Virus record (IMG/VR): IMGVR_UViG_3300027971_000043
Span: 17,731-81,730 of that record
DNA length: 64,000 bases
From: a virus
Direction: 5' to 3' (one strand)
The position numbers and the translations under genes were made by a program. The notes under the pieces are model-generated. The model made no database searches. It saw only the letters and a list, made by a program, of their open reading frames with translations, and was not told the DNA's origin. Within the stretch, counting starts at the first letter, position 1; every line of letters begins with the position of its first letter. Of this stretch, positions 1 through 64,000 are shown in pieces.

Positions 1-56
1 CAGAACGTGTACAAGGCGGGTGCAGACGAAGCCCTCCGATTGGCCGCTGTCCAAGG

Positions 57-218
57 ATGACAAAGAAACCACGTAAAGGATTATGTATGCTGGGAATGGT
101 ACTACTCTGTTTCCAGCTCGTAGGCTTTATGGTTGTGACCTGGTCGGTCTACTTAATGTACGTTGGTGCATACCATAGAACTTGCGAAATGATAGAGAAG
201 AAACTACTTGGGCGCTAA
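57..218 (+). CDS. small membrane protein (53 aa)
   Basis: Hand-translated MTKKPRKGLCMLGMVLLCFQLVGFMVVTWSVYLMYVG...; ATGA overlap with the stop of an upstream partial ORF; one hydrophobic segment. Confidence 0.55.
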   Translation: MTKKPRKGLCMLGMVLLCFQLVGFMVVTWSVYLMYVGAYHRTCEMIEKKLLGR

Positions 219-219
219 A

Positions 220-381
220 TTAAAAATGCTCGCCTAACCACGTTTCAAAGTCATCCAATTTATTCCCGAGTTCCTCGGGGGTTATGATACCAAGAGAACA
301 AGCCCGCGCAAATTGCAGAATATCGGTGACTTGTTCTGGAAGTATCGCAAACTCCGGGGACTCGGGAATATTTTTTAACAC
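220..381 (-). CDS. hypothetical protein
   Basis: ORF track 220..411; the GTG at 381 preceded by AAGGA is the more likely start. Confidence 0.45.
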   Translation of the reverse strand: MLKNIPESPEFAILPEQVTDILQFARACSLGIITPEELGNKLDDFETWLGEHF

Positions 382-502
382 AGTTTCATCCTTCTTCCGA
401 TAAGTATACACAAAGTTTTAATAATTGAAAGCGTAACAAGGCACGTAAGCCAAATAATATCACGCTTTGTGTTCCTCATTTCCCCATTTTGTCCCAGCCA
501 TA

Positions 503-530
503 TTGACTTGGCAACCCCATTAGTCAGCAT
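503..530 (+). promoter_or_regulatory. sigma70-like promoter TTGACT-N16-CAGCAT
   Basis: Lies 6 nt before the GTG at 537; same geometry as other promoters in the window. Confidence 0.45.
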
Positions 531-536
531 TGAATT

Positions 537-791
537 GTGCCTAAGAAGCTCGCAGAAGCAAAGTTCGGCGAACTATCCGAACAGTTCCTCCGTGTATTAC
601 TCGCCGCAGCTGCGGTCGATGGTAAATCGGAAGAGTTGGTTATTACCCGCAAGGCTTTCCATGATCTGCACGAGAAGTTAAAGGAAGGTTATAATCCAGA
701 GATTGATGTTTGGTATGAGGACAATGAGCTTCACGTAGCCTTAGCCTGGAGCGAAGTTCCTATTGTTGGGTTCAGAAAAATCCGTGGCTAA
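537..791 (+). CDS. hypothetical protein (84 aa)
   Basis: ORF with upstream promoter motif and protein-like composition. Confidence 0.65.
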   Translation: MPKKLAEAKFGELSEQFLRVLLAAAAVDGKSEELVITRKAFHDLHEKLKEGYNPEIDVWYEDNELHVALAWSEVPIVGFRKIRG

Positions 792-894
792 AAATAAAAA
801 GAAAAAGCTTAAGAGCTTAATCGATCACTCGCATCGACCACGCCAAGGCTTGCTCGATAAGGTTGCCAAGCTGGCGTTGTACCACAAGAACTAA
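784..894 (+). CDS. small basic hypothetical protein (36 aa)
   Basis: Hand-translated MAKNKKKKLKSLIDHSHRPRQGLLDKVAKLALYHKN; overlaps previous stop. Confidence 0.35.
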   Translation: MAKNKKKKLKSLIDHSHRPRQGLLDKVAKLALYHKN

Positions 895-2225
895 CGGCTT
901 ATTTCTTCCCAATCAACGGAAGTGAATAAATCAGCATTGGGATTGTTTGCTGCGCAAACAACTGAAAACTCAAAGGCTGTTCCTAAGATACCATTTCGTT
1001 CTAACTGATTGGCGAAGAGGGCTTCTTTTAGAATATCGATACCTCCACCAGTTTGCTGGGTGGTGCTGAAATAACCAGACGCCATAATTCTTCCCGCTGT
1101 CGTGAGTGTTGTTGCTGTAAGGTTGTATTCTACCGCGCTGTCGGCGCCAGCGCTCACCCACGTTCCCCCTGAAGATATACTTGCGTTCCTAACCTGCCAG
1201 TTAAAGGTGTCTCCTGTGGTTTTTCCAAGCAAAGAGAGAGCTGTTATGATAACTACGGCATCCGTTCGGTCTACAGGAGGAGTGCTAGCGGAAGACTTCA
1301 ATCTGAGTGTGACGACTGGATAAAAGGTTCCAGCTGTGGTTAGTCTAAAGGGGCTTGTGACCGCAGTCCCGACAGCGTGTTGGGCTCCTCTCAATTCATA
1401 TCCGCCTTCGGATAAAACCGTAGAGCAAACTTGTTTGAGGGTGCTGGAGCTAGAAGTAACCCCTGTGTTTTTAATTTCGTACCGAAGTGGGAGACTTGCC
1501 GTTGTTATATAAGTTGACGTAATTAAATTGGCATGATGAAACGAATGACAAAGAATAAACTGACCGTTAATTATAAATCCTAGACGAACAGTTCCAAGAC
1601 CTAACCATTCGATGTCCATCCAGAAAATCTGGGCTTTTGTAATATCAAGAGTTATACCAGAAGGGCCAGTCCCATCAAGCTTGTCCCCATTCCAATCAGC
1701 TTGAGCTACTGGGATTTCTGTAACGATTCCAGTTACCAAAGACCGTTCAACTAGACTCAACGCGTTACCATAAAGCTCAACATATAAGCCGTTATCATCG
1801 CCATAATAGCCAACCCTCTGGCGAAGATTTGTTTTAGTTGGACTCATAACAAATGTATTCATGACCAATAAAGATTTTCCAGGTTGGTAAGAAAATACTT
1901 TTGTTGTCTCTCGAATTATCTCGTCATTATTTGCTGTACCAATTGTTAAATCCATGAGACCCTGGCTCGCGTTGAAAGTAGCTGAAGCGGTGCCAGAAGT
2001 ATAAGTCGACCACAGCCCATTGTCCCGATAGCGATGGCTGGAATCAAAAAGGGTGAAGGGTTCGGAGACCCTTAAACGACCGAAGGAATCGGTGGGGAAC
2101 GACCCAATAATACCGCCAGATCCACCACTCGAAAGGTTATCAAGGCTACTGGAGATCTTCTGGAGACTGCGAACTTCCGTGTCTGACCAGAGAGGTGTGT
2201 TATTCTCTGGAAAATATTCAGGCAT
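891..2225 (-). CDS. putative virion structural protein (444 aa, beta-rich)
   Basis: DSFGRLRVSEPFTLFDS and WLGLGTVRLGF motifs recalled from a widespread aquatic-phage family; last gene of the structural operon. Confidence 0.6.
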   Translation of the reverse strand: MPEYFPENNTPLWSDTEVRSLQKISSSLDNLSSGGSGGIIGSFPTDSFGRLRVSEPFTLFDSSHRYRDNGLWSTYTSGTASATFNASQGLMDLTIGTANNDEIIRETTKVFSYQPGKSLLVMNTFVMSPTKTNLRQRVGYYGDDNGLYVELYGNALSLVERSLVTGIVTEIPVAQADWNGDKLDGTGPSGITLDITKAQIFWMDIEWLGLGTVRLGFIINGQFILCHSFHHANLITSTYITTASLPLRYEIKNTGVTSSSSTLKQVCSTVLSEGGYELRGAQHAVGTAVTSPFRLTTAGTFYPVVTLRLKSSASTPPVDRTDAVVIITALSLLGKTTGDTFNWQVRNASISSGGTWVSAGADSAVEYNLTATTLTTAGRIMASGYFSTTQQTGGGIDILKEALFANQLERNGILGTAFEFSVVCAANNPNADLFTSVDWEEISR

Positions 2226-2239
2226 ATTTTCCTATCCGA

Positions 2240-3016
2240 CTATTTGATTGTGGCGTATCTTCCGAGTCCCGTTTTTTGTAGAGTGGGAGCTTCAAATTTT
2301 GATCTATCATAAGTTAAAGTTACAGATTTAGTATCTCCTCCACCAACTCTCAACTGTTCCGCCGCATTTCTATCCTCAAGTCCACTTACTTTTTGAGCTA
2401 CTTTTGTTGGGTCTAATTTACTCTGCATCCACGAAGCGGGTAACAAAGAGCCAGTCCCGTATATACCTTTAAATGCGCCAGCTTTTTCTTGACCCGCTCC
2501 TGTACCACCAGCAATTACCTGTTGAGCTGCCGAGCCAGCTTCAATTACTCCAGTTTTTGTTTTAGCCATTTCCTGAGCTTTCTGAGCTTCGGCAAAAGCT
2601 TTATCATATGTTGACTCTTGAGCTTTCATTTTACCAAGCAAAGCAGATTCTTGTTCGACTGCCTTAGTGATGCCAGATACAGCGCTTGGGTCCCAAGATT
2701 TTAATGGCCCCTGCTTACCTTGTACGTAGGCTGTTCCAGGCGAAAGGTATTGCCCAAGTATTGCCTCTCCCGCTTGAGAGCCTCGCGCTAACTCTTGTGC
2801 TGATTCATAAGCACTTTTTGGTCGCGGCTTTCCGTAGTTAGGGTTAAAATATTTATTCCAGTTATATGGGTCGAGCATTTCCGGAGTTAGTTTAAAATTT
2901 CCTTCAGGAATAGTGCCATCAGTGTTATATACGCCTCCTATTTTACCGGGCCCTCGATACCGTTCGTCGAATCGACTGTACGAACTAAGATTAGCAAATT
3001 TCCCGAGAACTGGCAT
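2240..3016 (-). CDS. hypothetical protein, possible internal virion protein (258 aa)
   Basis: A/G/K/Q-rich ORF in the structural operon; begins MPVLGK and ends TGLGRYATIK. Confidence 0.7.
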   Translation of the reverse strand: MPVLGKFANLSSYSRFDERYRGPGKIGGVYNTDGTIPEGNFKLTPEMLDPYNWNKYFNPNYGKPRPKSAYESAQELARGSQAGEAILGQYLSPGTAYVQGKQGPLKSWDPSAVSGITKAVEQESALLGKMKAQESTYDKAFAEAQKAQEMAKTKTGVIEAGSAAQQVIAGGTGAGQEKAGAFKGIYGTGSLLPASWMQSKLDPTKVAQKVSGLEDRNAAEQLRVGGGDTKSVTLTYDRSKFEAPTLQKTGLGRYATIK

Positions 3017-3017
3017 A

Positions 3018-3155
3018 TTAATACTTCCCTAAACCTCGACCTTTGTTCCGGACTTTTGGCATGACGTAAGGCTTCTTATCTACTTTAAGAGATGGCGATT
3101 TGTCGGTCGGCATCTTCGCATTCTTTTGGTTCATGTTAAGAGAGTAATTTTTCAT
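3018..3155 (-). CDS. small basic protein (45 aa)
   Basis: Hand-translated MKNYSLNMNQKNAKMPTDKSPSLKVDKKPYVMPKVRNKGRGLGKY; fills the gap with 1-nt spacing on both sides. Confidence 0.7.
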   Translation of the reverse strand: MKNYSLNMNQKNAKMPTDKSPSLKVDKKPYVMPKVRNKGRGLGKY

Positions 3156-3156
3156 A

Positions 3157-3312
3157 TTATTTGTTCTTGGATTTACCGGCTGCACTTAAAGCAATCGCAA
3201 TGATTTGCGCTCTTGGGCGCGGTGTTCCACCAGCTCCGCGGGCTTTTCCTTTTTTCTTATTATCAGCGTAAAGTTCGCTGATGTTGGCTGAGACATTTTT
3301 ACCTAATGGCAT
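3157..3312 (-). CDS. small basic phage protein (51 aa)
   Basis: MPLGKNVSANISELY...QIIAIALSAAGKSKNK, resembles the common phage MPLKKG..SENISE..QAVAIAL type. Confidence 0.75.
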   Translation of the reverse strand: MPLGKNVSANISELYADNKKKGKARGAGGTPRPRAQIIAIALSAAGKSKNK

Positions 3313-3322
3313 AACTTTTAGT

Positions 3323-3520
3323 TTACTTGGACTCCTCTCTATCGTCAACACCATCCTCATTAACATCTTTGAAGGCACCGGGATCGCGGGTAAAAATTTT
3401 CTTAGCCAGCATATAGCGTTCTTCAGCAGACATTTCTGTCCACATTTCTGTCTTACCTCTTGGCTTCCAAAGGATTAGAGCAACAACAATAAAGACAAAA
3501 AATAAAACGGGCCAGAACAT
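3323..3520 (-). CDS. small membrane-anchored protein (65 aa)
   Basis: N-terminal hydrophobic helix; TAATG coupling with upstream gene. Confidence 0.65.
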   Translation of the reverse strand: MFWPVLFFVFIVVALILWKPRGKTEMWTEMSAEERYMLAKKIFTRDPGAFKDVNEDGVDDREESK

Positions 3521-3750
3521 TATTTACCTAACCCTGTTTTTTTCTTCCAGCTTATCCGTTCTGAACTCGTCTTTTTTCTGGCGGCTGAGTTACACATTGA
3601 CTTGGTGGGGCGACAAGCTGGATAACTACCACCACTGTCAGCCGACTTCCGGCCACATGGACCGCCTGTCTTACAGTTAATCCACCCTTTCCCTTTGTTC
3701 CTGGAAAACCAACCATGCAGGCCCTTCTTCTTTTCGAGCTCGAAGCCCAT
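3520..3750 (-). CDS. small basic Cys-containing phage protein (76 aa)
   Basis: GLHGWF..GWINCKTGGPCGR..YPACRP motif recalled from aquatic phages; translationally coupled. Confidence 0.75.
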   Translation of the reverse strand: MGFELEKKKGLHGWFSRNKGKGWINCKTGGPCGRKSADSGGSYPACRPTKSMCNSAARKKTSSERISWKKKTGLGK

Positions 3751-3899
3751 TATTTCTTCCCCTTGTTACCCCAGTTTGCTGCTCCAACTTTGCGACATCG
3801 AACAAGTGCACCACTGGCATAAGCGGATGGCCACACTTTGTAGCGAGCCTTTACCTTTTGAGTGCAAGCGTCGTTAGCTTTCTTTTTACCTAAAGGCAT
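3750..3899 (-). CDS. small basic phage protein (49 aa)
   Basis: MPLGK..DACTQKVKARYKVWPSAYASGALVRCRK, a conserved phage motif; ATG at 3899 lies 1 nt after the upstream stop. Confidence 0.8.
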   Translation of the reverse strand: MPLGKKKANDACTQKVKARYKVWPSAYASGALVRCRKVGAANWGNKGKK

Positions 3900-3900
3900 A

Positions 3901-4167
3901 TTAACAACTCCAAAGAACTTTTCGGGCCCAATAATTAGCTGACAGTTTCCCATCACCCCCTTTAATCCCACCACTCCTAGCACAATAACTCTTTCGCCTT
4001 TTGGCACTATGATGCTGAGTAAAATCTTTCATTGAGCTATCTCCAAAATGAATAATTCTTTCTTGCCCGCCAGAGCAAGCTTTGACAACTTTCTTCTTGC
4101 CCGGCCTCCACGACTTGCGCGGTTTGTTGCAGGGCATGTCGGCTTTGCTGGGCTTCCCTAGAGGCAT
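3901..4167 (-). CDS. small basic phage protein (88 aa)
   Basis: KKKVVKAC..IIHFGD..RRKSYCAR..KLSANYWA motif of a common phage family. Confidence 0.8.
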   Translation of the reverse strand: MPLGKPSKADMPCNKPRKSWRPGKKKVVKACSGGQERIIHFGDSSMKDFTQHHSAKRRKSYCARSGGIKGGDGKLSANYWARKVLWSC

Positions 4168-4715
4168 TATCGCTCCTGTGTTTGACCAATCCTCGAATCA
4201 ATGACGTCTGAATCTAGGATCGGTACTTTCTTGAGGATCATATCCATGTCCTTTGAAATCCTTTGGAGATTGGTGGTGTAGGGCTGAAGGCCACCAGTAA
4301 AGTATCCTCCCTGCTTTAAGCCCGTTGCATATCCCGCTACGTTGGTCGCAGACAAAGCCCCGCTATATCGAGGCATCTTAAGTTTCCTAGTCCAGTCCTC
4401 AAAGAACTGGTTGGGGCTTTCATAAGTCTTGAAAGGTTCGATGGCGGGTGCGTTGTTTTCTCCTTCAGTTGTGGCCATCTTTACCTGAGCTTCTCCAGCC
4501 TTGGCTTTGACTCCGCCTAGATTACCATATTTTTTAGCCAGCTCGGACTCACCGTATCCTGACTCCAAAGCTGTCTGCGCCAAGACCCACGACGGATCGA
4601 TGCCCAAATCTGCTGCCGCCTTCATCGCCGGAGAAAACATCTTCTTAACGTACGCAATTTTCTTTTCGGCCTGCGGGCCTAGTTGCTGTCTCCAATCTTG
4701 GGTTTCGTCTGCCAT
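4167..4715 (-). CDS. GH73 glucosaminidase (FlgJ-like), probable virion-associated peptidoglycan hydrolase
   Basis: AQTALESGYG, NLGGVKA, FKTYES and LKQGGYFT motifs; adjacent to internal virion genes. Confidence 0.85.
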   Translation of the reverse strand: MADETQDWRQQLGPQAEKKIAYVKKMFSPAMKAAADLGIDPSWVLAQTALESGYGESELAKKYGNLGGVKAKAGEAQVKMATTEGENNAPAIEPFKTYESPNQFFEDWTRKLKMPRYSGALSATNVAGYATGLKQGGYFTGGLQPYTTNLQRISKDMDMILKKVPILDSDVIDSRIGQTQER

Positions 4716-4728
4716 GGGGTTATTCTAA

Positions 4729-7700
4729 TTACTTTCTTTCTGGAAACAAGATACCCTCTTGATTTTTTTCAAGTAGAACATTTTGTAGGATAGGATTTTT
4801 TATCGTCTTGTTGACTTGCTGCATAAAGGTGATGAATTGGGGTCTACTCATTTTCTCCAGTTGAGGAATAAATGGAGCTAGGAAGTTCTCTATTACAGGC
4901 CCAGCACGTTGCATCCATTCGTACTTTTCGTCATTTGTTAACTCTCGGCTGATTTGGAAAAAGTCATCTGGTGTTAGAGTAACTCCATTGGCAGCGGCAT
5001 CTTTAATCAAATCCATCATGGCATAATTTTTTAACGGACCTGGATCCCAATCTAATGCATATCGGTTAGCTGCAAACAATGAGATTAATTTATCATGTAT
5101 TGCCTGTTGGCTACGCTCTCCGTTGTTATAAGCCATACCGTCCACTCCGACTGTAGTGAGACGCCGTAGAAATGGTACAGTATTTGACATTTGTGTCCTT
5201 ATATTCCCCCCTAAGAAATCAAGATCTGGTCTCCCAATTTTTGACGCAAAAGGTATTGAGGACATAAATACAGAAAGAAGATTTTCCTGATAGGGTCTTG
5301 CGCTGGGTGAACCCGTTAAGCCATTATAAGCCTGTTCAATATCTCTTGCCGTTGCATAACCGGGTATAAAGCTGGCAGTTATATTTCCCGCCAACTTTAC
5401 TGTTTTATCTATTATCATTTTTGGGTCTGTTCTTTGTGGGCCAGGCGAGGTTAGAGCCATGATTGACCTCAAACCACTTAAGAATCCTACGTCCAACATC
5501 GCCAAAGTTGTGACCATCCCAGCCGCTAGCGTACCCTCCAAAGCAGCTTCTACTTTCGATCTCTTGGAATATCTAACACTTTCAACATAAGAGGCAATAA
5601 GAGTAAGAACAGCTTGTATGCCTTGAGGGAAGAATTCAAAAGAAACAAATCTAGGTTTACCGCTTTTAAATGTGCCCAGCTGAATAGACTTTAACTTTCC
5701 TCCCGCCGCAAGAAATGCTTCTCTTTGTGTTGGATCTGCCGGTCCGTTTAAGTGGATGTTATTTTCTGGGTCATCTTCTCCCGACATCGCAGGTAAAAAT
5801 CTTAATCCAATAAGAAAAATTCCCATAAGACCAGTAAACATTTTACCCAACAATAAGTCATGTTCAATTGTTCCGGGAGTAGGGGGAGGCACAAAATATT
5901 TACTATCTTTTAATTTTCCGGCTGATCCTCTAATAAAACGAATCTGAGAAATGATGGGTAAAAACTTTAGCCCCTCATTTGCCAAGGCTGATCCTGTCCT
6001 CAAAAACTTAAGTAGAACTTTAAGTGCTTTAGCTTTTTCCCCAAGATCGTTTACAGTTCCAGCTAAAAGACCAATATAACCTTCAAAATTATTTGTAAAA
6101 GAAGTTTGGGCTGCCAACGTTTGAGCTCTTTTTGTGATTTCTTTTACGGCATCTTCGTCCGGTCTATTCTGAGCTATAATCTCTTCTACCCGTAAAGTCT
6201 GCTCAGTCGGAGTAAGACTAAACTCTTTTGCCTCTGCTGCGGCTTTTGCTTCTGCCCGGGATCTAGCTTCCGGAGACATGTTCAATAATCTGGCAACCTC
6301 GGCTTCAATCTCTTCCTGTGTCGTTAGTCCCTGGTCTATGGCTACATTAGTTGCCTCTAAGACCTCGGCCATTTTTTTAGTCGATACTTTTATCAAAGCA
6401 TCTCCAGCTTGCATAGCTCTTCCAAACCAAATGTAAGGACCTAGTAGACCGTATTTTTTACTAATAGCCTTGGGGTCGAGAGGTAGTGTGTACTCTTTTC
6501 CAAATGCTTTTATTGGGAGTTCTGGCCTAATAGAACTTTGTCCCTTTCTATAGGCTTCGGCTTGGTTTACGATCGCTTCAAAAGTATTAATGCCGCCATA
6601 CTCCTGATTCAACACGTCGGAAATATCGGAATAATTACCGCTTAACATTGTATTTAAAGCTGCTGCGTATGCTTTTCCTTTTGGAGAAAAGATTGCTTGA
6701 TTAAGAGAAGGAAGAGCTGAAAGATAAGCTTTGCCTAATGCTTTTTCTTGTTCTTTGTTGAGCGCAGCTCCAATGGCATACTTTACTCCTCCAGCCGCGG
6801 TTAACAGAAAAGCGTTAAGTTCGGCGTTTAATAACGATCCGAACGCGTTGATACCAACAGTTCCAACTGAACTTAGTAGACCTGCGGTTTGATAATTAAT
6901 TAACAAATCAGACCAAACAACGGGAGCAACAAACTTAATGTATTGATACATTTCATTGATTGCTTTTTGTCTTATCATTCCTTTTGGCAATACACTCAGG
7001 GCTTCAATTTTTTTATTAAGTTCTTTGCGTTGTTCCTGAGTCATCTCGGGAAGTCCGAGTTGCGAATGCATCTGAACAAAAACGTCATCATCAGAAAGGA
7101 CTCCAAGATTTGCAGACTCAATAAGCTTGTCTAAAGCAGATCGTATCTTTCGAGTTTTGCGCTCTTTCTTCTTTTCAAAATTTTCTTTGATTCGTTTTAA
7201 GGCGTCTTTTCTCTCGCTAGCAATAAGTTCAGTCATCCCTTCGCGAAGGAAGTCGAGAACTTCTTTCTTTTGAGCTTCATCAAGATTAGTATTCTCGGTT
7301 AGCAAAGCCCCCATTTTATTTTCAAAGTCCATGATATCGCCACGGCTGGCTCGGATAAGACTACGTAGATTTGTCTTAGGTCCCCCAATAGACTCCAAAG
7401 CCCTAACGGTTTGCTTGAGGCTAGACACAGCAAAGGGTCTTCCAAACGCTTCTTCAATAAACGGTTCGAGCCCGATTAACTCTTGCTCATTGTAGTTGTT
7501 TCGAAGCGATTCCCGAACGTTGTTGATAAACTCTTTAACTTCTGGATACTGTGCAATCCGATCTTTAAGAACTTCGGCTTCGGTAGGTTTAGGTAGAGGT
7601 TCAAATACAGGTTGTAGCCCACCCATTTCTTTTGTGCGTTGGGCAATCAATCTTCGAGTCCGCATTGCAAACTCTTCAAGAGCATCCTTAACTTTTGGTT

Positions 7701-10700
7701 GTTTCTGGAGGCGAGCTGCTTGTTTTTGTAAAGCGTCTGCGGAAGCTTCGGCCAGGGCTAATTCCGGAGGAAGATTATTTGGAACTATTACAGGTGCTTC
7801 TTGAGCGGCTTTTGCTTTTGCTTGAGCAACTCTTTGGATTGCTTCTCCTCGCGTGGACGGAGGAGGAATAACTTCAGCAGCCTGACCAACTCTAGTGCCA
7901 GCTTCTCTCGCTCTCGCTTCTCTTAATGCTTTAGCTTGGAAGAATTCAAGGGCATAGGTTAGGGCAGAGTCAAAATAAAGTTCCAACTTTCTTCTTACAT
8001 TTTCTTGATTCTTTGCATCACGCACAACGGGAGCCAACATCACCAACCGTTTGATCTCATCAGCTGAAGCGGCTGTCTCCCGCGGATTTTCTGAACGTTC
8101 AATGATTCCTAGAATGACTCTACCCAAAGCTCTGGACTGATCTGGATCAAGGCGAATGTCATCTCCACCCATACCCGGCTCGGGGGCCGCCGCAATATCA
8201 GCTCCAAGCCACTCCGTCAAACCCTTACTAACTTCTTCGCTTTCAAGATAATCCGATATCACCGCTTGAATCTGCGATAATGTTCCACCCTTTTTGTTTA
8301 GATCAACTAGTTTTCCAAGTTGATCCTGAACTGCTTGCAGATTATTTCCTTTTATGGTTTTCTTAGCAGTCGTAAATTTTTCAGCAGCTCTTCGATTCGC
8401 ATCTTTTAATGCCATAGCAATTTCGTCATTTTCCTCTGCGTAACCTTGTAGTTTGCCTTTAAGCGTCTTATCTATTTGACGATACACAAAAAGTTTTGCT
8501 CTTTCGGGATTATCAAAAATTAACGAATCCAGTCCACTCCACATTTGAACTGCCCTTCCAGCTTCAGTCCCATACTTTTTAGCTGCAATCAGTGCAACAT
8601 CTATCAATTGACTTTCAGCAAATTTATCTGTTTTTGCTTTTTCTCTAAGCGTGTTCATTAGTTCAAAAGCAACTCCTGTTTGCACAGGAAGAGAAGCGTT
8701 AATATTTCCAGCTAAAAATTGTTGCAATGATTTATCAAATCCATTTTCTGCTATGTAATTTCTAGCGTCTTCTATCTGTTGTTCTTGTGATACGGATGTG
8801 TAATACCATTCATTTAAAAGCCTATCTTTATCCGCTCCTTCAGGAATTTTATCTAAAACATTTAAGGCAATATTTTTTACGGCTTGGCTTTCACGAATCT
8901 CGGGGGCTGGTACCGGTATGACTCGAGTAATTTCAGGTGGTGGAACTGGAATTGAAACTGTTTCCCCGTCTAAAGAAACTGAAGTTACAATCGGTTTTTC
9001 AGTCACAATCTCTGGGGCTGGAGTTAGCCGACGAGCATAATTGTCATATCCAGCCCTACCGATAGCCGCAATCAGAGCACCGCGATTTTTGTAAGTATAA
9101 TTCCTGCCGTCAAAAATAATTTCGTTACGATCCTCAAACATCTTGGCAACCGTATTTGCCACAGCTCCGGCCGAAGTCTTAGCTGTCGTTGGATAAGATG
9201 GGTAGAATCCAATCTTTACATTGTATCGGCTGTACTCAGAAGGTTCAACCAGATTGACTGGCTCAGTCGTGGCTATAAAAGCTACAGCTGGCAATGACTC
9301 ACCCGACTCTTCCATACCTTCCGCAATCTCAAGGGCTTTGTTAGCGATCCCGGGAAGGCTTGCACGTCCACCATCCATCACGGATTTAGTCGCGGCCCGG
9401 AATAAATTGCGCTCTTGATTGGTAATCATTCCGCGACGAGCTGCGACATCCAAGCCGTCAAGCCAGTCGTTCACGTCAACCGTCTTGAATAGATCGTCAG
9501 CTGCGGTGACTCCAAATACTCCGTCGGTTCGGCCTTCAAGATGATTCTCAATCATTCGATAGATTCGAAGATCGTAGGAGTCGAACTTGTTGGCTGGACG
9601 TGGCGATGTCGGGGAACGACCGGGTTCGGGCGCTGCAACCGGCCCTGGCGCTGAAGCGTCCACAAAATACTTAGAAGTCTTACGAAGATTAGAAATGGCA
9701 TCTTCGATTCCTTGACGCAACACCAAGCGATCCGTGGCTTGAGGAGCCAAACCCAACCCACGCTTGACCACAGTGGCCATGCTATCAAACCACACGCCGA
9801 GTCTGGCAAGAACGGACTTGGGTTCTTGACCGACAAGATCCTTAAGGCGTTGTGTCGCTCTGGCAATATCTTTTGGATCTACTGAAGTGACTTGTTCGGT
9901 AATACCACCTGTAAGATTTAGCTGCGATAATTGTCGGATACCTTCCATAGAAACCTGGTAAGAATCATTGGCCAAAGCTTTTATTTTTCCTTGAATAACA
10001 GGATCGGTAATGTCAGATCCAAGTTGAGAATTATAAAGCCTGGCAATAGCCAATCGAGTAGCTTGGCTCATACCGTCTCCAATGGCTGTTAGTTCTTCAA
10101 CTGGATCAAGTCCAAGTTCACGAAAATATCTGTACGTTTCAACGTGAATTGTCTCCTCCAACATAACTTTGGTTAAGTACGATTTAAAATCTTTTGGTGA
10201 TACCCGAGATTTACTAACTGCTAGTTTCTCGGGATTAATAATAATTGTGTCGGATTCATTATCGGCTCCAGCCTGAGCTGCTACGCTATGCTCCGCCATA
10301 GGGGATACCAAAACATTGTAAATACGAGGCTGACCTTTGGCGTCTTTGAAGGTGACCGTATTGTCTTTGTAGTTAGTTCCAAGAACGGAAGTTAGTTCCG
10401 TGTCCACAAACTTTTGTTGCTCGGCGGTCGCTTCGTTTGTTTCTCTAACCGGAGCCACAGCCTCTTCGGCTCGCAGACCTTCAAAGCCAGCACCAACAGT
10501 AGCGTCAAGCAACCGCAACTTGGCCCGCATACGACCGATAGTGTTCTGGTCAATCTCAGCCTGCGATTCGAGGAATACAATGTTGGGACGGCTGGCGCTG
10601 TCTACACGCCAGACACGATAGATAAGTTGAACCGCTTGAATCGCGCTGATCGGAGGAGATAGAATGATCATCTCTCGGGACTCGTCACCAAACTTGTCAT

Positions 10701-13700
10701 CCAGTTCGATTCCGGTTCCGCCCATTTCCTTGGTCGCAATTAGAACATCAGCCTCTCCCTCATTAAACGCAGCCATTGCTTGTTCCTTGGTCTGCTCTGA
10801 ACCAGTGTACATCCGGGCGATCTTGAGAGTCGGATCAAGCTTGGCGATTGCGGCTTCGAGTGACGCGGAAGTAGGATTAACTGTCTCGCCTTTAGAGTTT
10901 TCATCCGAAACAAATCCAACATATAGTACGGGTTTCTTGCCACGTTTGATTGCATCTACTGCTCGTTTAGCGGCTGCGTCAACTTTGTATTCTTCAAGCG
11001 CACGTTTCTGAGCTGCTGCCATTTGTCGCAAAGCCGAGATGTCCACGTTCTGTGTTCCACCATACATCGCCTTGATGTCCTCAAGCTGTTGCTTGATCTG
11101 ATTATCAAGAGGAACATCTTGGAACTCTATGTCGACCCCGTCCAGTTTGAGCGAGCGGGAACGCATGATTCCGTTCTTCGCCATTCCGTCGAGATAAGCC
11201 TCCAACCGATCCTGCATTTCGGTTTCAGTAACTCCTTCGGCCAATTGCCAATAGAATTTCTTTCCGCCCTTAAGAGCATATTTTTGGAATCCAAGACGAC
11301 TAATTAAAGCATCGGGCGATTCATTATCAAATATTCCAAGTCGGCCAAGCGACAGCAATTGATCCGGAGTTTCAAACGGAGTACCTGAGGCCATCAATGT
11401 GCGCCCTGCTTTGTTGGCAATGTCATCCATTAACACTGCCCAAGATCGTGTCTTCCCACTTTGAATAGCTTTGGATAGGTTACGGCCAGAGTGTTGCTCA
11501 TCCAAAAGAACAACAGTCTTGTCATCAATTAAAGGCAAAAGCTGTTCGAGATATCCAGAATTGTACGTGGTAACAAGCATCCGACCAGGAACAAACTCAA
11601 TTGGCAATCCCCTTCCGCTCTCGCCCTTGCCCCCACGAACCGCCAACGGAACGCCTAGAATTGTCGCATCCTTCTGAATCGATCCACCAATTTCTCCATC
11701 GTCCCAGTTCGGTGTAACCGCATCAGGAGCCGTTATATAAACAACCTTATATCCCTTGTTGAGATAGTAGGCTCCAGTCCCAAGCAACACTCGCGTCTTT
11801 CCAGTTCCCGGTCCGTTCGCCAAATAAAACGCCTTGTGCTTGGAGTTCTCGATTGTGGTAACAGCCGCGGCTACGTCCTGTGCTTGTTCTTTAGACAGAT
11901 TGGAAAGAACCTGTTGTCCCGCTGGAGCAAGAATCTTTTCGTTGAAAGATTTACCTAACTGGTTGCGGGGTTCGACGAAGGACTTGGGGATCGGGGTGCC
12001 ACGAGGGCGCTCAACTCCAGGTCTCCCGGTTGCGGCTGGCGGACGCTCAACAGTTCGTTCCACTGCTTTCCGCTCCGCTGGAACGGTTTCTTCAAGAACT
12101 CGCTTTGTGGTGGTAGCGCGCTCCGCTTCGAGCTCGGCGAGCCTTGCGCGAGCTTCCTCACGTCGATCAGCGGGCGTCTTGGCTTCAGGTCTTGGGGTTG
12201 GTAGTTGTTCTGGTTGTTCATATGTTCCTTCCTCGTTTATGGTTAATCCGCTGTCGCGCAGGATTTGGTCACTGACGCGAAGCAGGTTTGACCGGAAAGC
12301 AGCCGCAATTTTGTTCTTGGCTTCTCCCTCCGGCATGGCTTCCGAAGCCAGATAAGGCTCGGCAAGTTTGTTTAATGTGGCGACATAGGCATCGGCTTGT
12401 TTCTGTGAAATTGTTCCGTCCTCGGTAGATTGCCGAAGATTGGTATCAATGGCTTCAGTGAGTTCTGTGATGGAATCTGGGGTTAGTTTAGAAGCAGCTA
12501 CGCTTTCAATAAAGTTATCAAACGACCTTAACAGATCGCCTGATCGAGACGATTGAACTTCGCCAAGCAAAGTCTTGGCGGCAACTAACTCGGCATCATC
12601 AAAGAAATTATCGGCTTGCAACTGGCGGAACCGGTCAACATAAGGCTTGATCTGGTTGGCCGTAAGGTTACCTTCGCGTACAACTCCGGCCGGTTCCTCA
12701 ACAGCGCGAACCGGTAGTGTCCCAGCTCGTTGACTGTTTCGATAATTGTTTTCCAAGCCCTGAACAAACTTAGTTCTGACCGCGGGTTGAAGAGCGTTGA
12801 TGTTATCAATTGTTGTTCCGATCTTGGCCGCTTCCGAAGCCACGTTTTTTACATCGCCAACCACGGCATCAAATGCCAGCTTCTCGGCATCCGTGGCCAA
12901 AGAGTTTCGGAAAGGTTGCTTAAAGTTTTCGGCAAGGATGGCAAGTGCTTCTTGTCGTTGAGCCGCGGAAGGAACTTCGACTTGACCCTCCATTTGAAAA
13001 TCTGTTTCAGTCGCGTCGATCTGGTCGAGTGTCTCGTTGATTGCGCCGGCGACCGCTGGGTTAAGACCCTGTTCTTCCGCCAGTGTCTCGGCATCCACAG
13101 CCTGAGTCCGAAGCCCAGGAGTTTCCATGCTAACCGCCGCGCCAATTCCAACGCCAGCTCGCATGCGGGGAACAGCCTGACGAATGAAATCCCGAAGACG
13201 GCTATTGAAAATAGTGCTTAAGGAAAGATTGCCTTTACCTTGACGCAGTTCATACAGGAACGAATTGATTGTTCCGTTTGAAACTTCGTCTGCAATGTTA
13301 TACTTCTGGTAACCAGCCAACGACTTGCTCTGAAGGTAAGTGTTCTTACGTTTGATATAAGCCATCAAAGTCTCGGCAGGATTCATTATGTTTCGGCCGT
13401 TTTCATCAATCGCGCCAAGACTCTGGAGCAATTCAACCGTTGATGGGTTCTTTAGATTAAACACATCGCCTAGAGCATTTACATCATTCTCTCTGGGGTC
13501 GGGGGCTAGCTTCTGGAACTTCTGATAAGATGCTTGTTCGGGATTATTGATAGCCAAGACAACGTCAGGTCGGGCTTCTAGTTCGGGTGAAATCGCTCCG
13601 CTTTTGATTCCCGCATTAGTCTCTCGTTCAAACTGTCCGATCAAGCTGGCTACGCTTTGTTCTCCGCGAGCTCCGCGTTCCAACTCTCCCTGACCTTGCA

Positions 13701-15981
13701 TGGCCTGCAACTTGGCAAGCTGTTCTTCAAGGGCCGGAGTTTCTTCCAAAGGAGACTGCCTGATTTTGGTCTGCAAAGCTGTGATCTGATCGGAAATCTT
13801 TTTAGCCCTGAACTCAGCGGGTCTTTCCTCGGCAACCAACTCTTGTTGCTGGGCAAGACGAGTTTCCAACGCAGTCTGAATTTGGCTTGGTCCCAGATGC
13901 CTCGAAGCGATGGCCTCAATCTCTGGCATCGATCCAGCCGTGTCTAATAAATCGCTGATCTCATCGACCTGATCTTGTGTGATCCCTGGTTTGTTCTCGA
14001 TCTCCTGCAAGATTGCATCCTTCTCATCCTGCATAATCTCCGCAGGATCTTCCTTACCGATCCAATTACCCTCGGCATCCTTGACTCCTAGAACCTGATA
14101 TCGTGATCCGTCCTCACTAAGCTTTCCGTAAACGCGACCCTGACTTTCAAGCCAGTCAATCTTAGCTTGATTGGCGGGGGTGGAAGAAAGGTCAATCGAG
14201 GTAACTCCCTTTTGAAATACGTTGACTAACTCATTGAATGCCCCAATAACTTCCTCATCAGTTTCTGGAACTCCAGCTTCTATGGTCGGAGGAACTCCCA
14301 TTTGTTTTGGCTGTACTTGAGCCTGAGCTTCTGCCACTTTGCTTGAAAGCAAAGATTCAATCGCGCCTTGCTTAGCATTGTTAATCGCTTCATCGGCTAC
14401 CGCCGTAGTTTCGGGAGCAGTTGTTGGGTCAAGAGAAGCCCGAACATTAACAGCGTCAAAAAGAGCTTGGGCTTGAGGACTGTTCAGAGATTCTCGAAGC
14501 TCAACAATTTGTTGCATTTTCTGATCTTCTGGAATCTTGGGGTCGTTCTTAATTCCAGTGACAGTTTGACGGAGAGTATCCGCAAACTTGTCATTCGCCA
14601 TCTGATTAAGTCTTGCTCTACGACCAACAAACCCTTCGGCCAATACCATGCCAAGACCGATACCGCCGGAAGCGGCTAAACTTTGCGGAATCTGAGCAAT
14701 AGGATCTTGTCCACGGGCAATCGCGTCAATCACATCGGATGAAGTTTCTCCGAGAGTTGTTCCAATGACCTTAGCCGTTCCCTGAACAACCGGGGCAAAC
14801 GCAGGAAGTTTGGTCTCAAGAGCTTTAGCAACCATGTGATTGGTCAAGGCGCGATCGGCCACGTCTTCCAATCTATTGCCGGCTTCCTCGGAAAGGGCTA
14901 ATACGCCGGCCTCACTCACAATCGAAGCTAACCGTTGTCCCACGTTCAAATTACGCGGGTCTTGGTCGAGGGATTGGGAGGCTCCGACAACTGCATAAGT
15001 TGCGCCCTTGGACAGAGTCGTGGGAACTTTAATTGTCTGCCCCGCAATATCTGCGGCTTTGCCCAACAAGCCTGTTGCCCCAGCGCCAACTGCCATAAAT
15101 TGACCCAAAGAACCGGTGGCCAATCCAGCCAAAGTAGATGGCATGTAATTCTTTTGAATTACATCGTTGATCCCATTGGTCAAAGCGGCTCGACGGGCTA
15201 CTTGGTCAGGATCATTTTCGTCAACAATAATGTCTCCGATGGAAACAAAAGGAACGAAAGCATCACCGGATTGAACTGCAAAATTACGGAGTCCCGCGGT
15301 ACCAAGTTTCTTTGTCTTGTCACTCTGAAGGTCTTTGTAGTATTCCTGTGCTCGGGCCAGGTTCATTCCAACTTTCGGAGTATTCCACGCGCCAAGCCCG
15401 AACTCCATCGCGGGAGCTTGATCCTTAGGGGCGATAGATTTCCCAGCAGTTAATTCATCGGAATAGAGAGCACCAAGCTCAAGGGCTTTCGCAGCTTGGG
15501 TAGAGTCCTTGATTGTTCCAATGTAATTGCGGGATGCCAAACTTTCCTGCATGGCTTTGGCATCTTCATTCGTAATCCCGAGTCCGCTCTGCAAATAAGA
15601 TCCAATAACTTTACCCACACCTCCGACAGCAATTTTGGTAAGCCCTAACCAGTCATTGTTTTTTTCGGCATCAAGGGTGGCTTGGGAAGTAGATTTTATG
15701 TAATCATTAACATTCTTCTGAGCATCCTGCCACGACTGTGTATTAAAAGGAAGTTTACCTTCCTTAAAACGGGTGGCTGTTCCGAGTAAAAGATCGTTGG
15801 CTTTCGGGTTATCCCGAAGCTCCATAAGTTGGCTGGCTTGAGCCAAAGCCGAAGAAGGCTGGCTTAGTATAGAATCAAGTTCGTCCTGTTGCTGGGTCGG
15901 GGGTTGTCCAAGAATATCTCCGACAATGCTGTCAAGGCTATTAGGCAAACCAGCATCCAAAGGGGAAAGGGGATCTGCCAT
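4729..15981 (-). CDS. giant polyvalent internal virion protein (3750 aa) with strawberry-notch/DarB-type SF2 helicase
   Basis: FYLANGPGTGKT (Walker A), LLDEQH, SGTPF, GTGIELDD, QLIYRVWR; an EETIH zincin-like motif; position among ejection proteins. Confidence 0.85.
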   Translation of the reverse strand: MADPLSPLDAGLPNSLDSIVGDILGQPPTQQQDELDSILSQPSSALAQASQLMELRDNPKANDLLLGTATRFKEGKLPFNTQSWQDAQKNVNDYIKSTSQATLDAEKNNDWLGLTKIAVGGVGKVIGSYLQSGLGITNEDAKAMQESLASRNYIGTIKDSTQAAKALELGALYSDELTAGKSIAPKDQAPAMEFGLGAWNTPKVGMNLARAQEYYKDLQSDKTKKLGTAGLRNFAVQSGDAFVPFVSIGDIIVDENDPDQVARRAALTNGINDVIQKNYMPSTLAGLATGSLGQFMAVGAGATGLLGKAADIAGQTIKVPTTLSKGATYAVVGASQSLDQDPRNLNVGQRLASIVSEAGVLALSEEAGNRLEDVADRALTNHMVAKALETKLPAFAPVVQGTAKVIGTTLGETSSDVIDAIARGQDPIAQIPQSLAASGGIGLGMVLAEGFVGRRARLNQMANDKFADTLRQTVTGIKNDPKIPEDQKMQQIVELRESLNSPQAQALFDAVNVRASLDPTTAPETTAVADEAINNAKQGAIESLLSSKVAEAQAQVQPKQMGVPPTIEAGVPETDEEVIGAFNELVNVFQKGVTSIDLSSTPANQAKIDWLESQGRVYGKLSEDGSRYQVLGVKDAEGNWIGKEDPAEIMQDEKDAILQEIENKPGITQDQVDEISDLLDTAGSMPEIEAIASRHLGPSQIQTALETRLAQQQELVAEERPAEFRAKKISDQITALQTKIRQSPLEETPALEEQLAKLQAMQGQGELERGARGEQSVASLIGQFERETNAGIKSGAISPELEARPDVVLAINNPEQASYQKFQKLAPDPRENDVNALGDVFNLKNPSTVELLQSLGAIDENGRNIMNPAETLMAYIKRKNTYLQSKSLAGYQKYNIADEVSNGTINSFLYELRQGKGNLSLSTIFNSRLRDFIRQAVPRMRAGVGIGAAVSMETPGLRTQAVDAETLAEEQGLNPAVAGAINETLDQIDATETDFQMEGQVEVPSAAQRQEALAILAENFKQPFRNSLATDAEKLAFDAVVGDVKNVASEAAKIGTTIDNINALQPAVRTKFVQGLENNYRNSQRAGTLPVRAVEEPAGVVREGNLTANQIKPYVDRFRQLQADNFFDDAELVAAKTLLGEVQSSRSGDLLRSFDNFIESVAASKLTPDSITELTEAIDTNLRQSTEDGTISQKQADAYVATLNKLAEPYLASEAMPEGEAKNKIAAAFRSNLLRVSDQILRDSGLTINEEGTYEQPEQLPTPRPEAKTPADRREEARARLAELEAERATTTKRVLEETVPAERKAVERTVERPPAATGRPGVERPRGTPIPKSFVEPRNQLGKSFNEKILAPAGQQVLSNLSKEQAQDVAAAVTTIENSKHKAFYLANGPGTGKTRVLLGTGAYYLNKGYKVVYITAPDAVTPNWDDGEIGGSIQKDATILGVPLAVRGGKGESGRGLPIEFVPGRMLVTTYNSGYLEQLLPLIDDKTVVLLDEQHSGRNLSKAIQSGKTRSWAVLMDDIANKAGRTLMASGTPFETPDQLLSLGRLGIFDNESPDALISRLGFQKYALKGGKKFYWQLAEGVTETEMQDRLEAYLDGMAKNGIMRSRSLKLDGVDIEFQDVPLDNQIKQQLEDIKAMYGGTQNVDISALRQMAAAQKRALEEYKVDAAAKRAVDAIKRGKKPVLYVGFVSDENSKGETVNPTSASLEAAIAKLDPTLKIARMYTGSEQTKEQAMAAFNEGEADVLIATKEMGGTGIELDDKFGDESREMIILSPPISAIQAVQLIYRVWRVDSASRPNIVFLESQAEIDQNTIGRMRAKLRLLDATVGAGFEGLRAEEAVAPVRETNEATAEQQKFVDTELTSVLGTNYKDNTVTFKDAKGQPRIYNVLVSPMAEHSVAAQAGADNESDTIIINPEKLAVSKSRVSPKDFKSYLTKVMLEETIHVETYRYFRELGLDPVEELTAIGDGMSQATRLAIARLYNSQLGSDITDPVIQGKIKALANDSYQVSMEGIRQLSQLNLTGGITEQVTSVDPKDIARATQRLKDLVGQEPKSVLARLGVWFDSMATVVKRGLGLAPQATDRLVLRQGIEDAISNLRKTSKYFVDASAPGPVAAPEPGRSPTSPRPANKFDSYDLRIYRMIENHLEGRTDGVFGVTAADDLFKTVDVNDWLDGLDVAARRGMITNQERNLFRAATKSVMDGGRASLPGIANKALEIAEGMEESGESLPAVAFIATTEPVNLVEPSEYSRYNVKIGFYPSYPTTAKTSAGAVANTVAKMFEDRNEIIFDGRNYTYKNRGALIAAIGRAGYDNYARRLTPAPEIVTEKPIVTSVSLDGETVSIPVPPPEITRVIPVPAPEIRESQAVKNIALNVLDKIPEGADKDRLLNEWYYTSVSQEQQIEDARNYIAENGFDKSLQQFLAGNINASLPVQTGVAFELMNTLREKAKTDKFAESQLIDVALIAAKKYGTEAGRAVQMWSGLDSLIFDNPERAKLFVYRQIDKTLKGKLQGYAEENDEIAMALKDANRRAAEKFTTAKKTIKGNNLQAVQDQLGKLVDLNKKGGTLSQIQAVISDYLESEEVSKGLTEWLGADIAAAPEPGMGGDDIRLDPDQSRALGRVILGIIERSENPRETAASADEIKRLVMLAPVVRDAKNQENVRRKLELYFDSALTYALEFFQAKALREARAREAGTRVGQAAEVIPPPSTRGEAIQRVAQAKAKAAQEAPVIVPNNLPPELALAEASADALQKQAARLQKQPKVKDALEEFAMRTRRLIAQRTKEMGGLQPVFEPLPKPTEAEVLKDRIAQYPEVKEFINNVRESLRNNYNEQELIGLEPFIEEAFGRPFAVSSLKQTVRALESIGGPKTNLRSLIRASRGDIMDFENKMGALLTENTNLDEAQKKEVLDFLREGMTELIASERKDALKRIKENFEKKKERKTRKIRSALDKLIESANLGVLSDDDVFVQMHSQLGLPEMTQEQRKELNKKIEALSVLPKGMIRQKAINEMYQYIKFVAPVVWSDLLINYQTAGLLSSVGTVGINAFGSLLNAELNAFLLTAAGGVKYAIGAALNKEQEKALGKAYLSALPSLNQAIFSPKGKAYAAALNTMLSGNYSDISDVLNQEYGGINTFEAIVNQAEAYRKGQSSIRPELPIKAFGKEYTLPLDPKAISKKYGLLGPYIWFGRAMQAGDALIKVSTKKMAEVLEATNVAIDQGLTTQEEIEAEVARLLNMSPEARSRAEAKAAAEAKEFSLTPTEQTLRVEEIIAQNRPDEDAVKEITKRAQTLAAQTSFTNNFEGYIGLLAGTVNDLGEKAKALKVLLKFLRTGSALANEGLKFLPIISQIRFIRGSAGKLKDSKYFVPPPTPGTIEHDLLLGKMFTGLMGIFLIGLRFLPAMSGEDDPENNIHLNGPADPTQREAFLAAGGKLKSIQLGTFKSGKPRFVSFEFFPQGIQAVLTLIASYVESVRYSKRSKVEAALEGTLAAGMVTTLAMLDVGFLSGLRSIMALTSPGPQRTDPKMIIDKTVKLAGNITASFIPGYATARDIEQAYNGLTGSPSARPYQENLLSVFMSSIPFASKIGRPDLDFLGGNIRTQMSNTVPFLRRLTTVGVDGMAYNNGERSQQAIHDKLISLFAANRYALDWDPGPLKNYAMMDLIKDAAANGVTLTPDDFFQISRELTNDEKYEWMQRAGPVIENFLAPFIPQLEKMSRPQFITFMQQVNKTIKNPILQNVLLEKNQEGILFPERK

Positions 15982-15991
15982 AAACCAAACT

Positions 15992-16019
15992 ATTCAAGCA
16001 GATTCCTGCCCGACGTCAA
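15992..16019 (-). promoter_or_regulatory. promoter-like TTGACG-N16-TTGAAT
   Basis: 10 nt upstream of the giant gene ATG; the -35 overlaps the upstream TGA. Confidence 0.4.
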
Positions 16020-17662
16020 CGATTTTGTCCCTGGTTAACTACGTTTGACTCAGGTGTTTGGCCGAGTCCAGGGAGTTCTCCCAACTGCTGTTTAAGCTTG
16101 GCAATAACTTCCCTTACTGGTCTACCTCGATATAGGGCGTCCGGATTGGCGTTGTACATGTTAACAACTTCTGCAACCTTGGACATGGTTTCCGGGGATA
16201 ATTGAACTTTGGTTGCGCCTTGAGCAGAAGGAGCGGTGGGAATAGTGGCAGTGCCAGCCTCGGCAACCATTGGAGAATCAATTTTGAGTAGTCTGATTGG
16301 GATTTGACCGCTTTGTGCAGTCTCCTGATTGGGTTGGGCCGCGGCGGGAGTCTTGCCGGGTTGAGGGGTTGTTGGAGTCTGCCCGGGTTGAGCGGACGGG
16401 GCGGGTGAAACTGGGGGAAGCCCACGAGTTGACATTGCCTCCATCATTTGAATCATAGGATTTGCGGAGGGAAGGTCTAAAAGACCTCTCTGATTTACGT
16501 CGTCTAACCACTTCTCGTATTCTTTTCGTTTCGCTGGATTTATTTTTCCAGTAAGAGGATTGATTGCAGAATCCCAACCAACCGTAGCAGAAAGATCGGG
16601 AGGGGCAAAAGGAAATACTCGCTCTGGTTTTCCTGTTTCTTTATTTATTACTACTGGACCCACTTCAGGATGTTGAGTTAAAACGTTTGTTATAATCTCA
16701 TTTGCCCTAGTTTTCCAGCTTAATATTTCTTCATTGGCTTCCGCTTTAGTAGTTTGAAACATGAGTCTACTTTTTTCGTTGATATAATTTTCTGACAATT
16801 TATCGTCTTTTCCGGGGTATCTAGCTTGCAACTCATCCCATTGTTTTTGAGCAGACTTTGGAAGTTCTCCTACAATCGCTCGAGTTTCGAATTGTCCCAT
16901 GGCAGTACCAAGTTCAGCTTTTTGATATTCGTCCTGCTGCTTTGCTTTACCTTGAGCAATTTCAGAATACATTTTAATTAAGTTTTCATCTTTATTCCCT
17001 AAGTTATAAAACTCTTCATTTCCTTTAGACAATTCATTCTTTAAACGATCTGGACCAATTTTTGTGACGTCTAATTCATTAATCCGATTGATGACCGCAA
17101 CAGCTTGAGGACGAGTTCTTACATTAGTAAAGTCTTGTTCCAACATTCTTTTGTTCGCAACCAAAGCCAAGGCGTTTTTATAGGCATCGGTTTGTTGTTT
17201 TATATTTAGACCCGAAGCATAACCCTTGTTAGTTGCTTCAGCCACCTTAAGACCATCTCCGCTTTCAATAGCCAGCATCAATTCCGATTCAAGTCGAGCG
17301 GCTGAAACCTCTTGCTCTCTAATCGCATTTTTTTGATTCAGTTCCAGAAGAGCTTTTGTCTGTTCAAAGCCAAACTTTCGTTCATCTAAGTCTCGATCCA
17401 AAGCCTTGCTTTGCGCTTCGGATTGCGCTTTTATTAGCTGACCAGCATTTTGAGCATCGGCTGATGCAATTCGAGCTGTGTTGATCTGCGCTTCTTGTGC
17501 CTGATTTGCAGCTTGTTGATCTAATTGAGCGTAGGACAAAGCCAGTCTATTCTGCTCTTGTTGATCCTGCTGGAACAATTGTTGTTTTTTCAAGTAGTTC
17601 TCGCGCAAATCACCAAGGATTCCCCGCACCTGGCCTACATAATCTGGAGCTACTGGTGTCAT
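16016..17662 (-). CDS. putative internal virion (ejection) protein (548 aa)
   Basis: Q/A-rich coiled-coil N-terminus, P-rich linker, synteny. Confidence 0.65.
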   Translation of the reverse strand: MTPVAPDYVGQVRGILGDLRENYLKKQQLFQQDQQEQNRLALSYAQLDQQAANQAQEAQINTARIASADAQNAGQLIKAQSEAQSKALDRDLDERKFGFEQTKALLELNQKNAIREQEVSAARLESELMLAIESGDGLKVAEATNKGYASGLNIKQQTDAYKNALALVANKRMLEQDFTNVRTRPQAVAVINRINELDVTKIGPDRLKNELSKGNEEFYNLGNKDENLIKMYSEIAQGKAKQQDEYQKAELGTAMGQFETRAIVGELPKSAQKQWDELQARYPGKDDKLSENYINEKSRLMFQTTKAEANEEILSWKTRANEIITNVLTQHPEVGPVVINKETGKPERVFPFAPPDLSATVGWDSAINPLTGKINPAKRKEYEKWLDDVNQRGLLDLPSANPMIQMMEAMSTRGLPPVSPAPSAQPGQTPTTPQPGKTPAAAQPNQETAQSGQIPIRLLKIDSPMVAEAGTATIPTAPSAQGATKVQLSPETMSKVAEVVNMYNANPDALYRGRPVREVIAKLKQQLGELPGLGQTPESNVVNQGQNR

Positions 17663-17665
17663 AAA

Positions 17666-19117
17666 TTACGCCAATTGTGGCACATAGGCTGACCCTGTCC
17701 AGTTCTGTGCTTGTTGTTGCGCTTGCCGTTGAGCTTGCGCTACGAGTCTTTGTCCTCCTGGCCCTTTAAAGGCGGAGATTGGAATATCTGCTCCACCAAA
17801 ATTAAGGCTGGTAACAGAACCCGCGCCAGGAAGATTAGGTCTTGTAGCCGAGTATTCACCCGGTTTGAACGACACATATTGCCCCTTCTTAATATCGAAC
17901 TGACCGGGCAATGCCTGACTCTGCCAAGCGTTAAGGGCATTGGAATTTGAAATTTGGCTATTGTATTGAGCTTGGTCGGTCAAAGCTCCAAACACCAGAC
18001 TTGGGGGAACCATTTTACTGGCTTCAAAATTTGCTCGGGCCATGGTAGATTGTTGGGCCATGTTTGCCATATTGTTATATACATCGGAGGATTTTACGTA
18101 AACCGCATTAAAGATTGCGTTTGGATCTACGTGATTGTAATTGGCAATTGTACTGAAGATAGTGGCAGGATTCGTAATCAATTGGTTTACAAATTCGGCT
18201 CCACTAACCGGCATCATTTCGCGACCAACTGTAGCGGCAAGTTTGGCTGTCTGGTCAAGTAATCCAGCTCCGGCAGTTTGAAGTTGTAGGCTGGTTAAGC
18301 CTAGGTCTCTAGCAGCTAAGTTTCGGCCAAGGCCACCTCCGTACAACCCAGTGGTAAAACCTTTAGCGGCGGAGCTTCTGAAAATTTGATCGACCACGTC
18401 CGTCGGTATTTTACCAGCAAGGTAGTTGGATGTGATCTCATTTGTCTTTGCCATGTTCGCTTTGTAACCAGGCATTGCAGCATCAAACTGATCGATATAT
18501 TTTTTATTTAAAATCTCGGCCATTTTGTTGGCCTGTGTTCCTATCTTCGTAGGATCATTTAACTGAGCAGCAGCGGCAGCAGCTTGATTTGTAACATCCG
18601 AGATCGACGGATTAATTCCGGCAATCATGCTCTTGATTTGAGCTGGACTTAAATTAAGTTTCTGGGCTGCGGATTTTGCATCTGCAACAAGTTGGTTTTG
18701 GTCAACAAAGAAATTAGGATTTACTCCGCTATTAATCTGGTTAAATGTATTTCTAAAATTACCCATCACACCAGAGAGATCAACTCCCTGCATTGTAGGA
18801 GCAGCGCCCAAGAAAAATTCAACTGGTGTTGCTTGAGCTTGGCTAGCTCCAGAAAGCCCAGCGCCAAGGCGTGATCCGGCAGAACCGCCACCCCCGCCAA
18901 AAACATTTTTGGCTGGAGTGCGAACACCGCCAGTATCCTTGTACTGGCTCGAATTCGGCATATTAGCCCACAAGCTTCCTGGTCCTGGGGCAGAAACCTG
19001 TTCAAAAGTTTTCCGACTAGCCGGAGAACTCATATACGCATTCCAGGCGGCATCGCCACTAGAATAAGAAGGAGCGGCTCCTCCACCACCCAAGAAATCA
19101 AAAACCATATTAGCCAT
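17666..19117 (-). CDS. putative internal virion (ejection/pilot) protein (483 aa)
   Basis: G/A/N/Q-rich helical composition typical of DNA-transfer proteins; synteny. Confidence 0.65.
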   Translation of the reverse strand: MANMVFDFLGGGGAAPSYSSGDAAWNAYMSSPASRKTFEQVSAPGPGSLWANMPNSSQYKDTGGVRTPAKNVFGGGGGSAGSRLGAGLSGASQAQATPVEFFLGAAPTMQGVDLSGVMGNFRNTFNQINSGVNPNFFVDQNQLVADAKSAAQKLNLSPAQIKSMIAGINPSISDVTNQAAAAAAQLNDPTKIGTQANKMAEILNKKYIDQFDAAMPGYKANMAKTNEITSNYLAGKIPTDVVDQIFRSSAAKGFTTGLYGGGLGRNLAARDLGLTSLQLQTAGAGLLDQTAKLAATVGREMMPVSGAEFVNQLITNPATIFSTIANYNHVDPNAIFNAVYVKSSDVYNNMANMAQQSTMARANFEASKMVPPSLVFGALTDQAQYNSQISNSNALNAWQSQALPGQFDIKKGQYVSFKPGEYSATRPNLPGAGSVTSLNFGGADIPISAFKGPGGQRLVAQAQRQAQQQAQNWTGSAYVPQLA

Positions 19118-19120
19118 AAA

Positions 19121-20338
19121 TTACGCCATGTTGGGAATTTCACCCATTGCAAACGCTCTCATTTGGATCTGAGGTCGGCCAATGTTAGCTCCGTCCACCT
19201 CTCTTAGTTCTTCTTTCAAAAGATCCACAGCTTTTTCCTCGTAAACTTGGGCTTCAACAAGATTGTTATTTTCTTCTTTTTCAATGGCAATTGCCATCAT
19301 CTTGAGGGCGCCGAGGTTGGTGACGATAAGATCGTCATCGTCGCCTGTGACCGGAATAAACTTACGTTTGGCAAGTACCGTAACGGCAGACCCTTCCTCA
19401 TTTTCAAAGCCCGGAATTGCATAACGCCTATACTGGGGCAAAGTCTCGTCGGGCGCAAGTATGGCGATGCAGTATTCGGAACCCGTGGTCGGATCAACTG
19501 CATAGACACGGACCCAACCTTTCGTAGGGCTTTTGTTTATTGCATCGATGCTTCTGAAGGCATTAACTGTGGTGCGGGGGAGTTCTGTTAAAGTTAGTAC
19601 AGCTGGATTGTTGTAACCAACTTGCCACGGGTATGCGGAATTCAATGATGAGGAAGTCTCTACACTACTGTCGGGAGCTATAAATTGCCAGACAGACCCG
19701 TTATTTACTATAATCCACCCGTTAAGATTTCTGTAAGCGGGTTTTGAGTTTGCTGTGGTATAAAAAGCATAAACACCGTTAGCCACAACGGCTGCCCCAG
19801 CAAACCCAGAAACCAATACACTAGAATTCCCCGAACCGGCGCTCAAGTTCAAACGCTCGCCGTCGATGTAGGCTCCGTTTTCCTGCGTCTGGATTCGGTC
19901 GTTGTAAGTATCTGATCCGCGAAATAGAATGGTTGAGGTGGCGTCTTCAATAAGATCGGTGTAAACACGAATAAAACTTTGAGCCGCCAAAGACCTAAAG
20001 CAAGGAACATAGCCACGGTCGACTAACTGCCTCCAATCTCCGGGTTGAGCCATTCCCGGGCCATTGGCCATAAATTCATACCACTGGTTATAAACCTGTG
20101 CAGGAGCTCCCCCAAAGTTATATCCTAGGATTGATTCAAACTCGCGGGGAAGAGTGATGCACCCGCCGTAAACACAAACGGAATACCGTCCGTAAGTTCC
20201 CGCATAAAGTCCCTTATTGAGCAACCTTTCCTGAGCTTCGTTTACGCGAGCCAAAAGCTGGGGATTATCTGCGCACATTCCATTTTGGGTAACGCGGGCT
20301 AACTGTTGTTTTACCGATCCGTATGTTCTGCGGATCAT
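19121..20338 (-). CDS. putative head-tail adaptor / tail tubular A-like protein (405 aa)
   Basis: N-terminal ARVNEAQERL helix, ITLPREFESI, C-terminal helical pair. Confidence 0.55.
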   Translation of the reverse strand: MIRRTYGSVKQQLARVTQNGMCADNPQLLARVNEAQERLLNKGLYAGTYGRYSVCVYGGCITLPREFESILGYNFGGAPAQVYNQWYEFMANGPGMAQPGDWRQLVDRGYVPCFRSLAAQSFIRVYTDLIEDATSTILFRGSDTYNDRIQTQENGAYIDGERLNLSAGSGNSSVLVSGFAGAAVVANGVYAFYTTANSKPAYRNLNGWIIVNNGSVWQFIAPDSSVETSSSLNSAYPWQVGYNNPAVLTLTELPRTTVNAFRSIDAINKSPTKGWVRVYAVDPTTGSEYCIAILAPDETLPQYRRYAIPGFENEEGSAVTVLAKRKFIPVTGDDDDLIVTNLGALKMMAIAIEKEENNNLVEAQVYEEKAVDLLKEELREVDGANIGRPQIQMRAFAMGEIPNMA

Positions 20339-20757
20339 GAGTAGTTCCCTACGTAGACTTTATATTTGTATCCGTTGGGGGCGGTTGGAGTGGGCGGAGT
20401 TAAAAGTTCTTGCCCCGCCACGGTATAAGTGCTAGATCCCTCTCCCCACGGGGCAATAACATTTGATGTTGAATCTACGAGCACCATGTCGCCAAAATTA
20501 AATTGAGTAAACTCAAGCCACGATCCATTGACAAAAAGATTGACAGTCGAGGGCAAACCAGTTTGAGCATTGATCTTGAACCATAATTTATTTTGGTCAG
20601 AACCCGTTGGAGTGGAGGAACTAACAACGGCATAACGAAGTTCATCGGGATATTGAACTGAAAGATAAGAAGATAAAGTTGTTAGGAAGTCTCCAAAATT
20701 TCCGGGATAAGGAGTTCCGGCTGGCACACTACCGGAAGTAATCGTTATTTCGGCCAT
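20335..20757 (-). CDS. tail-associated structural protein (140 aa)
   Basis: Paralogous to the two ends of the 610-aa protein at 22785. Confidence 0.7.
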   Translation of the reverse strand: MAEITITSGSVPAGTPYPGNFGDFLTTLSSYLSVQYPDELRYAVVSSSTPTGSDQNKLWFKINAQTGLPSTVNLFVNGSWLEFTQFNFGDMVLVDSTSNVIAPWGEGSSTYTVAGQELLTPPTPTAPNGYKYKVYVGNYS

Positions 20758-20766
20758 AGATCCTTT

Positions 20767-20794
20767 AGATTAAAGGGTTGCATTTTTTTGTCAA
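20767..20794 (-). promoter_or_regulatory. promoter TTGACA-N16-TAATCT
   Basis: Near-consensus; 9 nt before ATG 20757. Confidence 0.6.
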
Positions 20795-22788
20795 GGGAGA
20801 GGTCCGTTTCGACTTCCTGACGTAACCGCACTTGTGGCAAAATTATAAGCAGAAGAAGAAGTTATCGAAACATCTGTTCTCAAATATGTTAACGACGCTA
20901 CACTTCCTCCATTTGAATAATAATATAATGCTCCGTTACTAGAGGGTTGACCGCTTGCATTTGCCCCCACCCCAAAACCAAAGAAAAAAATGGTGACGGG
21001 TAAAAATGGGGCGACATTCGGATTTACCAATGTTTCTCCAGCCTGTGTAAAAGTGCTGAGTCTGTAATTATTTCCGGAAGCATATGCTGTAAAACCATAA
21101 GAAAGCGGGGAGGCTACAAATGGAGCAAAAGGAGCTAAACCAGAAACAACACCATAATTCCCCCCGGGTTGAAGATTTACTCCAGATTTTGTAAACGTAT
21201 ACAATAAACTTCCGCTCATGTTGTAAAACTCAAATATAATGTCAGTTGGAGAAAAAAACTGACTGTATCTAGCAACTAACATGTATTGAGAAATTCCATT
21301 GTGATTATAAATACTAAAAGAAGTAAGATTGGTGAGGCCAGTTAAAAATGTTGAGGCAACTCCAGCATCAGTAATCTTCTTTATGGCAGAGTTGTCCATA
21401 AAATAAATAGAATTGTTTGTATCAAAAAGTAATGGACTTTGACCATTTTGCGCGTCATATGCTTGTTGATAATAAGCACCCCAAGAGGATCCATTCCATT
21501 TAGCAATCCTAAAAGTCGTATTATTATCAACATAAGAAGCATAAATTTTATTGTTAAAAGTTTCGATAACTCCACGGAGTTGAATTGTCCCGGGGTATGG
21601 GCCAAAAGACGAACCGAGCGTTCTTAAATATCTCGTTCCCCCTAAAAGATTCGAAACATATCTAACTTTGTTTTGGCCTTCATAATAATCGACAAAAAGA
21701 GTTCCGTATGTAGAAGATGGCGATACTTGGCCGCCCCCATTAAAAAGACCCGGATTAATTGTTAAAGTTATTGTTTTTGTGATGGTAGGACCTAACACAC
21801 TTACGGCGGATAGACCTATCGACATGATTCCGGTTTCGGGCCACCCCGAGTTAAGTGTACCGCTTATGAGCCCAGTAGAAGTATTTATCGATACTCCCGA
21901 AGGAAGATTTGTCGCGCCGTATGAAGAAGCTGCATTTGAGGTTCCACCACCCAAAGTAATCTGGTAAGAAAAAGCCCCACCATCGTCTCCAGTGGTATTT
22001 CCACTCGTTATAATTGGGGGTACATTAACAGTAACATTTAGAGTAGCAACTCCAGTAAAGTATTGATTAGAGGCCGATAATATAATATTAGTTGACTGTG
22101 CGACTGAGCCTGGTGGAGTCGCGGGAGTTCCAGAAATTATTCCTGTGCTTGTGTTAATACTTAACCCGGAAGGAATTGGGGAAGCTCCAAATAATGTTGG
22201 AGACTTGGAGGCTGTAATTGTGTAAGGAGTAATCGCAGAGCCAGCGGTAAATGCAAGCGGGGTCAAAGAACTCGTAATAACAGGACGTTGTTGAAGGGTG
22301 AAAATTAAATTTTGATTTCCAGTTCCAGCAGCATTTGTAGCACTTACGGTTGCTGTAACTGTGATAACGGCATCATTTGAAACGGATGTGGGTGTTCCAG
22401 TTATTAAACCGGTACCCGTATTAACAGATAGGCCCGTGGGTAAACTAGTTGCCCCGTAAGAGAGAATAGCGGTAGGAGAAGAAGCGGTGATTTGATACGA
22501 GAAGGCTGTAGCCATTTCATGCGTCACTGCGTCAACACTAGTAATAAAGGGCGTGGGAGGGGTATTGACAGTAAGGTCGAGAATAGCGGCGCTTGTTCCT
22601 CCAACCCCTCTGGCTAAAATGGTGATGGCAAATCGTCCGGCTTGTTGAAGTTCGCCTGAAATAACACCTTCTTGGTTTATAGACAATCCTTGAGGAAGAT
22701 TCTCAGCAGCAAAATAAATTGTATTCGACGCGGTTATAGTACGTGAATACACGCCACCAGCCGTTACTGTTTGATACACAATTGTCAT
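20791..22788 (-). CDS. putative-Ig (He_PIG) repeat protein with C-terminal beta-propeller-like region, candidate receptor-binding protein
   Basis: Four repeats of (F/Y)xYxITA..LPxGLS(I/V)NxxTG(L/I)I(S/T)GT. Confidence 0.8.
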   Translation of the reverse strand: MTIVYQTVTAGGVYSRTITASNTIYFAAENLPQGLSINQEGVISGELQQAGRFAITILARGVGGTSAAILDLTVNTPPTPFITSVDAVTHEMATAFSYQITASSPTAILSYGATSLPTGLSVNTGTGLITGTPTSVSNDAVITVTATVSATNAAGTGNQNLIFTLQQRPVITSSLTPLAFTAGSAITPYTITASKSPTLFGASPIPSGLSINTSTGIISGTPATPPGSVAQSTNIILSASNQYFTGVATLNVTVNVPPIITSGNTTGDDGGAFSYQITLGGGTSNAASSYGATNLPSGVSINTSTGLISGTLNSGWPETGIMSIGLSAVSVLGPTITKTITLTINPGLFNGGGQVSPSSTYGTLFVDYYEGQNKVRYVSNLLGGTRYLRTLGSSFGPYPGTIQLRGVIETFNNKIYASYVDNNTTFRIAKWNGSSWGAYYQQAYDAQNGQSPLLFDTNNSIYFMDNSAIKKITDAGVASTFLTGLTNLTSFSIYNHNGISQYMLVARYSQFFSPTDIIFEFYNMSGSLLYTFTKSGVNLQPGGNYGVVSGLAPFAPFVASPLSYGFTAYASGNNYRLSTFTQAGETLVNPNVAPFLPVTIFFFGFGVGANASGQPSSNGALYYYSNGGSVASLTYLRTDVSITSSSAYNFATSAVTSGSRNGPLP

Positions 22789-24617
22789 GGTGTTATTACT
22801 GGAAGATCGGGTTGAAGCATTCGAGCGCCGATATAGTACTTGTATTTAAATCCTACTGGAGGAGTTGGTAAGACTGGGACTGTAAAGTTTGCCTCTCCCC
22901 AGGGAGATAAATCATAAACTTTCCCGGACTCACCCCAGGGGAATGTAACATCTTCGTCGTCAGAAGTTATAATAATATCCCCCCGGTTCAGGGTAGAAAA
23001 CTCAAACCATGCCCCTGAAGAATATCGTCTAAGCGCTGGTGTTGCAAAATTTGTTGTCGGAACTGCGTCAAAAATTTGAATGTTCATTCCTTTGGTAGAG
23101 GTTCCGGATGAATTAGTTGCGCCGAGAAGAACAGGAAATATTCCGGAAACCGTTGGCGTTCCAGAAATAAGACCCGTGGACGAATTTAAACTAAGCCCAG
23201 TCGGAAGACCAGTAGCGGAATAAGAAATTACGGGAGCTGGAGAAGCCACAATTTGATACGAAAAAGCAGCATTTATAAAACCAGAAGAATAGTCGGAACT
23301 AGTAATTTCGGGGGACTCTTGAAGCAGTAATCCCTGGCGCGTTTGATGGTTACTTATTGAAACATCAAAAGCATTATCTATTGCTCCACTAGAAGTTAGT
23401 CTATACGCCTTTGCCGGGAACGTAACACCCGACACAAAACAAGCACCAGAATTTGAAACAGCTAAACTGTAGAGGGTGGCTCCATTGGCTGCAAAAGAAG
23501 TGGAAAAGGTACTATCGACAGAACCATTTGAATTTAAGCGGACTACTTTTATTCCGGGATTATTAAATTGACCGCATATGTATATTTTTCCATTTGATGC
23601 TTCAACAATATTTTCTATCTGAGAGGTTGTATTAACCGGTGAAAAAGAAGTATCTAGAGCTCCAGTAGGCAAAAGTCTTCGTAGCAACCCGGATACTTGT
23701 TGTGATGCAAATAAAATTTTCTGATCGCCCTGAATCCATAGACACGGGTTCCCAGAGAGAAAATCATTCGAATAAGGAGTGAAGGAAGTGTCTAAAGAGG
23801 CTGTTGACGTCAGACGACAAAATCCTATTCTATTAGCGGATAGGTTTACGCCTTTATAACGATCAAACAAACCTCCGATCAAAATGGATCCGTTTGATTG
23901 AATCCCCACGGTTGAAATCACTGCTTGGTTTCCGGCTATATTACTAACTCCGGTTGTAGAAACAAAAGTTGAATCTAGTGTTCCATCAGTATTAATTCTT
24001 ACTATGCACACGGCGGCGGTTGCATTGTAGGTGGCAAAATCTCCAAAAGCTATAATCTTCCCGTCCGGTTGAACTTGAAGCCCGCGAACAAAAGGGTAGG
24101 TTCCCCCAAAAACTCCAGCAGCAAAAGTTCCGTCTTGGCTCCCGTCGGAATTAATTCTATAAATAGTGTTTGCTCCGGAACTAGTATTCATAACTGCAAT
24201 ATAATATTTTCCGGAAGGTCCTAAGGCGAGACCACGTATAGAAGGATTAGTAATACTGATCCACGAAACTGAAAAAGTGTTGTCGAGTGCTCCGGTAGTT
24301 GGATTGTAAGCTCGGAGCATAGTGGCTGGAGAATAAGAGTCCGACACGACCAGAATTCTGGTGGCGGAAGTTCCTGACGGAGGCGGTGGAACTGGAAGTG
24401 GAGGTTCAGGAGCATCACCAGGCTGAGGCGTATGAATCCAAATTTTATCGTTGTCCTCTACCGAAGGAATAGTACCACCTGTGACATAAATATCCTCAAC
24501 GTCTGTTCTCTCTACATGAGCATTCAACGCTACGTGATCTACAGTATCCTGAACGGTACGAGGATAATCATCAAATCCGGGAGGATTAAAATAGACAGAA
24601 TACTCGCTCATCCGCAT
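22785..24617 (-). CDS. delta-60 repeat beta-propeller plus putative-Ig domain structural protein
   Basis: VQPDGKIIAFGDF, RINTDGTLDSTF, RLNSNGSVDSTF repeats; LPTGLSLNSSTGLISGTP. Confidence 0.8.
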   Translation of the reverse strand: MRMSEYSVYFNPPGFDDYPRTVQDTVDHVALNAHVERTDVEDIYVTGGTIPSVEDNDKIWIHTPQPGDAPEPPLPVPPPPSGTSATRILVVSDSYSPATMLRAYNPTTGALDNTFSVSWISITNPSIRGLALGPSGKYYIAVMNTSSGANTIYRINSDGSQDGTFAAGVFGGTYPFVRGLQVQPDGKIIAFGDFATYNATAAVCIVRINTDGTLDSTFVSTTGVSNIAGNQAVISTVGIQSNGSILIGGLFDRYKGVNLSANRIGFCRLTSTASLDTSFTPYSNDFLSGNPCLWIQGDQKILFASQQVSGLLRRLLPTGALDTSFSPVNTTSQIENIVEASNGKIYICGQFNNPGIKVVRLNSNGSVDSTFSTSFAANGATLYSLAVSNSGACFVSGVTFPAKAYRLTSSGAIDNAFDVSISNHQTRQGLLLQESPEITSSDYSSGFINAAFSYQIVASPAPVISYSATGLPTGLSLNSSTGLISGTPTVSGIFPVLLGATNSSGTSTKGMNIQIFDAVPTTNFATPALRRYSSGAWFEFSTLNRGDIIITSDDEDVTFPWGESGKVYDLSPWGEANFTVPVLPTPPVGFKYKYYIGARMLQPDLPVITP

Positions 24618-26569
24618 TCTCCCAAATCGCTGATGTCCTTGCGGGAAGCATGAAGTCTGAACAGCGCAAGCTTAGCCTGGCCCTCCCAATAAAGCTTGGC
24701 CTGGAACATATAACCAAAATTAGACAACCGATTTGTAAGGTCAAGACAAACAGATTCTGGCTTCACAGTTCGGACTGTCCTGAATCCATAAGGAAGGTCG
24801 GGTGGAGATTGTGTCGTTAGGACTGGAGTTTCCTGTTCGTTGGGTATCGTCTTCTCTTGAATTGAGTAAAATAGATTAACAAAGTCTGGACTATATTTCA
24901 AATTCCAAGTGACGTCTCCATATACATCTGTAAACCCAACGTCTGCCCGCATAAGAGTCTTGATGTCAAAGGGAGTTCCAAATGAAAAGCGTTTAGTTTC
25001 GACTGAACATTCAATAGGGGTTGTAACGACGCCAGCATTTCGGGAAGGTTTTATTTCGTCGGCATAATCTGCGAGGGTAACTTCATAGAGGCAATTTTTA
25101 CCATCTGAATCGCATGTAATTGCAAAACATCGTCTGGAATTGTCGAACGTTCCTTCCACTAGTTTGCAAATTTGAAAACCATTCCACTCTCCATCAAATA
25201 CAGGAACTGGAGCGTTAAGCACTGACCCTGCGTTAAAATCTTTGCTTACAATTTTAGAGAAAACAATGTTAAACCTTCCGGTGTAATTACCATTTGCATC
25301 AGTGATTCTTTGAATTTTTGGAGCTCCACCAAGAAGATATCGACTGTCAAACAAAGCCCCAGGAGCATAAGTTAGCCATCTTTCGGTATCAAAAGACATT
25401 ACCCTAGCCGCTTCCAAACTGTCGACAAAACTAACAACTCCGGCCGCATTTATAGTTTGGGCCAGAGATCTTATTCCTTCTAAAGATCTAAAATACACAT
25501 CTTTATCTGTAACAATAATTGATTCTTGGTTTTCTGATCCTCGACCAACAAATATCTTTCTTTGCATTCCTGGCGTAGTTTGCCAAGTTGTGCGATCGTA
25601 ATTAGTGGCTCGAATAGCGTAAATTGCGTTTTGTGTGAAAACAATAAGATCTCCTTGGCCAACAGAATTGTCTTGTCCAGGTAAGAACACAAGTCCAGTT
25701 ATATTCTCGTTAAAATAAAAACTTCCGCCACCAGTTAAATAAATTGTTTCAGTAAACTTAATTTCAGCATTCAAGCTTGAACCAACAAGATCTCCGGCAA
25801 AAAGGTTATTGTTATTAGCAACCCATAACCGACCATTGCCGTAAGCTACAAGTGAACCTACGGGTATTGAAATATTGTCGCGAACAATCCCTGGAGAATA
25901 AAAAAGAAGCGTGGTAACAATAGTTCTTGTTGCGTCTTTACTTAAAGTAATAGTAGAATTTTCAATATCAAAAGATGTTACAAAAGTTTCATCTTGTACG
26001 GCTCCGGAATTGGAGGCAACCAACATTCCAACTTCAATCCCAACCACATTGGGTACGGCAATGAGATTATTGTTTGCCCCCAAAACAGCATCGGTAATCG
26101 TCACTGCTGGACTGGCTAATTGTGTTTTCCCTTGGGACCTAAAAGAAGTAGCTCCGTCGTAAACAATAGCCGGAGAGGTTCCGTCCTGCGAAACCAGAAA
26201 AGCGTTTGCTTGCACCAAAGAAGATTTTTGAGATACAAAAGGACTTGCCTCACCAGGAGGAGAAATATCTCGAGCCTGTGTTGAGGCTTCTAACGGAGCG
26301 AGATCGTATAACTTGCCATTAATCAAAGCTACCAAATCCTGTGTATTCCGAATTCGATTTGTGAAGTAGCAAGCTCCCTGAACAACGCCAGGAGGAAGTA
26401 ACTTAATAAATTTAAAACCAGGGCGGGTCTTGGGAAAACCATCTCGGACGACAATATTTTCACCCCATGAGTATTGATTCTCTGAGATTAGGGCTGGGTC
26501 AACGGCAGAATTAGCTCCCCCCAGAAAGGACCCCATCCCCTCTGTTAACCTATTCTGGTCGGAAATCAT
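24608..26569 (-). CDS. putative tail nozzle / tubular protein B-like (653 aa)
   Basis: N-terminal FLGGANSAVDPALI..ENIVVRDGFPKTRPG typical of podoviral nozzle proteins; beta-rich. Confidence 0.65.
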   Translation of the reverse strand: MISDQNRLTEGMGSFLGGANSAVDPALISENQYSWGENIVVRDGFPKTRPGFKFIKLLPPGVVQGACYFTNRIRNTQDLVALINGKLYDLAPLEASTQARDISPPGEASPFVSQKSSLVQANAFLVSQDGTSPAIVYDGATSFRSQGKTQLASPAVTITDAVLGANNNLIAVPNVVGIEVGMLVASNSGAVQDETFVTSFDIENSTITLSKDATRTIVTTLLFYSPGIVRDNISIPVGSLVAYGNGRLWVANNNNLFAGDLVGSSLNAEIKFTETIYLTGGGSFYFNENITGLVFLPGQDNSVGQGDLIVFTQNAIYAIRATNYDRTTWQTTPGMQRKIFVGRGSENQESIIVTDKDVYFRSLEGIRSLAQTINAAGVVSFVDSLEAARVMSFDTERWLTYAPGALFDSRYLLGGAPKIQRITDANGNYTGRFNIVFSKIVSKDFNAGSVLNAPVPVFDGEWNGFQICKLVEGTFDNSRRCFAITCDSDGKNCLYEVTLADYADEIKPSRNAGVVTTPIECSVETKRFSFGTPFDIKTLMRADVGFTDVYGDVTWNLKYSPDFVNLFYSIQEKTIPNEQETPVLTTQSPPDLPYGFRTVRTVKPESVCLDLTNRLSNFGYMFQAKLYWEGQAKLALFRLHASRKDISDLGECG

Positions 26570-27474
26570 TAGACCGCCAGAATATAGGTTGAGACTATAA
26601 CGTTTAAATTAATGGATACTGAACTGTAGGCATTAGTGCTGTAGTTGTGAAAAAATACATTTACAGTATTTGTGGCAGAAACAACAGCTGAAATAGACAC
26701 GTCAGTTTCAAAGGTAGTTGCTGGATTTGTTGCGTATCCAATAGTCACAACATCACCCAAGGCTGCCCCAGTACAAGTTAGAGAAACACTTTGGACGGAA
26801 CCAATGGATCCGGCTAGGGTAACAGTAGCTGTAGGCGTAAAAAATAAAAGTTTGGTAAGCTCGGCTGCTGGAACTCCACTTCCAACACGGAGTCTAGCAC
26901 CTTTTACGTATCCAGAAGAAACTAATGTATTGCCCGTAACTTCCATGCTGCCGCCAACAGTTAAAGTTGATCCTCCGGCAGCAGGACTTACATTGATACC
27001 GACCTTATTCAAAACGGCATCGGCTTGGATTAGGGGAAGACTATTTGATCCGCTCACCCTAAAAGCTGGATTAACGGAGGTAAAAGACTGATTGATATCA
27101 ATCGAAGTTAGATTTGGGTCAATGTATCCTGCGACGGATGAGGGTGAGATTCTACGATTTGAAGAAACAGTTGAACCGGAAGCAACTAAATCTATATTGA
27201 CTAATTCTACCGTAATTGAAGTTGAAGATACAATAGCAATAACTTGATAGTACCCAGCCTGAGCAATATAAATATTTTGCCCTAAAGCGATCCAGGCAGA
27301 ATCACCAACAGAAATAGTTACATTTGATCCTACATTTGGTTGAGTAAAAGAAGCGGTAAGGGTTGTGAAAGCATTAATACCATTCGTACCGTTAGTGCCG
27401 TTGAACCCACCAAGACCCTGAGGTCCTTGAGGTCCGGCTTCTCCAATTACAAGTGTATTACAATCGCAGCTCAT
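26569..27474 (-). CDS. structural/fibre protein with short collagen-like stretch (301 aa)
   Basis: GEAGPQGPQGLGGFNGTNGTNG; C-terminal TGAALGD..VSATNTV domain. Confidence 0.7.
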   Translation of the reverse strand: MSCDCNTLVIGEAGPQGPQGLGGFNGTNGTNGINAFTTLTASFTQPNVGSNVTISVGDSAWIALGQNIYIAQAGYYQVIAIVSSTSITVELVNIDLVASGSTVSSNRRISPSSVAGYIDPNLTSIDINQSFTSVNPAFRVSGSNSLPLIQADAVLNKVGINVSPAAGGSTLTVGGSMEVTGNTLVSSGYVKGARLRVGSGVPAAELTKLLFFTPTATVTLAGSIGSVQSVSLTCTGAALGDVVTIGYATNPATTFETDVSISAVVSATNTVNVFFHNYSTNAYSSVSINLNVIVSTYILAV

Positions 27475-27484
27475 TTAGTCCTCC

Positions 27485-28402
27485 TTATGCGGTTTTGATA
27501 ATAGCTACTTTAAAGTTGTAAGCAGCCCCCGGGGCAATTATTCCGGATGTCGGATTGTGAGCCCTAACAGTTACCGTATTAGTAGCAGATACGAAAGCTT
27601 CAAAAATAAGCTTACCATTGGTAGTTCCGCGACCAGCCGTATCCAAGCAGGTGACAAAAACAACATCGGTGGTGGCTGCACCAGTAAGTGTAATTGTTAA
27701 ATCTACAAACCCTCCTGCGGTGATAGAACCGAAAGAAAGTGATGTAGAAGCACTAATCAAAGCAATCGGCAACGTTCCAGTGATATTGGGGAGAGTAACT
27801 GTTCGGGCGGCGGTGGCTGACCCATTGAGGGTGGTTCTAGTTGTAGAAACTCCAAATTCAATCGACCCAGTCCCACGGGTATTGATTGAACCACCTCCAG
27901 AGGAAGTATTGATCGACCCTCCGGGTTCAGTTCCGCTTCCATTAGTATAAATACTTCCTCCTGGCGCCGTAACTTCTTCTCCGTGCGTATCGATAACGCC
28001 GCCACCACTATCTTCCCCATAAGTATAGATATACCCACCAGCTCCTCCCGTGCCGGCAGAGGTATTGATGTTGCCGCCGCCATAACCAGAACCAGTACCC
28101 CTTGTATCTATGTACCCGCCCGCACCATCGCTTCCTGTTGTGTTGATGTACCCACCACTAGAACCGCCATCAGTTGCCGATGTGTCTATGTACCCACCTG
28201 CCTGACCTCCCTCGTCTCCGCTTGTTTTAATATACCCACCAGTTCCAGCTAGATTTCTTGTATCGATTGAACCGCCGAGTGGCAGAAGAAGAGGGTTTGG
28301 GATAAGTGCTGCGACAAGATTAGCGGGAGGAGGAGTAGTATTCGCCCCGGCTGTTCCGCAATCGCAATCTCGGGCGTAGTTGTCGGGATTAGGAAAACTC
28401 AT
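27485..28402 (-). CDS. Gly-rich repeat structural protein (305 aa)
   Basis: Eleven GGxIxT repeats plus C-terminal TGAA..VSATNTVTVRA domain. Confidence 0.75.
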   Translation of the reverse strand: MSFPNPDNYARDCDCGTAGANTTPPPANLVAALIPNPLLLPLGGSIDTRNLAGTGGYIKTSGDEGGQAGGYIDTSATDGGSSGGYINTTGSDGAGGYIDTRGTGSGYGGGNINTSAGTGGAGGYIYTYGEDSGGGVIDTHGEEVTAPGGSIYTNGSGTEPGGSINTSSGGGSINTRGTGSIEFGVSTTRTTLNGSATAARTVTLPNITGTLPIALISASTSLSFGSITAGGFVDLTITLTGAATTDVVFVTCLDTAGRGTTNGKLIFEAFVSATNTVTVRAHNPTSGIIAPGAAYNFKVAIIKTA

Positions 28403-28409
28403 CGCAAGT

Positions 28410-28437
28410 AGTATGGCAACTGGTTTTTGGGAGTCAA
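28410..28437 (-). promoter_or_regulatory. promoter TTGACT-N16-CATACT
   Basis: 7 nt before ATG 28402 (leaderless geometry). Confidence 0.6.
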
Positions 28438-28444
28438 TATGAGA

Positions 28445-29044
28445 CTATATGTTTACGAGTAGACATTCAGCGTATGCGTCTCCGCGGAATGTTGTAAAAG
28501 TAAACCCGCTTGTATCAGCTGAATAAGCAACCGAAACGCCCAGCGTTAATGACTCTCCAGTAAGTAGAGTTCTTCGACCCCCAGCCGGAGTGGAGGCAAA
28601 TCCAAAATGATCTGTGATGTTATAGGCAGAAAGAGGATTCTCGACTGTTCCTGAGGTAAAAGCGAAAGAATTAGTGACAGTAGTAGTTGTTCCGTTTCTG
28701 TAGCCCCGCAGAGTTGGGGCCTTCCAGTTATACCCAAGATAAGTTCCGCTAAGGGCCAATCCCGTTAATCTTATATACAAGTTTTTAACTATCACGTTCT
28801 TTCCGGCGGGAGTACTAAACGCTCCGCCGTCTGTCCCCGTAAAAAGGACAGAATTTACTCCTCCCGCTCCGATTACTGGGCTAAGTAAATTAAAATTTGT
28901 TACCCTCAAAGTAAAGGAACTAGTGGTTGGGTCGAATGGCGGGGTTATTGGCGAAGAAGAAGAAGCAGTAACAATTGTCGGCTCAACAACAGGACTTAAA
29001 ACATTTCTGTTGCGACCCGTTGTGTCCATATCAGACAGACTCAT
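28445..29044 (-). CDS. hypothetical beta-rich structural protein (199 aa)
   Basis: T/S/G-rich ORF, ATGA coupled. Confidence 0.65.
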   Translation of the reverse strand: MSLSDMDTTGRNRNVLSPVVEPTIVTASSSSPITPPFDPTTSSFTLRVTNFNLLSPVIGAGGVNSVLFTGTDGGAFSTPAGKNVIVKNLYIRLTGLALSGTYLGYNWKAPTLRGYRNGTTTTVTNSFAFTSGTVENPLSAYNITDHFGFASTPAGGRRTLLTGESLTLGVSVAYSADTSGFTFTTFRGDAYAECLLVNI

Positions 29045-29442
29045 TTATTCGAAACTCCTTTCAATGTATTCCAATTGTCGCGCCATTTACAGTTAAGTTC
29101 AAGATAAATCGACTTTGTACGTGGAAGTTTTTCCCTTGGTATAATAAACAACGCATCCAGAGTTGTGTGGTAAAATATAAAAATATCGCAGTCTACTTTA
29201 GAGTATAACCTTTTTTTCATGTGTCCAAAACCTGGACCTCTTATGGCGAAAAACTTTAATTTCCTGCGTCGACAATCTTCATTTCCAATAGTAGTTTTAA
29301 CCTGTACCCGCGCCATATTCCCCTTCCAATCCGTAACTAAATCATACCCGTCATCGTAAATGGGCATACTCACAAGAAAACCTTGTTCCATCAATTTAGT
29401 ACAAACCTTCTGTACTCCTATTGCTCCTAGTTTAATACTCAT
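29041..29442 (-). CDS. PD-(D/E)XK endonuclease (group I intron-associated type)
   Basis: GFLVSMPIYDDGYDLV..RVQVKT..YSKVDCDIFIFY; ATG at 29442. Confidence 0.8.
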   Translation of the reverse strand: MSIKLGAIGVQKVCTKLMEQGFLVSMPIYDDGYDLVTDWKGNMARVQVKTTIGNEDCRRRKLKFFAIRGPGFGHMKKRLYSKVDCDIFIFYHTTLDALFIIPREKLPRTKSIYLELNCKWRDNWNTLKGVSNK

Positions 29443-29981
29443 AACCAGCTCCTTGCGAGCATTGTACACAATGGCCGACGCTTGCGATAGACCCCATCCC
29501 CATCACGGCTTCCATTATCGTTTGTATTACCCTCTATTGTAACTGCCATTTTACCCTCAATTCGCTCTATAAGCCCCGTGTGAGCCACCCTACGCAAGCT
29601 TTGGAAGTATATGCCAAAAGCGTCGGCGGGTCCCGGGGTCATGCCTTTACCGCGATCCCAAGTGGGTTTAACGACAAAGGATGGACTCCAAGCGGAACGG
29701 GGGAATGGATTGGCCTCCTTGCCGAAAGCTTTGTCTCCTACATAGACAACCCAAGCCGCGCACCAAGGAGCACGACTACCTTCCAGTCCAACTGTGGCTA
29801 GGATCTCGTCCACCACGGCCCCGGAGTTTCCGGGTCCTTCTCGAAGTCCGATCGTATTTCTGGCAACTTCCATAAGGCTTTCCACTCTTGCTCCTCGCGA
29901 TAATACGACTCCCTGAGCAACTCCCTCTCCGGTACCCAGCAAAGATAGAGATGCCAAAGCCAACGCATGAACTATCCGCAT
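29439..29981 (-). CDS. CHAP-domain endolysin with N-terminal signal-like segment
   Basis: PWCAAWV, AHTGLIE and TIEGNT motifs. Confidence 0.85.
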   Translation of the reverse strand: MRIVHALALASLSLLGTGEGVAQGVVLSRGARVESLMEVARNTIGLREGPGNSGAVVDEILATVGLEGSRAPWCAAWVVYVGDKAFGKEANPFPRSAWSPSFVVKPTWDRGKGMTPGPADAFGIYFQSLRRVAHTGLIERIEGKMAVTIEGNTNDNGSRDGDGVYRKRRPLCTMLARSWL

Positions 29982-30313
29982 AACAGGGCGAAGGCTAAAA
30001 CGAGTCCTATAAACACGGTGACCAATATGGTCGCTCGCGTCTGACCGTTTAGCTCCCGCCAGTCATCCTCCAAAGCATTATTATCCATGTACTGGTCTAA
30101 AAACTTGAACTCAATATTGATTATTAGCCAAGCTAATGTCACTGCAAAGAGCAACTTAACGCCCGCAAACAGAACAACATGAAGGGCTCCAAGGTCTACA
30201 ACTCCAGCTCCGGGGTCAATAGCGTGAAGGATTGGGCCTAAGGCAAGAAACAAGGCTAAGCCGCACGACAAAGCGCCCAGTCCTTGGACGTTATCCTTTA
30301 GCCACTTTTTCAC
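29972..30313 (-). CDS. putative holin (3 TM)
   Basis: Three hydrophobic segments; directly upstream of the endolysin. Confidence 0.6.
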   Translation of the reverse strand: MKKWLKDNVQGLGALSCGLALFLALGPILHAIDPGAGVVDLGALHVVLFAGVKLLFAVTLAWLIINIEFKFLDQYMDNNALEDDWRELNGQTRATILVTVFIGLVLAFALLCG

Positions 30314-30703
30314 TTAAAAGAGTTTAAGAAAGGGAAAGAAATTACGCAAGGCCAAAAATGCGGGTAGTAAGAGCATCCCGCCGATGCCAATCAAACGCCA
30401 CTTCCACACCATCCCAACGGATTTGCTGTACTTGGCCTCAAGATATTCAAGCCTCTCGGCCATCTCCGAACGTTCTTTGAAGTTCTTATCGACCTGAGAC
30501 TGAAGCTTTAGGATCTGGTCTTTGGTATTGTCCAGCTCATCGGCAACTGGTTTGCAGGCGGGGATTGAACGGGCAATCGACTGAGCCTTTAAGACTGAAT
30601 CAGTTGTGGCCTGAAGGGTGAGTGAACCGGAGGAAGTCGTGCGTGTAGAGATGCACGAACAAAGAAAAAATGGAATAACTGCGCAGAAAGAAATTATCCT
30701 CAT
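30314..30703 (-). CDS. lipoprotein with C-terminal TM, spanin candidate
   Basis: Lipobox-like FLCSC, coiled-coil middle, C-terminal hydrophobic helix; lysis cluster. Confidence 0.6.
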   Translation of the reverse strand: MRIISFCAVIPFFLCSCISTRTTSSGSLTLQATTDSVLKAQSIARSIPACKPVADELDNTKDQILKLQSQVDKNFKERSEMAERLEYLEAKYSKSVGMVWKWRLIGIGGMLLLPAFLALRNFFPFLKLF

Positions 30704-31533
30704 GGCAATCCAAGCCCATCACCAAGAGTGGTTTTGTAAAGCGATCTGATGCTTTCCATATTAGTTGTAGATATTGCAGTTGATACCATTGAAAATGCGT
30801 ATGTGTTTCCAGAGTTACTAGACCCAAAGATATAGAAGTTATCTCCAAATGGATTTGTTGATGGCAAATTACCAGACCCAGAGAGTGTCGAGTTTGTCGA
30901 GGAATTTAATTTTACATACCCGGTATCTGTTGCTGGTGCGGTAAGTCCAGTCCTAGAGGAGCCAAAGAATTGAAAGCCAGAAGCATTGAAAGACAAAGAA
31001 CCGAAGTCTCTGCCGCCGCTTCCACCAGTTAAATATATTTGACTCTGAGCCAAAAAATTAAATTGCCTTGCAAATGCTATATAGTTATCTCCTGTTTGAT
31101 TGCTACCACCACCCTTTAGAACTCCAAAATTTACAGTTCCGCTTGCTGAATTTGAGCAAATAAGAACAGTTCCATATCCATTGTTTCCCCTAACTAGAGT
31201 CGCTAGTGAATTATTCAAAAGCGTTCCTGTTCCAGAAAATGAAACGCCAGTAGTACCCCAAGATGGACTAGCACTTAATGTTGCATCATAAGTCCCCAAC
31301 CCACCCAAGCTATATGCAGTCGTTCCAGTTCCAGCATTTTGAGTAGAGCGAAGAGGCCAAGAAACAATGCTATTGTAAAGCCCCAAATTCTTCAAGCCCT
31401 TCACAAACGCATTGATTTGTTCTTGGGCTGTGGCATCTGTAACGCCTGCCCGAGTGAAATACGCAACCGCGTCTGGATCAAAAGACGAACCAGAAGTTTG
31501 CAATAACGATAAACCTAAGCCGAGTTTCGGCAT
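30700..31533 (-). CDS. putative virion structural protein (277 aa)
   Basis: DPDAVAYFTRAG..INAFVKGLK..W motif and beta-rich C-terminus. Confidence 0.65.
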   Translation of the reverse strand: MPKLGLGLSLLQTSGSSFDPDAVAYFTRAGVTDATAQEQINAFVKGLKNLGLYNSIVSWPLRSTQNAGTGTTAYSLGGLGTYDATLSASPSWGTTGVSFSGTGTLLNNSLATLVRGNNGYGTVLICSNSASGTVNFGVLKGGGSNQTGDNYIAFARQFNFLAQSQIYLTGGSGGRDFGSLSFNASGFQFFGSSRTGLTAPATDTGYVKLNSSTNSTLSGSGNLPSTNPFGDNFYIFGSSNSGNTYAFSMVSTAISTTNMESIRSLYKTTLGDGLGLP

Positions 31534-31539
31534 GGCAGT

Positions 31540-31845
31540 TTATCCTGCCTTGTAGGCTATGACCTTGCTATTTGAAGCCAAAGTAAACCCGGTAAACGGT
31601 CCGTAAATAATTGTTCCAGCTGTCAAAGCTACAGTGGTTCCAAGGGCACCGACTGTAGAGTTGAGGGCCGTCAAAGCAGTAAACGTGCTGGTTCCGGAAG
31701 CAATAATTTGAATGGAAGCATAGTTCCCAACCACGGCTGCGGTTGTATCAACATAATCAAAACCACGTTGTCCAAGCGATACAAGCGCGGCATCAGTTTC
31801 TTGGGTTACTGAAGGGGCAAGATTTTCATCAAAAAAAGTTGGCAT
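31540..31845 (-). CDS. small structural protein (101 aa)
   Basis: LTAGTIIYGPFTGFTLAS..VIAYK motif common in phage structural operons. Confidence 0.7.
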   Translation of the reverse strand: MPTFFDENLAPSVTQETDAALVSLGQRGFDYVDTTAAVVGNYASIQIIASGTSTFTALTALNSTVGALGTTVALTAGTIIYGPFTGFTLASNSKVIAYKAG

Positions 31846-31847
31846 AA

Positions 31848-32261
31848 TTAAACTCCTTTAGCGACCAAAATTTTAAAAGTGTAGGAACCGGGGTTAACAG
31901 ACGCAAGAGTAGGGTTTATGGCTCTGACTGTAACTGTATTTGCGGCCGAAACAAAACTGCTAAAAATAAGAGAGCGAGAGCCGTCTCCTGAACCGCGAAT
32001 AGAAACGCAATTAACCGAAGTCCAGTCATCTAGTGCAGCTCCCGTAACAGTAACATCGGAATCTAAGAATCCACCAGACACCCCAATAGACCCGAAATTA
32101 ATGCTGGCAGTGGCGGTTAAGAATGCGTTAGCAGCGCCAATATCTGCTGGTGTTAAATTGTTTAAAATTTGAGTGCTAAAAATAGAAGTAACTTGAGCGG
32201 CTAAAACACGGTCAACAGTTGCTACAGCAGAAGCAAAAAAAGGGTTGCGAATTGAATCCAT
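31848..32261 (-). CDS. decoration-like structural protein (137 aa)
   Basis: VTVTGAALDD..FVSAANTVTVRAINPT domain. Confidence 0.7.
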   Translation of the reverse strand: MDSIRNPFFASAVATVDRVLAAQVTSIFSTQILNNLTPADIGAANAFLTATASINFGSIGVSGGFLDSDVTVTGAALDDWTSVNCVSIRGSGDGSRSLIFSSFVSAANTVTVRAINPTLASVNPGSYTFKILVAKGV

Positions 32262-32272
32262 AAAGTACTCCT

Positions 32273-32300
32273 ATTGTGTGGTCTTATTTTTATTTGTCAA
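32273..32300 (-). promoter_or_regulatory. promoter TTGACA-N16-CACAAT
   Basis: 11 nt before ATG 32261 with AGGAG in between. Confidence 0.6.
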
Positions 32301-32512
32301 CTATGCTTGCCAAAAATCTTTGACCAAAAGAATTCGGCAAAGGTCGAAATCATGAATGTCATTACTGCCACGACTCCATATCCCATGTGAATATGCTTCT
32401 CCACCTTACCGATTCGTTGGTCGTGCTTATCACGATCGTCAAGCAAGGAATCGAGCTTTTCGTCCATGCGGGCGGTACGCTCAAGAAGGGTGACTAGATG
32501 GTCATTTTCCAT
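32297..32512 (-). CDS. coiled-coil plus C-terminal TM protein (XhlA/holin-like architecture)
   Basis: LLERTARMDEKLD..RIGKVEK followed by a hydrophobic helix. Confidence 0.65.
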   Translation of the reverse strand: MENDHLVTLLERTARMDEKLDSLLDDRDKHDQRIGKVEKHIHMGYGVVAVMTFMISTFAEFFWSKIFGKHS

Positions 32513-32765
32513 GACTAAATATCCTATCTAGGGTTGGGTATAACCGTGATTTCATCTTATTGGCAGTATAGCTCTCAACACCCAACAAAGGCAAGAATAG
32601 CTCGAAACAAAGTTCGAACGATTCCCGCTCATAACAGGCTTTGGGCCTGGCGGGTTTCTTGCCGGTGTCAAGATCCTGGAGATCGTTCCAGGCTTGCTTG
32701 ACAACCGCCAAGATGAGTTTATCCACGGCTTTACGCCATTTCGTTCTTCGACATTCCTTTTTCAA
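32502..32765 (-). CDS. hypothetical protein (87 aa)
   Basis: LILAVVKQAWNDL resembles a common small phage family; start uncertain. Confidence 0.5.
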   Translation of the reverse strand: MKKECRRTKWRKAVDKLILAVVKQAWNDLQDLDTGKKPARPKACYERESFELCFELFLPLLGVESYTANKMKSRLYPTLDRIFSHGK

Positions 32766-32979
32766 CGGCTTGAACCATACCCATATCTTCCTCAGGCATT
32801 TCGGTTTCAGTTTCTTCTTCGACTTCTTTGCCGGGGGAAACTGCTACACCTTCAACTGCGGAGAGATACATGGTAGGTCCTTTAAAAAAGCCGCTGGCCA
32901 TGAAGTCGAACGAATCGCCTTCAGCAACACCTTCTGGAGGTGTAAAGCCTTTGGGTACGGGAAAAGAGATATTGTCCAT
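32731..32979 (-). CDS. small acidic protein (82 aa)
   Basis: E-rich ORF directly after the capsid-operon hairpin. Confidence 0.7.
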   Translation of the reverse strand: MDNISFPVPKGFTPPEGVAEGDSFDFMASGFFKGPTMYLSAVEGVAVSPGKEVEEETETEMPEEDMGMVQAVEKGMSKNEMA

Positions 32980-33005
32980 AAGATTAGTCTTTCTTGAAAG
33001 AGTAT

Positions 33006-33036
33006 GATCCCCCGGGGGATAGAACCCCGGGGGACC
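33006..33036 (-). terminator. GC-rich hairpin after capsid/decoration genes
   Basis: TCCCCCGGGG-loop-CCCCGGGGGA; only a weak U tract. Confidence 0.6.
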
Positions 33037-33042
33037 AATTAA

Positions 33043-33294
33043 TTATGAGTTCTGAGCGTTGACGTTATTGATCAGGGTGATCAATTCGTTCACCTTAGCA
33101 GCAAGCGACTTGAAATTGTTGTTCAAGGTCGTTTGGCTGAAGGTTGCGCCAACGTCGCTAATTGTGTTGCTCGCGGTGCCGGTAGCGGCAGTCAGAGCCA
33201 CAGTGTTCGTCCAGTCCGCGCCATTGGCGAGGACGCTACGAATCTGAGCGGCTAGGACATTATCCTGCGTGCGAACTTGGATGGGGAAGCTCAT
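33043..33294 (-). CDS. head fibre/decoration-like protein (83 aa)
   Basis: ATFSQTTLNNNFKSLAAKVNELI; follows the capsid gene with an AAGGAAGGAG RBS. Confidence 0.65.
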   Translation of the reverse strand: MSFPIQVRTQDNVLAAQIRSVLANGADWTNTVALTAATGTASNTISDVGATFSQTTLNNNFKSLAAKVNELITLINNVNAQNS

Positions 33295-33315
33295 TTAGAG
33301 TTCTCCTTCCTTTAA

Positions 33316-34731
33316 TTAGCTAACGTAGTCAAGGCTGATGGCAGGCCGTGTGTGCAGAACGACATAGCCGTACTGCGGGAACACGGGCCGAGCGCCACTG
33401 GCCAGCACTCCGCGAAAATATCCGACATTGCCGTCCGGATTAAATGCGCGGTCAAGGATGTTAACCCATTTGAACTCACCACGGTAGTTCTGAGCGTTGA
33501 ATCCCATTTTGCTGTCAACCGAGATCGCGTTAGGAACCACAGAGCGCATAACATCTTGATGGAAGATGTAGCTGACTTCATAGGTAGCCGTCTCGTAAGC
33601 AGGGTTGATGTTGTACGCCGTACCCTTGGTCGTGGTCTCCCTGCGGAAGGGGAACACGCGGATAAGTGCGTCGTTAGTCGTATCAAACACGGCGAACCGG
33701 GGAGGATACGGATCGATTGAATGGTAGAAACCACCGTAGGAACGCTCAATACCGAGAGGAGTGAGCAATTCATTCGGCTTGGCATACCGGAAGTCCTGGC
33801 GAATGTCAGCATTCAACCGGATCAGGTTTTCGCTGGTTTCAGCACCGCAGATCAACATGAACACCGGAGCGCCGTTTTCACGGCCCATGGCGTTAGTTCC
33901 CGCGCCGTCGCGGATAAGTTTCATGTAGAGCCGCTTCAGAATGCCCTGAGTCAACTGACTCTGTGGGAGAGCATTGGCAGCAAACGCGCCCGAGTTACAA
34001 GTTCCGGTACCAGTGGTAACGGCATTGTAAACGCCAACCAAGTCGGTGGCGCTGATGCTGAAGGAATTCGTTCCAGTCGAGTTGACAGGAAGAATTCCGA
34101 TGGTGGAAGCGCTGGGGAGGACGAGGTTACCTTCAGCTGCAACCTGTTCGGTGTACAACTGGCGATAACGATCCTGCCAAACCAAGGAGGTCGACTCAGT
34201 GAGGACGTCCATGATGTTGGACAGCTGTTCCCGACGTTTCACTGCGAAGCGCAAGTCTTCGAGAGCGATGTCAGGGGAGTCAACTGATGCCCATTGCAAG
34301 CGGTACTGACGAAGCTTTTGACCGAACGAAGCGTTGGTCAAAGGCTGGGGCAGTGCGTTACCAGCAGTGGACGAAGGCGAGCTAGAAGACACCGGAGGAG
34401 TCGTTCCGCCAGAGATCGTCTGAGTATACGGATTAAATCCAGTATAGGTCTGATCAATAGGGTTCGAGCCAAGGGTCCGCCAGTTATAACCAGCGTCAGC
34501 TGTGATATCACCGGAGGTATAACCGTTAGCAGTGGAGGCTGCAATTGCCCGGGAGGGGTAGAAACGCTCGAAAGTAACCGAGCTGATCACATCGCCCATC
34601 TCCTCGGGGAAGGTTTCTTGCTTGGTGAGCTTGAGCCAAGCGGAAGTGTCAATCGTCCGGCGATAAATTTCCGGTCCGATACGACCTGCTTCTTTAACAA
34701 GAAGCTGCTCAATAGAGTACGTAGTAGCCAT
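33316..34731 (-). CDS. major capsid protein (471 aa)
   Basis: Follows portal and scaffold; size; C-ending codon bias; own promoter and downstream hairpin. Confidence 0.8.
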   Translation of the reverse strand: MATTYSIEQLLVKEAGRIGPEIYRRTIDTSAWLKLTKQETFPEEMGDVISSVTFERFYPSRAIAASTANGYTSGDITADAGYNWRTLGSNPIDQTYTGFNPYTQTISGGTTPPVSSSSPSSTAGNALPQPLTNASFGQKLRQYRLQWASVDSPDIALEDLRFAVKRREQLSNIMDVLTESTSLVWQDRYRQLYTEQVAAEGNLVLPSASTIGILPVNSTGTNSFSISATDLVGVYNAVTTGTGTCNSGAFAANALPQSQLTQGILKRLYMKLIRDGAGTNAMGRENGAPVFMLICGAETSENLIRLNADIRQDFRYAKPNELLTPLGIERSYGGFYHSIDPYPPRFAVFDTTNDALIRVFPFRRETTTKGTAYNINPAYETATYEVSYIFHQDVMRSVVPNAISVDSKMGFNAQNYRGEFKWVNILDRAFNPDGNVGYFRGVLASGARPVFPQYGYVVLHTRPAISLDYVS

Positions 34732-34744
34732 ATTAGTATCAATT

Positions 34745-34955
34745 TCCTTTCATCCTTCCCCCAGCTCGCGCTAAGGGTCGGTTATGATTTGTAACAACAA
34801 TGCCAGTTCCTATCGGAACTATCCATCGTCGCCACTGTCAAAACTTTTCCCTGGCGGCATCCCAGAGCTTTTAATGCCCGAATTCTGCTAGACCGTTTCA
34901 ATTTTTATAGGTCTTGTTCGGCAAGGGTCTCAATCTTTATACCTGCACCGAACTA
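34745..34955 (-). ncRNA. candidate structured 5' leader RNA of the capsid gene
   Basis: Five to six successive hairpins, two with near-identical 15-nt loops. Confidence 0.5.
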
Positions 34956-34959
34956 GTTA

Positions 34960-34987
34960 AAAGTATCAACCGGATAGAACGTGTCAA
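34960..34987 (-). promoter_or_regulatory. capsid promoter TTGACA-N16-TACTTT
   Basis: Immediately upstream of the structured leader. Confidence 0.6.
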
Positions 34988-35001
34988 TACTTTATGCAAA
35001 T

Positions 35002-36231
35002 TTATTTTAAGCCACGTTCCAAAGCATCCAAGAAGTTAAGATCGGCTGGCATTTCAGCAGCTGAACCTTTAGATCTTCCAGAAGATGGGCTAACGGCGCT
35101 AAGCTCTTTAGCAAGGTTTTCAAGCTCTGTAATTCTTGCTTGAGACTTGCTTACATAGTCTTGGAATACATTCATAACAACTGGCATAGCCGCCGCGCTA
35201 AAGGTTAATTTGGCTTTTGAACGGGGGTCGAGTTCGGTATTTTCAATATCCATAGCCTGCTTCTGAATGCTCTGAATGGTGTTGTTCCACTGTTCATTTC
35301 CCTCAATAGGGCGTAAAAGAGCGTTTTCTTTTTGCATGTTTTCCCATTCAGTCTGGTAAGCGGCTTCTATTTCGGCTTGTGTTCTCTTTTGAAAAGCTTC
35401 ATGTTGCTGTCTTTCTTCGGATTCAATCAACTGAAGAACAGTATTAACGTCCTTTGTTAAAATGTCTCTCCGAGCAAACACTTTGTGAAGGTCTTCGGCT
35501 TTGGTTCGGACGGCAAGCGAATCGACTGGGTCAAAGTTGCTGGTGGCTTCTTTAAGCATGGCTCTTCGCTTGGCCGGGTCAGTTTCTGCCATTGCTACAT
35601 AAAGATTGCGCGGATCAACGTTTTCGTAAAGAGCGGCAATCTCAGCAACTTCTTTTTGCAAATTCGTTAACGGTTCAGTGACGGCTTGTTTATATTCTCG
35701 GGTAGACTCAAGTCTGGAAAACTTTAACTCGTTTTCGTACTCATCCCTTTCAGCCTTAAGAGTATCTAATTGACTCTGCAAATTTGCCTGTTCAACGGAA
35801 GTATTAGAAGAGTCAGTCATTTTTGTTTCCAACTCTTTCAATTTTGTTCGGGCATCTCGCAAGTCTTTTGTAAGACGCGCCCAAGCAGTTTGAGCTTCAG
35901 GTTTTAAATTGTCGGGAGTTTTAATATCTAAGTCATCAGCTGCATCAGTTTTAGCCTGAGAAACAATTTCTTCTTTACCAGTCAACCGTTTTGTCAATAC
36001 GTCCAGGGGATTAGTTGTGGTTGAAGCATCCGACTTTTGGAGCGTAACAACTTCCTTACTTTTTGATGGTTCGGGAGCTACAGCAGCAACGGGTGTAGTT
36101 TCCGCAGCCACTGGTTTATCGATGGACTCAAATCCTTTATCCAAAGCATCGGCAAAAGATACAAAATTATCTCCTGACGGCGCGGGGGTTGATGCTGGTG
36201 CTTCCGGTGTTGCGGTGGCTGTTTCACTCAT
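35002..36231 (-). CDS. capsid scaffolding protein (409 aa)
   Basis: Acidic P/A-rich N-terminus, long coiled coil, located between portal and capsid. Confidence 0.75.
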   Translation of the reverse strand: MSETATATPEAPASTPAPSGDNFVSFADALDKGFESIDKPVAAETTPVAAVAPEPSKSKEVVTLQKSDASTTTNPLDVLTKRLTGKEEIVSQAKTDAADDLDIKTPDNLKPEAQTAWARLTKDLRDARTKLKELETKMTDSSNTSVEQANLQSQLDTLKAERDEYENELKFSRLESTREYKQAVTEPLTNLQKEVAEIAALYENVDPRNLYVAMAETDPAKRRAMLKEATSNFDPVDSLAVRTKAEDLHKVFARRDILTKDVNTVLQLIESEERQQHEAFQKRTQAEIEAAYQTEWENMQKENALLRPIEGNEQWNNTIQSIQKQAMDIENTELDPRSKAKLTFSAAAMPVVMNVFQDYVSKSQARITELENLAKELSAVSPSSGRSKGSAAEMPADLNFLDALERGLK

Positions 36232-36243
36232 GGTTTGTTTTCC

Positions 36244-36534
36244 TTATTGGTTTGTGGTTTCTATTTTAGTTTCCCAGGGTTCTGGTAATTCGTCCTTCTG
36301 GACAAAATCTTCCGACAAAGAATTTAATACTCGGATAACTTCAAAATAACCTTCTCTACGCGCATTTAAAGTCGCGTTCCAATCAATAAAGTCTACTCCA
36401 ACGGGAGGCATAGTTGGGATTGGAGTCCCAAGATTTGTTAAAACTTTTGCTAACGCTTCACCGGCTTCAGAGCGACGAAAAGTTTTCCAAGCAATTTTAA
36501 AATCGTCTCGTTTGTTCCAGTCGTTTAATGTCAT
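36244..36534 (-). CDS. small protein between portal and scaffold (96 aa)
   Basis: ATGA-coupled to the portal; typical podoviral synteny. Confidence 0.7.
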   Translation of the reverse strand: MTLNDWNKRDDFKIAWKTFRRSEAGEALAKVLTNLGTPIPTMPPVGVDFIDWNATLNARREGYFEVIRVLNSLSEDFVQKDELPEPWETKIETTNQ

Positions 36535-38801
36535 GCTTTTGGTGCGGTGTTAGTTTTCAACGCAGCACTTAAACTAGCCGCGGCCTGAGCATCTTGTAAA
36601 GCTAATTTTTGTTTCATCTCGGCTTCTTGAAACTTGGCGTCCAGCATCGCTTTTTCTTGTTTCAACTGCATATCAAGCTGATGTTCTTGCATTTTCATTT
36701 GCATCTGAGGGCTTATAGGTTGAACTTGGCCCTGTTCTAGAGCCGCTTGCTGTTGTTCTTCGTTAGCCTTTCGGATATCTTCCTCAACATCACGTTGCAA
36801 ATTGACGACAGCTTCTCGCATTAAATTCATTGCCATTTTAATCTGACCGAGTTCTCCTTGCTTTGTCTGGTCTTGAGCAATCCTGATAAAATGATCATTA
36901 ACGTGCTGGAACATTAAGGAGAGATAAGCCAATGTTTGCTGTTTATCTTGTACTTGTTTATTCTGCACTGCCTCAACAATAGGACTACTCTCGCCGAGAT
37001 GCACAGATAAATGAACGGAGTGATTTTCGCTAGGCAGAACGGTCATCTGTTTGCCCTCCTGCATTGCAGCGTTTTCTAACTGAGCAATCTTGGCGTCGGC
37101 AGGAATACGATTTTTAACGTTAGGATTTGGTAGATAACGGTCGACCTGATCGTAACCGACTCGAGCAGCAATCCGGTCGCGAATTGCGTTGACTTGACCG
37201 ACCTCATCAAAACGGGGAAGCATTCCCATAAATTCATTGAAGGCCGTAATACGAGCCGCTGGAGAACCTAACCCAACGGACTTAACTGGCTCCACGCTGT
37301 ATACGGCTTTGACTGCTTGCCACGGAACTCCTCTTTCTTCCAAACGAGTACGGAACAGCATGGCTTCTTTTGCTCCGTCTTCTTCTGGAACCCAAGTATC
37401 CCGTTGCAGTCTCCTAAACTGTTCCCGAAGCAATCTGCCCCAAGGAACGTAAAACAAATTCATTGAGTTCGTTGTAAGAATACTTTCATTCGCTACTTGG
37501 GCTTCAACTTCTGTGGCAGTCCTTGGATTTCCGGAAGGACCATTCATTTGAGTCCTATAAGATCCAGTATTGCTTTGGCGAACCATCGCCATCTCATTAA
37601 TTAAAGGCTGAACATTGGCTGCTAAATTTGGGTACTGAGTTTGAACAACATTAAGTCCTGGGGGCAAAAACGATAGCGGTCCGGAATACGCCATCGACAT
37701 TCTAGAAACATCTTCTCCACTTTGGGGTTGAAGAAGAACGGAAGTCTGTAGCATAGCTCCATCTGCCATGGCGCAACGCAAACGATTGGTCATCTGAATG
37801 TGCGGGAAAATCTTATAGCCTAACCCGCGAATAGAGTGATACGTGCCGTTACCAATGCCATATGTAAAAATATGAAAAGCTTCTTCAGCGGCTTTAAACT
37901 GATTAATCTTCTTAAATAAAAAATCACCACTTCCATCTCTTCGCCCAATCGCGTGTGAATAGGATCCGTCAAACTCTCGAACGTAATAGTGTACAACGTG
38001 AATTTCTTTTGCTCGAACATGAGCAAAGTAAAGATCATTGTTCTTCATTTGCCTCTGGAGTTCTTCCCAGTTTAAGCCGTCGGCAGGAAAAGTCGTGGTA
38101 GCGTCAATAATTGCTTGTCTTGTTGCCTCAACATTCCATCCGGCCTGGGCAGCAATTTTAGGATCTTTAATGTACTCGTATAATTCGTGGGTTAGGTAAA
38201 TCCTGCGAACGCAAGCTATATCGACTTTTCCTTCGGTTGCGGAAGTTCCGCGAGGAATAAAGAAATCACCAATAGGGCAAACATTCCACTTCCAATTTCG
38301 ATCATCCTCAAAGAAGGCAATTCCTAAACCTTGCGAAACAAAATAATAAGAAAGCAGTTGTTGTTTAAAATAAAAACTGCCCCAATCTTTAGTGATAAGA
38401 CGATTAAATTCTTCGGCAATAATTGCTCCGTATTCTTCTCTTTGACTTTCGTCGCCAAACTTAGTTCTAACGTTTACCAAACGGTCAACAGAAGTTACAA
38501 GGTCATTATATGACGTAAGAGCTTTTTCAAGGTCTGCCCCAGCTTCACCGAAATTTAAATTGGCGCGGTAACTTTGACCTAGTCTGCGAAGTACGATTGG
38601 GTCGTAAGGAGAGGCTCCGTCAAACATATCCATGATCCGAGCGCGATCGCGAGCGGACTGTTCGTCAGCCAAATACAATTGTTGATACAAACCGTGCAAA
38701 CCTTTTTGATCGGTAATTCGGGTTTTAGGCGCTTTTCCCTTGTTATCCAAATTTAACAAAGAATCGTCGTTAGGAGAAGAAATAGGATATTTGGGCTCCA
38801 C
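36531..38801 (-). CDS. portal protein
   Basis: RTATEV motif, Q-rich C-terminal barrel, follows terminase; GTG 38801 preferred because the track start (38840) lies in a promoter -35. Confidence 0.8.
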   Translation of the reverse strand: MEPKYPISSPNDDSLLNLDNKGKAPKTRITDQKGLHGLYQQLYLADEQSARDRARIMDMFDGASPYDPIVLRRLGQSYRANLNFGEAGADLEKALTSYNDLVTSVDRLVNVRTKFGDESQREEYGAIIAEEFNRLITKDWGSFYFKQQLLSYYFVSQGLGIAFFEDDRNWKWNVCPIGDFFIPRGTSATEGKVDIACVRRIYLTHELYEYIKDPKIAAQAGWNVEATRQAIIDATTTFPADGLNWEELQRQMKNNDLYFAHVRAKEIHVVHYYVREFDGSYSHAIGRRDGSGDFLFKKINQFKAAEEAFHIFTYGIGNGTYHSIRGLGYKIFPHIQMTNRLRCAMADGAMLQTSVLLQPQSGEDVSRMSMAYSGPLSFLPPGLNVVQTQYPNLAANVQPLINEMAMVRQSNTGSYRTQMNGPSGNPRTATEVEAQVANESILTTNSMNLFYVPWGRLLREQFRRLQRDTWVPEEDGAKEAMLFRTRLEERGVPWQAVKAVYSVEPVKSVGLGSPAARITAFNEFMGMLPRFDEVGQVNAIRDRIAARVGYDQVDRYLPNPNVKNRIPADAKIAQLENAAMQEGKQMTVLPSENHSVHLSVHLGESSPIVEAVQNKQVQDKQQTLAYLSLMFQHVNDHFIRIAQDQTKQGELGQIKMAMNLMREAVVNLQRDVEEDIRKANEEQQQAALEQGQVQPISPQMQMKMQEHQLDMQLKQEKAMLDAKFQEAEMKQKLALQDAQAAASLSAALKTNTAPKA

Positions 38802-38811
38802 AAGTTTGGCT

Positions 38812-38840
38812 AGTATGGGGGAAGTGAATGTTCCTGTCAA
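38812..38840 (-). promoter_or_regulatory. promoter TTGACA-N17-CATACT
   Basis: 10 nt before GTG 38801. Confidence 0.55.
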
Positions 38841-38851
38841 TCAGATTTCAG

Positions 38852-40588
38852 TTAACCTAAAAACGAAGATGTGGACACGGCTTGGTCTAATTTCTTTACT
38901 TGCTTTTGCCAAGAATCTCTTATTTTACCCCCAAAAAGAGAACCTGCTTGAATGCCAAGTCTTTGCCTGGCAAGGTCAAGCCCAAGGAAAAAGGCGTCGG
39001 CTAAATCGGGTGATCGGCCAAGACGAAGTTTGTAGTCTCGCTTGGGCTCAATAGTGACCTTACCTCCCGCTGTGGTTGTATACTTTCGACCGGTCATCTC
39101 TTTGGCTAAGTCGGGGAGTATACCTTTAAGCTGGCCCGACCTCATATATTCAACTCCCGAAAACCACAGTTCGGTAACGCGGTTAGTATACTTATCTAAG
39201 CCTCGAATGGGATTAGTAATGCTAACGGGCAAAGCGGATGCTTTTTCTCCAAACTTGATTCGTACAATTCTTGGGGACCAAAGCTCAGCCAAGATGTCGC
39301 AAAACGGATCGCCTGCTCCAGTAGCGTCTATGGCTAGCCGTTCAGGAGGTACACCGGATTCATTGCATAACCGAATAACTTCTCGGGCAATCTGAAAGTT
39401 TCTGGGTTCTGGTTTGGTAACATCTTCTCTTAGGTGATGGAATTTATGCAATGCTACGGCGGGACCAGACTCCTCGCTCTGACCATATTTAATAATGGCG
39501 AGAACTGATCTATCTCCTCCATTTGTGAATGCCGGATCAAATCCAGCCAGGAACATAGGAGTATTCGACCATCTGGGTTCTTTGGCGACATCGTACTTTC
39601 TGAAATCGGCTTCCGAATAAATGCCCTCTTCAGCCCCAACAGGAGCTGGAAAACTTCTTATGAATCTCCAGAATGACAAGGAGTTTTCTCCCTCGTTCTC
39701 AATTGCGTATTTTACTTGCTTGGAGGTTAACAAAAACGGCCATTTATCATTGTGCTCGATGTTGGGTGTTTTAAGTCCGTCTAAGTGAACGCATTTCCCC
39801 GTCTTGGTATCCCACTCATCGGCGTCTACTGTGATTGAATTCCAACCGTCTTTTGGCGTGGAGAACACTCCAAATGGATCGTACTGCGAATTGAAATTAC
39901 CTAGGGCGACGCATTGAAATTGAGGGTTAGCATTAAGATTATTAATAGCCTCAAAGACAGAGTTGGTAACGTCGGTGGCCTCGTCAATAATTAGAAACAC
40001 TCTTTTATTCTTTAAACCAATTAGTTTGGCGGTTGCTTCTTTTTCCTTGTCCGGGCTGGAGGGAACCAAGGTTATGGAGGATCGATCCGAAGCTTCGCCG
40101 GACTCAGATACGTCCAGCACAATCTTACCCATCGAGTCAATTAACTTTCCGGGAAGTCCTGGAACCTGCATATACCGCTCGCGTATTGAACCCCATAAAC
40201 GCTTTCTAGCTTCGCGAACGCTGGTCGTAGTAACCAGCACAAGAGTTTCATGCGGGGCGCACAGCCAATTAACAAGACCCCACATGGCCATAGTAGAAGT
40301 TTTAGCTGAGGACTTTGGTCCGGAAATGGCTAGATAGTTATGTTCGCAAGCTCGCTCAATCATCCAGTCAGCCCAAGGGTGCCAATGAAATCCGTTTTTG
40401 CTTTTAGTTTTGTGGTATGGCCATAAAATATCTACCACATTTTTAAAGTGCTGAGCCTTGCCCAAACCTCCATCTTCCGGGCGCAAACCCCATTTGAAGG
40501 CGAGCAATTCAATGTCGAGGTCGCCAGCACCATCGGGCCAGGACTTTCCATATTTCTCTATAGGCAAGGGACTACTCTGCATAATCAC
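38852..40588 (-). CDS. terL: terminase large subunit
   Basis: ISGPKSSAKT, LIIDEA, ALGN, AGFDPA and SPDLADA motifs. Confidence 0.9.
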   Translation of the reverse strand: MIMQSSPLPIEKYGKSWPDGAGDLDIELLAFKWGLRPEDGGLGKAQHFKNVVDILWPYHKTKSKNGFHWHPWADWMIERACEHNYLAISGPKSSAKTSTMAMWGLVNWLCAPHETLVLVTTTSVREARKRLWGSIRERYMQVPGLPGKLIDSMGKIVLDVSESGEASDRSSITLVPSSPDKEKEATAKLIGLKNKRVFLIIDEATDVTNSVFEAINNLNANPQFQCVALGNFNSQYDPFGVFSTPKDGWNSITVDADEWDTKTGKCVHLDGLKTPNIEHNDKWPFLLTSKQVKYAIENEGENSLSFWRFIRSFPAPVGAEEGIYSEADFRKYDVAKEPRWSNTPMFLAGFDPAFTNGGDRSVLAIIKYGQSEESGPAVALHKFHHLREDVTKPEPRNFQIAREVIRLCNESGVPPERLAIDATGAGDPFCDILAELWSPRIVRIKFGEKASALPVSITNPIRGLDKYTNRVTELWFSGVEYMRSGQLKGILPDLAKEMTGRKYTTTAGGKVTIEPKRDYKLRLGRSPDLADAFFLGLDLARQRLGIQAGSLFGGKIRDSWQKQVKKLDQAVSTSSFLG

Positions 40589-40616
40589 TTGACAGTTGTC
40601 AATTTGAGTTCACTCT
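40589..40616 (+). promoter_or_regulatory. promoter TTGACA-N16-CACTCT within palindrome TTGACAGTTGTCAA
   Basis: At the divergence point of structural and replication modules. Confidence 0.55.
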
Positions 40617-40645
40617 ACGTTCCACGATGAATACACACTTAAAAA

Positions 40646-41047
40646 ATGAACAGTTGTACAAAAGGCAAAGTCGGAGAACGTGAGTGGCGCGACGTCCTCA
40701 AGGCGAAAGGTTTCGAGGCAAGGCGCGGTCGCCAGTTCTCGGGGAGCCCGGAATCGCCAGATGTTGTCAGCAACCTCCCTTTTCACTTTGAAGTCAAAAG
40801 GGTTGAGGCACTCAACATTAATAAAGCAATGGAGCAGGCCAAACGAGACAGTGGCAAGAGTGTGCCAGTTGTGGCCCATAGAAAAAACAAGTGCCCGTGG
40901 CTTGTTACGATGGCTGCGGAAGATTGGCTTGAACTAGTTCGTGAAAAACACTCAGACGCTTGTTCAACTTCGCTCGTGGCAGGAGAAATCAAAAAGTATT
41001 ATACTTCAGGCAATTCAGAACCACTCGATCGCGCTGGATTGCTCTGA
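40646..41047 (+). CDS. Holliday junction resolvase-like PD-(D/E)XK nuclease
   Basis: KGKVGERE..PDVV..HFEVKR..PVVAHRKN. Confidence 0.85.
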   Translation: MNSCTKGKVGEREWRDVLKAKGFEARRGRQFSGSPESPDVVSNLPFHFEVKRVEALNINKAMEQAKRDSGKSVPVVAHRKNKCPWLVTMAAEDWLELVREKHSDACSTSLVAGEIKKYYTSGNSEPLDRAGLL

Positions 41048-42245
41048 TACTGGAACTGGAAAAACAGTAACGGCTTGTTCGGTAGTCAAAGAACTTGATA
41101 TCCCGTTTGCAATTGTAGCTCCTAAAATAGTTCTTCCGGCTTGGAAAGAATGGTGTAGCACTTTTGGGCTACAACCAAAATTCGTACTTAACTACGAAAA
41201 GTTGCGTACTGGTAACACTCCTCACATTAAAAAACTAGGAAATAAGCAATGGGAGTGGACGGACAGCAATCCTAATTTTATGTACATATTCGACGAGGTG
41301 CATAAGTGTAAAAGCTATAAGTCTCAAAATGGGGCAATGCTTGAGGCTGCGAAATCTTCTAAAATCCTGATGCTATCGGCTACCGCGGCCGGCAGTCCGT
41401 TGGATATGCGTTTTACGGGGAGACTGTTGGGGTTACACAACGGAGTAAACTTTTTTAGTTGGCTTCACAAGAACGGCGTAGTTAAAGCTCCGTGGGGAGG
41501 AATGACTTTTCGTGGGGGCAAGAAAGTTCTTACGGACATCCATTCGAAGATATTCCCGGACAAGGGGGTTCGGATAAGGATTAGTGAGCTTGGAGATGCT
41601 TTCCCAAGCAATCAGGTTAACGCTCAAACGTTTGACATTTCCCCAAAGATCGGAGAACTATATCAGCAAGTAGAGCGAGAGATAGCTGAACTAAAAGATA
41701 AAGCCAAAGACGATAGGGATCCGGAAAGCCCTTTAACAAAACGCCTCCGCATGAGACAGGAAATTGAACTTTTGCGAGTTCCTGTAATTGTAGAAATGGC
41801 GGAAGAATTTCTTGCAGAGGATAAAAGCGTTGTCTGCTTTGTGAACTTCAGACAAACATTGGAAGCAATCGGAGAGCGGATGAAGAAACTAAAACCTTTG
41901 TTTATCCACGGCGGCCAATCTTCTGAGGAGCGAGAAGATAATGTAAAGGCATTCCAATCAAACGCACATCATCTATTGTTGTGTCAAATAAACGCGGGAG
42001 GAGTTGGAGTGAGTCTTCACGATTTGCACGGAAGGCCACGCGTATCGCTAATTAGTCCAACGTACTCGGCTATTGACTTGAAGCAGGCTCTTGGTCGTAT
42101 TCATCGTTCAGGAGCAAAATCGCCAGCTCTTCAATACATTTTATTTGCAGCCAATTCTGTTGAGGAAGAAGTTAGCCAGTCCGTCAAGAGAAAACTTCGT
42201 AACATTGATTTATTAAACGACGGCGATTTGTTAACTCATAATTAA
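40941..42245 (+). CDS. SF2 (SNF2-like) DNA helicase
   Basis: LRSWQ, DTGTGKT, FDEVH, LSAT, GGVGVSL, QALGRIHR. Confidence 0.9.
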   Translation: MKNTQTLVQLRSWQEKSKSIILQAIQNHSIALDCSDTGTGKTVTACSVVKELDIPFAIVAPKIVLPAWKEWCSTFGLQPKFVLNYEKLRTGNTPHIKKLGNKQWEWTDSNPNFMYIFDEVHKCKSYKSQNGAMLEAAKSSKILMLSATAAGSPLDMRFTGRLLGLHNGVNFFSWLHKNGVVKAPWGGMTFRGGKKVLTDIHSKIFPDKGVRIRISELGDAFPSNQVNAQTFDISPKIGELYQQVEREIAELKDKAKDDRDPESPLTKRLRMRQEIELLRVPVIVEMAEEFLAEDKSVVCFVNFRQTLEAIGERMKKLKPLFIHGGQSSEEREDNVKAFQSNAHHLLLCQINAGGVGVSLHDLHGRPRVSLISPTYSAIDLKQALGRIHRSGAKSPALQYILFAANSVEEEVSQSVKRKLRNIDLLNDGDLLTHN

Positions 42246-42248
42246 TCC

Positions 42249-42276
42249 TTGACGGTTGTGATTCCAGAGTCACAAT
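42249..42276 (+). promoter_or_regulatory. promoter TTGACG-N16-CACAAT
   Basis: 13 nt before ATG 42290. Confidence 0.55.
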
Positions 42277-42289
42277 CTACCCCACGCTA

Positions 42290-42526
42290 ATGGACACTCA
42301 ACACGCAAGGTATAGCCCAAGCACTCTTAAAAGCCGCGAACTCTGCCCAGGGTATGAACCCAAGAGGGACGGGGAAGTACATATTGTTACCCAGCGTGGA
42401 ACCGCTATGCATCACGCTTGTGAGATGAGCGACTTTGAAGATCTTAATGCCGACGAAACCAAACTCGTAATGAAATGTTTAGATTATATCGAACGTTTGC
42501 GAGCGGAGTTAACTACCGATGCTTGA
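42290..42526 (+). CDS. N-terminal part of Cas4-like/DUF2800 PD-(D/E)XK nuclease
   Basis: HARYSPS..CPG..RGTAMH..E is the canonical N-terminus of this family. Confidence 0.8.
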   Translation: MDTQHARYSPSTLKSRELCPGYEPKRDGEVHIVTQRGTAMHHACEMSDFEDLNADETKLVMKCLDYIERLRAELTTDA

Positions 42527-43391
42527 CCTCAAAGAAATTAAGCTGGAGGTTTTTGATCAATGGGGTTTTGTCGACCGATTGATGATTCGCGGCAGTAAAG
42601 CGCATTTGATTGACTATAAGTTTGGGTTTAATCCTGTCGACGACGCGGAACATAACGCTCAGATGTGGGCTTATACGTTGGGTGTATTTGATAAATATGA
42701 TTACATCGATGAGGTCACAGTTCACATTTTACAACCAAGACTAGATTTGATTTTCACCCATGCGTTTAGCCGTGAGGCTGACTACGGGAGAATCCACAAA
42801 AGAATAAAAGGAATCATAGACAAATGCAAAAATCATACGGAAGCAGATTACACCCCGGGGGATCAGTGTATTTATTGTCACAAATTACCAGACTGCCCAG
42901 CAGTCCATGGAGCCACCATGCAAATCGTTAAAGCCTATGACATGGCGCATGACGCTCAACTTCCAGAATTATTTCAGCCAAGCCAACTATCCACGCCAGA
43001 GCGTAGGGCTCAAGCCCAACGTATTGCAATGGTTATGGAAGCTTGGTGTTCAAGTGTGCGTAAACACAATTTAGAGTTTGCCAAAGAGGGTGGTGAAATC
43101 CCGGGGTATGGATTAAAAGAAATCCAAGGACGTCGGGAAATCAAAGACTCTCAGAAAGCTTGGGATTTGGTAAAGAATAAACTTACTCCCGAGGAGTTCA
43201 GCTCCGCGTGTGAGATTAAGTTCACAGATTTGGCCGATCTAGTTGCGGCCAAGGCGCCTCGCGGTCAGAAGACCGTGGCGAAAGAACAACTGGAAGATGA
43301 CCTCATCGCTGCCGAAGCAATGACGCGCGGGGAGCCATCTTATCAACTAAGAAAAAATAAAGAAGTAAAAGAGCTAAAACAAATAAAATGA
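42519..43391 (+). CDS. C-terminal catalytic part of Cas4-like/DUF2800 nuclease
   Basis: GFVD, IDYKFG, QMWAY, QPR, CIYC..PDC. Confidence 0.85.
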   Translation: MLDLKEIKLEVFDQWGFVDRLMIRGSKAHLIDYKFGFNPVDDAEHNAQMWAYTLGVFDKYDYIDEVTVHILQPRLDLIFTHAFSREADYGRIHKRIKGIIDKCKNHTEADYTPGDQCIYCHKLPDCPAVHGATMQIVKAYDMAHDAQLPELFQPSQLSTPERRAQAQRIAMVMEAWCSSVRKHNLEFAKEGGEIPGYGLKEIQGRREIKDSQKAWDLVKNKLTPEEFSSACEIKFTDLADLVAAKAPRGQKTVAKEQLEDDLIAAEAMTRGEPSYQLRKNKEVKELKQIK

Positions 43392-44104
43392 AAACATCAT
43401 TCAGTAAGAAGGATAAAGAAGCCGTAGAGGCAAACGAAGACAAAGCATTGGCTGTTGCGGAGAACAAATCTCCGACTATTACCAATCGCAACGCCGGAGT
43501 AGACGGAGAGTTTAAAGCTTCCGACTTTTTGATCCCCAGGATCAATCTTGTCGGTAAAACTGGAAATCTCAGTAATAACTTCCAACCCGGTTCTTTTGTA
43601 TTTAACAAAGAACTTGTTGTTGGTAGTAAAGACTCAGCAATGGAAGCAATCATCACTCACATCCAGAAGAAATACATCCAGGAAATTCCTTACGGAACGG
43701 ATGTGATTCCAAAGATCTTTGCTTCGCAGGCTGAAGTCGAAGCGGCAGGTGGAACTTTGGATATCTCCGAGTCCGACGATGTGGATCGGTATATTCCATT
43801 CTTGGTTCTGACCCTGTTGGTTGCAGAGCCTAAAGATAAGAATCCGATCTTTTCTCTTGAGGGACCGGATAAAAAGAACTACGCGCTGGCGCAATACAAC
43901 CTCACAAAAAGTGCGTACCGCGGAGCTGGTCGTCAGTTGTTGACTGACAGTCAGACAGTGTTGCGGGGTGGCCTAACAAAGGGTCGCTACCAGGTGAGTA
44001 GCAAGCTCAACACCAATACGATGGGCAGTTGGTTTACCCCCACGTTCAAATTGGCTGGAACAAACAATGACGAGTTCCAGGCTTGGGCTTCTAGCTTAAT
44101 CTAA
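43388..44104 (+). CDS. putative single-stranded DNA-binding protein
   Basis: DFLIPRINLV motif; position between nuclease and polymerase. Confidence 0.6.
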   Translation: MKTSFSKKDKEAVEANEDKALAVAENKSPTITNRNAGVDGEFKASDFLIPRINLVGKTGNLSNNFQPGSFVFNKELVVGSKDSAMEAIITHIQKKYIQEIPYGTDVIPKIFASQAEVEAAGGTLDISESDDVDRYIPFLVLTLLVAEPKDKNPIFSLEGPDKKNYALAQYNLTKSAYRGAGRQLLTDSQTVLRGGLTKGRYQVSSKLNTNTMGSWFTPTFKLAGTNNDEFQAWASSLI

Positions 44105-44108
44105 GCAG

Positions 44109-44288
44109 ATGAAGAAGGGGAGACGTTCCGGCATGGTGCGGCGCGAGAAGCGTCGACAGGTTAAGTGTTCCTTGCCGCGTGAAACACCGGACGTCCTCCG
44201 TCGACTTGTATATCTCTTGAGGGATATATTTCATTTTCAAGTTCAAACACCGACGCAAGTGAAAGGTATATGGATCAAGACAAAATAG
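44109..44288 (+). CDS. small basic hypothetical protein (59 aa)
   Basis: Hand-translated MKKGRRSGMVRREKRR...; fills the intergenic gap. Confidence 0.4.
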   Translation: MKKGRRSGMVRREKRRQVKCSLPRETPDVLRRLVYLLRDIFHFQVQTPTQVKGIWIKTK

Positions 44289-44569
44289 CGCCAACTGCGA
44301 TTGAGGTCGCAAATGAGGCTTTTTCTGTAATCTGTAAGATTATGGATAAAGGCTCAGACAAAAGTGTGTTTGGACAATGGTTTCATACGGACAGCCGGAG
44401 ATATAATGCCGATCGAATGATAGGGCATGTGTGTCAGGCTATGACACAAATTGACGGCAATAGACCTAATCCAGATACAAATGGGGAAGATGCTATTGCT
44501 CATTTAGAAAGGGCATTGGTACGAGCTGCGTTTCTTTTATATAAAACTAATAGAGGTAAAATACAATGA
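44270..44569 (+). CDS. dATP/dGTP diphosphohydrolase-like (DUF5664-like) protein
   Basis: IMDKGSDK..GQW..RY..RMIGH..DTNGEDAIAHL..A..RAAFLL pattern. Confidence 0.5.
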   Translation: MDQDKIAPTAIEVANEAFSVICKIMDKGSDKSVFGQWFHTDSRRYNADRMIGHVCQAMTQIDGNRPNPDTNGEDAIAHLERALVRAAFLLYKTNRGKIQ

Positions 44570-44772
44570 TGGAACATTTTTGGTTATGGCTTTTTGTGTG
44601 GATCAGCAAGCGATGGTTCCCTACTGTCATCTTTTCTACTGATCCAAAAACTGAACGCACTACATCTATTTTCTTTTTTGACTGTGACGCTCACGCAAAA
44701 AAACTAATGGATATTATCCAAGAAAATAAACTAAACCACCAACTAGAAAAGGAGACAACTAATGATAATTGA
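44566..44772 (+). CDS. hypothetical protein (68 aa)
   Basis: ATGA coupled. Confidence 0.55.
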   Translation: MMEHFWLWLFVWISKRWFPTVIFSTDPKTERTTSIFFFDCDAHAKKLMDIIQENKLNHQLEKETTNDN

Positions 44773-44995
44773 ATGGCTATGGGATCGGCGGGGATTTGCA
44801 TTCCCCAAAACTGAAACAAAAAGCACCAAAGCAAATATAAAAAAGGTAAAAGCAAATGCAAAAAGAAAAACAAAAAAACGAAAATAAATTTACCTCGGAG
44901 GTATTAAAGGAGCTAGATTATCTTCTAGCAGAAGGCTTTATATGTTTAACCAACCCGAAGAATCCTACCATTGTTTTAAACCAGGAGGCCAACAT

Positions 44996-45298
44996 ATGAA
45001 AATTGAAGAAGTTATAGGCAAAGAAGAACTTGAAAAAGAAACCTTTGAATCTCAGAGAAATCTGAATAGGATACATCAGTTTTACCACCGGGTGGTGGAT
45101 CTGGCGGAACAAAACCATAAAACGGCTGCTGTCCTTGTGGAGGAAAACGGCCGTCTACAAATAGAGAACGAGGGGCTAAAAGAGTTTACCCAGGAACTCT
45201 TAGGCTTCATGGCAGACCTTGAGCGGGAATGTTCAGATTGCCGCAGCAGGGCTAGGTCACTCGTCCTCAACCAACCACAAATGAAAGAAGATAAATAA
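44996..45298 (+). CDS. coiled-coil hypothetical protein
   Basis: AGGAGG before the ATG of MKIEEV. Confidence 0.65.
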   Translation: MKIEEVIGKEELEKETFESQRNLNRIHQFYHRVVDLAEQNHKTAAVLVEENGRLQIENEGLKEFTQELLGFMADLERECSDCRSRARSLVLNQPQMKEDK

Positions 45299-45299
45299 T

Positions 45300-45635
45300 A
45301 TGATTGAGTTAGCAGTTCAGATTAAAAACGAAGAAGGAACAGATAAGATCAGCGTTGAGATGCTCCCTAGAGATGGGGAGGCAAACGCGGTTGAAAAAGA
45401 TGTGTTGACCGGATTGTTCCCTCTTATGGTGGAACTTCTTAACGGAGTTCTTGGTGGAGAAGGTTTTCGAAAAATGGAAAAGATGGCGGAAGTTCCAGAA
45501 CAAGAGTCACGTATTCTGGACAAGAATGGCGCTCCAACATCTATTCCCATGAATGAAGAATACCTTCTTAAAAAAGGTCTTATCGAGCCACTCGATGGGC
45601 CTCAAATCGTAGATAGAAAATCCTTAGAGGGTTAA
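45300..45635 (+). CDS. hypothetical protein (111 aa)
   Basis: Tight operon packing. Confidence 0.65.
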   Translation: MIELAVQIKNEEGTDKISVEMLPRDGEANAVEKDVLTGLFPLMVELLNGVLGGEGFRKMEKMAEVPEQESRILDKNGAPTSIPMNEEYLLKKGLIEPLDGPQIVDRKSLEG

Positions 45636-45636
45636 C

Positions 45637-45918
45637 TTGAAGCGAGCCAGTGAAGGGCTGGCCGAACAGTTTAACATAATACCGTATCCATTCGTGGGTA
45701 AGGATTATGATGAAATCGCGGCCGAGTTTGTATTGCTACGGGAGTCTGGAGTTCGTTCCGCAGAACTTGCTCAGATGCTTTTGGACGCAATAGAAATCCT
45801 TTTACGGGGACTGGCAAAACCAAAAATAACAAAACAAAGAGAAGAAAAACTTACCAGAGATCTGTCAGACATGCTTGGGAGACTTAGCATCCTTGAAGAC
45901 CTCAACTTTAAAAAATGA
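45637..45918 (+). CDS. hypothetical protein (93 aa)
   Basis: ATGA overlap with the polymerase start. Confidence 0.6.
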   Translation: MKRASEGLAEQFNIIPYPFVGKDYDEIAAEFVLLRESGVRSAELAQMLLDAIEILLRGLAKPKITKQREEKLTRDLSDMLGRLSILEDLNFKK

Positions 45919-47708
45919 AAAATACATACGCAATCGACTTTGAAACTTATTACGACAAAGAAATATCAATCACAACAATGGGGCAGTGGCATTACTTGCG
46001 AAACCCCGCATCGGACATTTATATGGTTTCAATTCACGGGCCCGATGTACAGTACGTCGGATCTCCGAAGAAAGCTCCGTGGGAAAAGATTGATGGTGGA
46101 AATTGGTTGGCACACAATTATTCATTCGACGGAGCTGTGCTGGAAAGATTGCGCGAGCTTGGAATAACTAAAGCAAATCCGTCTAGTTGGTTTTGTACAG
46201 CGAATCTGTCTGTCGCTGTCGGTGCTCCTAGAAATTTATTGGGCGCATCGCGGGAACTTCTTAATCGAAAGATTGACAAAGATCCGCGGGATAAAATGCA
46301 TAGCAAAAAGTGGAGTGACGTCGAGGGAACAGAATTTGCCAACGAAGTCATTGAGTATGCGAAGAACGATGCTCAAGCATGCTACGAAATCTACGATAAG
46401 TTCCATAATCAGATGCTTCCAACAGAACGAGAACTGTCTAAACACACCATAGAAATGGGCTGGAGAGGGGTCCAAATCGACCAAAATGCGGTCGAAATGG
46501 GGGTAAAAAAGCTCGAAAAGGTGACTTGGGAGAGCGAAAATGCCCTGCCTTGGATTGAGGAAACCAATGGGGTTGTCCTTTCAACAAAGGCTTTTAGGCG
46601 TGAATGCGCCAAGGCTGGCATCCCTTGGCCAACTTCTTTGGCTGAAAACTCGGAAGAATGTGCTCTATGGGAGGAACAATACGGGAGTCAGGTTCCGTTT
46701 GTGGGCATCATGCGGGACTGGCGCAAGGCTAATTCCTTGTTGGCAAAGTTAAAGGTAATGAGAAACCGGATACGACCAGACGGAACGATGGCTTACGGAC
46801 TTAAATATATGGGCGCACACACTGGTCGGTGGTCTGGTGACAGTAAGTGGAATTGCCAGAACCTTCCAAGGAATGAAATGTTCGGCGTGGACTTACGGGG
46901 TTGCATTGTACCCCGCCCAGGTAAGAAGTTTGTGATCTGCGATCTGGCGCAAATCGAGCCGAGAGTGTTGGCTTGGTTGTCTGGAAACGAAGGACTCCTG
47001 GACGCAATTAGAAATGGGTATGGCATCTACGAGGCAGCCGCAAAGAATATGGGGCTGTGGAATGGTGACAAGGGGACGTTGAAGAAAACTGATCCCGATC
47101 TTTACCAGCTGGTGAAGTGTATGGTTCTTGGTTTGGGCTATGGAGCCGGGTCAAAGAAATTTGCCTTGATTGCCAAGATGCAATACGGAATCGACATGAC
47201 CGAATCCAAAGCCGGAACTGTTGTGAATGATTTCCGTTCGCGCAATCAGCCGATCATGGATCTGTGGAGAAAGCTTGAGGGCGATTTCCAAAGAGCCAAG
47301 GCTGACAAGCAACTAGAAGTTGGATTGCCTGGAGGAAGAATCCTTACCTACCGCAACATCATGTCACAGTGGCCTGAGTCACAGAAGTTTGGAAAGAATG
47401 GAGTGGCTCGTAAGCCGGCATGGACTGCGTGTGTAGAGCGTGGAGGTCCACAGATTCCGTTCTACGGAGGAAAGCTTTGCGAGAATCTTGTGCAGGCTGT
47501 GGCGCGGGACGTTATGGGTGAGGCTATTCTACGTTTAGAAAAAGCTGGATGCTCAGTAGTAATGCACATCCATGACGAAGCTGTTTGCGAAGTTGACAAT
47601 TCAGTTCAGGCTGGTGAGATTGAACACCTCATGAGTGTCTGTCCTGAATGGCTTGAGGGTTGTCCGATAGGGGCAGAAGCGGCAGATGCAATGAGGTACA
47701 AAAAATGA
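45915..47708 (+). CDS. family A DNA polymerase with 3'-5' exonuclease
   Basis: DFETY, AHNYSFD, YAKND, TGRWSG..NCQNLP, DLAQIE, K..VLGLGYG, HIHDE. Confidence 0.95.
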   Translation: MKNTYAIDFETYYDKEISITTMGQWHYLRNPASDIYMVSIHGPDVQYVGSPKKAPWEKIDGGNWLAHNYSFDGAVLERLRELGITKANPSSWFCTANLSVAVGAPRNLLGASRELLNRKIDKDPRDKMHSKKWSDVEGTEFANEVIEYAKNDAQACYEIYDKFHNQMLPTERELSKHTIEMGWRGVQIDQNAVEMGVKKLEKVTWESENALPWIEETNGVVLSTKAFRRECAKAGIPWPTSLAENSEECALWEEQYGSQVPFVGIMRDWRKANSLLAKLKVMRNRIRPDGTMAYGLKYMGAHTGRWSGDSKWNCQNLPRNEMFGVDLRGCIVPRPGKKFVICDLAQIEPRVLAWLSGNEGLLDAIRNGYGIYEAAAKNMGLWNGDKGTLKKTDPDLYQLVKCMVLGLGYGAGSKKFALIAKMQYGIDMTESKAGTVVNDFRSRNQPIMDLWRKLEGDFQRAKADKQLEVGLPGGRILTYRNIMSQWPESQKFGKNGVARKPAWTACVERGGPQIPFYGGKLCENLVQAVARDVMGEAILRLEKAGCSVVMHIHDEAVCEVDNSVQAGEIEHLMSVCPEWLEGCPIGAEAADAMRYKK

Positions 47709-49840
47709 ACCTCTATCGCATACCTAATCTATCGTCGACTATCGCCGGCCCTTGCACTCCTTGGGATGGAAATGTTAATCAACCGCCGAGTCTTGATCCG
47801 GAAATTGCAAAACGTTGGGCGATTCAGAGTTCGACTGATGGAATGTTCGTCAGCGGATTTGAGGGTCGTGCTGCGGCTATGCGGGTTACGAAAGACAATC
47901 CTCCGGCCAAGATGCATGCGTTTATTGCAGACTACGATTGCGAACTTACTTCCGAGGAGTTTATCTCTGGGATTGGGGCTCGTGCAAAAGCTGGTCTCAA
48001 ACCCATGTACGCTCACCGTACTCCAAGCGGAGGCGCGAGAGTCATCTGGATGTTTGAGGCCCCCATGCAGATTCCGGTTGGTTTGTTGCCAGCGTTCTTA
48101 AAGCGAGTCGCGAAAGAACTTGGCGCGAAGCGCATCTTTGCTGGTCTCGATGATAACCATGTAAAGCCAGAGCAGTACTACGCATGGTACTTACCAATCA
48201 CAAAAGTTGGGGATATCCCTTTAAGGACAGAGACTTTATATAGTTGGTTTGCCTCGACGATTGATGCTGATCACAAGTACCGCGGGGAAGGCCCCGTAGA
48301 GATACCAATGGATCGCGTACGTAATCGCGTACATGAAATGTATCCAGACAAACTGATGGGAAGTCTTGAGGTTAACGGAAGAACGAATGCGTTTTGGACT
48401 GCGACTTCGGATAACCCGACAGCTTGCGTAGTTACTCCTACTGGTATCGTCAGCTTCTCGCAGGACAAGAGTTTCTACAGCTGGGCTGAAATCCTTGGCG
48501 CGGGCTGGGTGAAGGAGTTTGAGGAGGATCGTCTTGGTGCTCCATTGGCAAACTATTACTTCGACGGCAAGCGTTACTGGAGGCAGGACGGCAGAGGAAT
48601 CTGGCGTGATACAGACTCCGAGACTACTAGAAAAGATATTGCTGGAATATATGGATTGTCTTTAGCCCCAATGCAGCGAGGTGGGATGTGCGAAGTTGAC
48701 CAGACTGTCTTGCGTGTGCGTGAGACGCGTCGGGTAGACGATGCAGGGCCGATCCTGTTTAGTAAGGAAGAAGTTGTTTACATGGGTGGACGAACCGTCC
48801 TGAACATCTCGCGGGTTAAAGTTTTAGAACCACGCAACGAACCGTGTGAGAAGTGGGGAGACGGATTCCCATGGATAGCCAAGTTCCTTGACGGGTTCTT
48901 TGATCCGCATGATTCGCTTCAGTATTTCCTGGCATGGCTTCATCATTTCTATGTAAACGCCAAGTCGGGTAAGCAGTCTCAGGGTCAGGCGATTTTTATT
49001 GCCGGGCCAGTCGGTGTTGGTAAGACGCTCATGGGGACACAGATTGTTTCCAGACTGATGGGTGGAGGTTGCGACGCATCGGGACATATCTCAGGGGAGA
49101 GTGAGTTCAACTCTGAAATGTTCGAGGTCGGCGTACTTAACGTTGATGATACTATCGCCTCAACCAGCCACGAGAAGCATCTACTCTTTTCCAATACGGT
49201 GAAGAAGTTTGTGGCCAATCGTCGCCATCGTTACCGCGCCATGTGGAAGAATCCTGCCACCATCGAATGGAGTGGCCGGGTATTCGTCACATTGAACGAT
49301 GATCCAGACTCGATGCGAGCCGTCCCATACACAGACGCAAGCATATTAGACAAACTAATGCTGTTTAAAGCTTCGTCTAAAGGTATGGAGTTTCCTCACT
49401 CACAGGAACTACAACGTATCCTAGACGGAGAACTGCCGGCGTTTGCCAGATGGTTGACTGACTTTGAAATTCCAGAGGAACTTAAATGCTCCAATCGGTT
49501 TCAGGTTAAGTGCTACCACCATGCGGATATCTTGGAAGACACTAGGACAACACATCCTAACCACGCCTTCTCGGAGTTGCTGGATGAATTCCTTATTGGA
49601 TTCAATCAAGCCAACCCAAAGGAAAGAACGTGGAAGGGTTCAGCGACCCAGCTACTTAACCAGATGCTCAATGATAACAATCTTACCAACCTTACTCGTC
49701 ACTATGCCTCCACTCCGGAGAAGATGGGGCAGCGGCTGGCAAAGCTGATGACCACAAAGGGCATCGAGCGGGTAACAGTACAGGGCAAGGTGCTGTGGAA
49801 AATTCCGGTTGACTCAAATGAGGAGGTTGAAGTAAAATGA
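47705..49840 (+). CDS. primase-helicase (prim-pol-like N-terminus, DUF5906-like NTPase)
   Basis: ADYD and RTPSGGAR in N-terminus; GPVGVGKT and NVDD; ATG 47705 overlaps the polymerase stop. Confidence 0.8.
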   Translation: MNLYRIPNLSSTIAGPCTPWDGNVNQPPSLDPEIAKRWAIQSSTDGMFVSGFEGRAAAMRVTKDNPPAKMHAFIADYDCELTSEEFISGIGARAKAGLKPMYAHRTPSGGARVIWMFEAPMQIPVGLLPAFLKRVAKELGAKRIFAGLDDNHVKPEQYYAWYLPITKVGDIPLRTETLYSWFASTIDADHKYRGEGPVEIPMDRVRNRVHEMYPDKLMGSLEVNGRTNAFWTATSDNPTACVVTPTGIVSFSQDKSFYSWAEILGAGWVKEFEEDRLGAPLANYYFDGKRYWRQDGRGIWRDTDSETTRKDIAGIYGLSLAPMQRGGMCEVDQTVLRVRETRRVDDAGPILFSKEEVVYMGGRTVLNISRVKVLEPRNEPCEKWGDGFPWIAKFLDGFFDPHDSLQYFLAWLHHFYVNAKSGKQSQGQAIFIAGPVGVGKTLMGTQIVSRLMGGGCDASGHISGESEFNSEMFEVGVLNVDDTIASTSHEKHLLFSNTVKKFVANRRHRYRAMWKNPATIEWSGRVFVTLNDDPDSMRAVPYTDASILDKLMLFKASSKGMEFPHSQELQRILDGELPAFARWLTDFEIPEELKCSNRFQVKCYHHADILEDTRTTHPNHAFSELLDEFLIGFNQANPKERTWKGSATQLLNQMLNDNNLTNLTRHYASTPEKMGQRLAKLMTTKGIERVTVQGKVLWKIPVDSNEEVEVK

Positions 49841-49855
49841 CGCCACGCAGAAAGT

Positions 49856-50269
49856 ATGAACATTCGTATCACAGCCATGGCTCTATCCATGCTTCTATCG
49901 TTCCCTATTGTCGCGGCCAACGTGATAATCGAACCGGAACCAAAATCCAAACCTTCGAAGAAACTCAAGGTTCGGCTTACAGCTTATTGGTGTGGTCAGG
50001 ACCCTGATACAAGCAGATTTAGATCCTCGACGGGTTATACCCTGAAGTCAGGTCGTACGTGTGCGGTTGATCCAAAGATCATTCCGTATGGGAGTACTGT
50101 AGTTATCAATGGCAAGGAGTTTAAAGCCATCGACACGGGTACGGATGTGATCAGAAAAAAAGCTTCCCACGGAAAACTTCCGGTAGTAGACTTGTTTTAC
50201 AAAACGGAAAAGCAAGCCATGGTAGCACTGGATAATCTGCCTATGCATCCATGGGTTGAAATACGATAA
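49856..50269 (+). CDS. secreted 3D-domain (MltA-like) protein
   Basis: Signal peptide; LTAY, AVDPKIIPYGS, AIDTG, VDLF. Confidence 0.85.
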   Translation: MNIRITAMALSMLLSFPIVAANVIIEPEPKSKPSKKLKVRLTAYWCGQDPDTSRFRSSTGYTLKSGRTCAVDPKIIPYGSTVVINGKEFKAIDTGTDVIRKKASHGKLPVVDLFYKTEKQAMVALDNLPMHPWVEIR

Positions 50270-50278
50270 GGAGCACAC

Positions 50279-50494
50279 ATGAAAAAGACACACAAAGAAG
50301 AAACGCTGGGTACAATCAAAGTCCTGGCCGAACGTCCAGTCCAATATGTTGAAATGGATTTAGACGTTGATGAAAACATATTCAACAAAATCGCCAAGGC
50401 TGGGCTGATTGAAATCAAGCACGATAAAAGAGCGCTGTTCAATTATGCCATCACCAAGGCACTGGAGGAACTAAGTGGAAGAAAGTCTAATTAA
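50279..50494 (+). CDS. hypothetical protein (71 aa)
   Basis: AAGGAG RBS. Confidence 0.7.
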   Translation: MKKTHKEETLGTIKVLAERPVQYVEMDLDVDENIFNKIAKAGLIEIKHDKRALFNYAITKALEELSGRKSN

Positions 50495-51484
50495 ATGCGT
50501 GGCCTTAGCTTTCTCAGCTCTACTGGGTTTTGCAATCTGCATATTTCTAACTGCCGTCTACATGCATGTACGTTCCTGGCTGCGGCGCTGGTTTTAATCC
50601 CGCTGTCAGCTAAGGGAGCGGACTTCAGCCATCCATGTGAACTGAACATGAGGTCGGTGGTTCGTGTGTTCCAGAATGAAAAGGACACGAACAAGATCAC
50701 CTTCGGTTCTGGGGTTGTTGTTGGTAAGGATGGATTCATCCTGACCTGCGCTCACGTTGTAGATGGAACTGGAAAAGTCGACGTTATGTTTGGTGACGGG
50801 ATCACCAACAGTGTATACCAAGCCACGGTGATAAAGTCGGATGCCAGATTGGATTTGGCCCTACTCAGACTCAACAGCGCACCGGGACCTCTCCGACCAA
50901 TATCCTTGTCGAAGATGCCCACACCCCCGCGGGGAACTCCAGTGGCTGCAATCGGCGCACCCTTAAAGATCTTCCGAACCGTAACGGCAGGGATAGTGAG
51001 CTACTGTGGCCCCGACGAGGGTCAGGATATCCTGGTATTCGACGCCAAAGTGATGCCGGGAAGCTCAGGAGGGCCCGTAATCGACGAGCAAGGCGATCTT
51101 ATAGGCATTGTGACGGGAGGCTTGGGAAGGGACGAATACAGGCTTCCTAGGGCCGTTTACTTGACCGAGATCGAGAAGTTCCTAGCCGAAGGCTTGAATA
51201 GTGCTCCCCAACGGGGGTTTCTTGGGATCAACACAACCCCTGTAAGTTCTGGTATCCCAGGGCCTGGGATGTCGCAGGGTCTTAAGGTTACCAACATGTC
51301 TGCCATAGACGAGCTTCTTCCGGGTGACGTGATCATGACCTTCAACGATTACCAAGCCACTAGTCATAATGACCTAGTCAGGATGGTTCGTAGATGCATG
51401 CCTGGAGACCGAGTTGAGGTTGGGATTTTACGTAATGGTGAGTTCAAACTTATACACATGATTATCAAAGAGTTGCGAAAATGA
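50495..51484 (+). CDS. HtrA/DegQ-like trypsin serine protease with one PDZ domain
   Basis: GSGVVV, LTCAHVV, DLALL, PGSSGGP; GFLGI..GDVI..GDRVEV..LRNG. Confidence 0.9.
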   Translation: MRGLSFLSSTGFCNLHISNCRLHACTFLAAALVLIPLSAKGADFSHPCELNMRSVVRVFQNEKDTNKITFGSGVVVGKDGFILTCAHVVDGTGKVDVMFGDGITNSVYQATVIKSDARLDLALLRLNSAPGPLRPISLSKMPTPPRGTPVAAIGAPLKIFRTVTAGIVSYCGPDEGQDILVFDAKVMPGSSGGPVIDEQGDLIGIVTGGLGRDEYRLPRAVYLTEIEKFLAEGLNSAPQRGFLGINTTPVSSGIPGPGMSQGLKVTNMSAIDELLPGDVIMTFNDYQATSHNDLVRMVRRCMPGDRVEVGILRNGEFKLIHMIIKELRK

Positions 51485-51735
51485 CAACTCTTCTGGGTAT
51501 CTTGTTCTCTACCATAGGGTTATGCGTTTGCGTTATTGGGTTCTCGCATTGGTTTGTGCAAACCTTTAACATTGATGCATTTGTCAATAAATTCTGGGAT
51601 CATGAAGAGGCAAAAGGTATACGTTTTGTCCCCAAAGGGACACATAAAATGATCAAGGTAAGGACTGACTTTATAGTCAAGTTACATACCCCCACCCTGA
51701 AGAATTGGTCTAAAGGATTAAGATTCAAAGGTTAA
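51481..51735 (+). CDS. membrane-anchored hypothetical protein (84 aa)
   Basis: N-terminal TM; ATGA coupled. Confidence 0.65.
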   Translation: MTTLLGILFSTIGLCVCVIGFSHWFVQTFNIDAFVNKFWDHEEAKGIRFVPKGTHKMIKVRTDFIVKLHTPTLKNWSKGLRFKG

Positions 51736-51740
51736 TGATT

Positions 51741-51993
51741 CGAAGGGTGTAGGGTGGGGGGTGGAGGGGTGGTTTTGAACTCGTTGTTCCTACAGCTTTG
51801 CGTGTGTGCCGCGTGTGTCAAAACTTCCGGAACGAGTTGGAGTACCCCCACCCACCCCCACCACTCCCACCCTCTCTTTCTTTATATTTATATATTTAAA
51901 TAATAAACATATACTTACACAAGGACCTGAGGTTAAAAATTTGGGTGGGGGTACCACTTTTTGACCCCCCACCCTAGGCGACACCCCCACCCT
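51741..51993. repeat. CCCCCACCC iteron-like repeats and nested inverted repeats around an AT-rich core, candidate origin
   Basis: 13-bp inverted repeats 51749-51761/51964-51976 and 51842-51854/51942-51954. Confidence 0.6.
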
Positions 51994-52711
51994 GGATATA
52001 GCCCTTTGAGGCTAAAACCTTAACCAACGAAGCCATCTCGTCATACTTATCGGCCATTGACTTGTTGAACCCACAGAAATGGAACAATTGTTTAGTTAGG
52101 TCGAATGGATTGTAACCGGCGAACAGTTGCACCCCTTGGGCTATGTCATGGCATTTGCCCATTTCAAAGTTCGTAGCTAGGCAGATCCCGTAGTTGTAGG
52201 ATGACTGCTCCAGGATAGCGTCATCTGGCAGTATCGTCAGGATGTGCGGCTCGAACAAGGATCTGACACTAGCCGTAAACCCTAGGTCTTTGAATCCGAA
52301 TGTGCCGGCGTTTAACCCTTTTAGCATAGAAAACTTAAGCTTATCTAAATTTGATGCTTGCCTATATTGAAACCATTCCTGGCTCATAAGGTTTTCCTTT
52401 TCGACTACAACCGTAAAGTCCTTGTCCGGGTTGATTAATTCCATCGGGTTGCCGAAGTAAAGAATGTCTGGATCTAGGAACAAATAGTAGTCGTACCATT
52501 TTGGGATAAGTTCCGAGTACTTAAGAAATCCGCCGTAGAGATAGTCCTTTGGGTCAACAATAACTTTGTGTTTGAATCCTTCCGGCCCAGGCTTGTTCGA
52601 CATAACGCAGAAGTCGACATTGTCCGGTAGAGTCATATGCTCGACCAGCAGATCAATACAGTTGTGAGAGTCTTCGTTGAAGTCTGTTGCCGTGTAGACT
52701 AGGACTTTCAC
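51974..52711 (-). CDS. GT-A fold glycosyltransferase (GT8-like)
   Basis: LFLDPDIL, LNAGTF, LEQSSYN, LFHFCG. Confidence 0.8.
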   Translation of the reverse strand: MKVLVYTATDFNEDSHNCIDLLVEHMTLPDNVDFCVMSNKPGPEGFKHKVIVDPKDYLYGGFLKYSELIPKWYDYYLFLDPDILYFGNPMELINPDKDFTVVVEKENLMSQEWFQYRQASNLDKLKFSMLKGLNAGTFGFKDLGFTASVRSLFEPHILTILPDDAILEQSSYNYGICLATNFEMGKCHDIAQGVQLFAGYNPFDLTKQLFHFCGFNKSMADKYDEMASLVKVLASKGYIQGGGVA

Positions 52712-52718
52712 GCGGGCA

Positions 52719-52746
52719 ATTGTATTTCTCCCTTTACAAAAGTCAA
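52719..52746 (-). promoter_or_regulatory. promoter TTGACT-N16-TACAAT, overlapped by divergent TTTACA-N17-GACACT (+)
   Basis: 7 nt before GTG 52711; the plus-strand motif is 9 nt before ATG 52771. Confidence 0.6.
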
Positions 52747-52770
52747 AAGGATTGAGACACTATTCGGACG

Positions 52771-52953
52771 ATGAAATCAGCGGGAATCAATTTCAGATTG
52801 TTTGGCTTTATTTTTAACCTTCAGTTCAATGTGTACCGATCTGCGCACCATGCCCCCGTATTCCATTACGGCTCGACCTCTAACTTCGGTAAGTGGAAAG
52901 TTCCTCCTACTGGAATCAGCAACGAGTACAAGCCAAAGAAGAAACGCCGATAA
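52771..52953 (+). CDS. hypothetical protein (60 aa)
   Basis: Upstream promoter motif; TAATG coupling to the next gene. Confidence 0.5.
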   Translation: MKSAGINFRLFGFIFNLQFNVYRSAHHAPVFHYGSTSNFGKWKVPPTGISNEYKPKKKRR

Positions 52954-53585
52954 TGGCTGTCTTAAACGAAGATATCCCTGGCTTCAAGGCGATGGTCAGG
53001 AAGTCGTTCTTCACCAAAGACGAGACAGATAGAAACGAGTTTTACAATGTATATGTGTTCGCCCTACAATCATACCCCGGGACCATTCTCACCTTTCACG
53101 TCATGACCGACTCAGGGATGCTTCGAAGCCGAGTCCCCATATCCGAAATCTATACCCGCGAGACCGCCAACGACATTCCCTTTAACTACAAACAGCTTTG
53201 GGACTGCTTCTCGGAGAACGTGACTGTCAGCGAGTACAGCTTCCTTGGGTATCACAGAGCCCAGATTGTTTTGAGAGATGGCTCTAAGGTGTGGGGCACC
53301 TACATGTTTACAGTTGATTGGTTCGACAACCCCTACAGCGATGAGCCCAGCGATTACAAATGCGGCCACGTATTTGCCGCGGATGATGGCTACTTGCTTT
53401 GCATGCCGAACAATCGAATCTTCTGGAGAGACTCCAACTGGGTAACCAAAAAGCTTCCAGAGAATCTCAAGCAATTTAAGGTAGACACCGAGCTACCTTC
53501 TGTGGAGAATCGGTCCGACAGATGGGTGACGGAAGACACAGACTCGTTTTACTACGACATCCATAAAAGAGAAGAAGCAACCTAA
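52953..53585 (+). CDS. conserved phage hypothetical protein (210 aa)
   Basis: RVPIS..QLWDCFS..YMFTVDW..KCGH..PNNRI family of aquatic phages; ATG 52953. Confidence 0.8.
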   Translation: MAVLNEDIPGFKAMVRKSFFTKDETDRNEFYNVYVFALQSYPGTILTFHVMTDSGMLRSRVPISEIYTRETANDIPFNYKQLWDCFSENVTVSEYSFLGYHRAQIVLRDGSKVWGTYMFTVDWFDNPYSDEPSDYKCGHVFAADDGYLLCMPNNRIFWRDSNWVTKKLPENLKQFKVDTELPSVENRSDRWVTEDTDSFYYDIHKREEAT

Positions 53586-53596
53586 AGGAGACACAT

Positions 53597-54337
53597 ATGA
53601 GACAACCCAAGATCGTAACCATCGGCACCCCTGCTTACGGCGGGCAAGTCCAAAGTAGTTTTGCAACCTCACTAGCCGCCTCCGTCAGTTTGTTCCAAAG
53701 CTACAACATTGAGTTGCATTGCATTCTTTTGACCGGACACTCCGTGATCCAGATGGCCCGCAACCGGGTACTGCGAGAGTTCTTAAAGACTGAAAGCGAG
53801 ATGCTCGTATGGATCGATTCCGATATCTCATGGAATCCCACGGATCTTTTGAAGCTTTGCCTGCATGAAGAAGAAGTTGTTGGAGCAACATACCGAAAGA
53901 AAGTTGCCCATACCACCGAGTTTACCGTGCAGTTGAAACGCGGAAATCTTGACCCCGATGACCGCGGCCTGCTCGAAGTTGACCGGATCGGAACGGGATT
54001 CCTCCGCGTGACCCGCAAAGCCCTGGAAGATTTGATTAAGGACACCAACCACCTCGACCTCCACAATAAGAAAAGTGAGACTCATACGGTTGGCGGTTCG
54101 GGTAAGTACCAGGACTCTCAGACTGATTACATCCACAATGTGTTTGAGGTCGGCATCTACAAAGGCGAGTTCCTTTCTGAAGACTTTATCTTTTGTGAGA
54201 AGCTAAAAGAGAAAGGTTACAAGATCATGATGGATACTAAAATTGATCTTGGGCATGAAGGACCCTACACGTACCGCGGAAGCATTTCCCACTTCTTGAA
54301 CTACATCAAAGAAGAGGAGGCCAAAGAAAAGAAATGA
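53597..54337 (+). CDS. GT-A fold glycosyltransferase (GT2-like)
   Basis: IGTPAYGG, ARN, WIDSD, GTGF, LSEDFIFC, LGHEG. Confidence 0.8.
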   Translation: MRQPKIVTIGTPAYGGQVQSSFATSLAASVSLFQSYNIELHCILLTGHSVIQMARNRVLREFLKTESEMLVWIDSDISWNPTDLLKLCLHEEEVVGATYRKKVAHTTEFTVQLKRGNLDPDDRGLLEVDRIGTGFLRVTRKALEDLIKDTNHLDLHNKKSETHTVGGSGKYQDSQTDYIHNVFEVGIYKGEFLSEDFIFCEKLKEKGYKIMMDTKIDLGHEGPYTYRGSISHFLNYIKEEEAKEKK

Positions 54338-54395
54338 TCTACGGATTCTTGCTGGGTATTCTTGTCTATTGGATCTTTGACAAATCCCGTAAAAG

Positions 54396-54830
54396 GTGCG
54401 GATGGTGCAATCGACCTCTATAAAGAACAAATGGATTGATCTAGCCATGCGGCTTGCTGATGCCGCGGCCAAGACGAGCCAGGATCAGTTTGTCAAAGTA
54501 GGTGCCGCCGTCCTTCGAAGCGACGGATCGGTATGCGGTGTTGGTTATAACGGATACCCTCCGGGCTTTGATTTGACCAAGCAGGAATCCCTGGACCGCG
54601 ACTACCGGCGGGACTTTATGGTTCATGCCGAGATCAACGCCCTGGCTTACTGCAAACCCGGTGAGCCCCACCTTCTGGCCGTGACTTACCCGCCATGCAA
54701 AGCCTGCCTATTGGAAGCCGCGAGATACGGCGTAAAGAATTTGATTTATCGCGAGAACAAAGACCGCGACATTTTCCCGTCTGACTATTTGGCCGCCCGC
54801 TTAGGCGTCACGCTGATTATCGAAAAGTAA
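54396..54830 (+). CDS. dCMP deaminase
   Basis: KVGA, GYNG, HAEINAL, PCKAC. Confidence 0.9.
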   Translation: MRMVQSTSIKNKWIDLAMRLADAAAKTSQDQFVKVGAAVLRSDGSVCGVGYNGYPPGFDLTKQESLDRDYRRDFMVHAEINALAYCKPGEPHLLAVTYPPCKACLLEAARYGVKNLIYRENKDRDIFPSDYLAARLGVTLIIEK

Positions 54831-55133
54831 TTAGGCCGACCACCAACTGGTATTGGCTGGGAACGCGGAAGAATTCCCCATCATGGAAGTTCCGCTTTCT
54901 GGACTTGAAGTTTGAGGCGCTGCCGGAGCTTCTACCTGTTGAGCCACATCCGACATTTGTTGTTTCTGATTGGCCAGCTTGTCGTACTCAGTCCGGATCA
55001 CCTCATCGATAGTGGGGATTCCAGTTAGAAGATCTTCGAGTCTTGGTAGATTGCTCGCCCCACCTGTATTTTTTGGAATAAGGTTTTGCTGCGCGTAACC
55101 ATCCCCTTGAGGCATTGCGGAAAATGTTTCCAT
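54831..55133 (-). CDS. hypothetical protein (100 aa)
   Basis: Promoter 6 nt upstream; stop abuts the convergent deaminase stop. Confidence 0.65.
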   Translation of the reverse strand: METFSAMPQGDGYAQQNLIPKNTGGASNLPRLEDLLTGIPTIDEVIRTEYDKLANQKQQMSDVAQQVEAPAAPQTSSPESGTSMMGNSSAFPANTSWWSA

Positions 55134-55139
55134 TGGTCC

Positions 55140-55167
55140 AGTGTATTTTGCCCGCGCTTTAAGTCAA
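55140..55167 (-). promoter_or_regulatory. promoter TTGACT-N16-TACACT
   Basis: 6 nt before ATG 55133. Confidence 0.6.
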
Positions 55168-55222
55168 CCTACAAAAATAAATTAAATTTTTAAAGTACAT
55201 ATACTTATATTGTGGCTGGCGG

Positions 55223-55251
55223 GAAGGGGGGTGGGGGAGGGGGTGCGTATA
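55223..55251 (+). promoter_or_regulatory. candidate early promoter GAAGGGGG-N15-CGTATA
   Basis: Second copy at 56513-56540; both head rightward early units. Confidence 0.4.
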
Positions 55252-55324
55252 GGGTTTGTCCCGCAAACTCACAAGCCCGATAGGGCAGGGGGGAGGGGGA
55301 AACAAAACAAAGGAATCAAATCAA

Positions 55325-55810
55325 ATGAATAACCCAATGGAACTAGCAAAAAAGCACTTCACCAATAATGAAACCCTCGCACTTGGTAGGGCGGTCGAAA
55401 CCGATCATCCCCTTGTGACGATCAAACCCAACCGCACTGCCAAATCTGGCAAGGCACTGAAGGCAGTGTTCGGGCGGTGGGATGGCGAGGCACTTGTGAC
55501 GGATGGCGGAAGGCTGGCATCCCGCAAGGATTTTGGAACCATCCAAGACATCAAGGGTGCTCAACTCACAACCGAATATGCCAAGGCTCAAGCGTCCTTC
55601 AACACACTAGGCGAAGCCACGCTCGCCAAGGAACAGAGCGAAGTCGCATCGGGACGGCGGGAGATGAAACGCATCTTCACCAACCCGAAGAACGGCAGAA
55701 CGATCCTCGAAACCGCACCCGCTGACAAGGCGGTGAAGGTAGTCGAAGCCCTCAAGGGATTGCCCCAAGAGGTTCAGGACAAGGTACTCGCCGCCTTGAA
55801 GATGGCCTAA
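55325..55810 (+). CDS. hypothetical early protein (161 aa)
   Basis: AAGGA and A-rich leader; followed by an intrinsic terminator. Confidence 0.8.
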   Translation: MNNPMELAKKHFTNNETLALGRAVETDHPLVTIKPNRTAKSGKALKAVFGRWDGEALVTDGGRLASRKDFGTIQDIKGAQLTTEYAKAQASFNTLGEATLAKEQSEVASGRREMKRIFTNPKNGRTILETAPADKAVKVVEALKGLPQEVQDKVLAALKMA

Positions 55811-55817
55811 CCCAATC

Positions 55818-55853
55818 GGGACGGGGGGAGGGAAACCTCCCCCCTCCCTTTTT
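55818..55853 (+). terminator. rho-independent terminator
   Basis: GGGGGGAGG-GAAA-CCTCCCCCC stem then TTTTT. Confidence 0.85.
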
Positions 55854-55931
55854 ATATCAAAGAATCCTAGAATCTTAGAATCTATGATACCAAGCTTAAC
55901 TGATAAGTCGCACAATACATCTTGTATCAAA

Positions 55932-56387
55932 TTACACGTCGATGGTCGGCTTCACTGCATCGTCGGTTCGAAGAATCGCCAAGTTAACCACAGTTTTCCC
56001 ATTTTGTCCACCGTTTTGTGTTGCGAGTCCCAAAGCTGGTCGAGCTATTCTGTCCACCTTCTCGAGAACTTCGATATGATCTTTCAATTCCTTCCTGCTT
56101 CCAGGCATCTCGGCTTCGAGGACGTCCAAGCTGTGGTCGACTTGATTAGCAATCCTCGACAGATATCTGGCCTGTTTATCGGTAGCAGTCTGCACAATCT
56201 CCCGATCCACCTTCTGCTTCAGTTGCACAATGTTTGCATCCTTCCGTGCAACCCACTTGCATCGCCTAGCTTTACTAGCCAAAGTGTTAAGGCTCAGACA
56301 ATACTGCGAAGCAATGAAGCTACGACTCTTGCCTCCAACGAAGTCACGTTCAACCGCTTTCCAATCTATAGCCAAGGCTTTAGGCAT
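55932..56387 (-). CDS. terminase small subunit-like HTH protein
   Basis: IDWKAVERDF..IASQYCLSLNTLASKARRCKW HTH, helical middle, C-terminal VVNL; TTGACC-N17-TAAGCT 6 nt upstream. Confidence 0.65.
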   Translation of the reverse strand: MPKALAIDWKAVERDFVGGKSRSFIASQYCLSLNTLASKARRCKWVARKDANIVQLKQKVDREIVQTATDKQARYLSRIANQVDHSLDVLEAEMPGSRKELKDHIEVLEKVDRIARPALGLATQNGGQNGKTVVNLAILRTDDAVKPTIDV

Positions 56388-56512
56388 AAGCCTAGCTTAT
56401 CGGGCATTGTGCATAAGGTCAATGCATCTTTGAATCATCGATTCCTTGATTCAATGCACGGGTTGCACAATGAACTTTCACCTTCATCCCCCCTGCCTTT
56501 CGGGTCGTTCCC

Positions 56513-56540
56513 GAAGGGGGAGGGGGAACCGCAGCGTATA
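56513..56540 (+). promoter_or_regulatory. candidate early promoter GAAGGGGG-N14-CGTATA in the 3' arm of an inverted repeat (56487-56526)
   Basis: Matches the 55223-55251 motif; 6 nt before ATG 56547. Confidence 0.4.
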
Positions 56541-56578
56541 AGGAGTATGACAACCAACCCTAACCAAAGGAGTAACAA

Positions 56579-57055
56579 ATGAGCGACACATACCTTCAAG
56601 ACTTTGGCTTGCTACGCAAGCAGGCCAATGCACGGCAGGTTAATGACCCTATGTCCAGTGCTGGTCGTTGGGATGACCTACAACTTGACCTACGCAAACC
56701 CCATATCCCGAAGCCTCGTCGGGACAATGTCCCCGCTAACCGCAGCTTGACTGTGGGCGGTGTAACGATTGGCCTCAAGGCTAACGTGAGTGGCGAGGTG
56801 ACTACGGCCTTGGGCTTTGTATCCCGCGGGGCTTACAAGCACAAGTTGGTTACCCCCAAGGCTCATACCTACCGCAGGGCTATGACCGAGGCTGGCAAGC
56901 CAGACCAGAGGCTTTGGGTTGAGCCGCGAGAGCCCAAGTATATGTCCATCCGAGATGGTATCAGATTCCATATCAGGAAGGTTCGGTTCGGTAGGTCTCC
57001 CGCCCGCAGTTTGGAAGCTGTGCGGTTGCTGTGGCCTTTGAGGAACTCCCGATGA
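56579..57055 (+). CDS. basic hypothetical protein (158 aa)
   Basis: AAGGAG RBS; ATGA coupling downstream. Confidence 0.7.
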   Translation: MSDTYLQDFGLLRKQANARQVNDPMSSAGRWDDLQLDLRKPHIPKPRRDNVPANRSLTVGGVTIGLKANVSGEVTTALGFVSRGAYKHKLVTPKAHTYRRAMTEAGKPDQRLWVEPREPKYMSIRDGIRFHIRKVRFGRSPARSLEAVRLLWPLRNSR

Positions 57056-57303
57056 AGTGTGTCATCTGTGACGACCTTATCGAGGCCGAGCGTATCAACC
57101 TAGGCTTCTCCAAGTGCAAGGGCTGTGCGTTCCTGCACCCTGAAGAGAAGGTCAAGGGTGCGATGGTTTACTTGGATAAGACTGGTGGGGCAATCAATGT
57201 GATGAGTCCCGAAAGCTTTGATAACTACAAACGAATTTCGCGCAGGGTCGGTCAGCGTTCTGCACTACGGAATGTGCTGGACAATGGCGGTCGCTCGCAA
57301 TAA
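57052..57303 (+). CDS. DksA/TraR-like C4 zinc-finger protein
   Basis: CVIC..IEAER....CKGC. Confidence 0.65.
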   Translation: MKCVICDDLIEAERINLGFSKCKGCAFLHPEEKVKGAMVYLDKTGGAINVMSPESFDNYKRISRRVGQRSALRNVLDNGGRSQ

Positions 57304-57323
57304 CCAAAAGGAAAACAAAACAA

Positions 57324-57542
57324 ATGAGTATCACGAATACGATAATGGCCGTGGACACGGCCAAAGACAGGGTCAGCGTCCTTAACTGGGAAGCTTCCGA
57401 GAACACGCCCATCGGCGAGTTCTTGCGGGAGTTGACCCGTGGCGGGACACGGCGGTTCACCTGTGGTGACCACTGGATTAACGTCCAGCACCTGCACGGC
57501 AACTCCACCTTTACCTTCGAGTTCGGGGAGGAAACCGTATGA
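57324..57542 (+). CDS. hypothetical protein (72 aa)
   Basis: AAGGA/A-rich leader. Confidence 0.65.
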   Translation: MSITNTIMAVDTAKDRVSVLNWEASENTPIGEFLRELTRGGTRRFTCGDHWINVQHLHGNSTFTFEFGEETV

Positions 57543-57742
57543 GTCACGAAATCAACGGACAAACCCGCTGGAGCCCCGAGCAGTTCGGAGCTTTCGCCGC
57601 GGGCACAGCGGAAGGTGCAGACCCTACCAAGACTGCCTGCCCTGTTTGCAAGGGCACGGGCTTGGATTGGAACAATGTATGGCCAACTGGCATGGCCTCG
57701 CATTGCGAGGAATGCGATGGCTACGGCGAGGTGAACAAATGA
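57539..57742 (+). CDS. CxxCxGxG zinc-finger protein (67 aa)
   Basis: CPVCKGTG..CEECDGYG. Confidence 0.7.
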   Translation: MSHEINGQTRWSPEQFGAFAAGTAEGADPTKTACPVCKGTGLDWNNVWPTGMASHCEECDGYGEVNK

Positions 57743-58089
57743 GCGACGCTTACATTCAACTCAACGGAGTCGAGTACTACGGCAAGCTGGTGAAAGGAGG
57801 AGTCCGAAACCACCACCCTATGTCGGAGTATGTCGGCAAGCGGGCGATTGATGTCTCCAAGCTACCCTCGGACGATAGCTGGACTCACTGGTATCTCTTC
57901 GAATCCGAGATGCCATTGCCCAACTTCTATGACTCTACATTCGTTCACTCGCTGGACTATGCGAGCTGGATAGATGTAGACAGGGATGACTGCGAAGCAC
58001 CTGGACAGATGTTCAGACGCAGAGCTTACATCTCAAAGATGGGTCAGTGGAAGATGGTCATCACTCAAAGTGGAGGACGTGACATATGA
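57739..58089 (+). CDS. hypothetical protein (116 aa)
   Basis: ATG 57739 after GAGGTG; ATGA overlaps. Confidence 0.65.
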   Translation: MSDAYIQLNGVEYYGKLVKGGVRNHHPMSEYVGKRAIDVSKLPSDDSWTHWYLFESEMPLPNFYDSTFVHSLDYASWIDVDRDDCEAPGQMFRRRAYISKMGQWKMVITQSGGRDI

Positions 58090-58370
58090 GAGGTAGACCT
58101 ATCGATCTCAAACACGTCGTGACCAATGCCAGCCAAGCTTACTATGGTCGCAGACTGAATAAGAAAGACTGGCAAAAGAACGTCAAGATGGCGAACCGCC
58201 AGAGCCGAGCCACTATCGCGCTCAAGCGGAAAGAAGGCTTGGAATATCAGTATGCGTTGACTGACATCCATCGGGCGATCGTCAAGAAAGCTATGATGAC
58301 CCCCGACCAAGCTTATCAACGAAACAAGGTAACCAAGAAGCTAGGGCTTGCTTGGGTTATGTGCGGATGA
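58086..58370 (+). CDS. basic hypothetical protein (94 aa)
   Basis: GGAGG RBS. Confidence 0.65.
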   Translation: MRGRPIDLKHVVTNASQAYYGRRLNKKDWQKNVKMANRQSRATIALKRKEGLEYQYALTDIHRAIVKKAMMTPDQAYQRNKVTKKLGLAWVMCG

Positions 58371-58513
58371 GTGCCGAGAGAATTAAGTTGTGGATTTGGT
58401 TGGCTTACCAAACCCCATCACCAAAGCTTCGGCACGGAAACAACTAGGCGGATAGACCAACTGACCTGCTGCTCGCGGGCAGGTCAGAAGTCTAGCCGAT
58501 AGGCTGGAAACAA
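58364..58513 (+). other. two tandem structured intergenic elements each ending GGAAACAA
   Basis: GTGCCGA/TCGGCAC stem; CTGACCTGC/GCAGGTCAG stem; CTAGCC-GATA-GGCTGG. Confidence 0.55.
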
Positions 58514-58545
58514 GAGTAACACTAACCAAGAAAGAATCAGTAAAT

Positions 58546-58779
58546 ATGAAACTGAATAACGAAGGTAAGATAGTCATTGAAGTGAAACACGGCGTGTCAT
58601 CGGACGGTAGTCTGAACGGCCGTTACTATATGGCCAGCATGGAAGGCTGGACTGGTGAGGGCTTGACCGAAGCGGACGCGGTGCGCGATGTGCATCAGTC
58701 CCGTGCGGAAGCTTTGACCAAGCTTCACCACAACAACCGCGTGTTTGGAACACGCCTAAACTTCGAGGTGGTCCCGTGA
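58546..58779 (+). CDS. hypothetical protein (77 aa)
   Basis: Operon packing. Confidence 0.6.
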   Translation: MKLNNEGKIVIEVKHGVSSDGSLNGRYYMASMEGWTGEGLTEADAVRDVHQSRAEALTKLHHNNRVFGTRLNFEVVP

Positions 58780-58916
58780 GTTGGGCGGAGTTCTTTGAGG
58801 TGATGACGATCATCATCCAACTCGTGTGTGCGTTTCTGGTAATCCCTGCCTGCATTGTGGCTGGCGTGATTCTGATCAACCGCCTTCTCAAGATGGCCGC
58901 GGAGGAATTGAATTGA
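58776..58916 (+). CDS. small membrane protein (46 aa)
   Basis: Hand-translated MSWAEFFEVMTIIIQLVCAFLVIPACIVAGVILINRLLK...; GTGA overlap, GAGGTG RBS. Confidence 0.6.
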   Translation: MSWAEFFEVMTIIIQLVCAFLVIPACIVAGVILINRLLKMAAEELN

Positions 58917-59266
58917 AAGCTGGGGACAAGCTATGGGTCGATGCCCAAATGATTGAGATCCTGAAGGGTCACAATCTTGGGCGGAAGTTCCGCTTGAACA
59001 CTGGTGTGGTCGAGGTGGCTGGCGACATCTACACCGATGACACGATGGTGCCGAAGGAACTGAATGTGAAGATCGGTGATGCCCGTTGGGTCAGCCTGCC
59101 TTTGGGTGAGCTGGAACGTCCGTGGCGTTATCCAACCTTCCGCCGTTTGCTTGCGGTTATCCGCTCGTGGACTGGTGACTGGTTGTTCCGTGCTCGCAAG
59201 AAAGAGCAGGGAATCGACATCGAAGAAACAATTAACAATGAGGAGAACGAAAATGATCAAAGTTAA
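58913..59266 (+). CDS. hypothetical protein
   Basis: TTG after GGAGG overlapping previous stop. Confidence 0.6.
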   Translation: MKAGDKLWVDAQMIEILKGHNLGRKFRLNTGVVEVAGDIYTDDTMVPKELNVKIGDARWVSLPLGELERPWRYPTFRRLLAVIRSWTGDWLFRARKKEQGIDIEETINNEENENDQS

Positions 59267-59438
59267 GCTTGGTTGGGGGTGGATGCGTTTCCACTTCTTC
59301 AAAAACAAAATGAACAGGTTGTTGGTGGCTAATGTGGAGTTTAGCAAACTTGGGTGTGAACTCTACGGCGGGTCGACATCGGTAATCATTTACTTGGAGC
59401 TTGTCATCGGCACGTTGATGATCAAGTTGAGCAAATGA
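59253..59438 (+). CDS. hypothetical protein (61 aa)
   Basis: GAGGAG RBS; MIKVKLGWG start. Confidence 0.55.
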   Translation: MIKVKLGWGWMRFHFFKNKMNRLLVANVEFSKLGCELYGGSTSVIIYLELVIGTLMIKLSK

Positions 59439-59602
59439 AGGCTGACAAATACTTAGATACTTGCACGGAAGCAGAGTGCGAGTTTGTATATGAGAGGTTT
59501 TACGGCCAATCGACGCATGAATTGGTTGAAGATCTCCTAAGTTACATTGACCACGAACCTATCAAACAATTAGTCGAAAACTATAGAAAGGAAACCAAAT
59601 GA
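59435..59602 (+). CDS. hypothetical protein (55 aa)
   Basis: Hand-translated MKADKYLDTC...; ATGA overlaps at both ends. Confidence 0.6.
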   Translation: MKADKYLDTCTEAECEFVYERFYGQSTHELVEDLLSYIDHEPIKQLVENYRKETK

Positions 59603-59985
59603 GTTACCCAATCGAAGTAGTAGCCGAGAAGGGAACGCTCCAGCGCAGGCTTGGGCTGACCCCCATCGACCGAACCTCAACAGCAGACTTCCCGAAAGGG
59701 AAGGTGACCATCAGAACAAACAGAGTTCCTACCTTGTCAGAGGGCGGAGCTTATGCGTTCTATTACTCTAACCCCAAAGGTTACAGAGCAGTGTGCCACG
59801 TCGGCCCTGTATTTGAATACACAAGCCAAGGAAGAGTTGCCAGTGATGAAATGTATTATCACTTCAATTCTGGGGTCTTGAAGAAATCTGAACTCGACGC
59901 GTTTGTCGGGACCATCAAGGCCATCGAAGCCAAAGTCGATGCCTTGATGAGAAAGGAATCCAATGGCTACCAAGAAGAAATCTAA
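59599..59985 (+). CDS. hypothetical protein (128 aa)
   Basis: AAAGGA RBS. Confidence 0.65.
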   Translation: MSYPIEVVAEKGTLQRRLGLTPIDRTSTADFPKGKVTIRTNRVPTLSEGGAYAFYYSNPKGYRAVCHVGPVFEYTSQGRVASDEMYYHFNSGVLKKSELDAFVGTIKAIEAKVDALMRKESNGYQEEI

Positions 59986-60349
59986 TAAGAGGAAGCTGAC
60001 CAAAGGCGAGTTCAAGCGTATTCTCAATACGCATCGTCAGGGGAAGCCGAGCAAAGCCCAGTTCGATAGGCTCAAGATACTTGAGTTCATCGACATCTAC
60101 GCTGATGAAGACCACAAGGAAAACATCATCCTACTCGATGGCTTGGACAAAGCTTTCCTTGGGCTTTCCTATCGAGATGGACAACACGGAACACAAGTGG
60201 CGGTGTATGGAATCTTTTCCTGCATCCACACACTTCAACTCGACAACAAGTGGAGTTGGGATGAAGCTGAAGAATACTTCCACTTCAATACCCGCTATGC
60301 TTATGTTGGCGAGTACACTCCGATGTTCATCGAGGAGATGGTGCGATGA
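59963..60349 (+). CDS. conserved phage hypothetical protein
   Basis: LLDGLDKAFLG..VAVY..DEAEEYFHFN..AYVGEYTPMF family. Confidence 0.75.
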   Translation: MATKKKSNKRKLTKGEFKRILNTHRQGKPSKAQFDRLKILEFIDIYADEDHKENIILLDGLDKAFLGLSYRDGQHGTQVAVYGIFSCIHTLQLDNKWSWDEAEEYFHFNTRYAYVGEYTPMFIEEMVR

Positions 60350-60594
60350 CTGCCAAGCTGACACCTCAAGAGATTAGGCAGGGCGACACCGTATGGTGGC
60401 GCGGAAGCTTTGGTAGCGATAGCTGGGCGAAGGCGAAGGTTCATCGGATTGAACTGATGCGTCCAGGCCAAAAGGAGAATGGTCTCCTCGTGCCTTGGAT
60501 TCCAACGACCATCATCGAGAACTGCGTTTTCGATCTGGACAATGGGCATTGGGCATATGGATATCAAATCAAACCAGTGGAGGAAGCTATATGA
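60346..60594 (+). CDS. hypothetical protein (82 aa)
   Basis: GDTVWWRGSFG..DLDNGHWAYGYQI; GAGGAG RBS. Confidence 0.7.
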   Translation: MTAKLTPQEIRQGDTVWWRGSFGSDSWAKAKVHRIELMRPGQKENGLLVPWIPTTIIENCVFDLDNGHWAYGYQIKPVEEAI

Positions 60595-60968
60595 TCATAC
60601 CAGACTTTGACAACAAGAGTGATCGCTTCGAGATCACTGAACAGGAGAGGTCGGAAAGTTGGACTCATTGGCTAGCAGTAGACAAAGAGAACAGGGTAAT
60701 CCAGCAAGCGATGGACAAGGCCGAAGGATTAATAGTCCTTCAGAGAACCCATACGCTTGATGGAAGACGTGTTCACAAAGTTGTGGACACTGGTTCCCTC
60801 GAGATTGACGGTGTTGATGGCAGAGACGCTCCAGACTTCTCCGACGCCTACTTCAGTGCTGGTCAGTTTAAAGACGGCACTGATATGACGGACGAAGAAC
60901 TCAACGAGCTAGCCGCCGAGCATCCCGATCTTTTATACGAGAAGATCTACCACTACGCGTCGGACTAA
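60591..60968 (+). CDS. conserved phage hypothetical protein
   Basis: EIDGVDGRDAPDFSDAY..MTDEELNEL family; ATG 60591. Confidence 0.7.
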   Translation: MIIPDFDNKSDRFEITEQERSESWTHWLAVDKENRVIQQAMDKAEGLIVLQRTHTLDGRRVHKVVDTGSLEIDGVDGRDAPDFSDAYFSAGQFKDGTDMTDEELNELAAEHPDLLYEKIYHYASD

Positions 60969-60978
60969 AGGAGGATAT

Positions 60979-61203
60979 ATGAAGAAACCATTACTTATTA
61001 CATTACTTATTACAGTCGAGCAAGGACTCGTACATGGGTACAGACTTCCCAGGGGAGTCGATGTTCTTGTTGTTGACTTAGATACTGCAAAGCACGAAGG
61101 GCAAGAAACAAAAGCTAGGCGTTGGCTCAGGAGAGTATCAGACGGTTCTTCCCCAGAAACAACATCCGAAGAGATTGGTTGGGGAGAGTGGGAAAGATTA
61201 TGA
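60979..61203 (+). CDS. hypothetical protein (74 aa)
   Basis: AAGGAGG RBS. Confidence 0.65.
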   Translation: MKKPLLITLLITVEQGLVHGYRLPRGVDVLVVDLDTAKHEGQETKARRWLRRVSDGSSPETTSEEIGWGEWERL

Positions 61204-61412
61204 GATTCTTCTACCACTTCAACAAACCTTTGACGCAACGACGCAAAGATATCTGGTGGACAATCCATTACCAGAACCAATGCGTCCCCATCAAAGGCTT
61301 TGACTGTCGTGTGGCTACACACGATCGAAAACGCAAGAAGCAACCACTCGCAGTTGTATGGGGCGATGCCAGTAGCATCGTCATTCAGAACAACCGCGCA
61401 ATCATTACATAA
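61200..61412 (+). CDS. conserved phage hypothetical protein (70 aa)
   Basis: MRFFYHFNKP..WTIHY..C..KQPLAVVWG. Confidence 0.65.
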   Translation: MRFFYHFNKPLTQRRKDIWWTIHYQNQCVPIKGFDCRVATHDRKRKKQPLAVVWGDASSIVIQNNRAIIT

Positions 61413-61422
61413 GGAGTAACCA

Positions 61423-61725
61423 ATGAAAAAGAAAAAAGCAAAGGTAACAGAGAAAGTTATGACGATCGATCGGACAGACGGAAACCTCAACGGAGTTCCA
61501 TTTATTCAGTTCCTTGTAGCGATGCAAGGTCTGGAAGCTTTGAATCGTGGAATGATGTTGACTCGAACAGCAACCTCGGGTCGTTGTATGGAGATCATAT
61601 CTCAGATCACTGGTCAGAAATACAAACGCACCGACAGGCTCAAAGCGTTGTATGATGCGGAAGTAATCATGCATGCGATTCGTGAAGAGAAGAGACAGCT
61701 TGCCGAGGACGCGGCACTCGCATGA
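61423..61725 (+). CDS. hypothetical protein (100 aa)
   Basis: AAGGAG RBS. Confidence 0.7.
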   Translation: MKKKKAKVTEKVMTIDRTDGNLNGVPFIQFLVAMQGLEALNRGMMLTRTATSGRCMEIISQITGQKYKRTDRLKALYDAEVIMHAIREEKRQLAEDAALA

Positions 61726-62048
61726 GAATCGAAGTCGAGAAGGATGATGTTAAGTTCGAATACGACGGCAAGAAGTATTCGGTAACTGGCACAGCCATCC
61801 ACAATACCGAGAAGGAAGACATCGGTATTGGTTCTTATGAGTTCTGGGGTTCGCGTGGTTATGACAGCCAGATTGTCAACCAAAGCGAGTTCTCGGAATG
61901 TGAGTTCGATAGCTTGGCAATCTATCCAGACGAGGGGATGGAAGAAGTTCCAGAACCTTCTAAAGAACTTGTCGAGGCTGCGCAGGAAGCTTTGTATCAA
62001 GCGACCTACGAAACCGCGGAAGAGCGGGCTGTCGAGTTAAGCGACTAA
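61722..62048 (+). CDS. acidic hypothetical protein (108 aa)
   Basis: DIGIGSYEFWGSRGYD motif. Confidence 0.7.
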   Translation: MRIEVEKDDVKFEYDGKKYSVTGTAIHNTEKEDIGIGSYEFWGSRGYDSQIVNQSEFSECEFDSLAIYPDEGMEEVPEPSKELVEAAQEALYQATYETAEERAVELSD

Positions 62049-62062
62049 GAAAGGAGGTTTGT

Positions 62063-62239
62063 ATGGCAAAGTTCAAAGTTGAAATCAATACGGACAACGC
62101 GGCTTTCGGGGACAACCCCGAGATTGAGTTGTCTCGTATCCTTGAGTTGCTTGCTGAAGAAGTTGCAGATGGTGCTTGCGAAACTTATTCGATTCGTGAT
62201 GTAAATGGCAACACAGTAGGCAAAGCTATTTGGTCTTGA
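62063..62239 (+). CDS. conserved small phage protein (58 aa)
   Basis: Hand-translated INTDNAAF..ELSRIL..IRDVNGNTVG; AAGGAGG RBS. Confidence 0.75.
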   Translation: MAKFKVEINTDNAAFGDNPEIELSRILELLAEEVADGACETYSIRDVNGNTVGKAIWS

Positions 62240-62298
62240 CGGTCAGACCCCGCGCGCCTGATGAGGGCGTGTCGGTCTGCCCGTGTGGGCGGAAACAA
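62238..62298 (+). other. structured intergenic element homologous to 58447-58513
   Basis: CAGACC/GGTCTG stem, CTGCCC-GTGT-GGGCGG, GGAAACAA. Confidence 0.55.
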
Positions 62299-62325
62299 AC
62301 GAAAACCAAAATGAAAGGACACAAT

Positions 62326-62643
62326 ATGGAACTAACAATACCATCAGAAGTGGTAGATGAGTTCGGTCGGGCGACCGAGTGGCTCAAACTATCCAATGAG
62401 AAACGCAGAGAGTATCGGAGTCTATTCCTAGAATCCGCGAAGCAAGGAATCAAGAGCTGGGTAGGCCAGCACTTCACGGTTCAGATGGATGAGCACGATA
62501 AGGCAAGACTTGCCAAACCTTTGCTCAAATCCAACCTGCTCAAGTATCTGACGCCAGAGCAAGTTAACCACATCATCGATGCTTCAACAGTATCGAGCGA
62601 AGAGTGGCACTTCACCGCTCGGAGGATTCCGACAGGTGAGTGA
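62326..62643 (+). CDS. hypothetical protein
   Basis: AAAGGA before the ATG of MELTIPS. Confidence 0.65.
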   Translation: MELTIPSEVVDEFGRATEWLKLSNEKRREYRSLFLESAKQGIKSWVGQHFTVQMDEHDKARLAKPLLKSNLLKYLTPEQVNHIIDASTVSSEEWHFTARRIPTGE

Positions 62644-62854
62644 GGCTGTAAAGATTGCAGACGAGATAACAAAGTGGGATGGTTACGCTTTGTTTGACAA
62701 AGACAATGTATTACTCAACGACCAGTTATTCACACACTACGAACGGGCGCAGAAAATTGCTTCCTGTTACGAGAATGGTGAAGCCATCATCTGGAAAGTT
62801 GAACTGAACAGAAAGGAAAAAGTCAATGAATCTAGAGAAACCAATAACAATTAA
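62636..62854 (+). CDS. hypothetical protein
   Basis: GTG after GGAGG. Confidence 0.55.
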   Translation: MSEAVKIADEITKWDGYALFDKDNVLLNDQLFTHYERAQKIASCYENGEAIIWKVELNRKEKVNESRETNNN

Positions 62855-63017
62855 ACTAGAAGCGTCGTGGATTTTTTCAGAACTGCCAGATGACTTTGAA
62901 GGAACACGCGAAGACGCGATCGACTACTTCAAAAGTGATCTTGTAGATAATTTTGGAGAGTTCTTTGACACTCGTTATGTATCTCAACATTTAACTGTAG
63001 AAGGAGAAAATAAATGA
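62826..63017 (+). CDS. acidic hypothetical protein (63 aa)
   Basis: AAAGGA RBS. Confidence 0.6.
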   Translation: MNLEKPITIKLEASWIFSELPDDFEGTREDAIDYFKSDLVDNFGEFFDTRYVSQHLTVEGENK

Positions 63018-64000
63018 TAATTACGTCATCTAGAAACACGCCAGTATCAAGCGGGGTTACCGACACGATCGACTACAAGATCGATGTGTCCAACCTCGGT
63101 CACATCGCCAGTATCCTACGCAAAGCTTACTCTGACCCGATCAGAGCGGTTGTGCGTGAGTATGGCACCAATGCCTGCGAGGGTCACATCCTCAATGGTA
63201 AAACCAACAAGCCCATCCAAGTCTCGCTTCCGACTGGTATGAAGCCAGTCTTTACGATTCGTGACTTCGGACCTGGACTTGGCAAGGAGAAATTCCAAGA
63301 GTTGTTCTGCTCGTATGGCGGTAGCGACAAGCGGACAAGCAATGCCTTCACTGGCTGTCTTGGTATCGGTTGCAAATCGTATGGTGCCTATACGGATGCC
63401 ATCACGGTAACCGATTACAACGGAGTTACCCCCCACAAAGACGGAATCAAGCGTATCTGGAATTGTCACATCGACGAGAGTGAGGTGGGCAAGGCATCGC
63501 TGTTAAGCGAAACCAAGACCAACGAACCCTCTGGGGTGGAGATCTCGATTCCAGTTCGGCCACAAGACATTAGTAGATTCCGCGAAACTGCGATGCAAGT
63601 CTATCGTGTCTTTGATGTCCGTCCCGACATCGTTAACCTATCGCCAGAAGAGAAGAAAACATATGCCACTCAGACATACAAGGATGGCATTATCAAAGGA
63701 ACCAACTGGTCTTTCAATGGCGAAGGTAACAGCTGGCTCCAAATGGGTCTTGTGCTTTATCCGCTCAAGTCCGACTTCTCTGGCTCACCAGTAATCAAGC
63801 AGTTGATTGACGCTGGAGTCTACGTGAGGGTCGATCTTGGCGATGTCCAAGTCGCTCCGTCTCGTGAGGACTTGCAGTATTCGCAGAAGACAATCCAAGG
63901 CTTGGTCAAGCATCTCAATCCAGTCATTGACTCGATGGGGTCGACCTTGCTTGCCGACATTCAATCGGCTCCAGATTACTTCCAAGCTCACTTGATCTTG
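63014..64000 (+). CDS. rIIA: rIIA-like GHKL/HSP90 ATPase protein, truncated by window end
   Basis: Hand-translated YSDPIRAVVREYGTNA, TIRDFGPGL, SYGGSDKR, GCLGIGCKS; missing from the ORF track because there is no stop. Confidence 0.85.
   Translation, partial: MIITSSRNTPVSSGVTDTIDYKIDVSNLGHIASILRKAYSDPIRAVVREYGTNACEGHILNGKTNKPIQVSLPTGMKPVFTIRDFGPGLGKEKFQELFCSYGGSDKRTSNAFTGCLGIGCKSYGAYTDAITVTDYNGVTPHKDGIKRIWNCHIDESEVGKASLLSETKTNEPSGVEISIPVRPQDISRFRETAMQVYRVFDVRPDIVNLSPEEKKTYATQTYKDGIIKGTNWSFNGEGNSWLQMGLVLYPLKSDFSGSPVIKQLIDAGVYVRVDLGDVQVAPSREDLQYSQKTIQGLVKHLNPVIDSMGSTLLADIQSAPDYFQAHLIL

Follow-up and report, generated by a model that had tools for sequence, protein, structure and literature searches.

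The window, a 64,000-nt stretch of the virus record IMGVR_UViG_3300027971_000043, carries a giant ORF of 3750 aa on its minus strand (4729..15981). We consider its product a putative internal virion (ejection) protein of the polyvalent type. The protein is multi-domain and conserved, and contains no Cys. The gene order runs from the tail genes through three unknown genes (405, 483 and 548 aa) to the giant ORF and then to a glucosaminidase gene. This order and the zero Cys content, like the size of the protein, are compatible with an ejected protein. We take the order to resemble that of T7 and N4, an assumption that draws in part on the abstract of PMC13434306. The 3750-aa protein showed no PHROG or Pfam match to known ejection proteins. 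Homologues were found in a word-index search (43 matches) and in an exhaustive profile search (12 matches); they are 2241-4629 aa long, plus fragments. The phage is uncultured and also has rIIA/rIIB-like genes. It belongs to a lineage with genomes of roughly 69 kb, and its host is probably cyanobacterial, among the picocyanobacteria.

Within the giant protein, residues 1362-1827 (10501..11898, minus strand) form a putative SF2 ATPase core of the Strawberry-notch/SNF2-like type. All Pfam matches in this stretch stayed below their cut-offs (AAA_34 at 20.2 bits against 27, Helicase_C at 19.5 against 23.5, ResIII and Helicase_C_4). The Walker A motif GPGTGKT and a DEQH motif are present, and many homologues have precomputed PF13872/PF04851 assignments. 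The first-pass annotation had described a sigma-like domain fused to a helicase, and the helicase half of this claim agrees with the sub-threshold Pfam matches and the two motifs. Pfam detected no methylase or other listed polyvalent effector domain in the giant protein.

We also checked the claim that the window holds no phage RNA polymerase (RNAP), and it held in every search made. The T7-type RNAP family PF00940 gave 0 matches, a weak negative since the control genomes likewise gave none. No RNAP was found among the PHROG matches of the large ORFs, the giant protein included. A cryptic RNAP in the giant protein was ruled out, as its 3750 aa contain no [DN]xDxD motif. A separate sigma gene was not found either; six-frame searches of the phage and 5 relatives for Sigma70_r2, r4 and r4_2 returned 0 matches at E <= 1.

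The proposed sigma-like part lies upstream of the ATPase core in the protein. The three strings on which it had been based matched exactly: ADEVSNG...DFIRQ at aa 897-935 (13177-13293), VSMETP at aa 950-955 (13117-13134) and NSLATDAEK...VQGL at aa 1026-1076 (12754-12906), in agreement with the originally proposed span of 12750-13380. AlphaFold models place them, respectively, in a basic domain of four helices, a disordered acidic linker and a helix-turn-helix (HTH) domain, likewise of four helices, all encoded on the minus strand. The first domain, resembling sigma region 2, covers aa 864-944 (13150..13392) and holds ADEVSNG...DFIRQ. The linker, which is acidic, variable and partly disordered, covers aa 945-1005 (12967..13149). 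VSMETP, the candidate sigma finger of the first-pass annotation, falls in this linker between both helical domains, at pLDDT below 50. The last domain, resembling sigma region 4, covers aa 1006-1086 (12724..12966) and holds NSLATDAEK...VQGL. Linker pLDDT was below 50 for residues 105-117 in the window-protein model and for residues 106-142 in the model of a 29%-identical homologue (P0049). The linker differs in length and sequence between homologues. In 21/21 sequences its net charge is -5 to -11, and in all of them the pattern of a basic domain, an acidic linker and a neutral HTH is kept. A short helix and a hairpin (aa 841-863; 13393..13461, minus strand; AF2 helix 6-15, pLDDT 86-91) precede the first domain and include the conserved motif LLQSLGAIDEN. 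A match to HA2_N over 15 residues of this segment, seen in 11 of 18 family members, was judged trivial.

The first-pass reading depended on conservation of the region among homologues, and this was found. The module is collinear and kept in 43/43 word-index matches, whose identities range from 100 to 39%, and is present in 12/12 matches of the exhaustive profile search. Across 15 homologues, identity at aa 801-950 was 0.59-0.67, which equals the level of the helicase core. These 12 matches were all giant proteins or fragments, and no free-standing relative of the module was among them. Judged by sequence, the module is confined to the giant-protein family and occupies the same position in every member. 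P0037 was left out of every alignment.

Sequence methods did not recognise a sigma factor. Neither the whole 3750-aa protein nor aa 851-1090 gave a Pfam or PHROGs match to sigma. At E <= 10, 0/22 family members (18 + 4) matched the Sigma70 Pfam families (r2, r4, r4_2, ECF), a count that could miss very weak matches because of the HMMER filters. No sigma chain came up in the PDB, whether searched by sequence or by profile; EsxB (E 0.35), LvrB (0.24) and alcohol dehydrogenase (0.24) appeared as chance matches. Among 1.84 billion proteins, the exhaustive profile search brought up no sigma factor at E <= 0.001. Neither the sigma-like region nor the helicase part had a blastn or tblastn match among 50,697 phage records.

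Direct profile comparison by hhalign gave a nominal P of about 0.015 (0.013-0.018) against sigma, with a probability of 2.5-3.3%. The local match was to RpoE sigma4.2 (P 0.015). Against a profile of 24 ECF/group-3 sequences, from which the ORF picks L113 and L122 had been dropped after a failed phmmer check, the relaxed alignment was collinear (8-244 versus 22-214). The score of 24.2 was reached by 0/100 column shuffles (mean 13.3, maximum 19.3), and the reversed query scored 11.0. We then used 27 windows of the same protein as a natural null. Here aa 2731-2990 scored 24.5 and aa 2861-3120 scored 31.8, versus 22.7 for the module; these two windows overlap and have one hydrophobic segment in common. 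As the natural null was not beaten, hhalign is left out of the independent evidence. At the sequence level, the sigma motif match made by eye is thus without statistical significance.

The structure predictions gave a different picture, more clearly for the homologue than for the window protein. The window-protein model (pLDDT 78.6) consists of two helical domains with a disordered segment between them. In a Foldseek search against the PDB it had no match at E <= 0.001. About 30 of the 44 matches listed were sigma factors or RNAP initiation complexes (chain F), and their scores were weak, falling inside the stated noise ranges of the tools. The convincing matches came from P0049. Its model had sigmaL at rank 1 (E 0.032, prob 0.87) and sigma32 at E 0.032, and 42/44 of the matches listed were sigma factors or initiation complexes. 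Sigma chains are mutually homologous, so many of these matches are not independent. An unbiased clustered library, with redundancy removed at 40% identity, was searched as well. In this library sigma came top for the P0049 model by about 2 Z units, and sigma region 4 stood above all other HTH families for 19 rows.

The two-domain structural alignments extended over most of the chain for sigmaL (165/174), sigmaH (149/159), sigmaE (158/186) and BldN (124/138), where the sigmaE figure is from the VIA realignment, which also gave 161/174 for sigmaL. The region 4-like domain has the four helices with HTH of regions 4.1-4.2 and superposed on the sigma4 HTH at 2.1-3.0 Å over 69/69 residues. The order of a sigma2-like domain, a flexible linker and a sigma4-like domain in one chain is likewise present. 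BFVD matches included phage SigF/RpoE-like proteins at E 0.4-1.1. Searching the ESM Atlas, we obtained a 'Sigma-70 family' cluster at rank 1 (0.94) among named clusters and a sigma cluster at rank 3 without filtering. Of the named matches, 22/30 fell in a mostly viral set with PF04542 on 48% of its members, and two further sigma sets were also reached. The shared features numbered 141-147/256, compared with 170 for typical same-family matches. In summary, the prediction for residues ~864-1086 is a strongly diverged module built like a small sigma70-family factor of the ECF type (group 4). The claim of a sigma-like domain therefore stood in part. The named stretches fall on the two predicted helical domains, the first of which aligns with sigma region 2 and the second with region 4, but no Sigma70 family profile recognises them. 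The check by AlphaFold, Foldseek and profiles was split in the same way; sigma ranked top for P0049, while the window-protein model was weak and the profiles were negative.

The above observations raised the question of whether the module has any relation to sigma. It could be one helical 'bead' among many in a beads-on-a-string ejection protein, its matches arising from common helical packing and the abundance of sigma chains in the PDB. The negative or marginal profile tests, the noise-range scores of the window-protein model and the dependence among structural matches agree with this possibility. N4 gp50 is moreover described, in PMC13434306, as a set of loosely connected domains. However, sigma still ranked first for P0049 once redundancy was reduced, and the Atlas, a different method, likewise reached sigma clusters, most of them viral. 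A relation to sigma is also in line with the charge pattern, with the acidity of the linker and with the collinear alignment by hhalign. We regard an unrelated helical bead as unlikely. Quite unlikely, in our estimate, is that the basic domain and the HTH are themselves nucleic acid binders (for example of the host chromosome or of the leading end of the encapsidated phage genome) with no RNAP contact, so that the sigma likeness would reflect shared HTH ancestry only. This reading is at odds with the near whole-chain alignments of sigmaL and sigmaH, in which two domains align in the right order, and with the lead of sigma region 4 over other HTH families. Furthermore, the 22 named Atlas matches carry Sigma70_r2, which is a non-HTH family.

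We next considered the residues that would make contacts. In the sigma2-like loop and long helix, R913, G915, LST and R939 are among the best-conserved positions, which suggests a specific ligand. The canonical residues of region 2 are not evidently retained, and the Asp of 'ADEV' is lost in the homologues furthest from the window protein. With a net charge of 0 and a Pro, the recognition helix of the window protein would be poor for base-specific DNA contacts. The corresponding helices are more basic in distant homologues, at +3 and +5, the latter in P0049.

These features bear on whether a true sigma-derived fold that binds core RNAP would also have its own promoter specificity. Without it, the module would be a decoy, shutting off the host by sigma competition, or a tether that keeps RNAP at the ejectosome, where either the SF2 ATPase or transcription itself would draw the genome inward. 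Sigma-like decoy domains exist, as in PhyR, and RapA is an SNF2 ATPase that binds RNAP. RapA is cited in PMC5512222. The fold evidence for a decoy or tether is identical to that for a specificity factor. Its direct fusion to an SF2/SNF2-like ATPase and the uncharged, Pro-containing helix of the window lineage speak for such a role, but the strong conservation of the sigma2-like loop and helix and the charged recognition helices of the distant homologues speak against it. We think a decoy or tether improbable.

Promoter candidates were also sought. The window has few intergenic gaps, and the repeat search yielded a sole exact-class 22-mer, at 40791 and 52740, by the two divergent intergenic regions (40880-40940 and 52712-52892). 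The other repeats were low-complexity A-rich families only. No promoter class was definable from this search, and the 22-nt repeat has no link to the module. The sites at 55200-55330 and 56480-56580, put forward earlier for in vitro transcription, overlap just the A-rich and RBS-like repeats D1 and D11.

Since the giant protein is predicted to contain a sigma-like fold, the phage may own a device for seizing host RNA polymerase. As a whole, the observations are best explained, with a likelihood we put just short of even, by a sigma-like module in an ejected protein that docks host core RNAP for the first transcription. The giant protein would exit the capsid with the DNA, like N4 gp50 and T7 gp16. 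In the cell, the module would dock on the core RNAP of the host, probably a picocyanobacterium, with the sigma2-like domain on the beta-prime clamp helices and the sigma4-like domain on the beta flap. Docked in this way, the module would deliver the polymerase to the phage DNA as this enters, so that transcription could begin with an initial round in a phage without a polymerase or a free-standing sigma gene detectable by Pfam/PHROGs. It would either give promoter specificity or merely tether the polymerase. Co-folding of the module alignment with RPOC1_SYNE7 1-400 and RPOB_SYNE7 660-880, performed without control runs, gave ipSAE values of 0.23 and 0.17 against a mark of 0.32, figures that weigh on neither side of the binding question. 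A more elaborate version, which we hold to be somewhat unlikely, is that the ~69-kb lineage packages the adaptor, fused to an SF2 motor, as a bead of the giant protein that is ejected. The adaptor would capture host core RNAP at the mouth of the ejection channel and direct it to the leading genome end, allowing early transcription, and perhaps transcription-driven DNA entry, without phage polymerase or host sigma. The overall interpretation of the first-pass annotation is partly supported.

We compared the module with known systems. ECF (group 4) sigmas such as E. coli sigmaE and M. tuberculosis sigmaL and sigmaH share the sigma2-linker-sigma4 order, a near whole-chain alignment and an acidic linker. 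Unlike them, the module has no profile-level sequence similarity, is embedded in a 3750-aa protein instead of being free-standing, and in the window lineage has a longer linker with extra helices. Diverged phage sigma-like factors (T4 gp55, phiKZ gp68, phage ECF-like sigmas) resemble it in coming from phages and in having a sigma-like structure despite scant or absent sequence similarity. T4 gp55 is a highly diverged example, and phiKZ gp68 is structurally sigma-like according to PMC13282480. Those factors are newly made as subunits of their own, which serve middle or late genes or phage RNAPs, whereas here we find a domain of a giant protein from the late structural module.

N4 gp50 and other virion RNAPs (crAss-like, and the P23-45 tape-measure fusion) are also giant multi-domain proteins of the structural module. 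N4 gp50 is a ~3500-aa protein of a ~70-kb phage, believed to pass out of the virion and initiate transcription of early genes (PMC13434306, PMC10770324). The rIIA/rIIB-like genes of the present phage are a further point in common. In contrast, no RNAP domain was found here, and the giant protein would instead recruit the host polymerase through a sigma-like adaptor. Polyvalent proteins of the P1 DarB type, from phages and conjugative elements, are similarly very large and multi-domain, with an SF2/Strawberry-notch-like ATPase, and are predicted to enter the cell alongside DNA (PMC5512222). They differ in the effector domains, such as methylases, that were not detected here.

To our knowledge, phages start infection in two ways, through host holoenzyme at strong host-type promoters or through an injected RNA polymerase of their own. 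Virion RNAPs occur in N4, crAss-like phages, phiKZ and P23-45, and the early genes of T7 rely on host sigma. In the full-text literature, with subscription papers and supplements outside the scope, no virion or polyvalent protein was seen to be described as having a sigma-like domain, and the word 'sigma' has 0 occurrences in the main text of the polyvalent-protein survey PMC5512222. The module also illustrates a sigma fold that profile methods missed and that structure prediction and a protein language model recovered. If this reading is true, phages would have a third solution besides bringing a virion RNAP or depending on host sigma, namely an injected adaptor of the sigma type that takes over transcription by a different and cheaper route as soon as infection begins. 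Part of the giant 'polyvalent' or ejection proteins, a large class with mostly unknown domains, would thereby gain a function.

The ORF at 4729..15981 (-) encodes a giant protein of 3750 residues with no cysteine among them. The first-pass annotation had described a sigma-like factor fused to a helicase in this protein, and we located the strings that it quoted exactly, at aa 897-935, 950-955 and 1026-1076. The fusion held as far as tested, as a putative SF2 ATPase with readable GPGTGKT and DEQH motifs lies downstream of the sigma-like stretch in the same ORF; Pfam AAA_34, ResIII, Helicase_C and Helicase_C_4 match aa 1362-1827, every match falling under the cut-off. The most invariant block of the giant protein is aa 240-259 (15205-15261 (-)), with 16 invariant positions within aa 201-250. 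Its acidic cluster D240, D250, D254, E255 and D259 (GDIIVDENDPD) may form a catalytic or metal-binding site. The C-terminal third is well conserved and starts at a hydrophobic, membrane-like segment (aa ~2947-3003; 6973-7143 (-)); it may enter membranes upon ejection.

A lack of conservation in homologues had been named as refuting the proposal. Performing a word-index search with aa 840-1100, we found 43 proteins (3406-4231 aa, 100 to 39% identity), all of them collinear. Fifteen full-length homologues showed identities to the giant protein of 0.59-0.67 over aa 801-950 and 0.55-0.79 over the helicase core. Searched exhaustively by profile, 1.84 billion representatives yielded 12 matches; each is a giant protein or a fragment, and neither a free-standing module nor a sigma is among them.

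We modelled the module by AlphaFold2 from an 18-sequence alignment (pLDDT 78.6). The model shows a helix and a hairpin, four helices at model residues 28-102, a disordered stretch (105-117), two variable helices and a further four helices (166-246). Of the annotated order of region 2, finger and region 4, two helical domains were recovered; VSMETP fell within the disordered stretch. No PDB match of Foldseek reached E <= 0.001; of the 44 listed (E 0.3-2), some 30 were sigma factors or initiation complexes, through chain F, which we take by convention to be sigma. In the unbiased VIA search sigma did not stand out (about 8 of 50 rows), and the top Z of 6.2 went to an unrelated protein. TFIIB/cyclin folds reached similar Z. 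BFVD matches included phage proteins resembling SigF/RpoE (E 0.4-1.1). All these matches of the predicted fold are under the noise bars stated by the tools.

The replicate model, of the same region of the distant homologue P0049 (29% identical; pLDDT 74), repeats this topology, its disordered linker being longer, and here sigma came out on top. Foldseek found sigmaL (E 0.032, prob 0.87) and sigma32 (E 0.032), with sigma or initiation complexes in 42 of the 44 matches listed, and sigma occupied the top 19 rows of the unbiased VIA search (48,161 clustered chains). P0049 can be aligned with the window protein (profile E about 1e-23), and therefore the fold assignment extends to the family. By an independent method, the ESM Atlas feature search, a 'Sigma-70 family' cluster ranked third overall and first (0.94) among named clusters; 22 of the 30 hits in named clusters fell in a mostly viral set with PF04542 on 48% of members, and two further sigma sets appeared. 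The shared-feature counts (141-147) are low, as expected of a distant relative at most. A chance likeness between helical folds would suit the sub-noise scores of the window model; the P0049 rankings and the ESM Atlas result speak for sigma, and we consider chance unlikely.

Sequence-level tests were negative or marginal overall. The anticipated Sigma70 profile match did not appear: Pfam Sigma70 families at E <= 10 hit none of the 18 family members and none of four more distant ones, and PDB sequence searches with the module returned no sigma chain. Against six E. coli sigmas, profile-profile comparison gave a local match of model residues 203-238 to RpoE 152-187 (region 4.2; P 0.015, probability 3%), and hhalign against a 24-sequence ECF/group-3 profile gave the same local result (P 0.018). 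Relaxed, the latter alignment is collinear across both domains and pairs 'ADEV' with AeD of region 2.2 and 'LSTIFNSRLRDFIR' with region 2.3-2.4, in agreement with the original proposal. The hhalign score was higher than that of the reversed query and of every one of 100 column shuffles. Among 27 windows of the giant protein serving as a natural null, two overlapping ones elsewhere outscored the sigma-like region, so we count hhalign as consistent with sigma and not as evidence. The top score against the sigma profile (31.8) came from the hydrophobic segment at aa ~2947-3003, which we read as a compositional false positive. Because Pfam sigma-family membership fails, we describe the module as sigma-like in predicted fold and do not file it as a sigma-family member. 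Taken at the level of the models, the giant-protein family probably bears a very diverged sigma2-linker-sigma4 module.

The charge pattern recurs in 21 of 21 sequences: a basic domain (+4 to +12), an acidic linker (-5 to -11) and a near-neutral HTH domain (-1 to +5), compared with -3 to +3 for E. coli sigma4 domains. The recognition helix has charge 0 and a Pro in the window lineage, +3 in the distant homologue P0048 and +5 in P0049. A plain DNA-binding HTH module sits poorly with the two-domain fold, and we hold it the least likely alternative. A decoy or tether acting without promoter specificity would accord with that neutral helix, less so with the charged ones, and is likewise improbable, on a par with chance likeness.

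As in the annotation, no phage RNAP was detected. PF00940 had no match in the virus record (control genomes were equally silent), no [DN]xDxD motif occurs in the giant protein, and the large ORFs outside the window include no polymerase. Those ORFs include rIIA-like (780 aa, 11619-13961) and rIIB-like (283 aa, 13983-14834) genes in upstream coordinates (L029), a presence shared with N4-like and T4-like phages; the ORF open at the window end (63014-64000) repeats the start of rIIA in diverged form. Sigma70_r2 and Sigma70_r4 gave no match at E <= 1 in the virus record, nor did Sigma70_r2 and Sigma70_r4_2 in five related records. A 22-nt element, AAGTCAAAAGGRTTGAGRCACT, occurs in exactly two copies (40791-40812 and 52740-52761, both +) beside both divergent (-/+) intergenic regions, with none expected by chance (0/100 shuffles). 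We regard it as a candidate for a shared promoter or operator.

The virus record has 81,730 bases, the window being bases 17731-81730. Its initial 12.6 kb resembles its final 12 kb: bases 1-12605 and 69467-81730 (window about 51737-64000) are mutually repeated at 83-97% identity (95.6% for 11606-12605 against 80731-81730). The record has the look of a concatemer, or else of a chimera between two related strains, and the repeat therefore gives a unit genome of ~69.1 kb, similar to relatives of 67.6-70.5 kb. PHROG 3704 'ferredoxin' (auxiliary-metabolic-gene category; E about 1e-40) is seen twice, at 52893-53585 (+) and L029 3170-3802 (+), solely because the record ends are repeated; it fits a cyanophage. 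The 444-aa virion protein (891-2225 (-)) is 66-67% identical to a Synechococcus myophage structural protein (T4-like cyanophages S-WAM2, S-RIM8, S-RIM12), and 132 of the 178 phage records matching it are named Synechococcus phages. Elsewhere the phage lacks close cultured relatives. The pattern resembles an exchange of a host-range module and gives a clue to the host; from this protein and the 'ferredoxin', the host is probably a picocyanobacterium.

The main text of a polyvalent-protein survey reports Strawberry-notch-like ATPases and has a 'sigma' count of 0 (PMC5512222). The available part of a jumbo-phage review covers free phage sigmas and the sigma-like subunits that phage RNAPs carry, none packaged (PMC13282480), and sigma is not among the co-injected proteins enumerated in the accessible portion of another source (PMC12282133). 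Full-text search, with subscription journals and supplements outside its scope, gave no report of a packaged sigma domain. For N4 gp50, a beads-on-a-string ejection model appears in the available text (PMC13434306). The giant-protein ORF closes a minus-strand structural block that runs through terminase, a 769-aa ORF (taken to be the portal, with no family match), tail proteins, three unknown proteins (405, 483 and 548 aa), the giant protein, glucosaminidase, small genes and the 444-aa virion protein. Given the predicted fold, no other detectable polymerase or sigma and this N4/T7-like gene position, we tentatively propose, at slightly below even confidence, that the giant protein would be ejected and its sigma-like module would then dock on host core RNAP, where it would start or tether early transcription.

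Follow-up and report, generated by a model that had tools for sequence, protein, structure and literature searches.

A structured and conserved RNA leader between the promoter and the candidate major capsid gene in a group of uncultured freshwater phages

Tailed phages make more capsid protein than any other of their proteins, and several described systems are close enough to the locus reported here to serve as references. In phage T7, gene 10 has a promoter-leader in front of it and the T-phi hairpin behind it, and the ompA leader of E. coli represents the 5'-terminal stabiliser hairpin type. Translational operators of phages include the leader pseudoknot of T4 gene 32, the sites of T4 RegA, the mom leader on which Mu Com acts and the coat-protein hairpin of MS2. 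The put RNAs of HK022 are two promoter-proximal stem-loops which make RNA polymerase resistant to terminators. Dedicated RNA control of the capsid message of a tailed phage is, to our knowledge, essentially undescribed, and we know of no major capsid gene with an RNA operator such as the one considered below; a full-text literature search also returned no description of such a leader or of a capsid-gene RNA operator. The locus analysed here lies in a 64,000-nucleotide stretch of viral DNA (hereafter the window), which is contained in a virus record of 81,730 bp rated as complete. It resembles ompA and T7 gene 10 in having its own promoter directly before the capsid gene, a hairpin at the extreme 5' end, a strong and open ribosome-binding site, and a stable downstream hairpin that closes the unit. 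The features of the locus are as follows, in the direction of transcription.

35002 to 36231, minus strand: upstream ORF of 409 aa, putative scaffold gene, with its stop codon 14 nt before the -35 hexamer
34960 to 34987, minus strand: promoter with the -35 hexamer TTGACA (34987-34982), a 16-nt spacer and the extended -10 element TG-A-TACTTT (34968-34960)
34916 to 34953, minus strand: hairpin H1, with a 12/11-nt stem, one bulged C and the 15-nt loop TATAAAGATTGAGAC (34941-34927)
34890 to 34914, minus strand: hairpin H2, with the 15-nt loop TATAAAAATTGAAAC (34909-34895)
34845 to 34880, minus strand: core module, with CGGGCA, an A-rich linker and the stem CTCTGG (34867-34862)/CCAGGG (34854-34849)
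34781 to 34844, minus strand: 3' domain, in which the helix GTTTTG/CATAAC (34844-34839 with 34786-34781) encloses a long hairpin (34835-34791)
34758 to 34777, minus strand: small GCGA-tetraloop hairpin that directly precedes the ribosome-binding site
34732 to 34757, minus strand: purine-rich ribosome-binding region with GAAAGGA (34751-34745)
33316 to 34731, minus strand: major capsid protein gene of 471 aa, an HK97-fold candidate from Foldseek matches of the predicted model
33005 to 33037, minus strand: very stable hairpin of 13 bp, closed by the loop TTCTATC and located downstream of both the capsid gene and the 83-aa ORF after it

The non-coding gap between the 409-aa and the 471-aa ORFs is 270 nt long (34732-35001, minus strand) and comprises a TTGACA/extended -10 promoter followed by about 220 nt of leader. 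The genes around it are ordered as TerL, a 769-aa ORF, a 96-aa ORF, the 409-aa ORF and then the 471-aa capsid gene, where TerL is a 578-aa large terminase (phrog_2, E 2.3e-10), the 769-aa ORF is likely the portal gene, and the 409-aa ORF, which has no family match in Pfam or PHROGs, is likely the scaffold gene. The 471-aa protein also has no match in Pfam or PHROGs, and a profile of 24 capsids searched against the PDB gave chance matches only (E ≥0.15). Since its AlphaFold model is weak (pLDDT 55.4), the assignment of the fold rests on low-scoring but consistent Foldseek matches, of which almost all those listed are HK97-fold capsid or encapsulin shell proteins (with one exception), the best being to phage N4 (E 4e-3, prob 0.87). 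With this moderate support we accept the 471-aa ORF as the capsid gene. A preliminary description of the window, made from the letters alone, had taken the capsid leader as the only long leader of the structural module, and this holds when ORFs of at least 90 aa are counted; the other gaps of the module, 3017-4166 and 32262-33042, are occupied by small ORFs. Elsewhere in the window, a 3750-aa ORF (4729-15981, minus strand) shows only a weak match to a P-loop NTPase (PF13872, E 3e-4). N4-like phages package a giant protein, and this ORF, taken together with the N4 and N4-like capsid fold matches, may reflect a distant kinship with them.

A capsid-protein search of IMG/VR returned 22 loci with 72-99% identity, and a distant-capsid profile added 65 further loci with identity down to about 38%. 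A long promoter-plus-leader stretch precedes the capsid gene in all 22 close and all 65 distant relatives, and its length in the close ones is 258-278 nt (22 of 22). The phage group comprises more than 530 capsid homologues. Neither the leader region (blastn) nor the capsid (tblastn) matched any of 50,697 GenBank phage records, and of the 68 pattern matches that a capsid profile produced in 185,579 prokaryote species genomes, none is a relative. The leaders sort into five classes, named A to E. Class A, that of the window, has twin hairpins with the loop UAUAAAGAUUGAGAY, and class B has twin hairpins with the loop UAUAAAAAYGGAAGY, on stems in which 13 of the 23 predicted pairs are compensated; within each class both loops carry the same class-specific letters, that is U10/A14 in class A and G10/G14 in class B. 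Classes C, D and E are without twin hairpins, yet the promoter and the 3' hairpin are retained in them. Class D (L042-L050, L086 and L087) and class C (L067-L083) have leaders of 200-260 nt behind TTGACA with other folds, and the hairpin loops CGGC and GCCG of class C may kiss. Moreover, conservation in the clade of the window is higher in the leader than in the genes on its two sides: across 15 class-A loci, identity with the window amounts to 80.7-95.9% in the leader, compared with 75.0-89.5% in the capsid coding sequence and 67.8-79.2% in the scaffold gene. A separate observation concerns five loci (L023, L027, L029, L034 and L059) in which the gap before the leader is enlarged to 358-572 nt, which may be explained by an intron or a homing element in the upstream gene. 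In L059, the stretch 2494-2739 (plus strand) before the class-E capsid promoter matches the group I intron family RF00028, scoring 48.6 bits (E 2.4e-09) where the gathering score is 50.

In the window, the gap folds with a minimum free energy of -83.5 kcal/mol (z = -4.42), a value that none of 200 shuffles attains. The class-A model has 55 pairs and was evaluated on 20 distinct sequences, in which 98.5% of the cells pair and 17 of the 55 pairs have changes on both sides, compared with 37-48% of cells pairing when the partners are slid by 1-3 columns. When shuffled, 0 of 500 alignments reach the observed value on four of the five measures, and 33 of 500 do so on the measure 'further pair types'. 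Covariation had been named in the preliminary description as a check of the structure, and compensatory changes are indeed present in the class-A helices. The two hairpins lie where it had placed them, at 34953-34916 and 34914-34890, with loops identical at 13 of 15 positions and closing pairs that are swapped, GG/CC in H1 vs CC/GG in H2, as it had also reported. H1 has 11 pairs, 4 with compensatory change and 97.3% of cells paired, and a near-invariant loop; H2 has 5 pairs, 3 with compensatory change and 99% of cells paired (both in the 20 class-A sequences). In the same sequences, the outer helix GUUUUG/CAUAAC of the 3' domain does not vary, and the long hairpin within it (34835-34791) has 16 pairs, of which 10 are compensated, with 96.7-97.5% of cells paired. 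Its cap is AGTTCC-GATA-GGAACT at 34821-34804, a hairpin already recognised from the letters and now seen to sit inside a covarying one; the GCGA-loop hairpin recognised before the ribosome-binding site was likewise recovered at 34777-34758, with 7 pairs, 100% pairing and one-sided changes only. One proposed hairpin, CGCCA/TGGCG, had to be given up: 79% of its cells pair in class A, no change is compensated, and three of the five pairs are each lost in 5-10 of the 20 sequences. Its supposed companion GGCAT/ATGCC never varies and overlaps the better-supported core stem CUCUGG/CCAGGG. The motif GAAAGGA shows no variation in 23 sequences, and the comparative model leaves the ribosome-binding site unpaired; since it is not visibly sequestered, no simple on/off switch is apparent. 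An upstream ORF starting from the invariant AUG of the core loop was considered and rejected, as its frame ends variably and crosses indels that are not multiples of three. Furthermore, when the alignment is read on the opposite strand, pairing falls from 98.5% to 86.4%, because 144 cells are G-U, and the structure therefore belongs to the capsid-sense RNA.

The core module is common to classes A, B and E and consists of CGGGCA, an A-rich linker, a 6-bp stem with the loop GAUGCCG, and GRAAC. Across 37 distinct sequences of these classes its stem is 100% paired in seven or so versions, and 5 of the 6 pairs are compensated; of 500 shuffles, none does as well as the real alignment on four of the five measures and 1 does on the fifth. 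Within class A the core never varies, and it stays constant across capsids that are only about 40-50% identical. The 7-nt loop (GATGCCG, 34861-34855 in the window) is invariant, and its bases 3-6 (UGCC) are complementary to an invariant upstream GGCA, which in the window gives a candidate loop-back of GGCA(T) at 34878-34874 with (A)TGCC in the loop. The four GGCA/UGCC pairs show no variation in the 37 sequences, so that in class A the loop, which probably folds back onto GGCA as a pseudoknot, offers invariant bases only. In class E (L052-L066, L072, L073 and L084) the twin hairpins are replaced by a 5' module about 50-90 nt upstream of the core. It combines an outer 3-bp helix with a 5-bp stem, which a linker separates from a 4-nt strand; bases 3-6 of its 7-nt loop pair back to an upstream GKYG. 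In 16 distinct sequences the three helices of this module are 100% paired with compensatory changes, and a loop-back pair is GC in 10 and UA in 6 of them; we regard this covariation as indirect support for the candidate pseudoknot in the core of the window.

The core is also specific to its place. The covariance model R1 finds a single site in the window (65.4 bits, E 2.6e-19). A scan of IMG/VR with the core pattern gave 74 stretches, 60 of which have a capsid homologue 111-152 nt downstream (60 of the 61 testable); the remaining ones are 13 stretches too short for the test and 1 chance match within a coding sequence. When the loop was left free, 42 stretches were found, namely 37 already known, all with the same loop, and 5 unrelated. 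A metagenome scan with the core gave at least 119 matches. Among the matches listed, 62 are without the stem and 57 have at least 5 of the 6 stem pairs; a capsid homologue lies downstream in at least 34 of these 57, 6 are too short and 17 have none, 14 of the latter being a single match that recurs within a long ORF. For the cores of classes C and D, homology with the R1 core was rejected, with no significant match in 19 loci, and because R1 misses these differing leaders, one mechanism shared by all classes is not established. With Rfam 15, the leader alone gave only two chance matches on the opposite strand (15.1 and 12.9 bits, E up to 10), the 4-kb context gave no match inside the leader, and in eight loci of other classes the sole matches were a group I intron in another place and a chance match to U7. 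No Rfam 15 family matches the leader, and the known-family match that the preliminary description had named as a refutation was thus not found. In the part of Fremin et al. (2023; PMC10690425) considered here, 8,495 structured-RNA candidates are predicted from IMG/VR, five of which lie upstream of a T7-type capsid domain; they resemble the present leader in their source and in being covarying motifs directly upstream of phage genes. This leader would not be expected in the domain-linked list of that study, because its capsid has no known domain, and the models of that study may include the motif.

The preliminary description had set the leader directly after a capsid promoter, and a TTGACA/extended -10 promoter is seen before H1. 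Every one of the 88 leaders, whose capsid identity falls as low as about 38%, has TTGAC[AT] 167-258 nt before the ATG, and the block TATTGACA..GTTC..CCGGTTGATAC at the promoter shows no variation in 23 sequences. The promoter is missed by a consensus scanner because its -10 element is weak, with only 3 of 6 consensus matches. The predicted transcription start is near 34953, the first base of H1. The region is also found in RNA, as that description had asked: metatranscriptome contigs from two lake-water runs of different studies cover the capsid gene and the leader of relatives at 85-95% identity; being assembled contigs, they cannot prove the start site or a single transcript, or exclude carry-over of DNA. 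One RNA-library contig of 781 nt joins the leader to the capsid coding sequence and ends at 34943, and a second ends at 34941. Both stop 10-12 nt from the predicted start, no loose contig end reaches further upstream, and these ends are weakly concordant with transcription from that position. Loose ends of the RNA contigs reveal a class-E leader, too. The zero RNA depth over the scaffold gene is uninformative, because this gene is only about 70% identical among relatives and the threshold was 85% likeness. By eye, class D shows a hairpin with a T run, resembling an intrinsic terminator, just upstream of TTGACA, which supports an independent transcription unit. Further promoter-like sites in the structural module (minus strand) lie at 38840-38812, 32300-32273 and 28437-28410, with TTGACA or TTGACT, 16-17-nt spacers and the -10 element CATACT or CACAAT; CATACT is also the -10-like hexamer of the class-B capsid promoters.

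At the other end, the hairpin at 33005-33037 is likely the 3' boundary or a stabiliser of the capsid transcript, and its U tract is poor. Comparable 3' hairpins, with a stem of at least 9 bp closing such a loop, occur in 62 of the 75 related loci tested, either 5-17 nt past the stop codon or behind one small ORF. The sequence of their stem varies among the classes, and the 7-nt loop is kept as TTCTATC, TTCAATC or TTACATC. On a stem of 12-13 bp, this loop resembles the T-arm of a tRNA or a minihelix; ARAGORN called no tRNA in the window.

The leader thus lies in the place of a 5' UTR, between promoter and start codon, on the coding strand and at a conserved position before one gene family, and it probably controls the stability of the capsid message or the efficiency of its translation. 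Invariant loops on covarying stems fit recognition by a partner, and specific recognition rather than mere stability is indicated by the invariant loops, the covarying stems, the matched loops and the constant core taken together. A classical riboswitch or attenuator is disfavoured, as the ribosome-binding site is open and no conserved terminator occurs inside the leader. Our main reading, to which we give about an even chance, is that of a cis-acting 5' UTR that would stabilise the capsid message and whose invariant loops would bind a trans-acting factor. Under it, a host RNA polymerase of the sigma-70 type would start at about 34953 from the promoter right after the scaffold gene, and the first 210 nt or so of the transcript would fold into a multi-domain RNA. 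Twin hairpins at the very 5' end would display the same 15-nt loop, the core hairpin loop would pair with the invariant upstream GGCA to form a pseudoknot, and the long hairpin with its GNRA-type cap, the small GNRA hairpin and the open ribosome-binding site would follow. Together with the very stable 3' hairpin, the leader would make a discrete, long-lived and heavily translated capsid message. The invariant loops and the core would be the docking site of the trans-acting factor, for which we think a phage-encoded late or assembly protein most likely; through it, capsid translation or the decay of the mRNA would be metered or timed. The preliminary description had spoken of a protein-binding RNA that regulates capsid/scaffold stoichiometry; a selected and structured sense-strand RNA after the promoter is supported, while a protein as the partner and the control of stoichiometry are possibilities only. 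A narrower and more tentative proposal is that the leader is a modular receptor for a late protein of the phage, possibly the capsid or scaffold protein itself, and would act as an autogenous capsid operator of a tailed dsDNA phage whose parts are exchanged as cassettes among phage lineages. Its modules would be the twin-loop hairpins (in sister phages, a second loop-back pseudoknot) and the invariant pseudoknot core, and free protein would feed back on capsid translation or on the life of the mRNA.

The first alternative to a factor-binding 5' UTR, possible but rather doubtful in our view, is a stabiliser and translation enhancer independent of any factor, in which a compact 5' fold, built from the terminal hairpins, the pseudoknot and GNRA contacts, would shield the capsid mRNA from 5'-end-dependent decay and present the ribosome-binding site open, with the loops conserved for intramolecular tertiary contacts. 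It agrees with the start of H1 at the predicted first transcribed base, with the retention of the GNRA-type loops GAUA and GCGA/GAGA, with the closure of the unit by a stable 3' hairpin and with the open ribosome-binding site. It agrees as well with the domain scans, which revealed no binding protein: a Pfam RNA-binding domain was not recognised in any of the 46 distinct window proteins examined, no RNA-binding match appeared among the 8 window proteins run against PHROGs (two of them without a Pfam scan), and the small basic proteins listed for the window, such as those at 44109-44288, 56579-57055, 58086-58370 and 61122-61412, are candidate partners only. However, a stabiliser of this kind needs neither twin 15-nt loops nor a core that is constant across capsids about 40-50% identical, and the concerted change of the loops from class A to class B looks like co-evolution with a partner, which could nevertheless be another part of the same RNA.

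It is improbable that the leader is a riboswitch-like sensor, whose pseudoknotted core would be the aptamer for a small molecule or an ion indicative of the condition of the infected cell, capsid expression being tuned accordingly. The extreme invariance of the core on a covarying stem is the usual signature of an aptamer, and the pseudoknot topology and the location in a 5' UTR point the same way, but an expression platform is not visible, with neither a conserved terminator nor a sequestered ribosome-binding site; no Rfam riboswitch matches at E up to 10, and the element is confined to one gene family of one phage group. We see just as little likelihood in an antiterminator of the HK022 put type, by which the promoter-proximal hairpins would let the polymerase read through the 3' hairpin into the tail genes. 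Two hairpins do follow immediately after the promoter, a strong hairpin behind the capsid unit is followed by about 32 kb of co-oriented late genes, and the RNA contig of one relative extends about 430 nt beyond 33300, past the window position of the 3' hairpin. Against this, such read-through is unnecessary, because TTGACA-type promoter-like sites exist further down the module (32300-32273 and 28437-28410), the leaders of classes C, D and E without twin hairpins keep promoter and 3' hairpin all the same, and the U tract of that hairpin is poor.

A separate non-coding RNA, be it a small, an assembly or a packaging RNA, which would be released by termination or processing and act in trans, is hardly likely either. 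A multi-domain fold with conserved loops would suit it, as would the terminator-like call at 34821-34804 and the hairpin with a U-rich run that class-B leaders have about 60 nt before the ATG. In class A, on the other hand, the tail of the 34821-34804 hairpin is not U-rich in most relatives and pairs into a covarying stem, and the RNA contig bridges leader and coding sequence. Nor do the loops have a complementary target: a search for their reverse complements with up to 2 mismatches, in about 3 kb of the same strand around 45 leaders, gave no conserved site and only sporadic matches in 6 loci at differing places. The nearest complementary site of the window (35598-35611, in the scaffold gene) has 3 mismatches, and its version is kept in one relative only; the loop motif itself has no other copy in the window at fewer than 2 mismatches. 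The standalone RNA that the preliminary description had offered as an alternative is thus weakened, because the leader has no conserved terminator and the 781-nt contig enters the capsid coding sequence. Least probable by far is an element at the DNA level, such as a replication or packaging site or an array for a DNA-binding regulator: repeated 15-mers and inverted repeats could be protein-binding DNA, but the compensatory changes preserve pairing and the 144 G-U cells pair on one strand only, which indicates a single-stranded sense RNA.

A large group of uncultured freshwater phages retains an elaborate leader before one gene. Its modular build, in which an invariant pseudoknot-type core is joined to interchangeable 5' modules and the paired loops change in concert, could offer a model of the way in which phages meter the synthesis of structural proteins. 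In addition, the core would be a compact and strongly constrained RNA fold suited to structural study, and it is a specific marker of the phage group in metagenomes and metatranscriptomes.

Among the known systems, the capsid leader differs from ompA and T7 gene 10 in being about 220 nt long and multi-domain, with invariant loops, a core of the pseudoknot type and twin loops. With T4 gene 32, the RegA sites, Mu Com and MS2 it shares a structured element in a phage mRNA leader, a sequence-specific single-stranded part and, probably, a pseudoknot; unlike in those operators, the element occupies the stretch from 220 to 13 nt before the start codon and leaves the ribosome-binding site uncovered, the comparison being one of architecture. 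The put RNAs of HK022 are alike in their two adjacent hairpins right after a promoter and ahead of a long operon, whereas the hairpins of the capsid leader have large conserved loops of 15 nt, are absent from sister leader classes, and are followed by other predicted promoters downstream.
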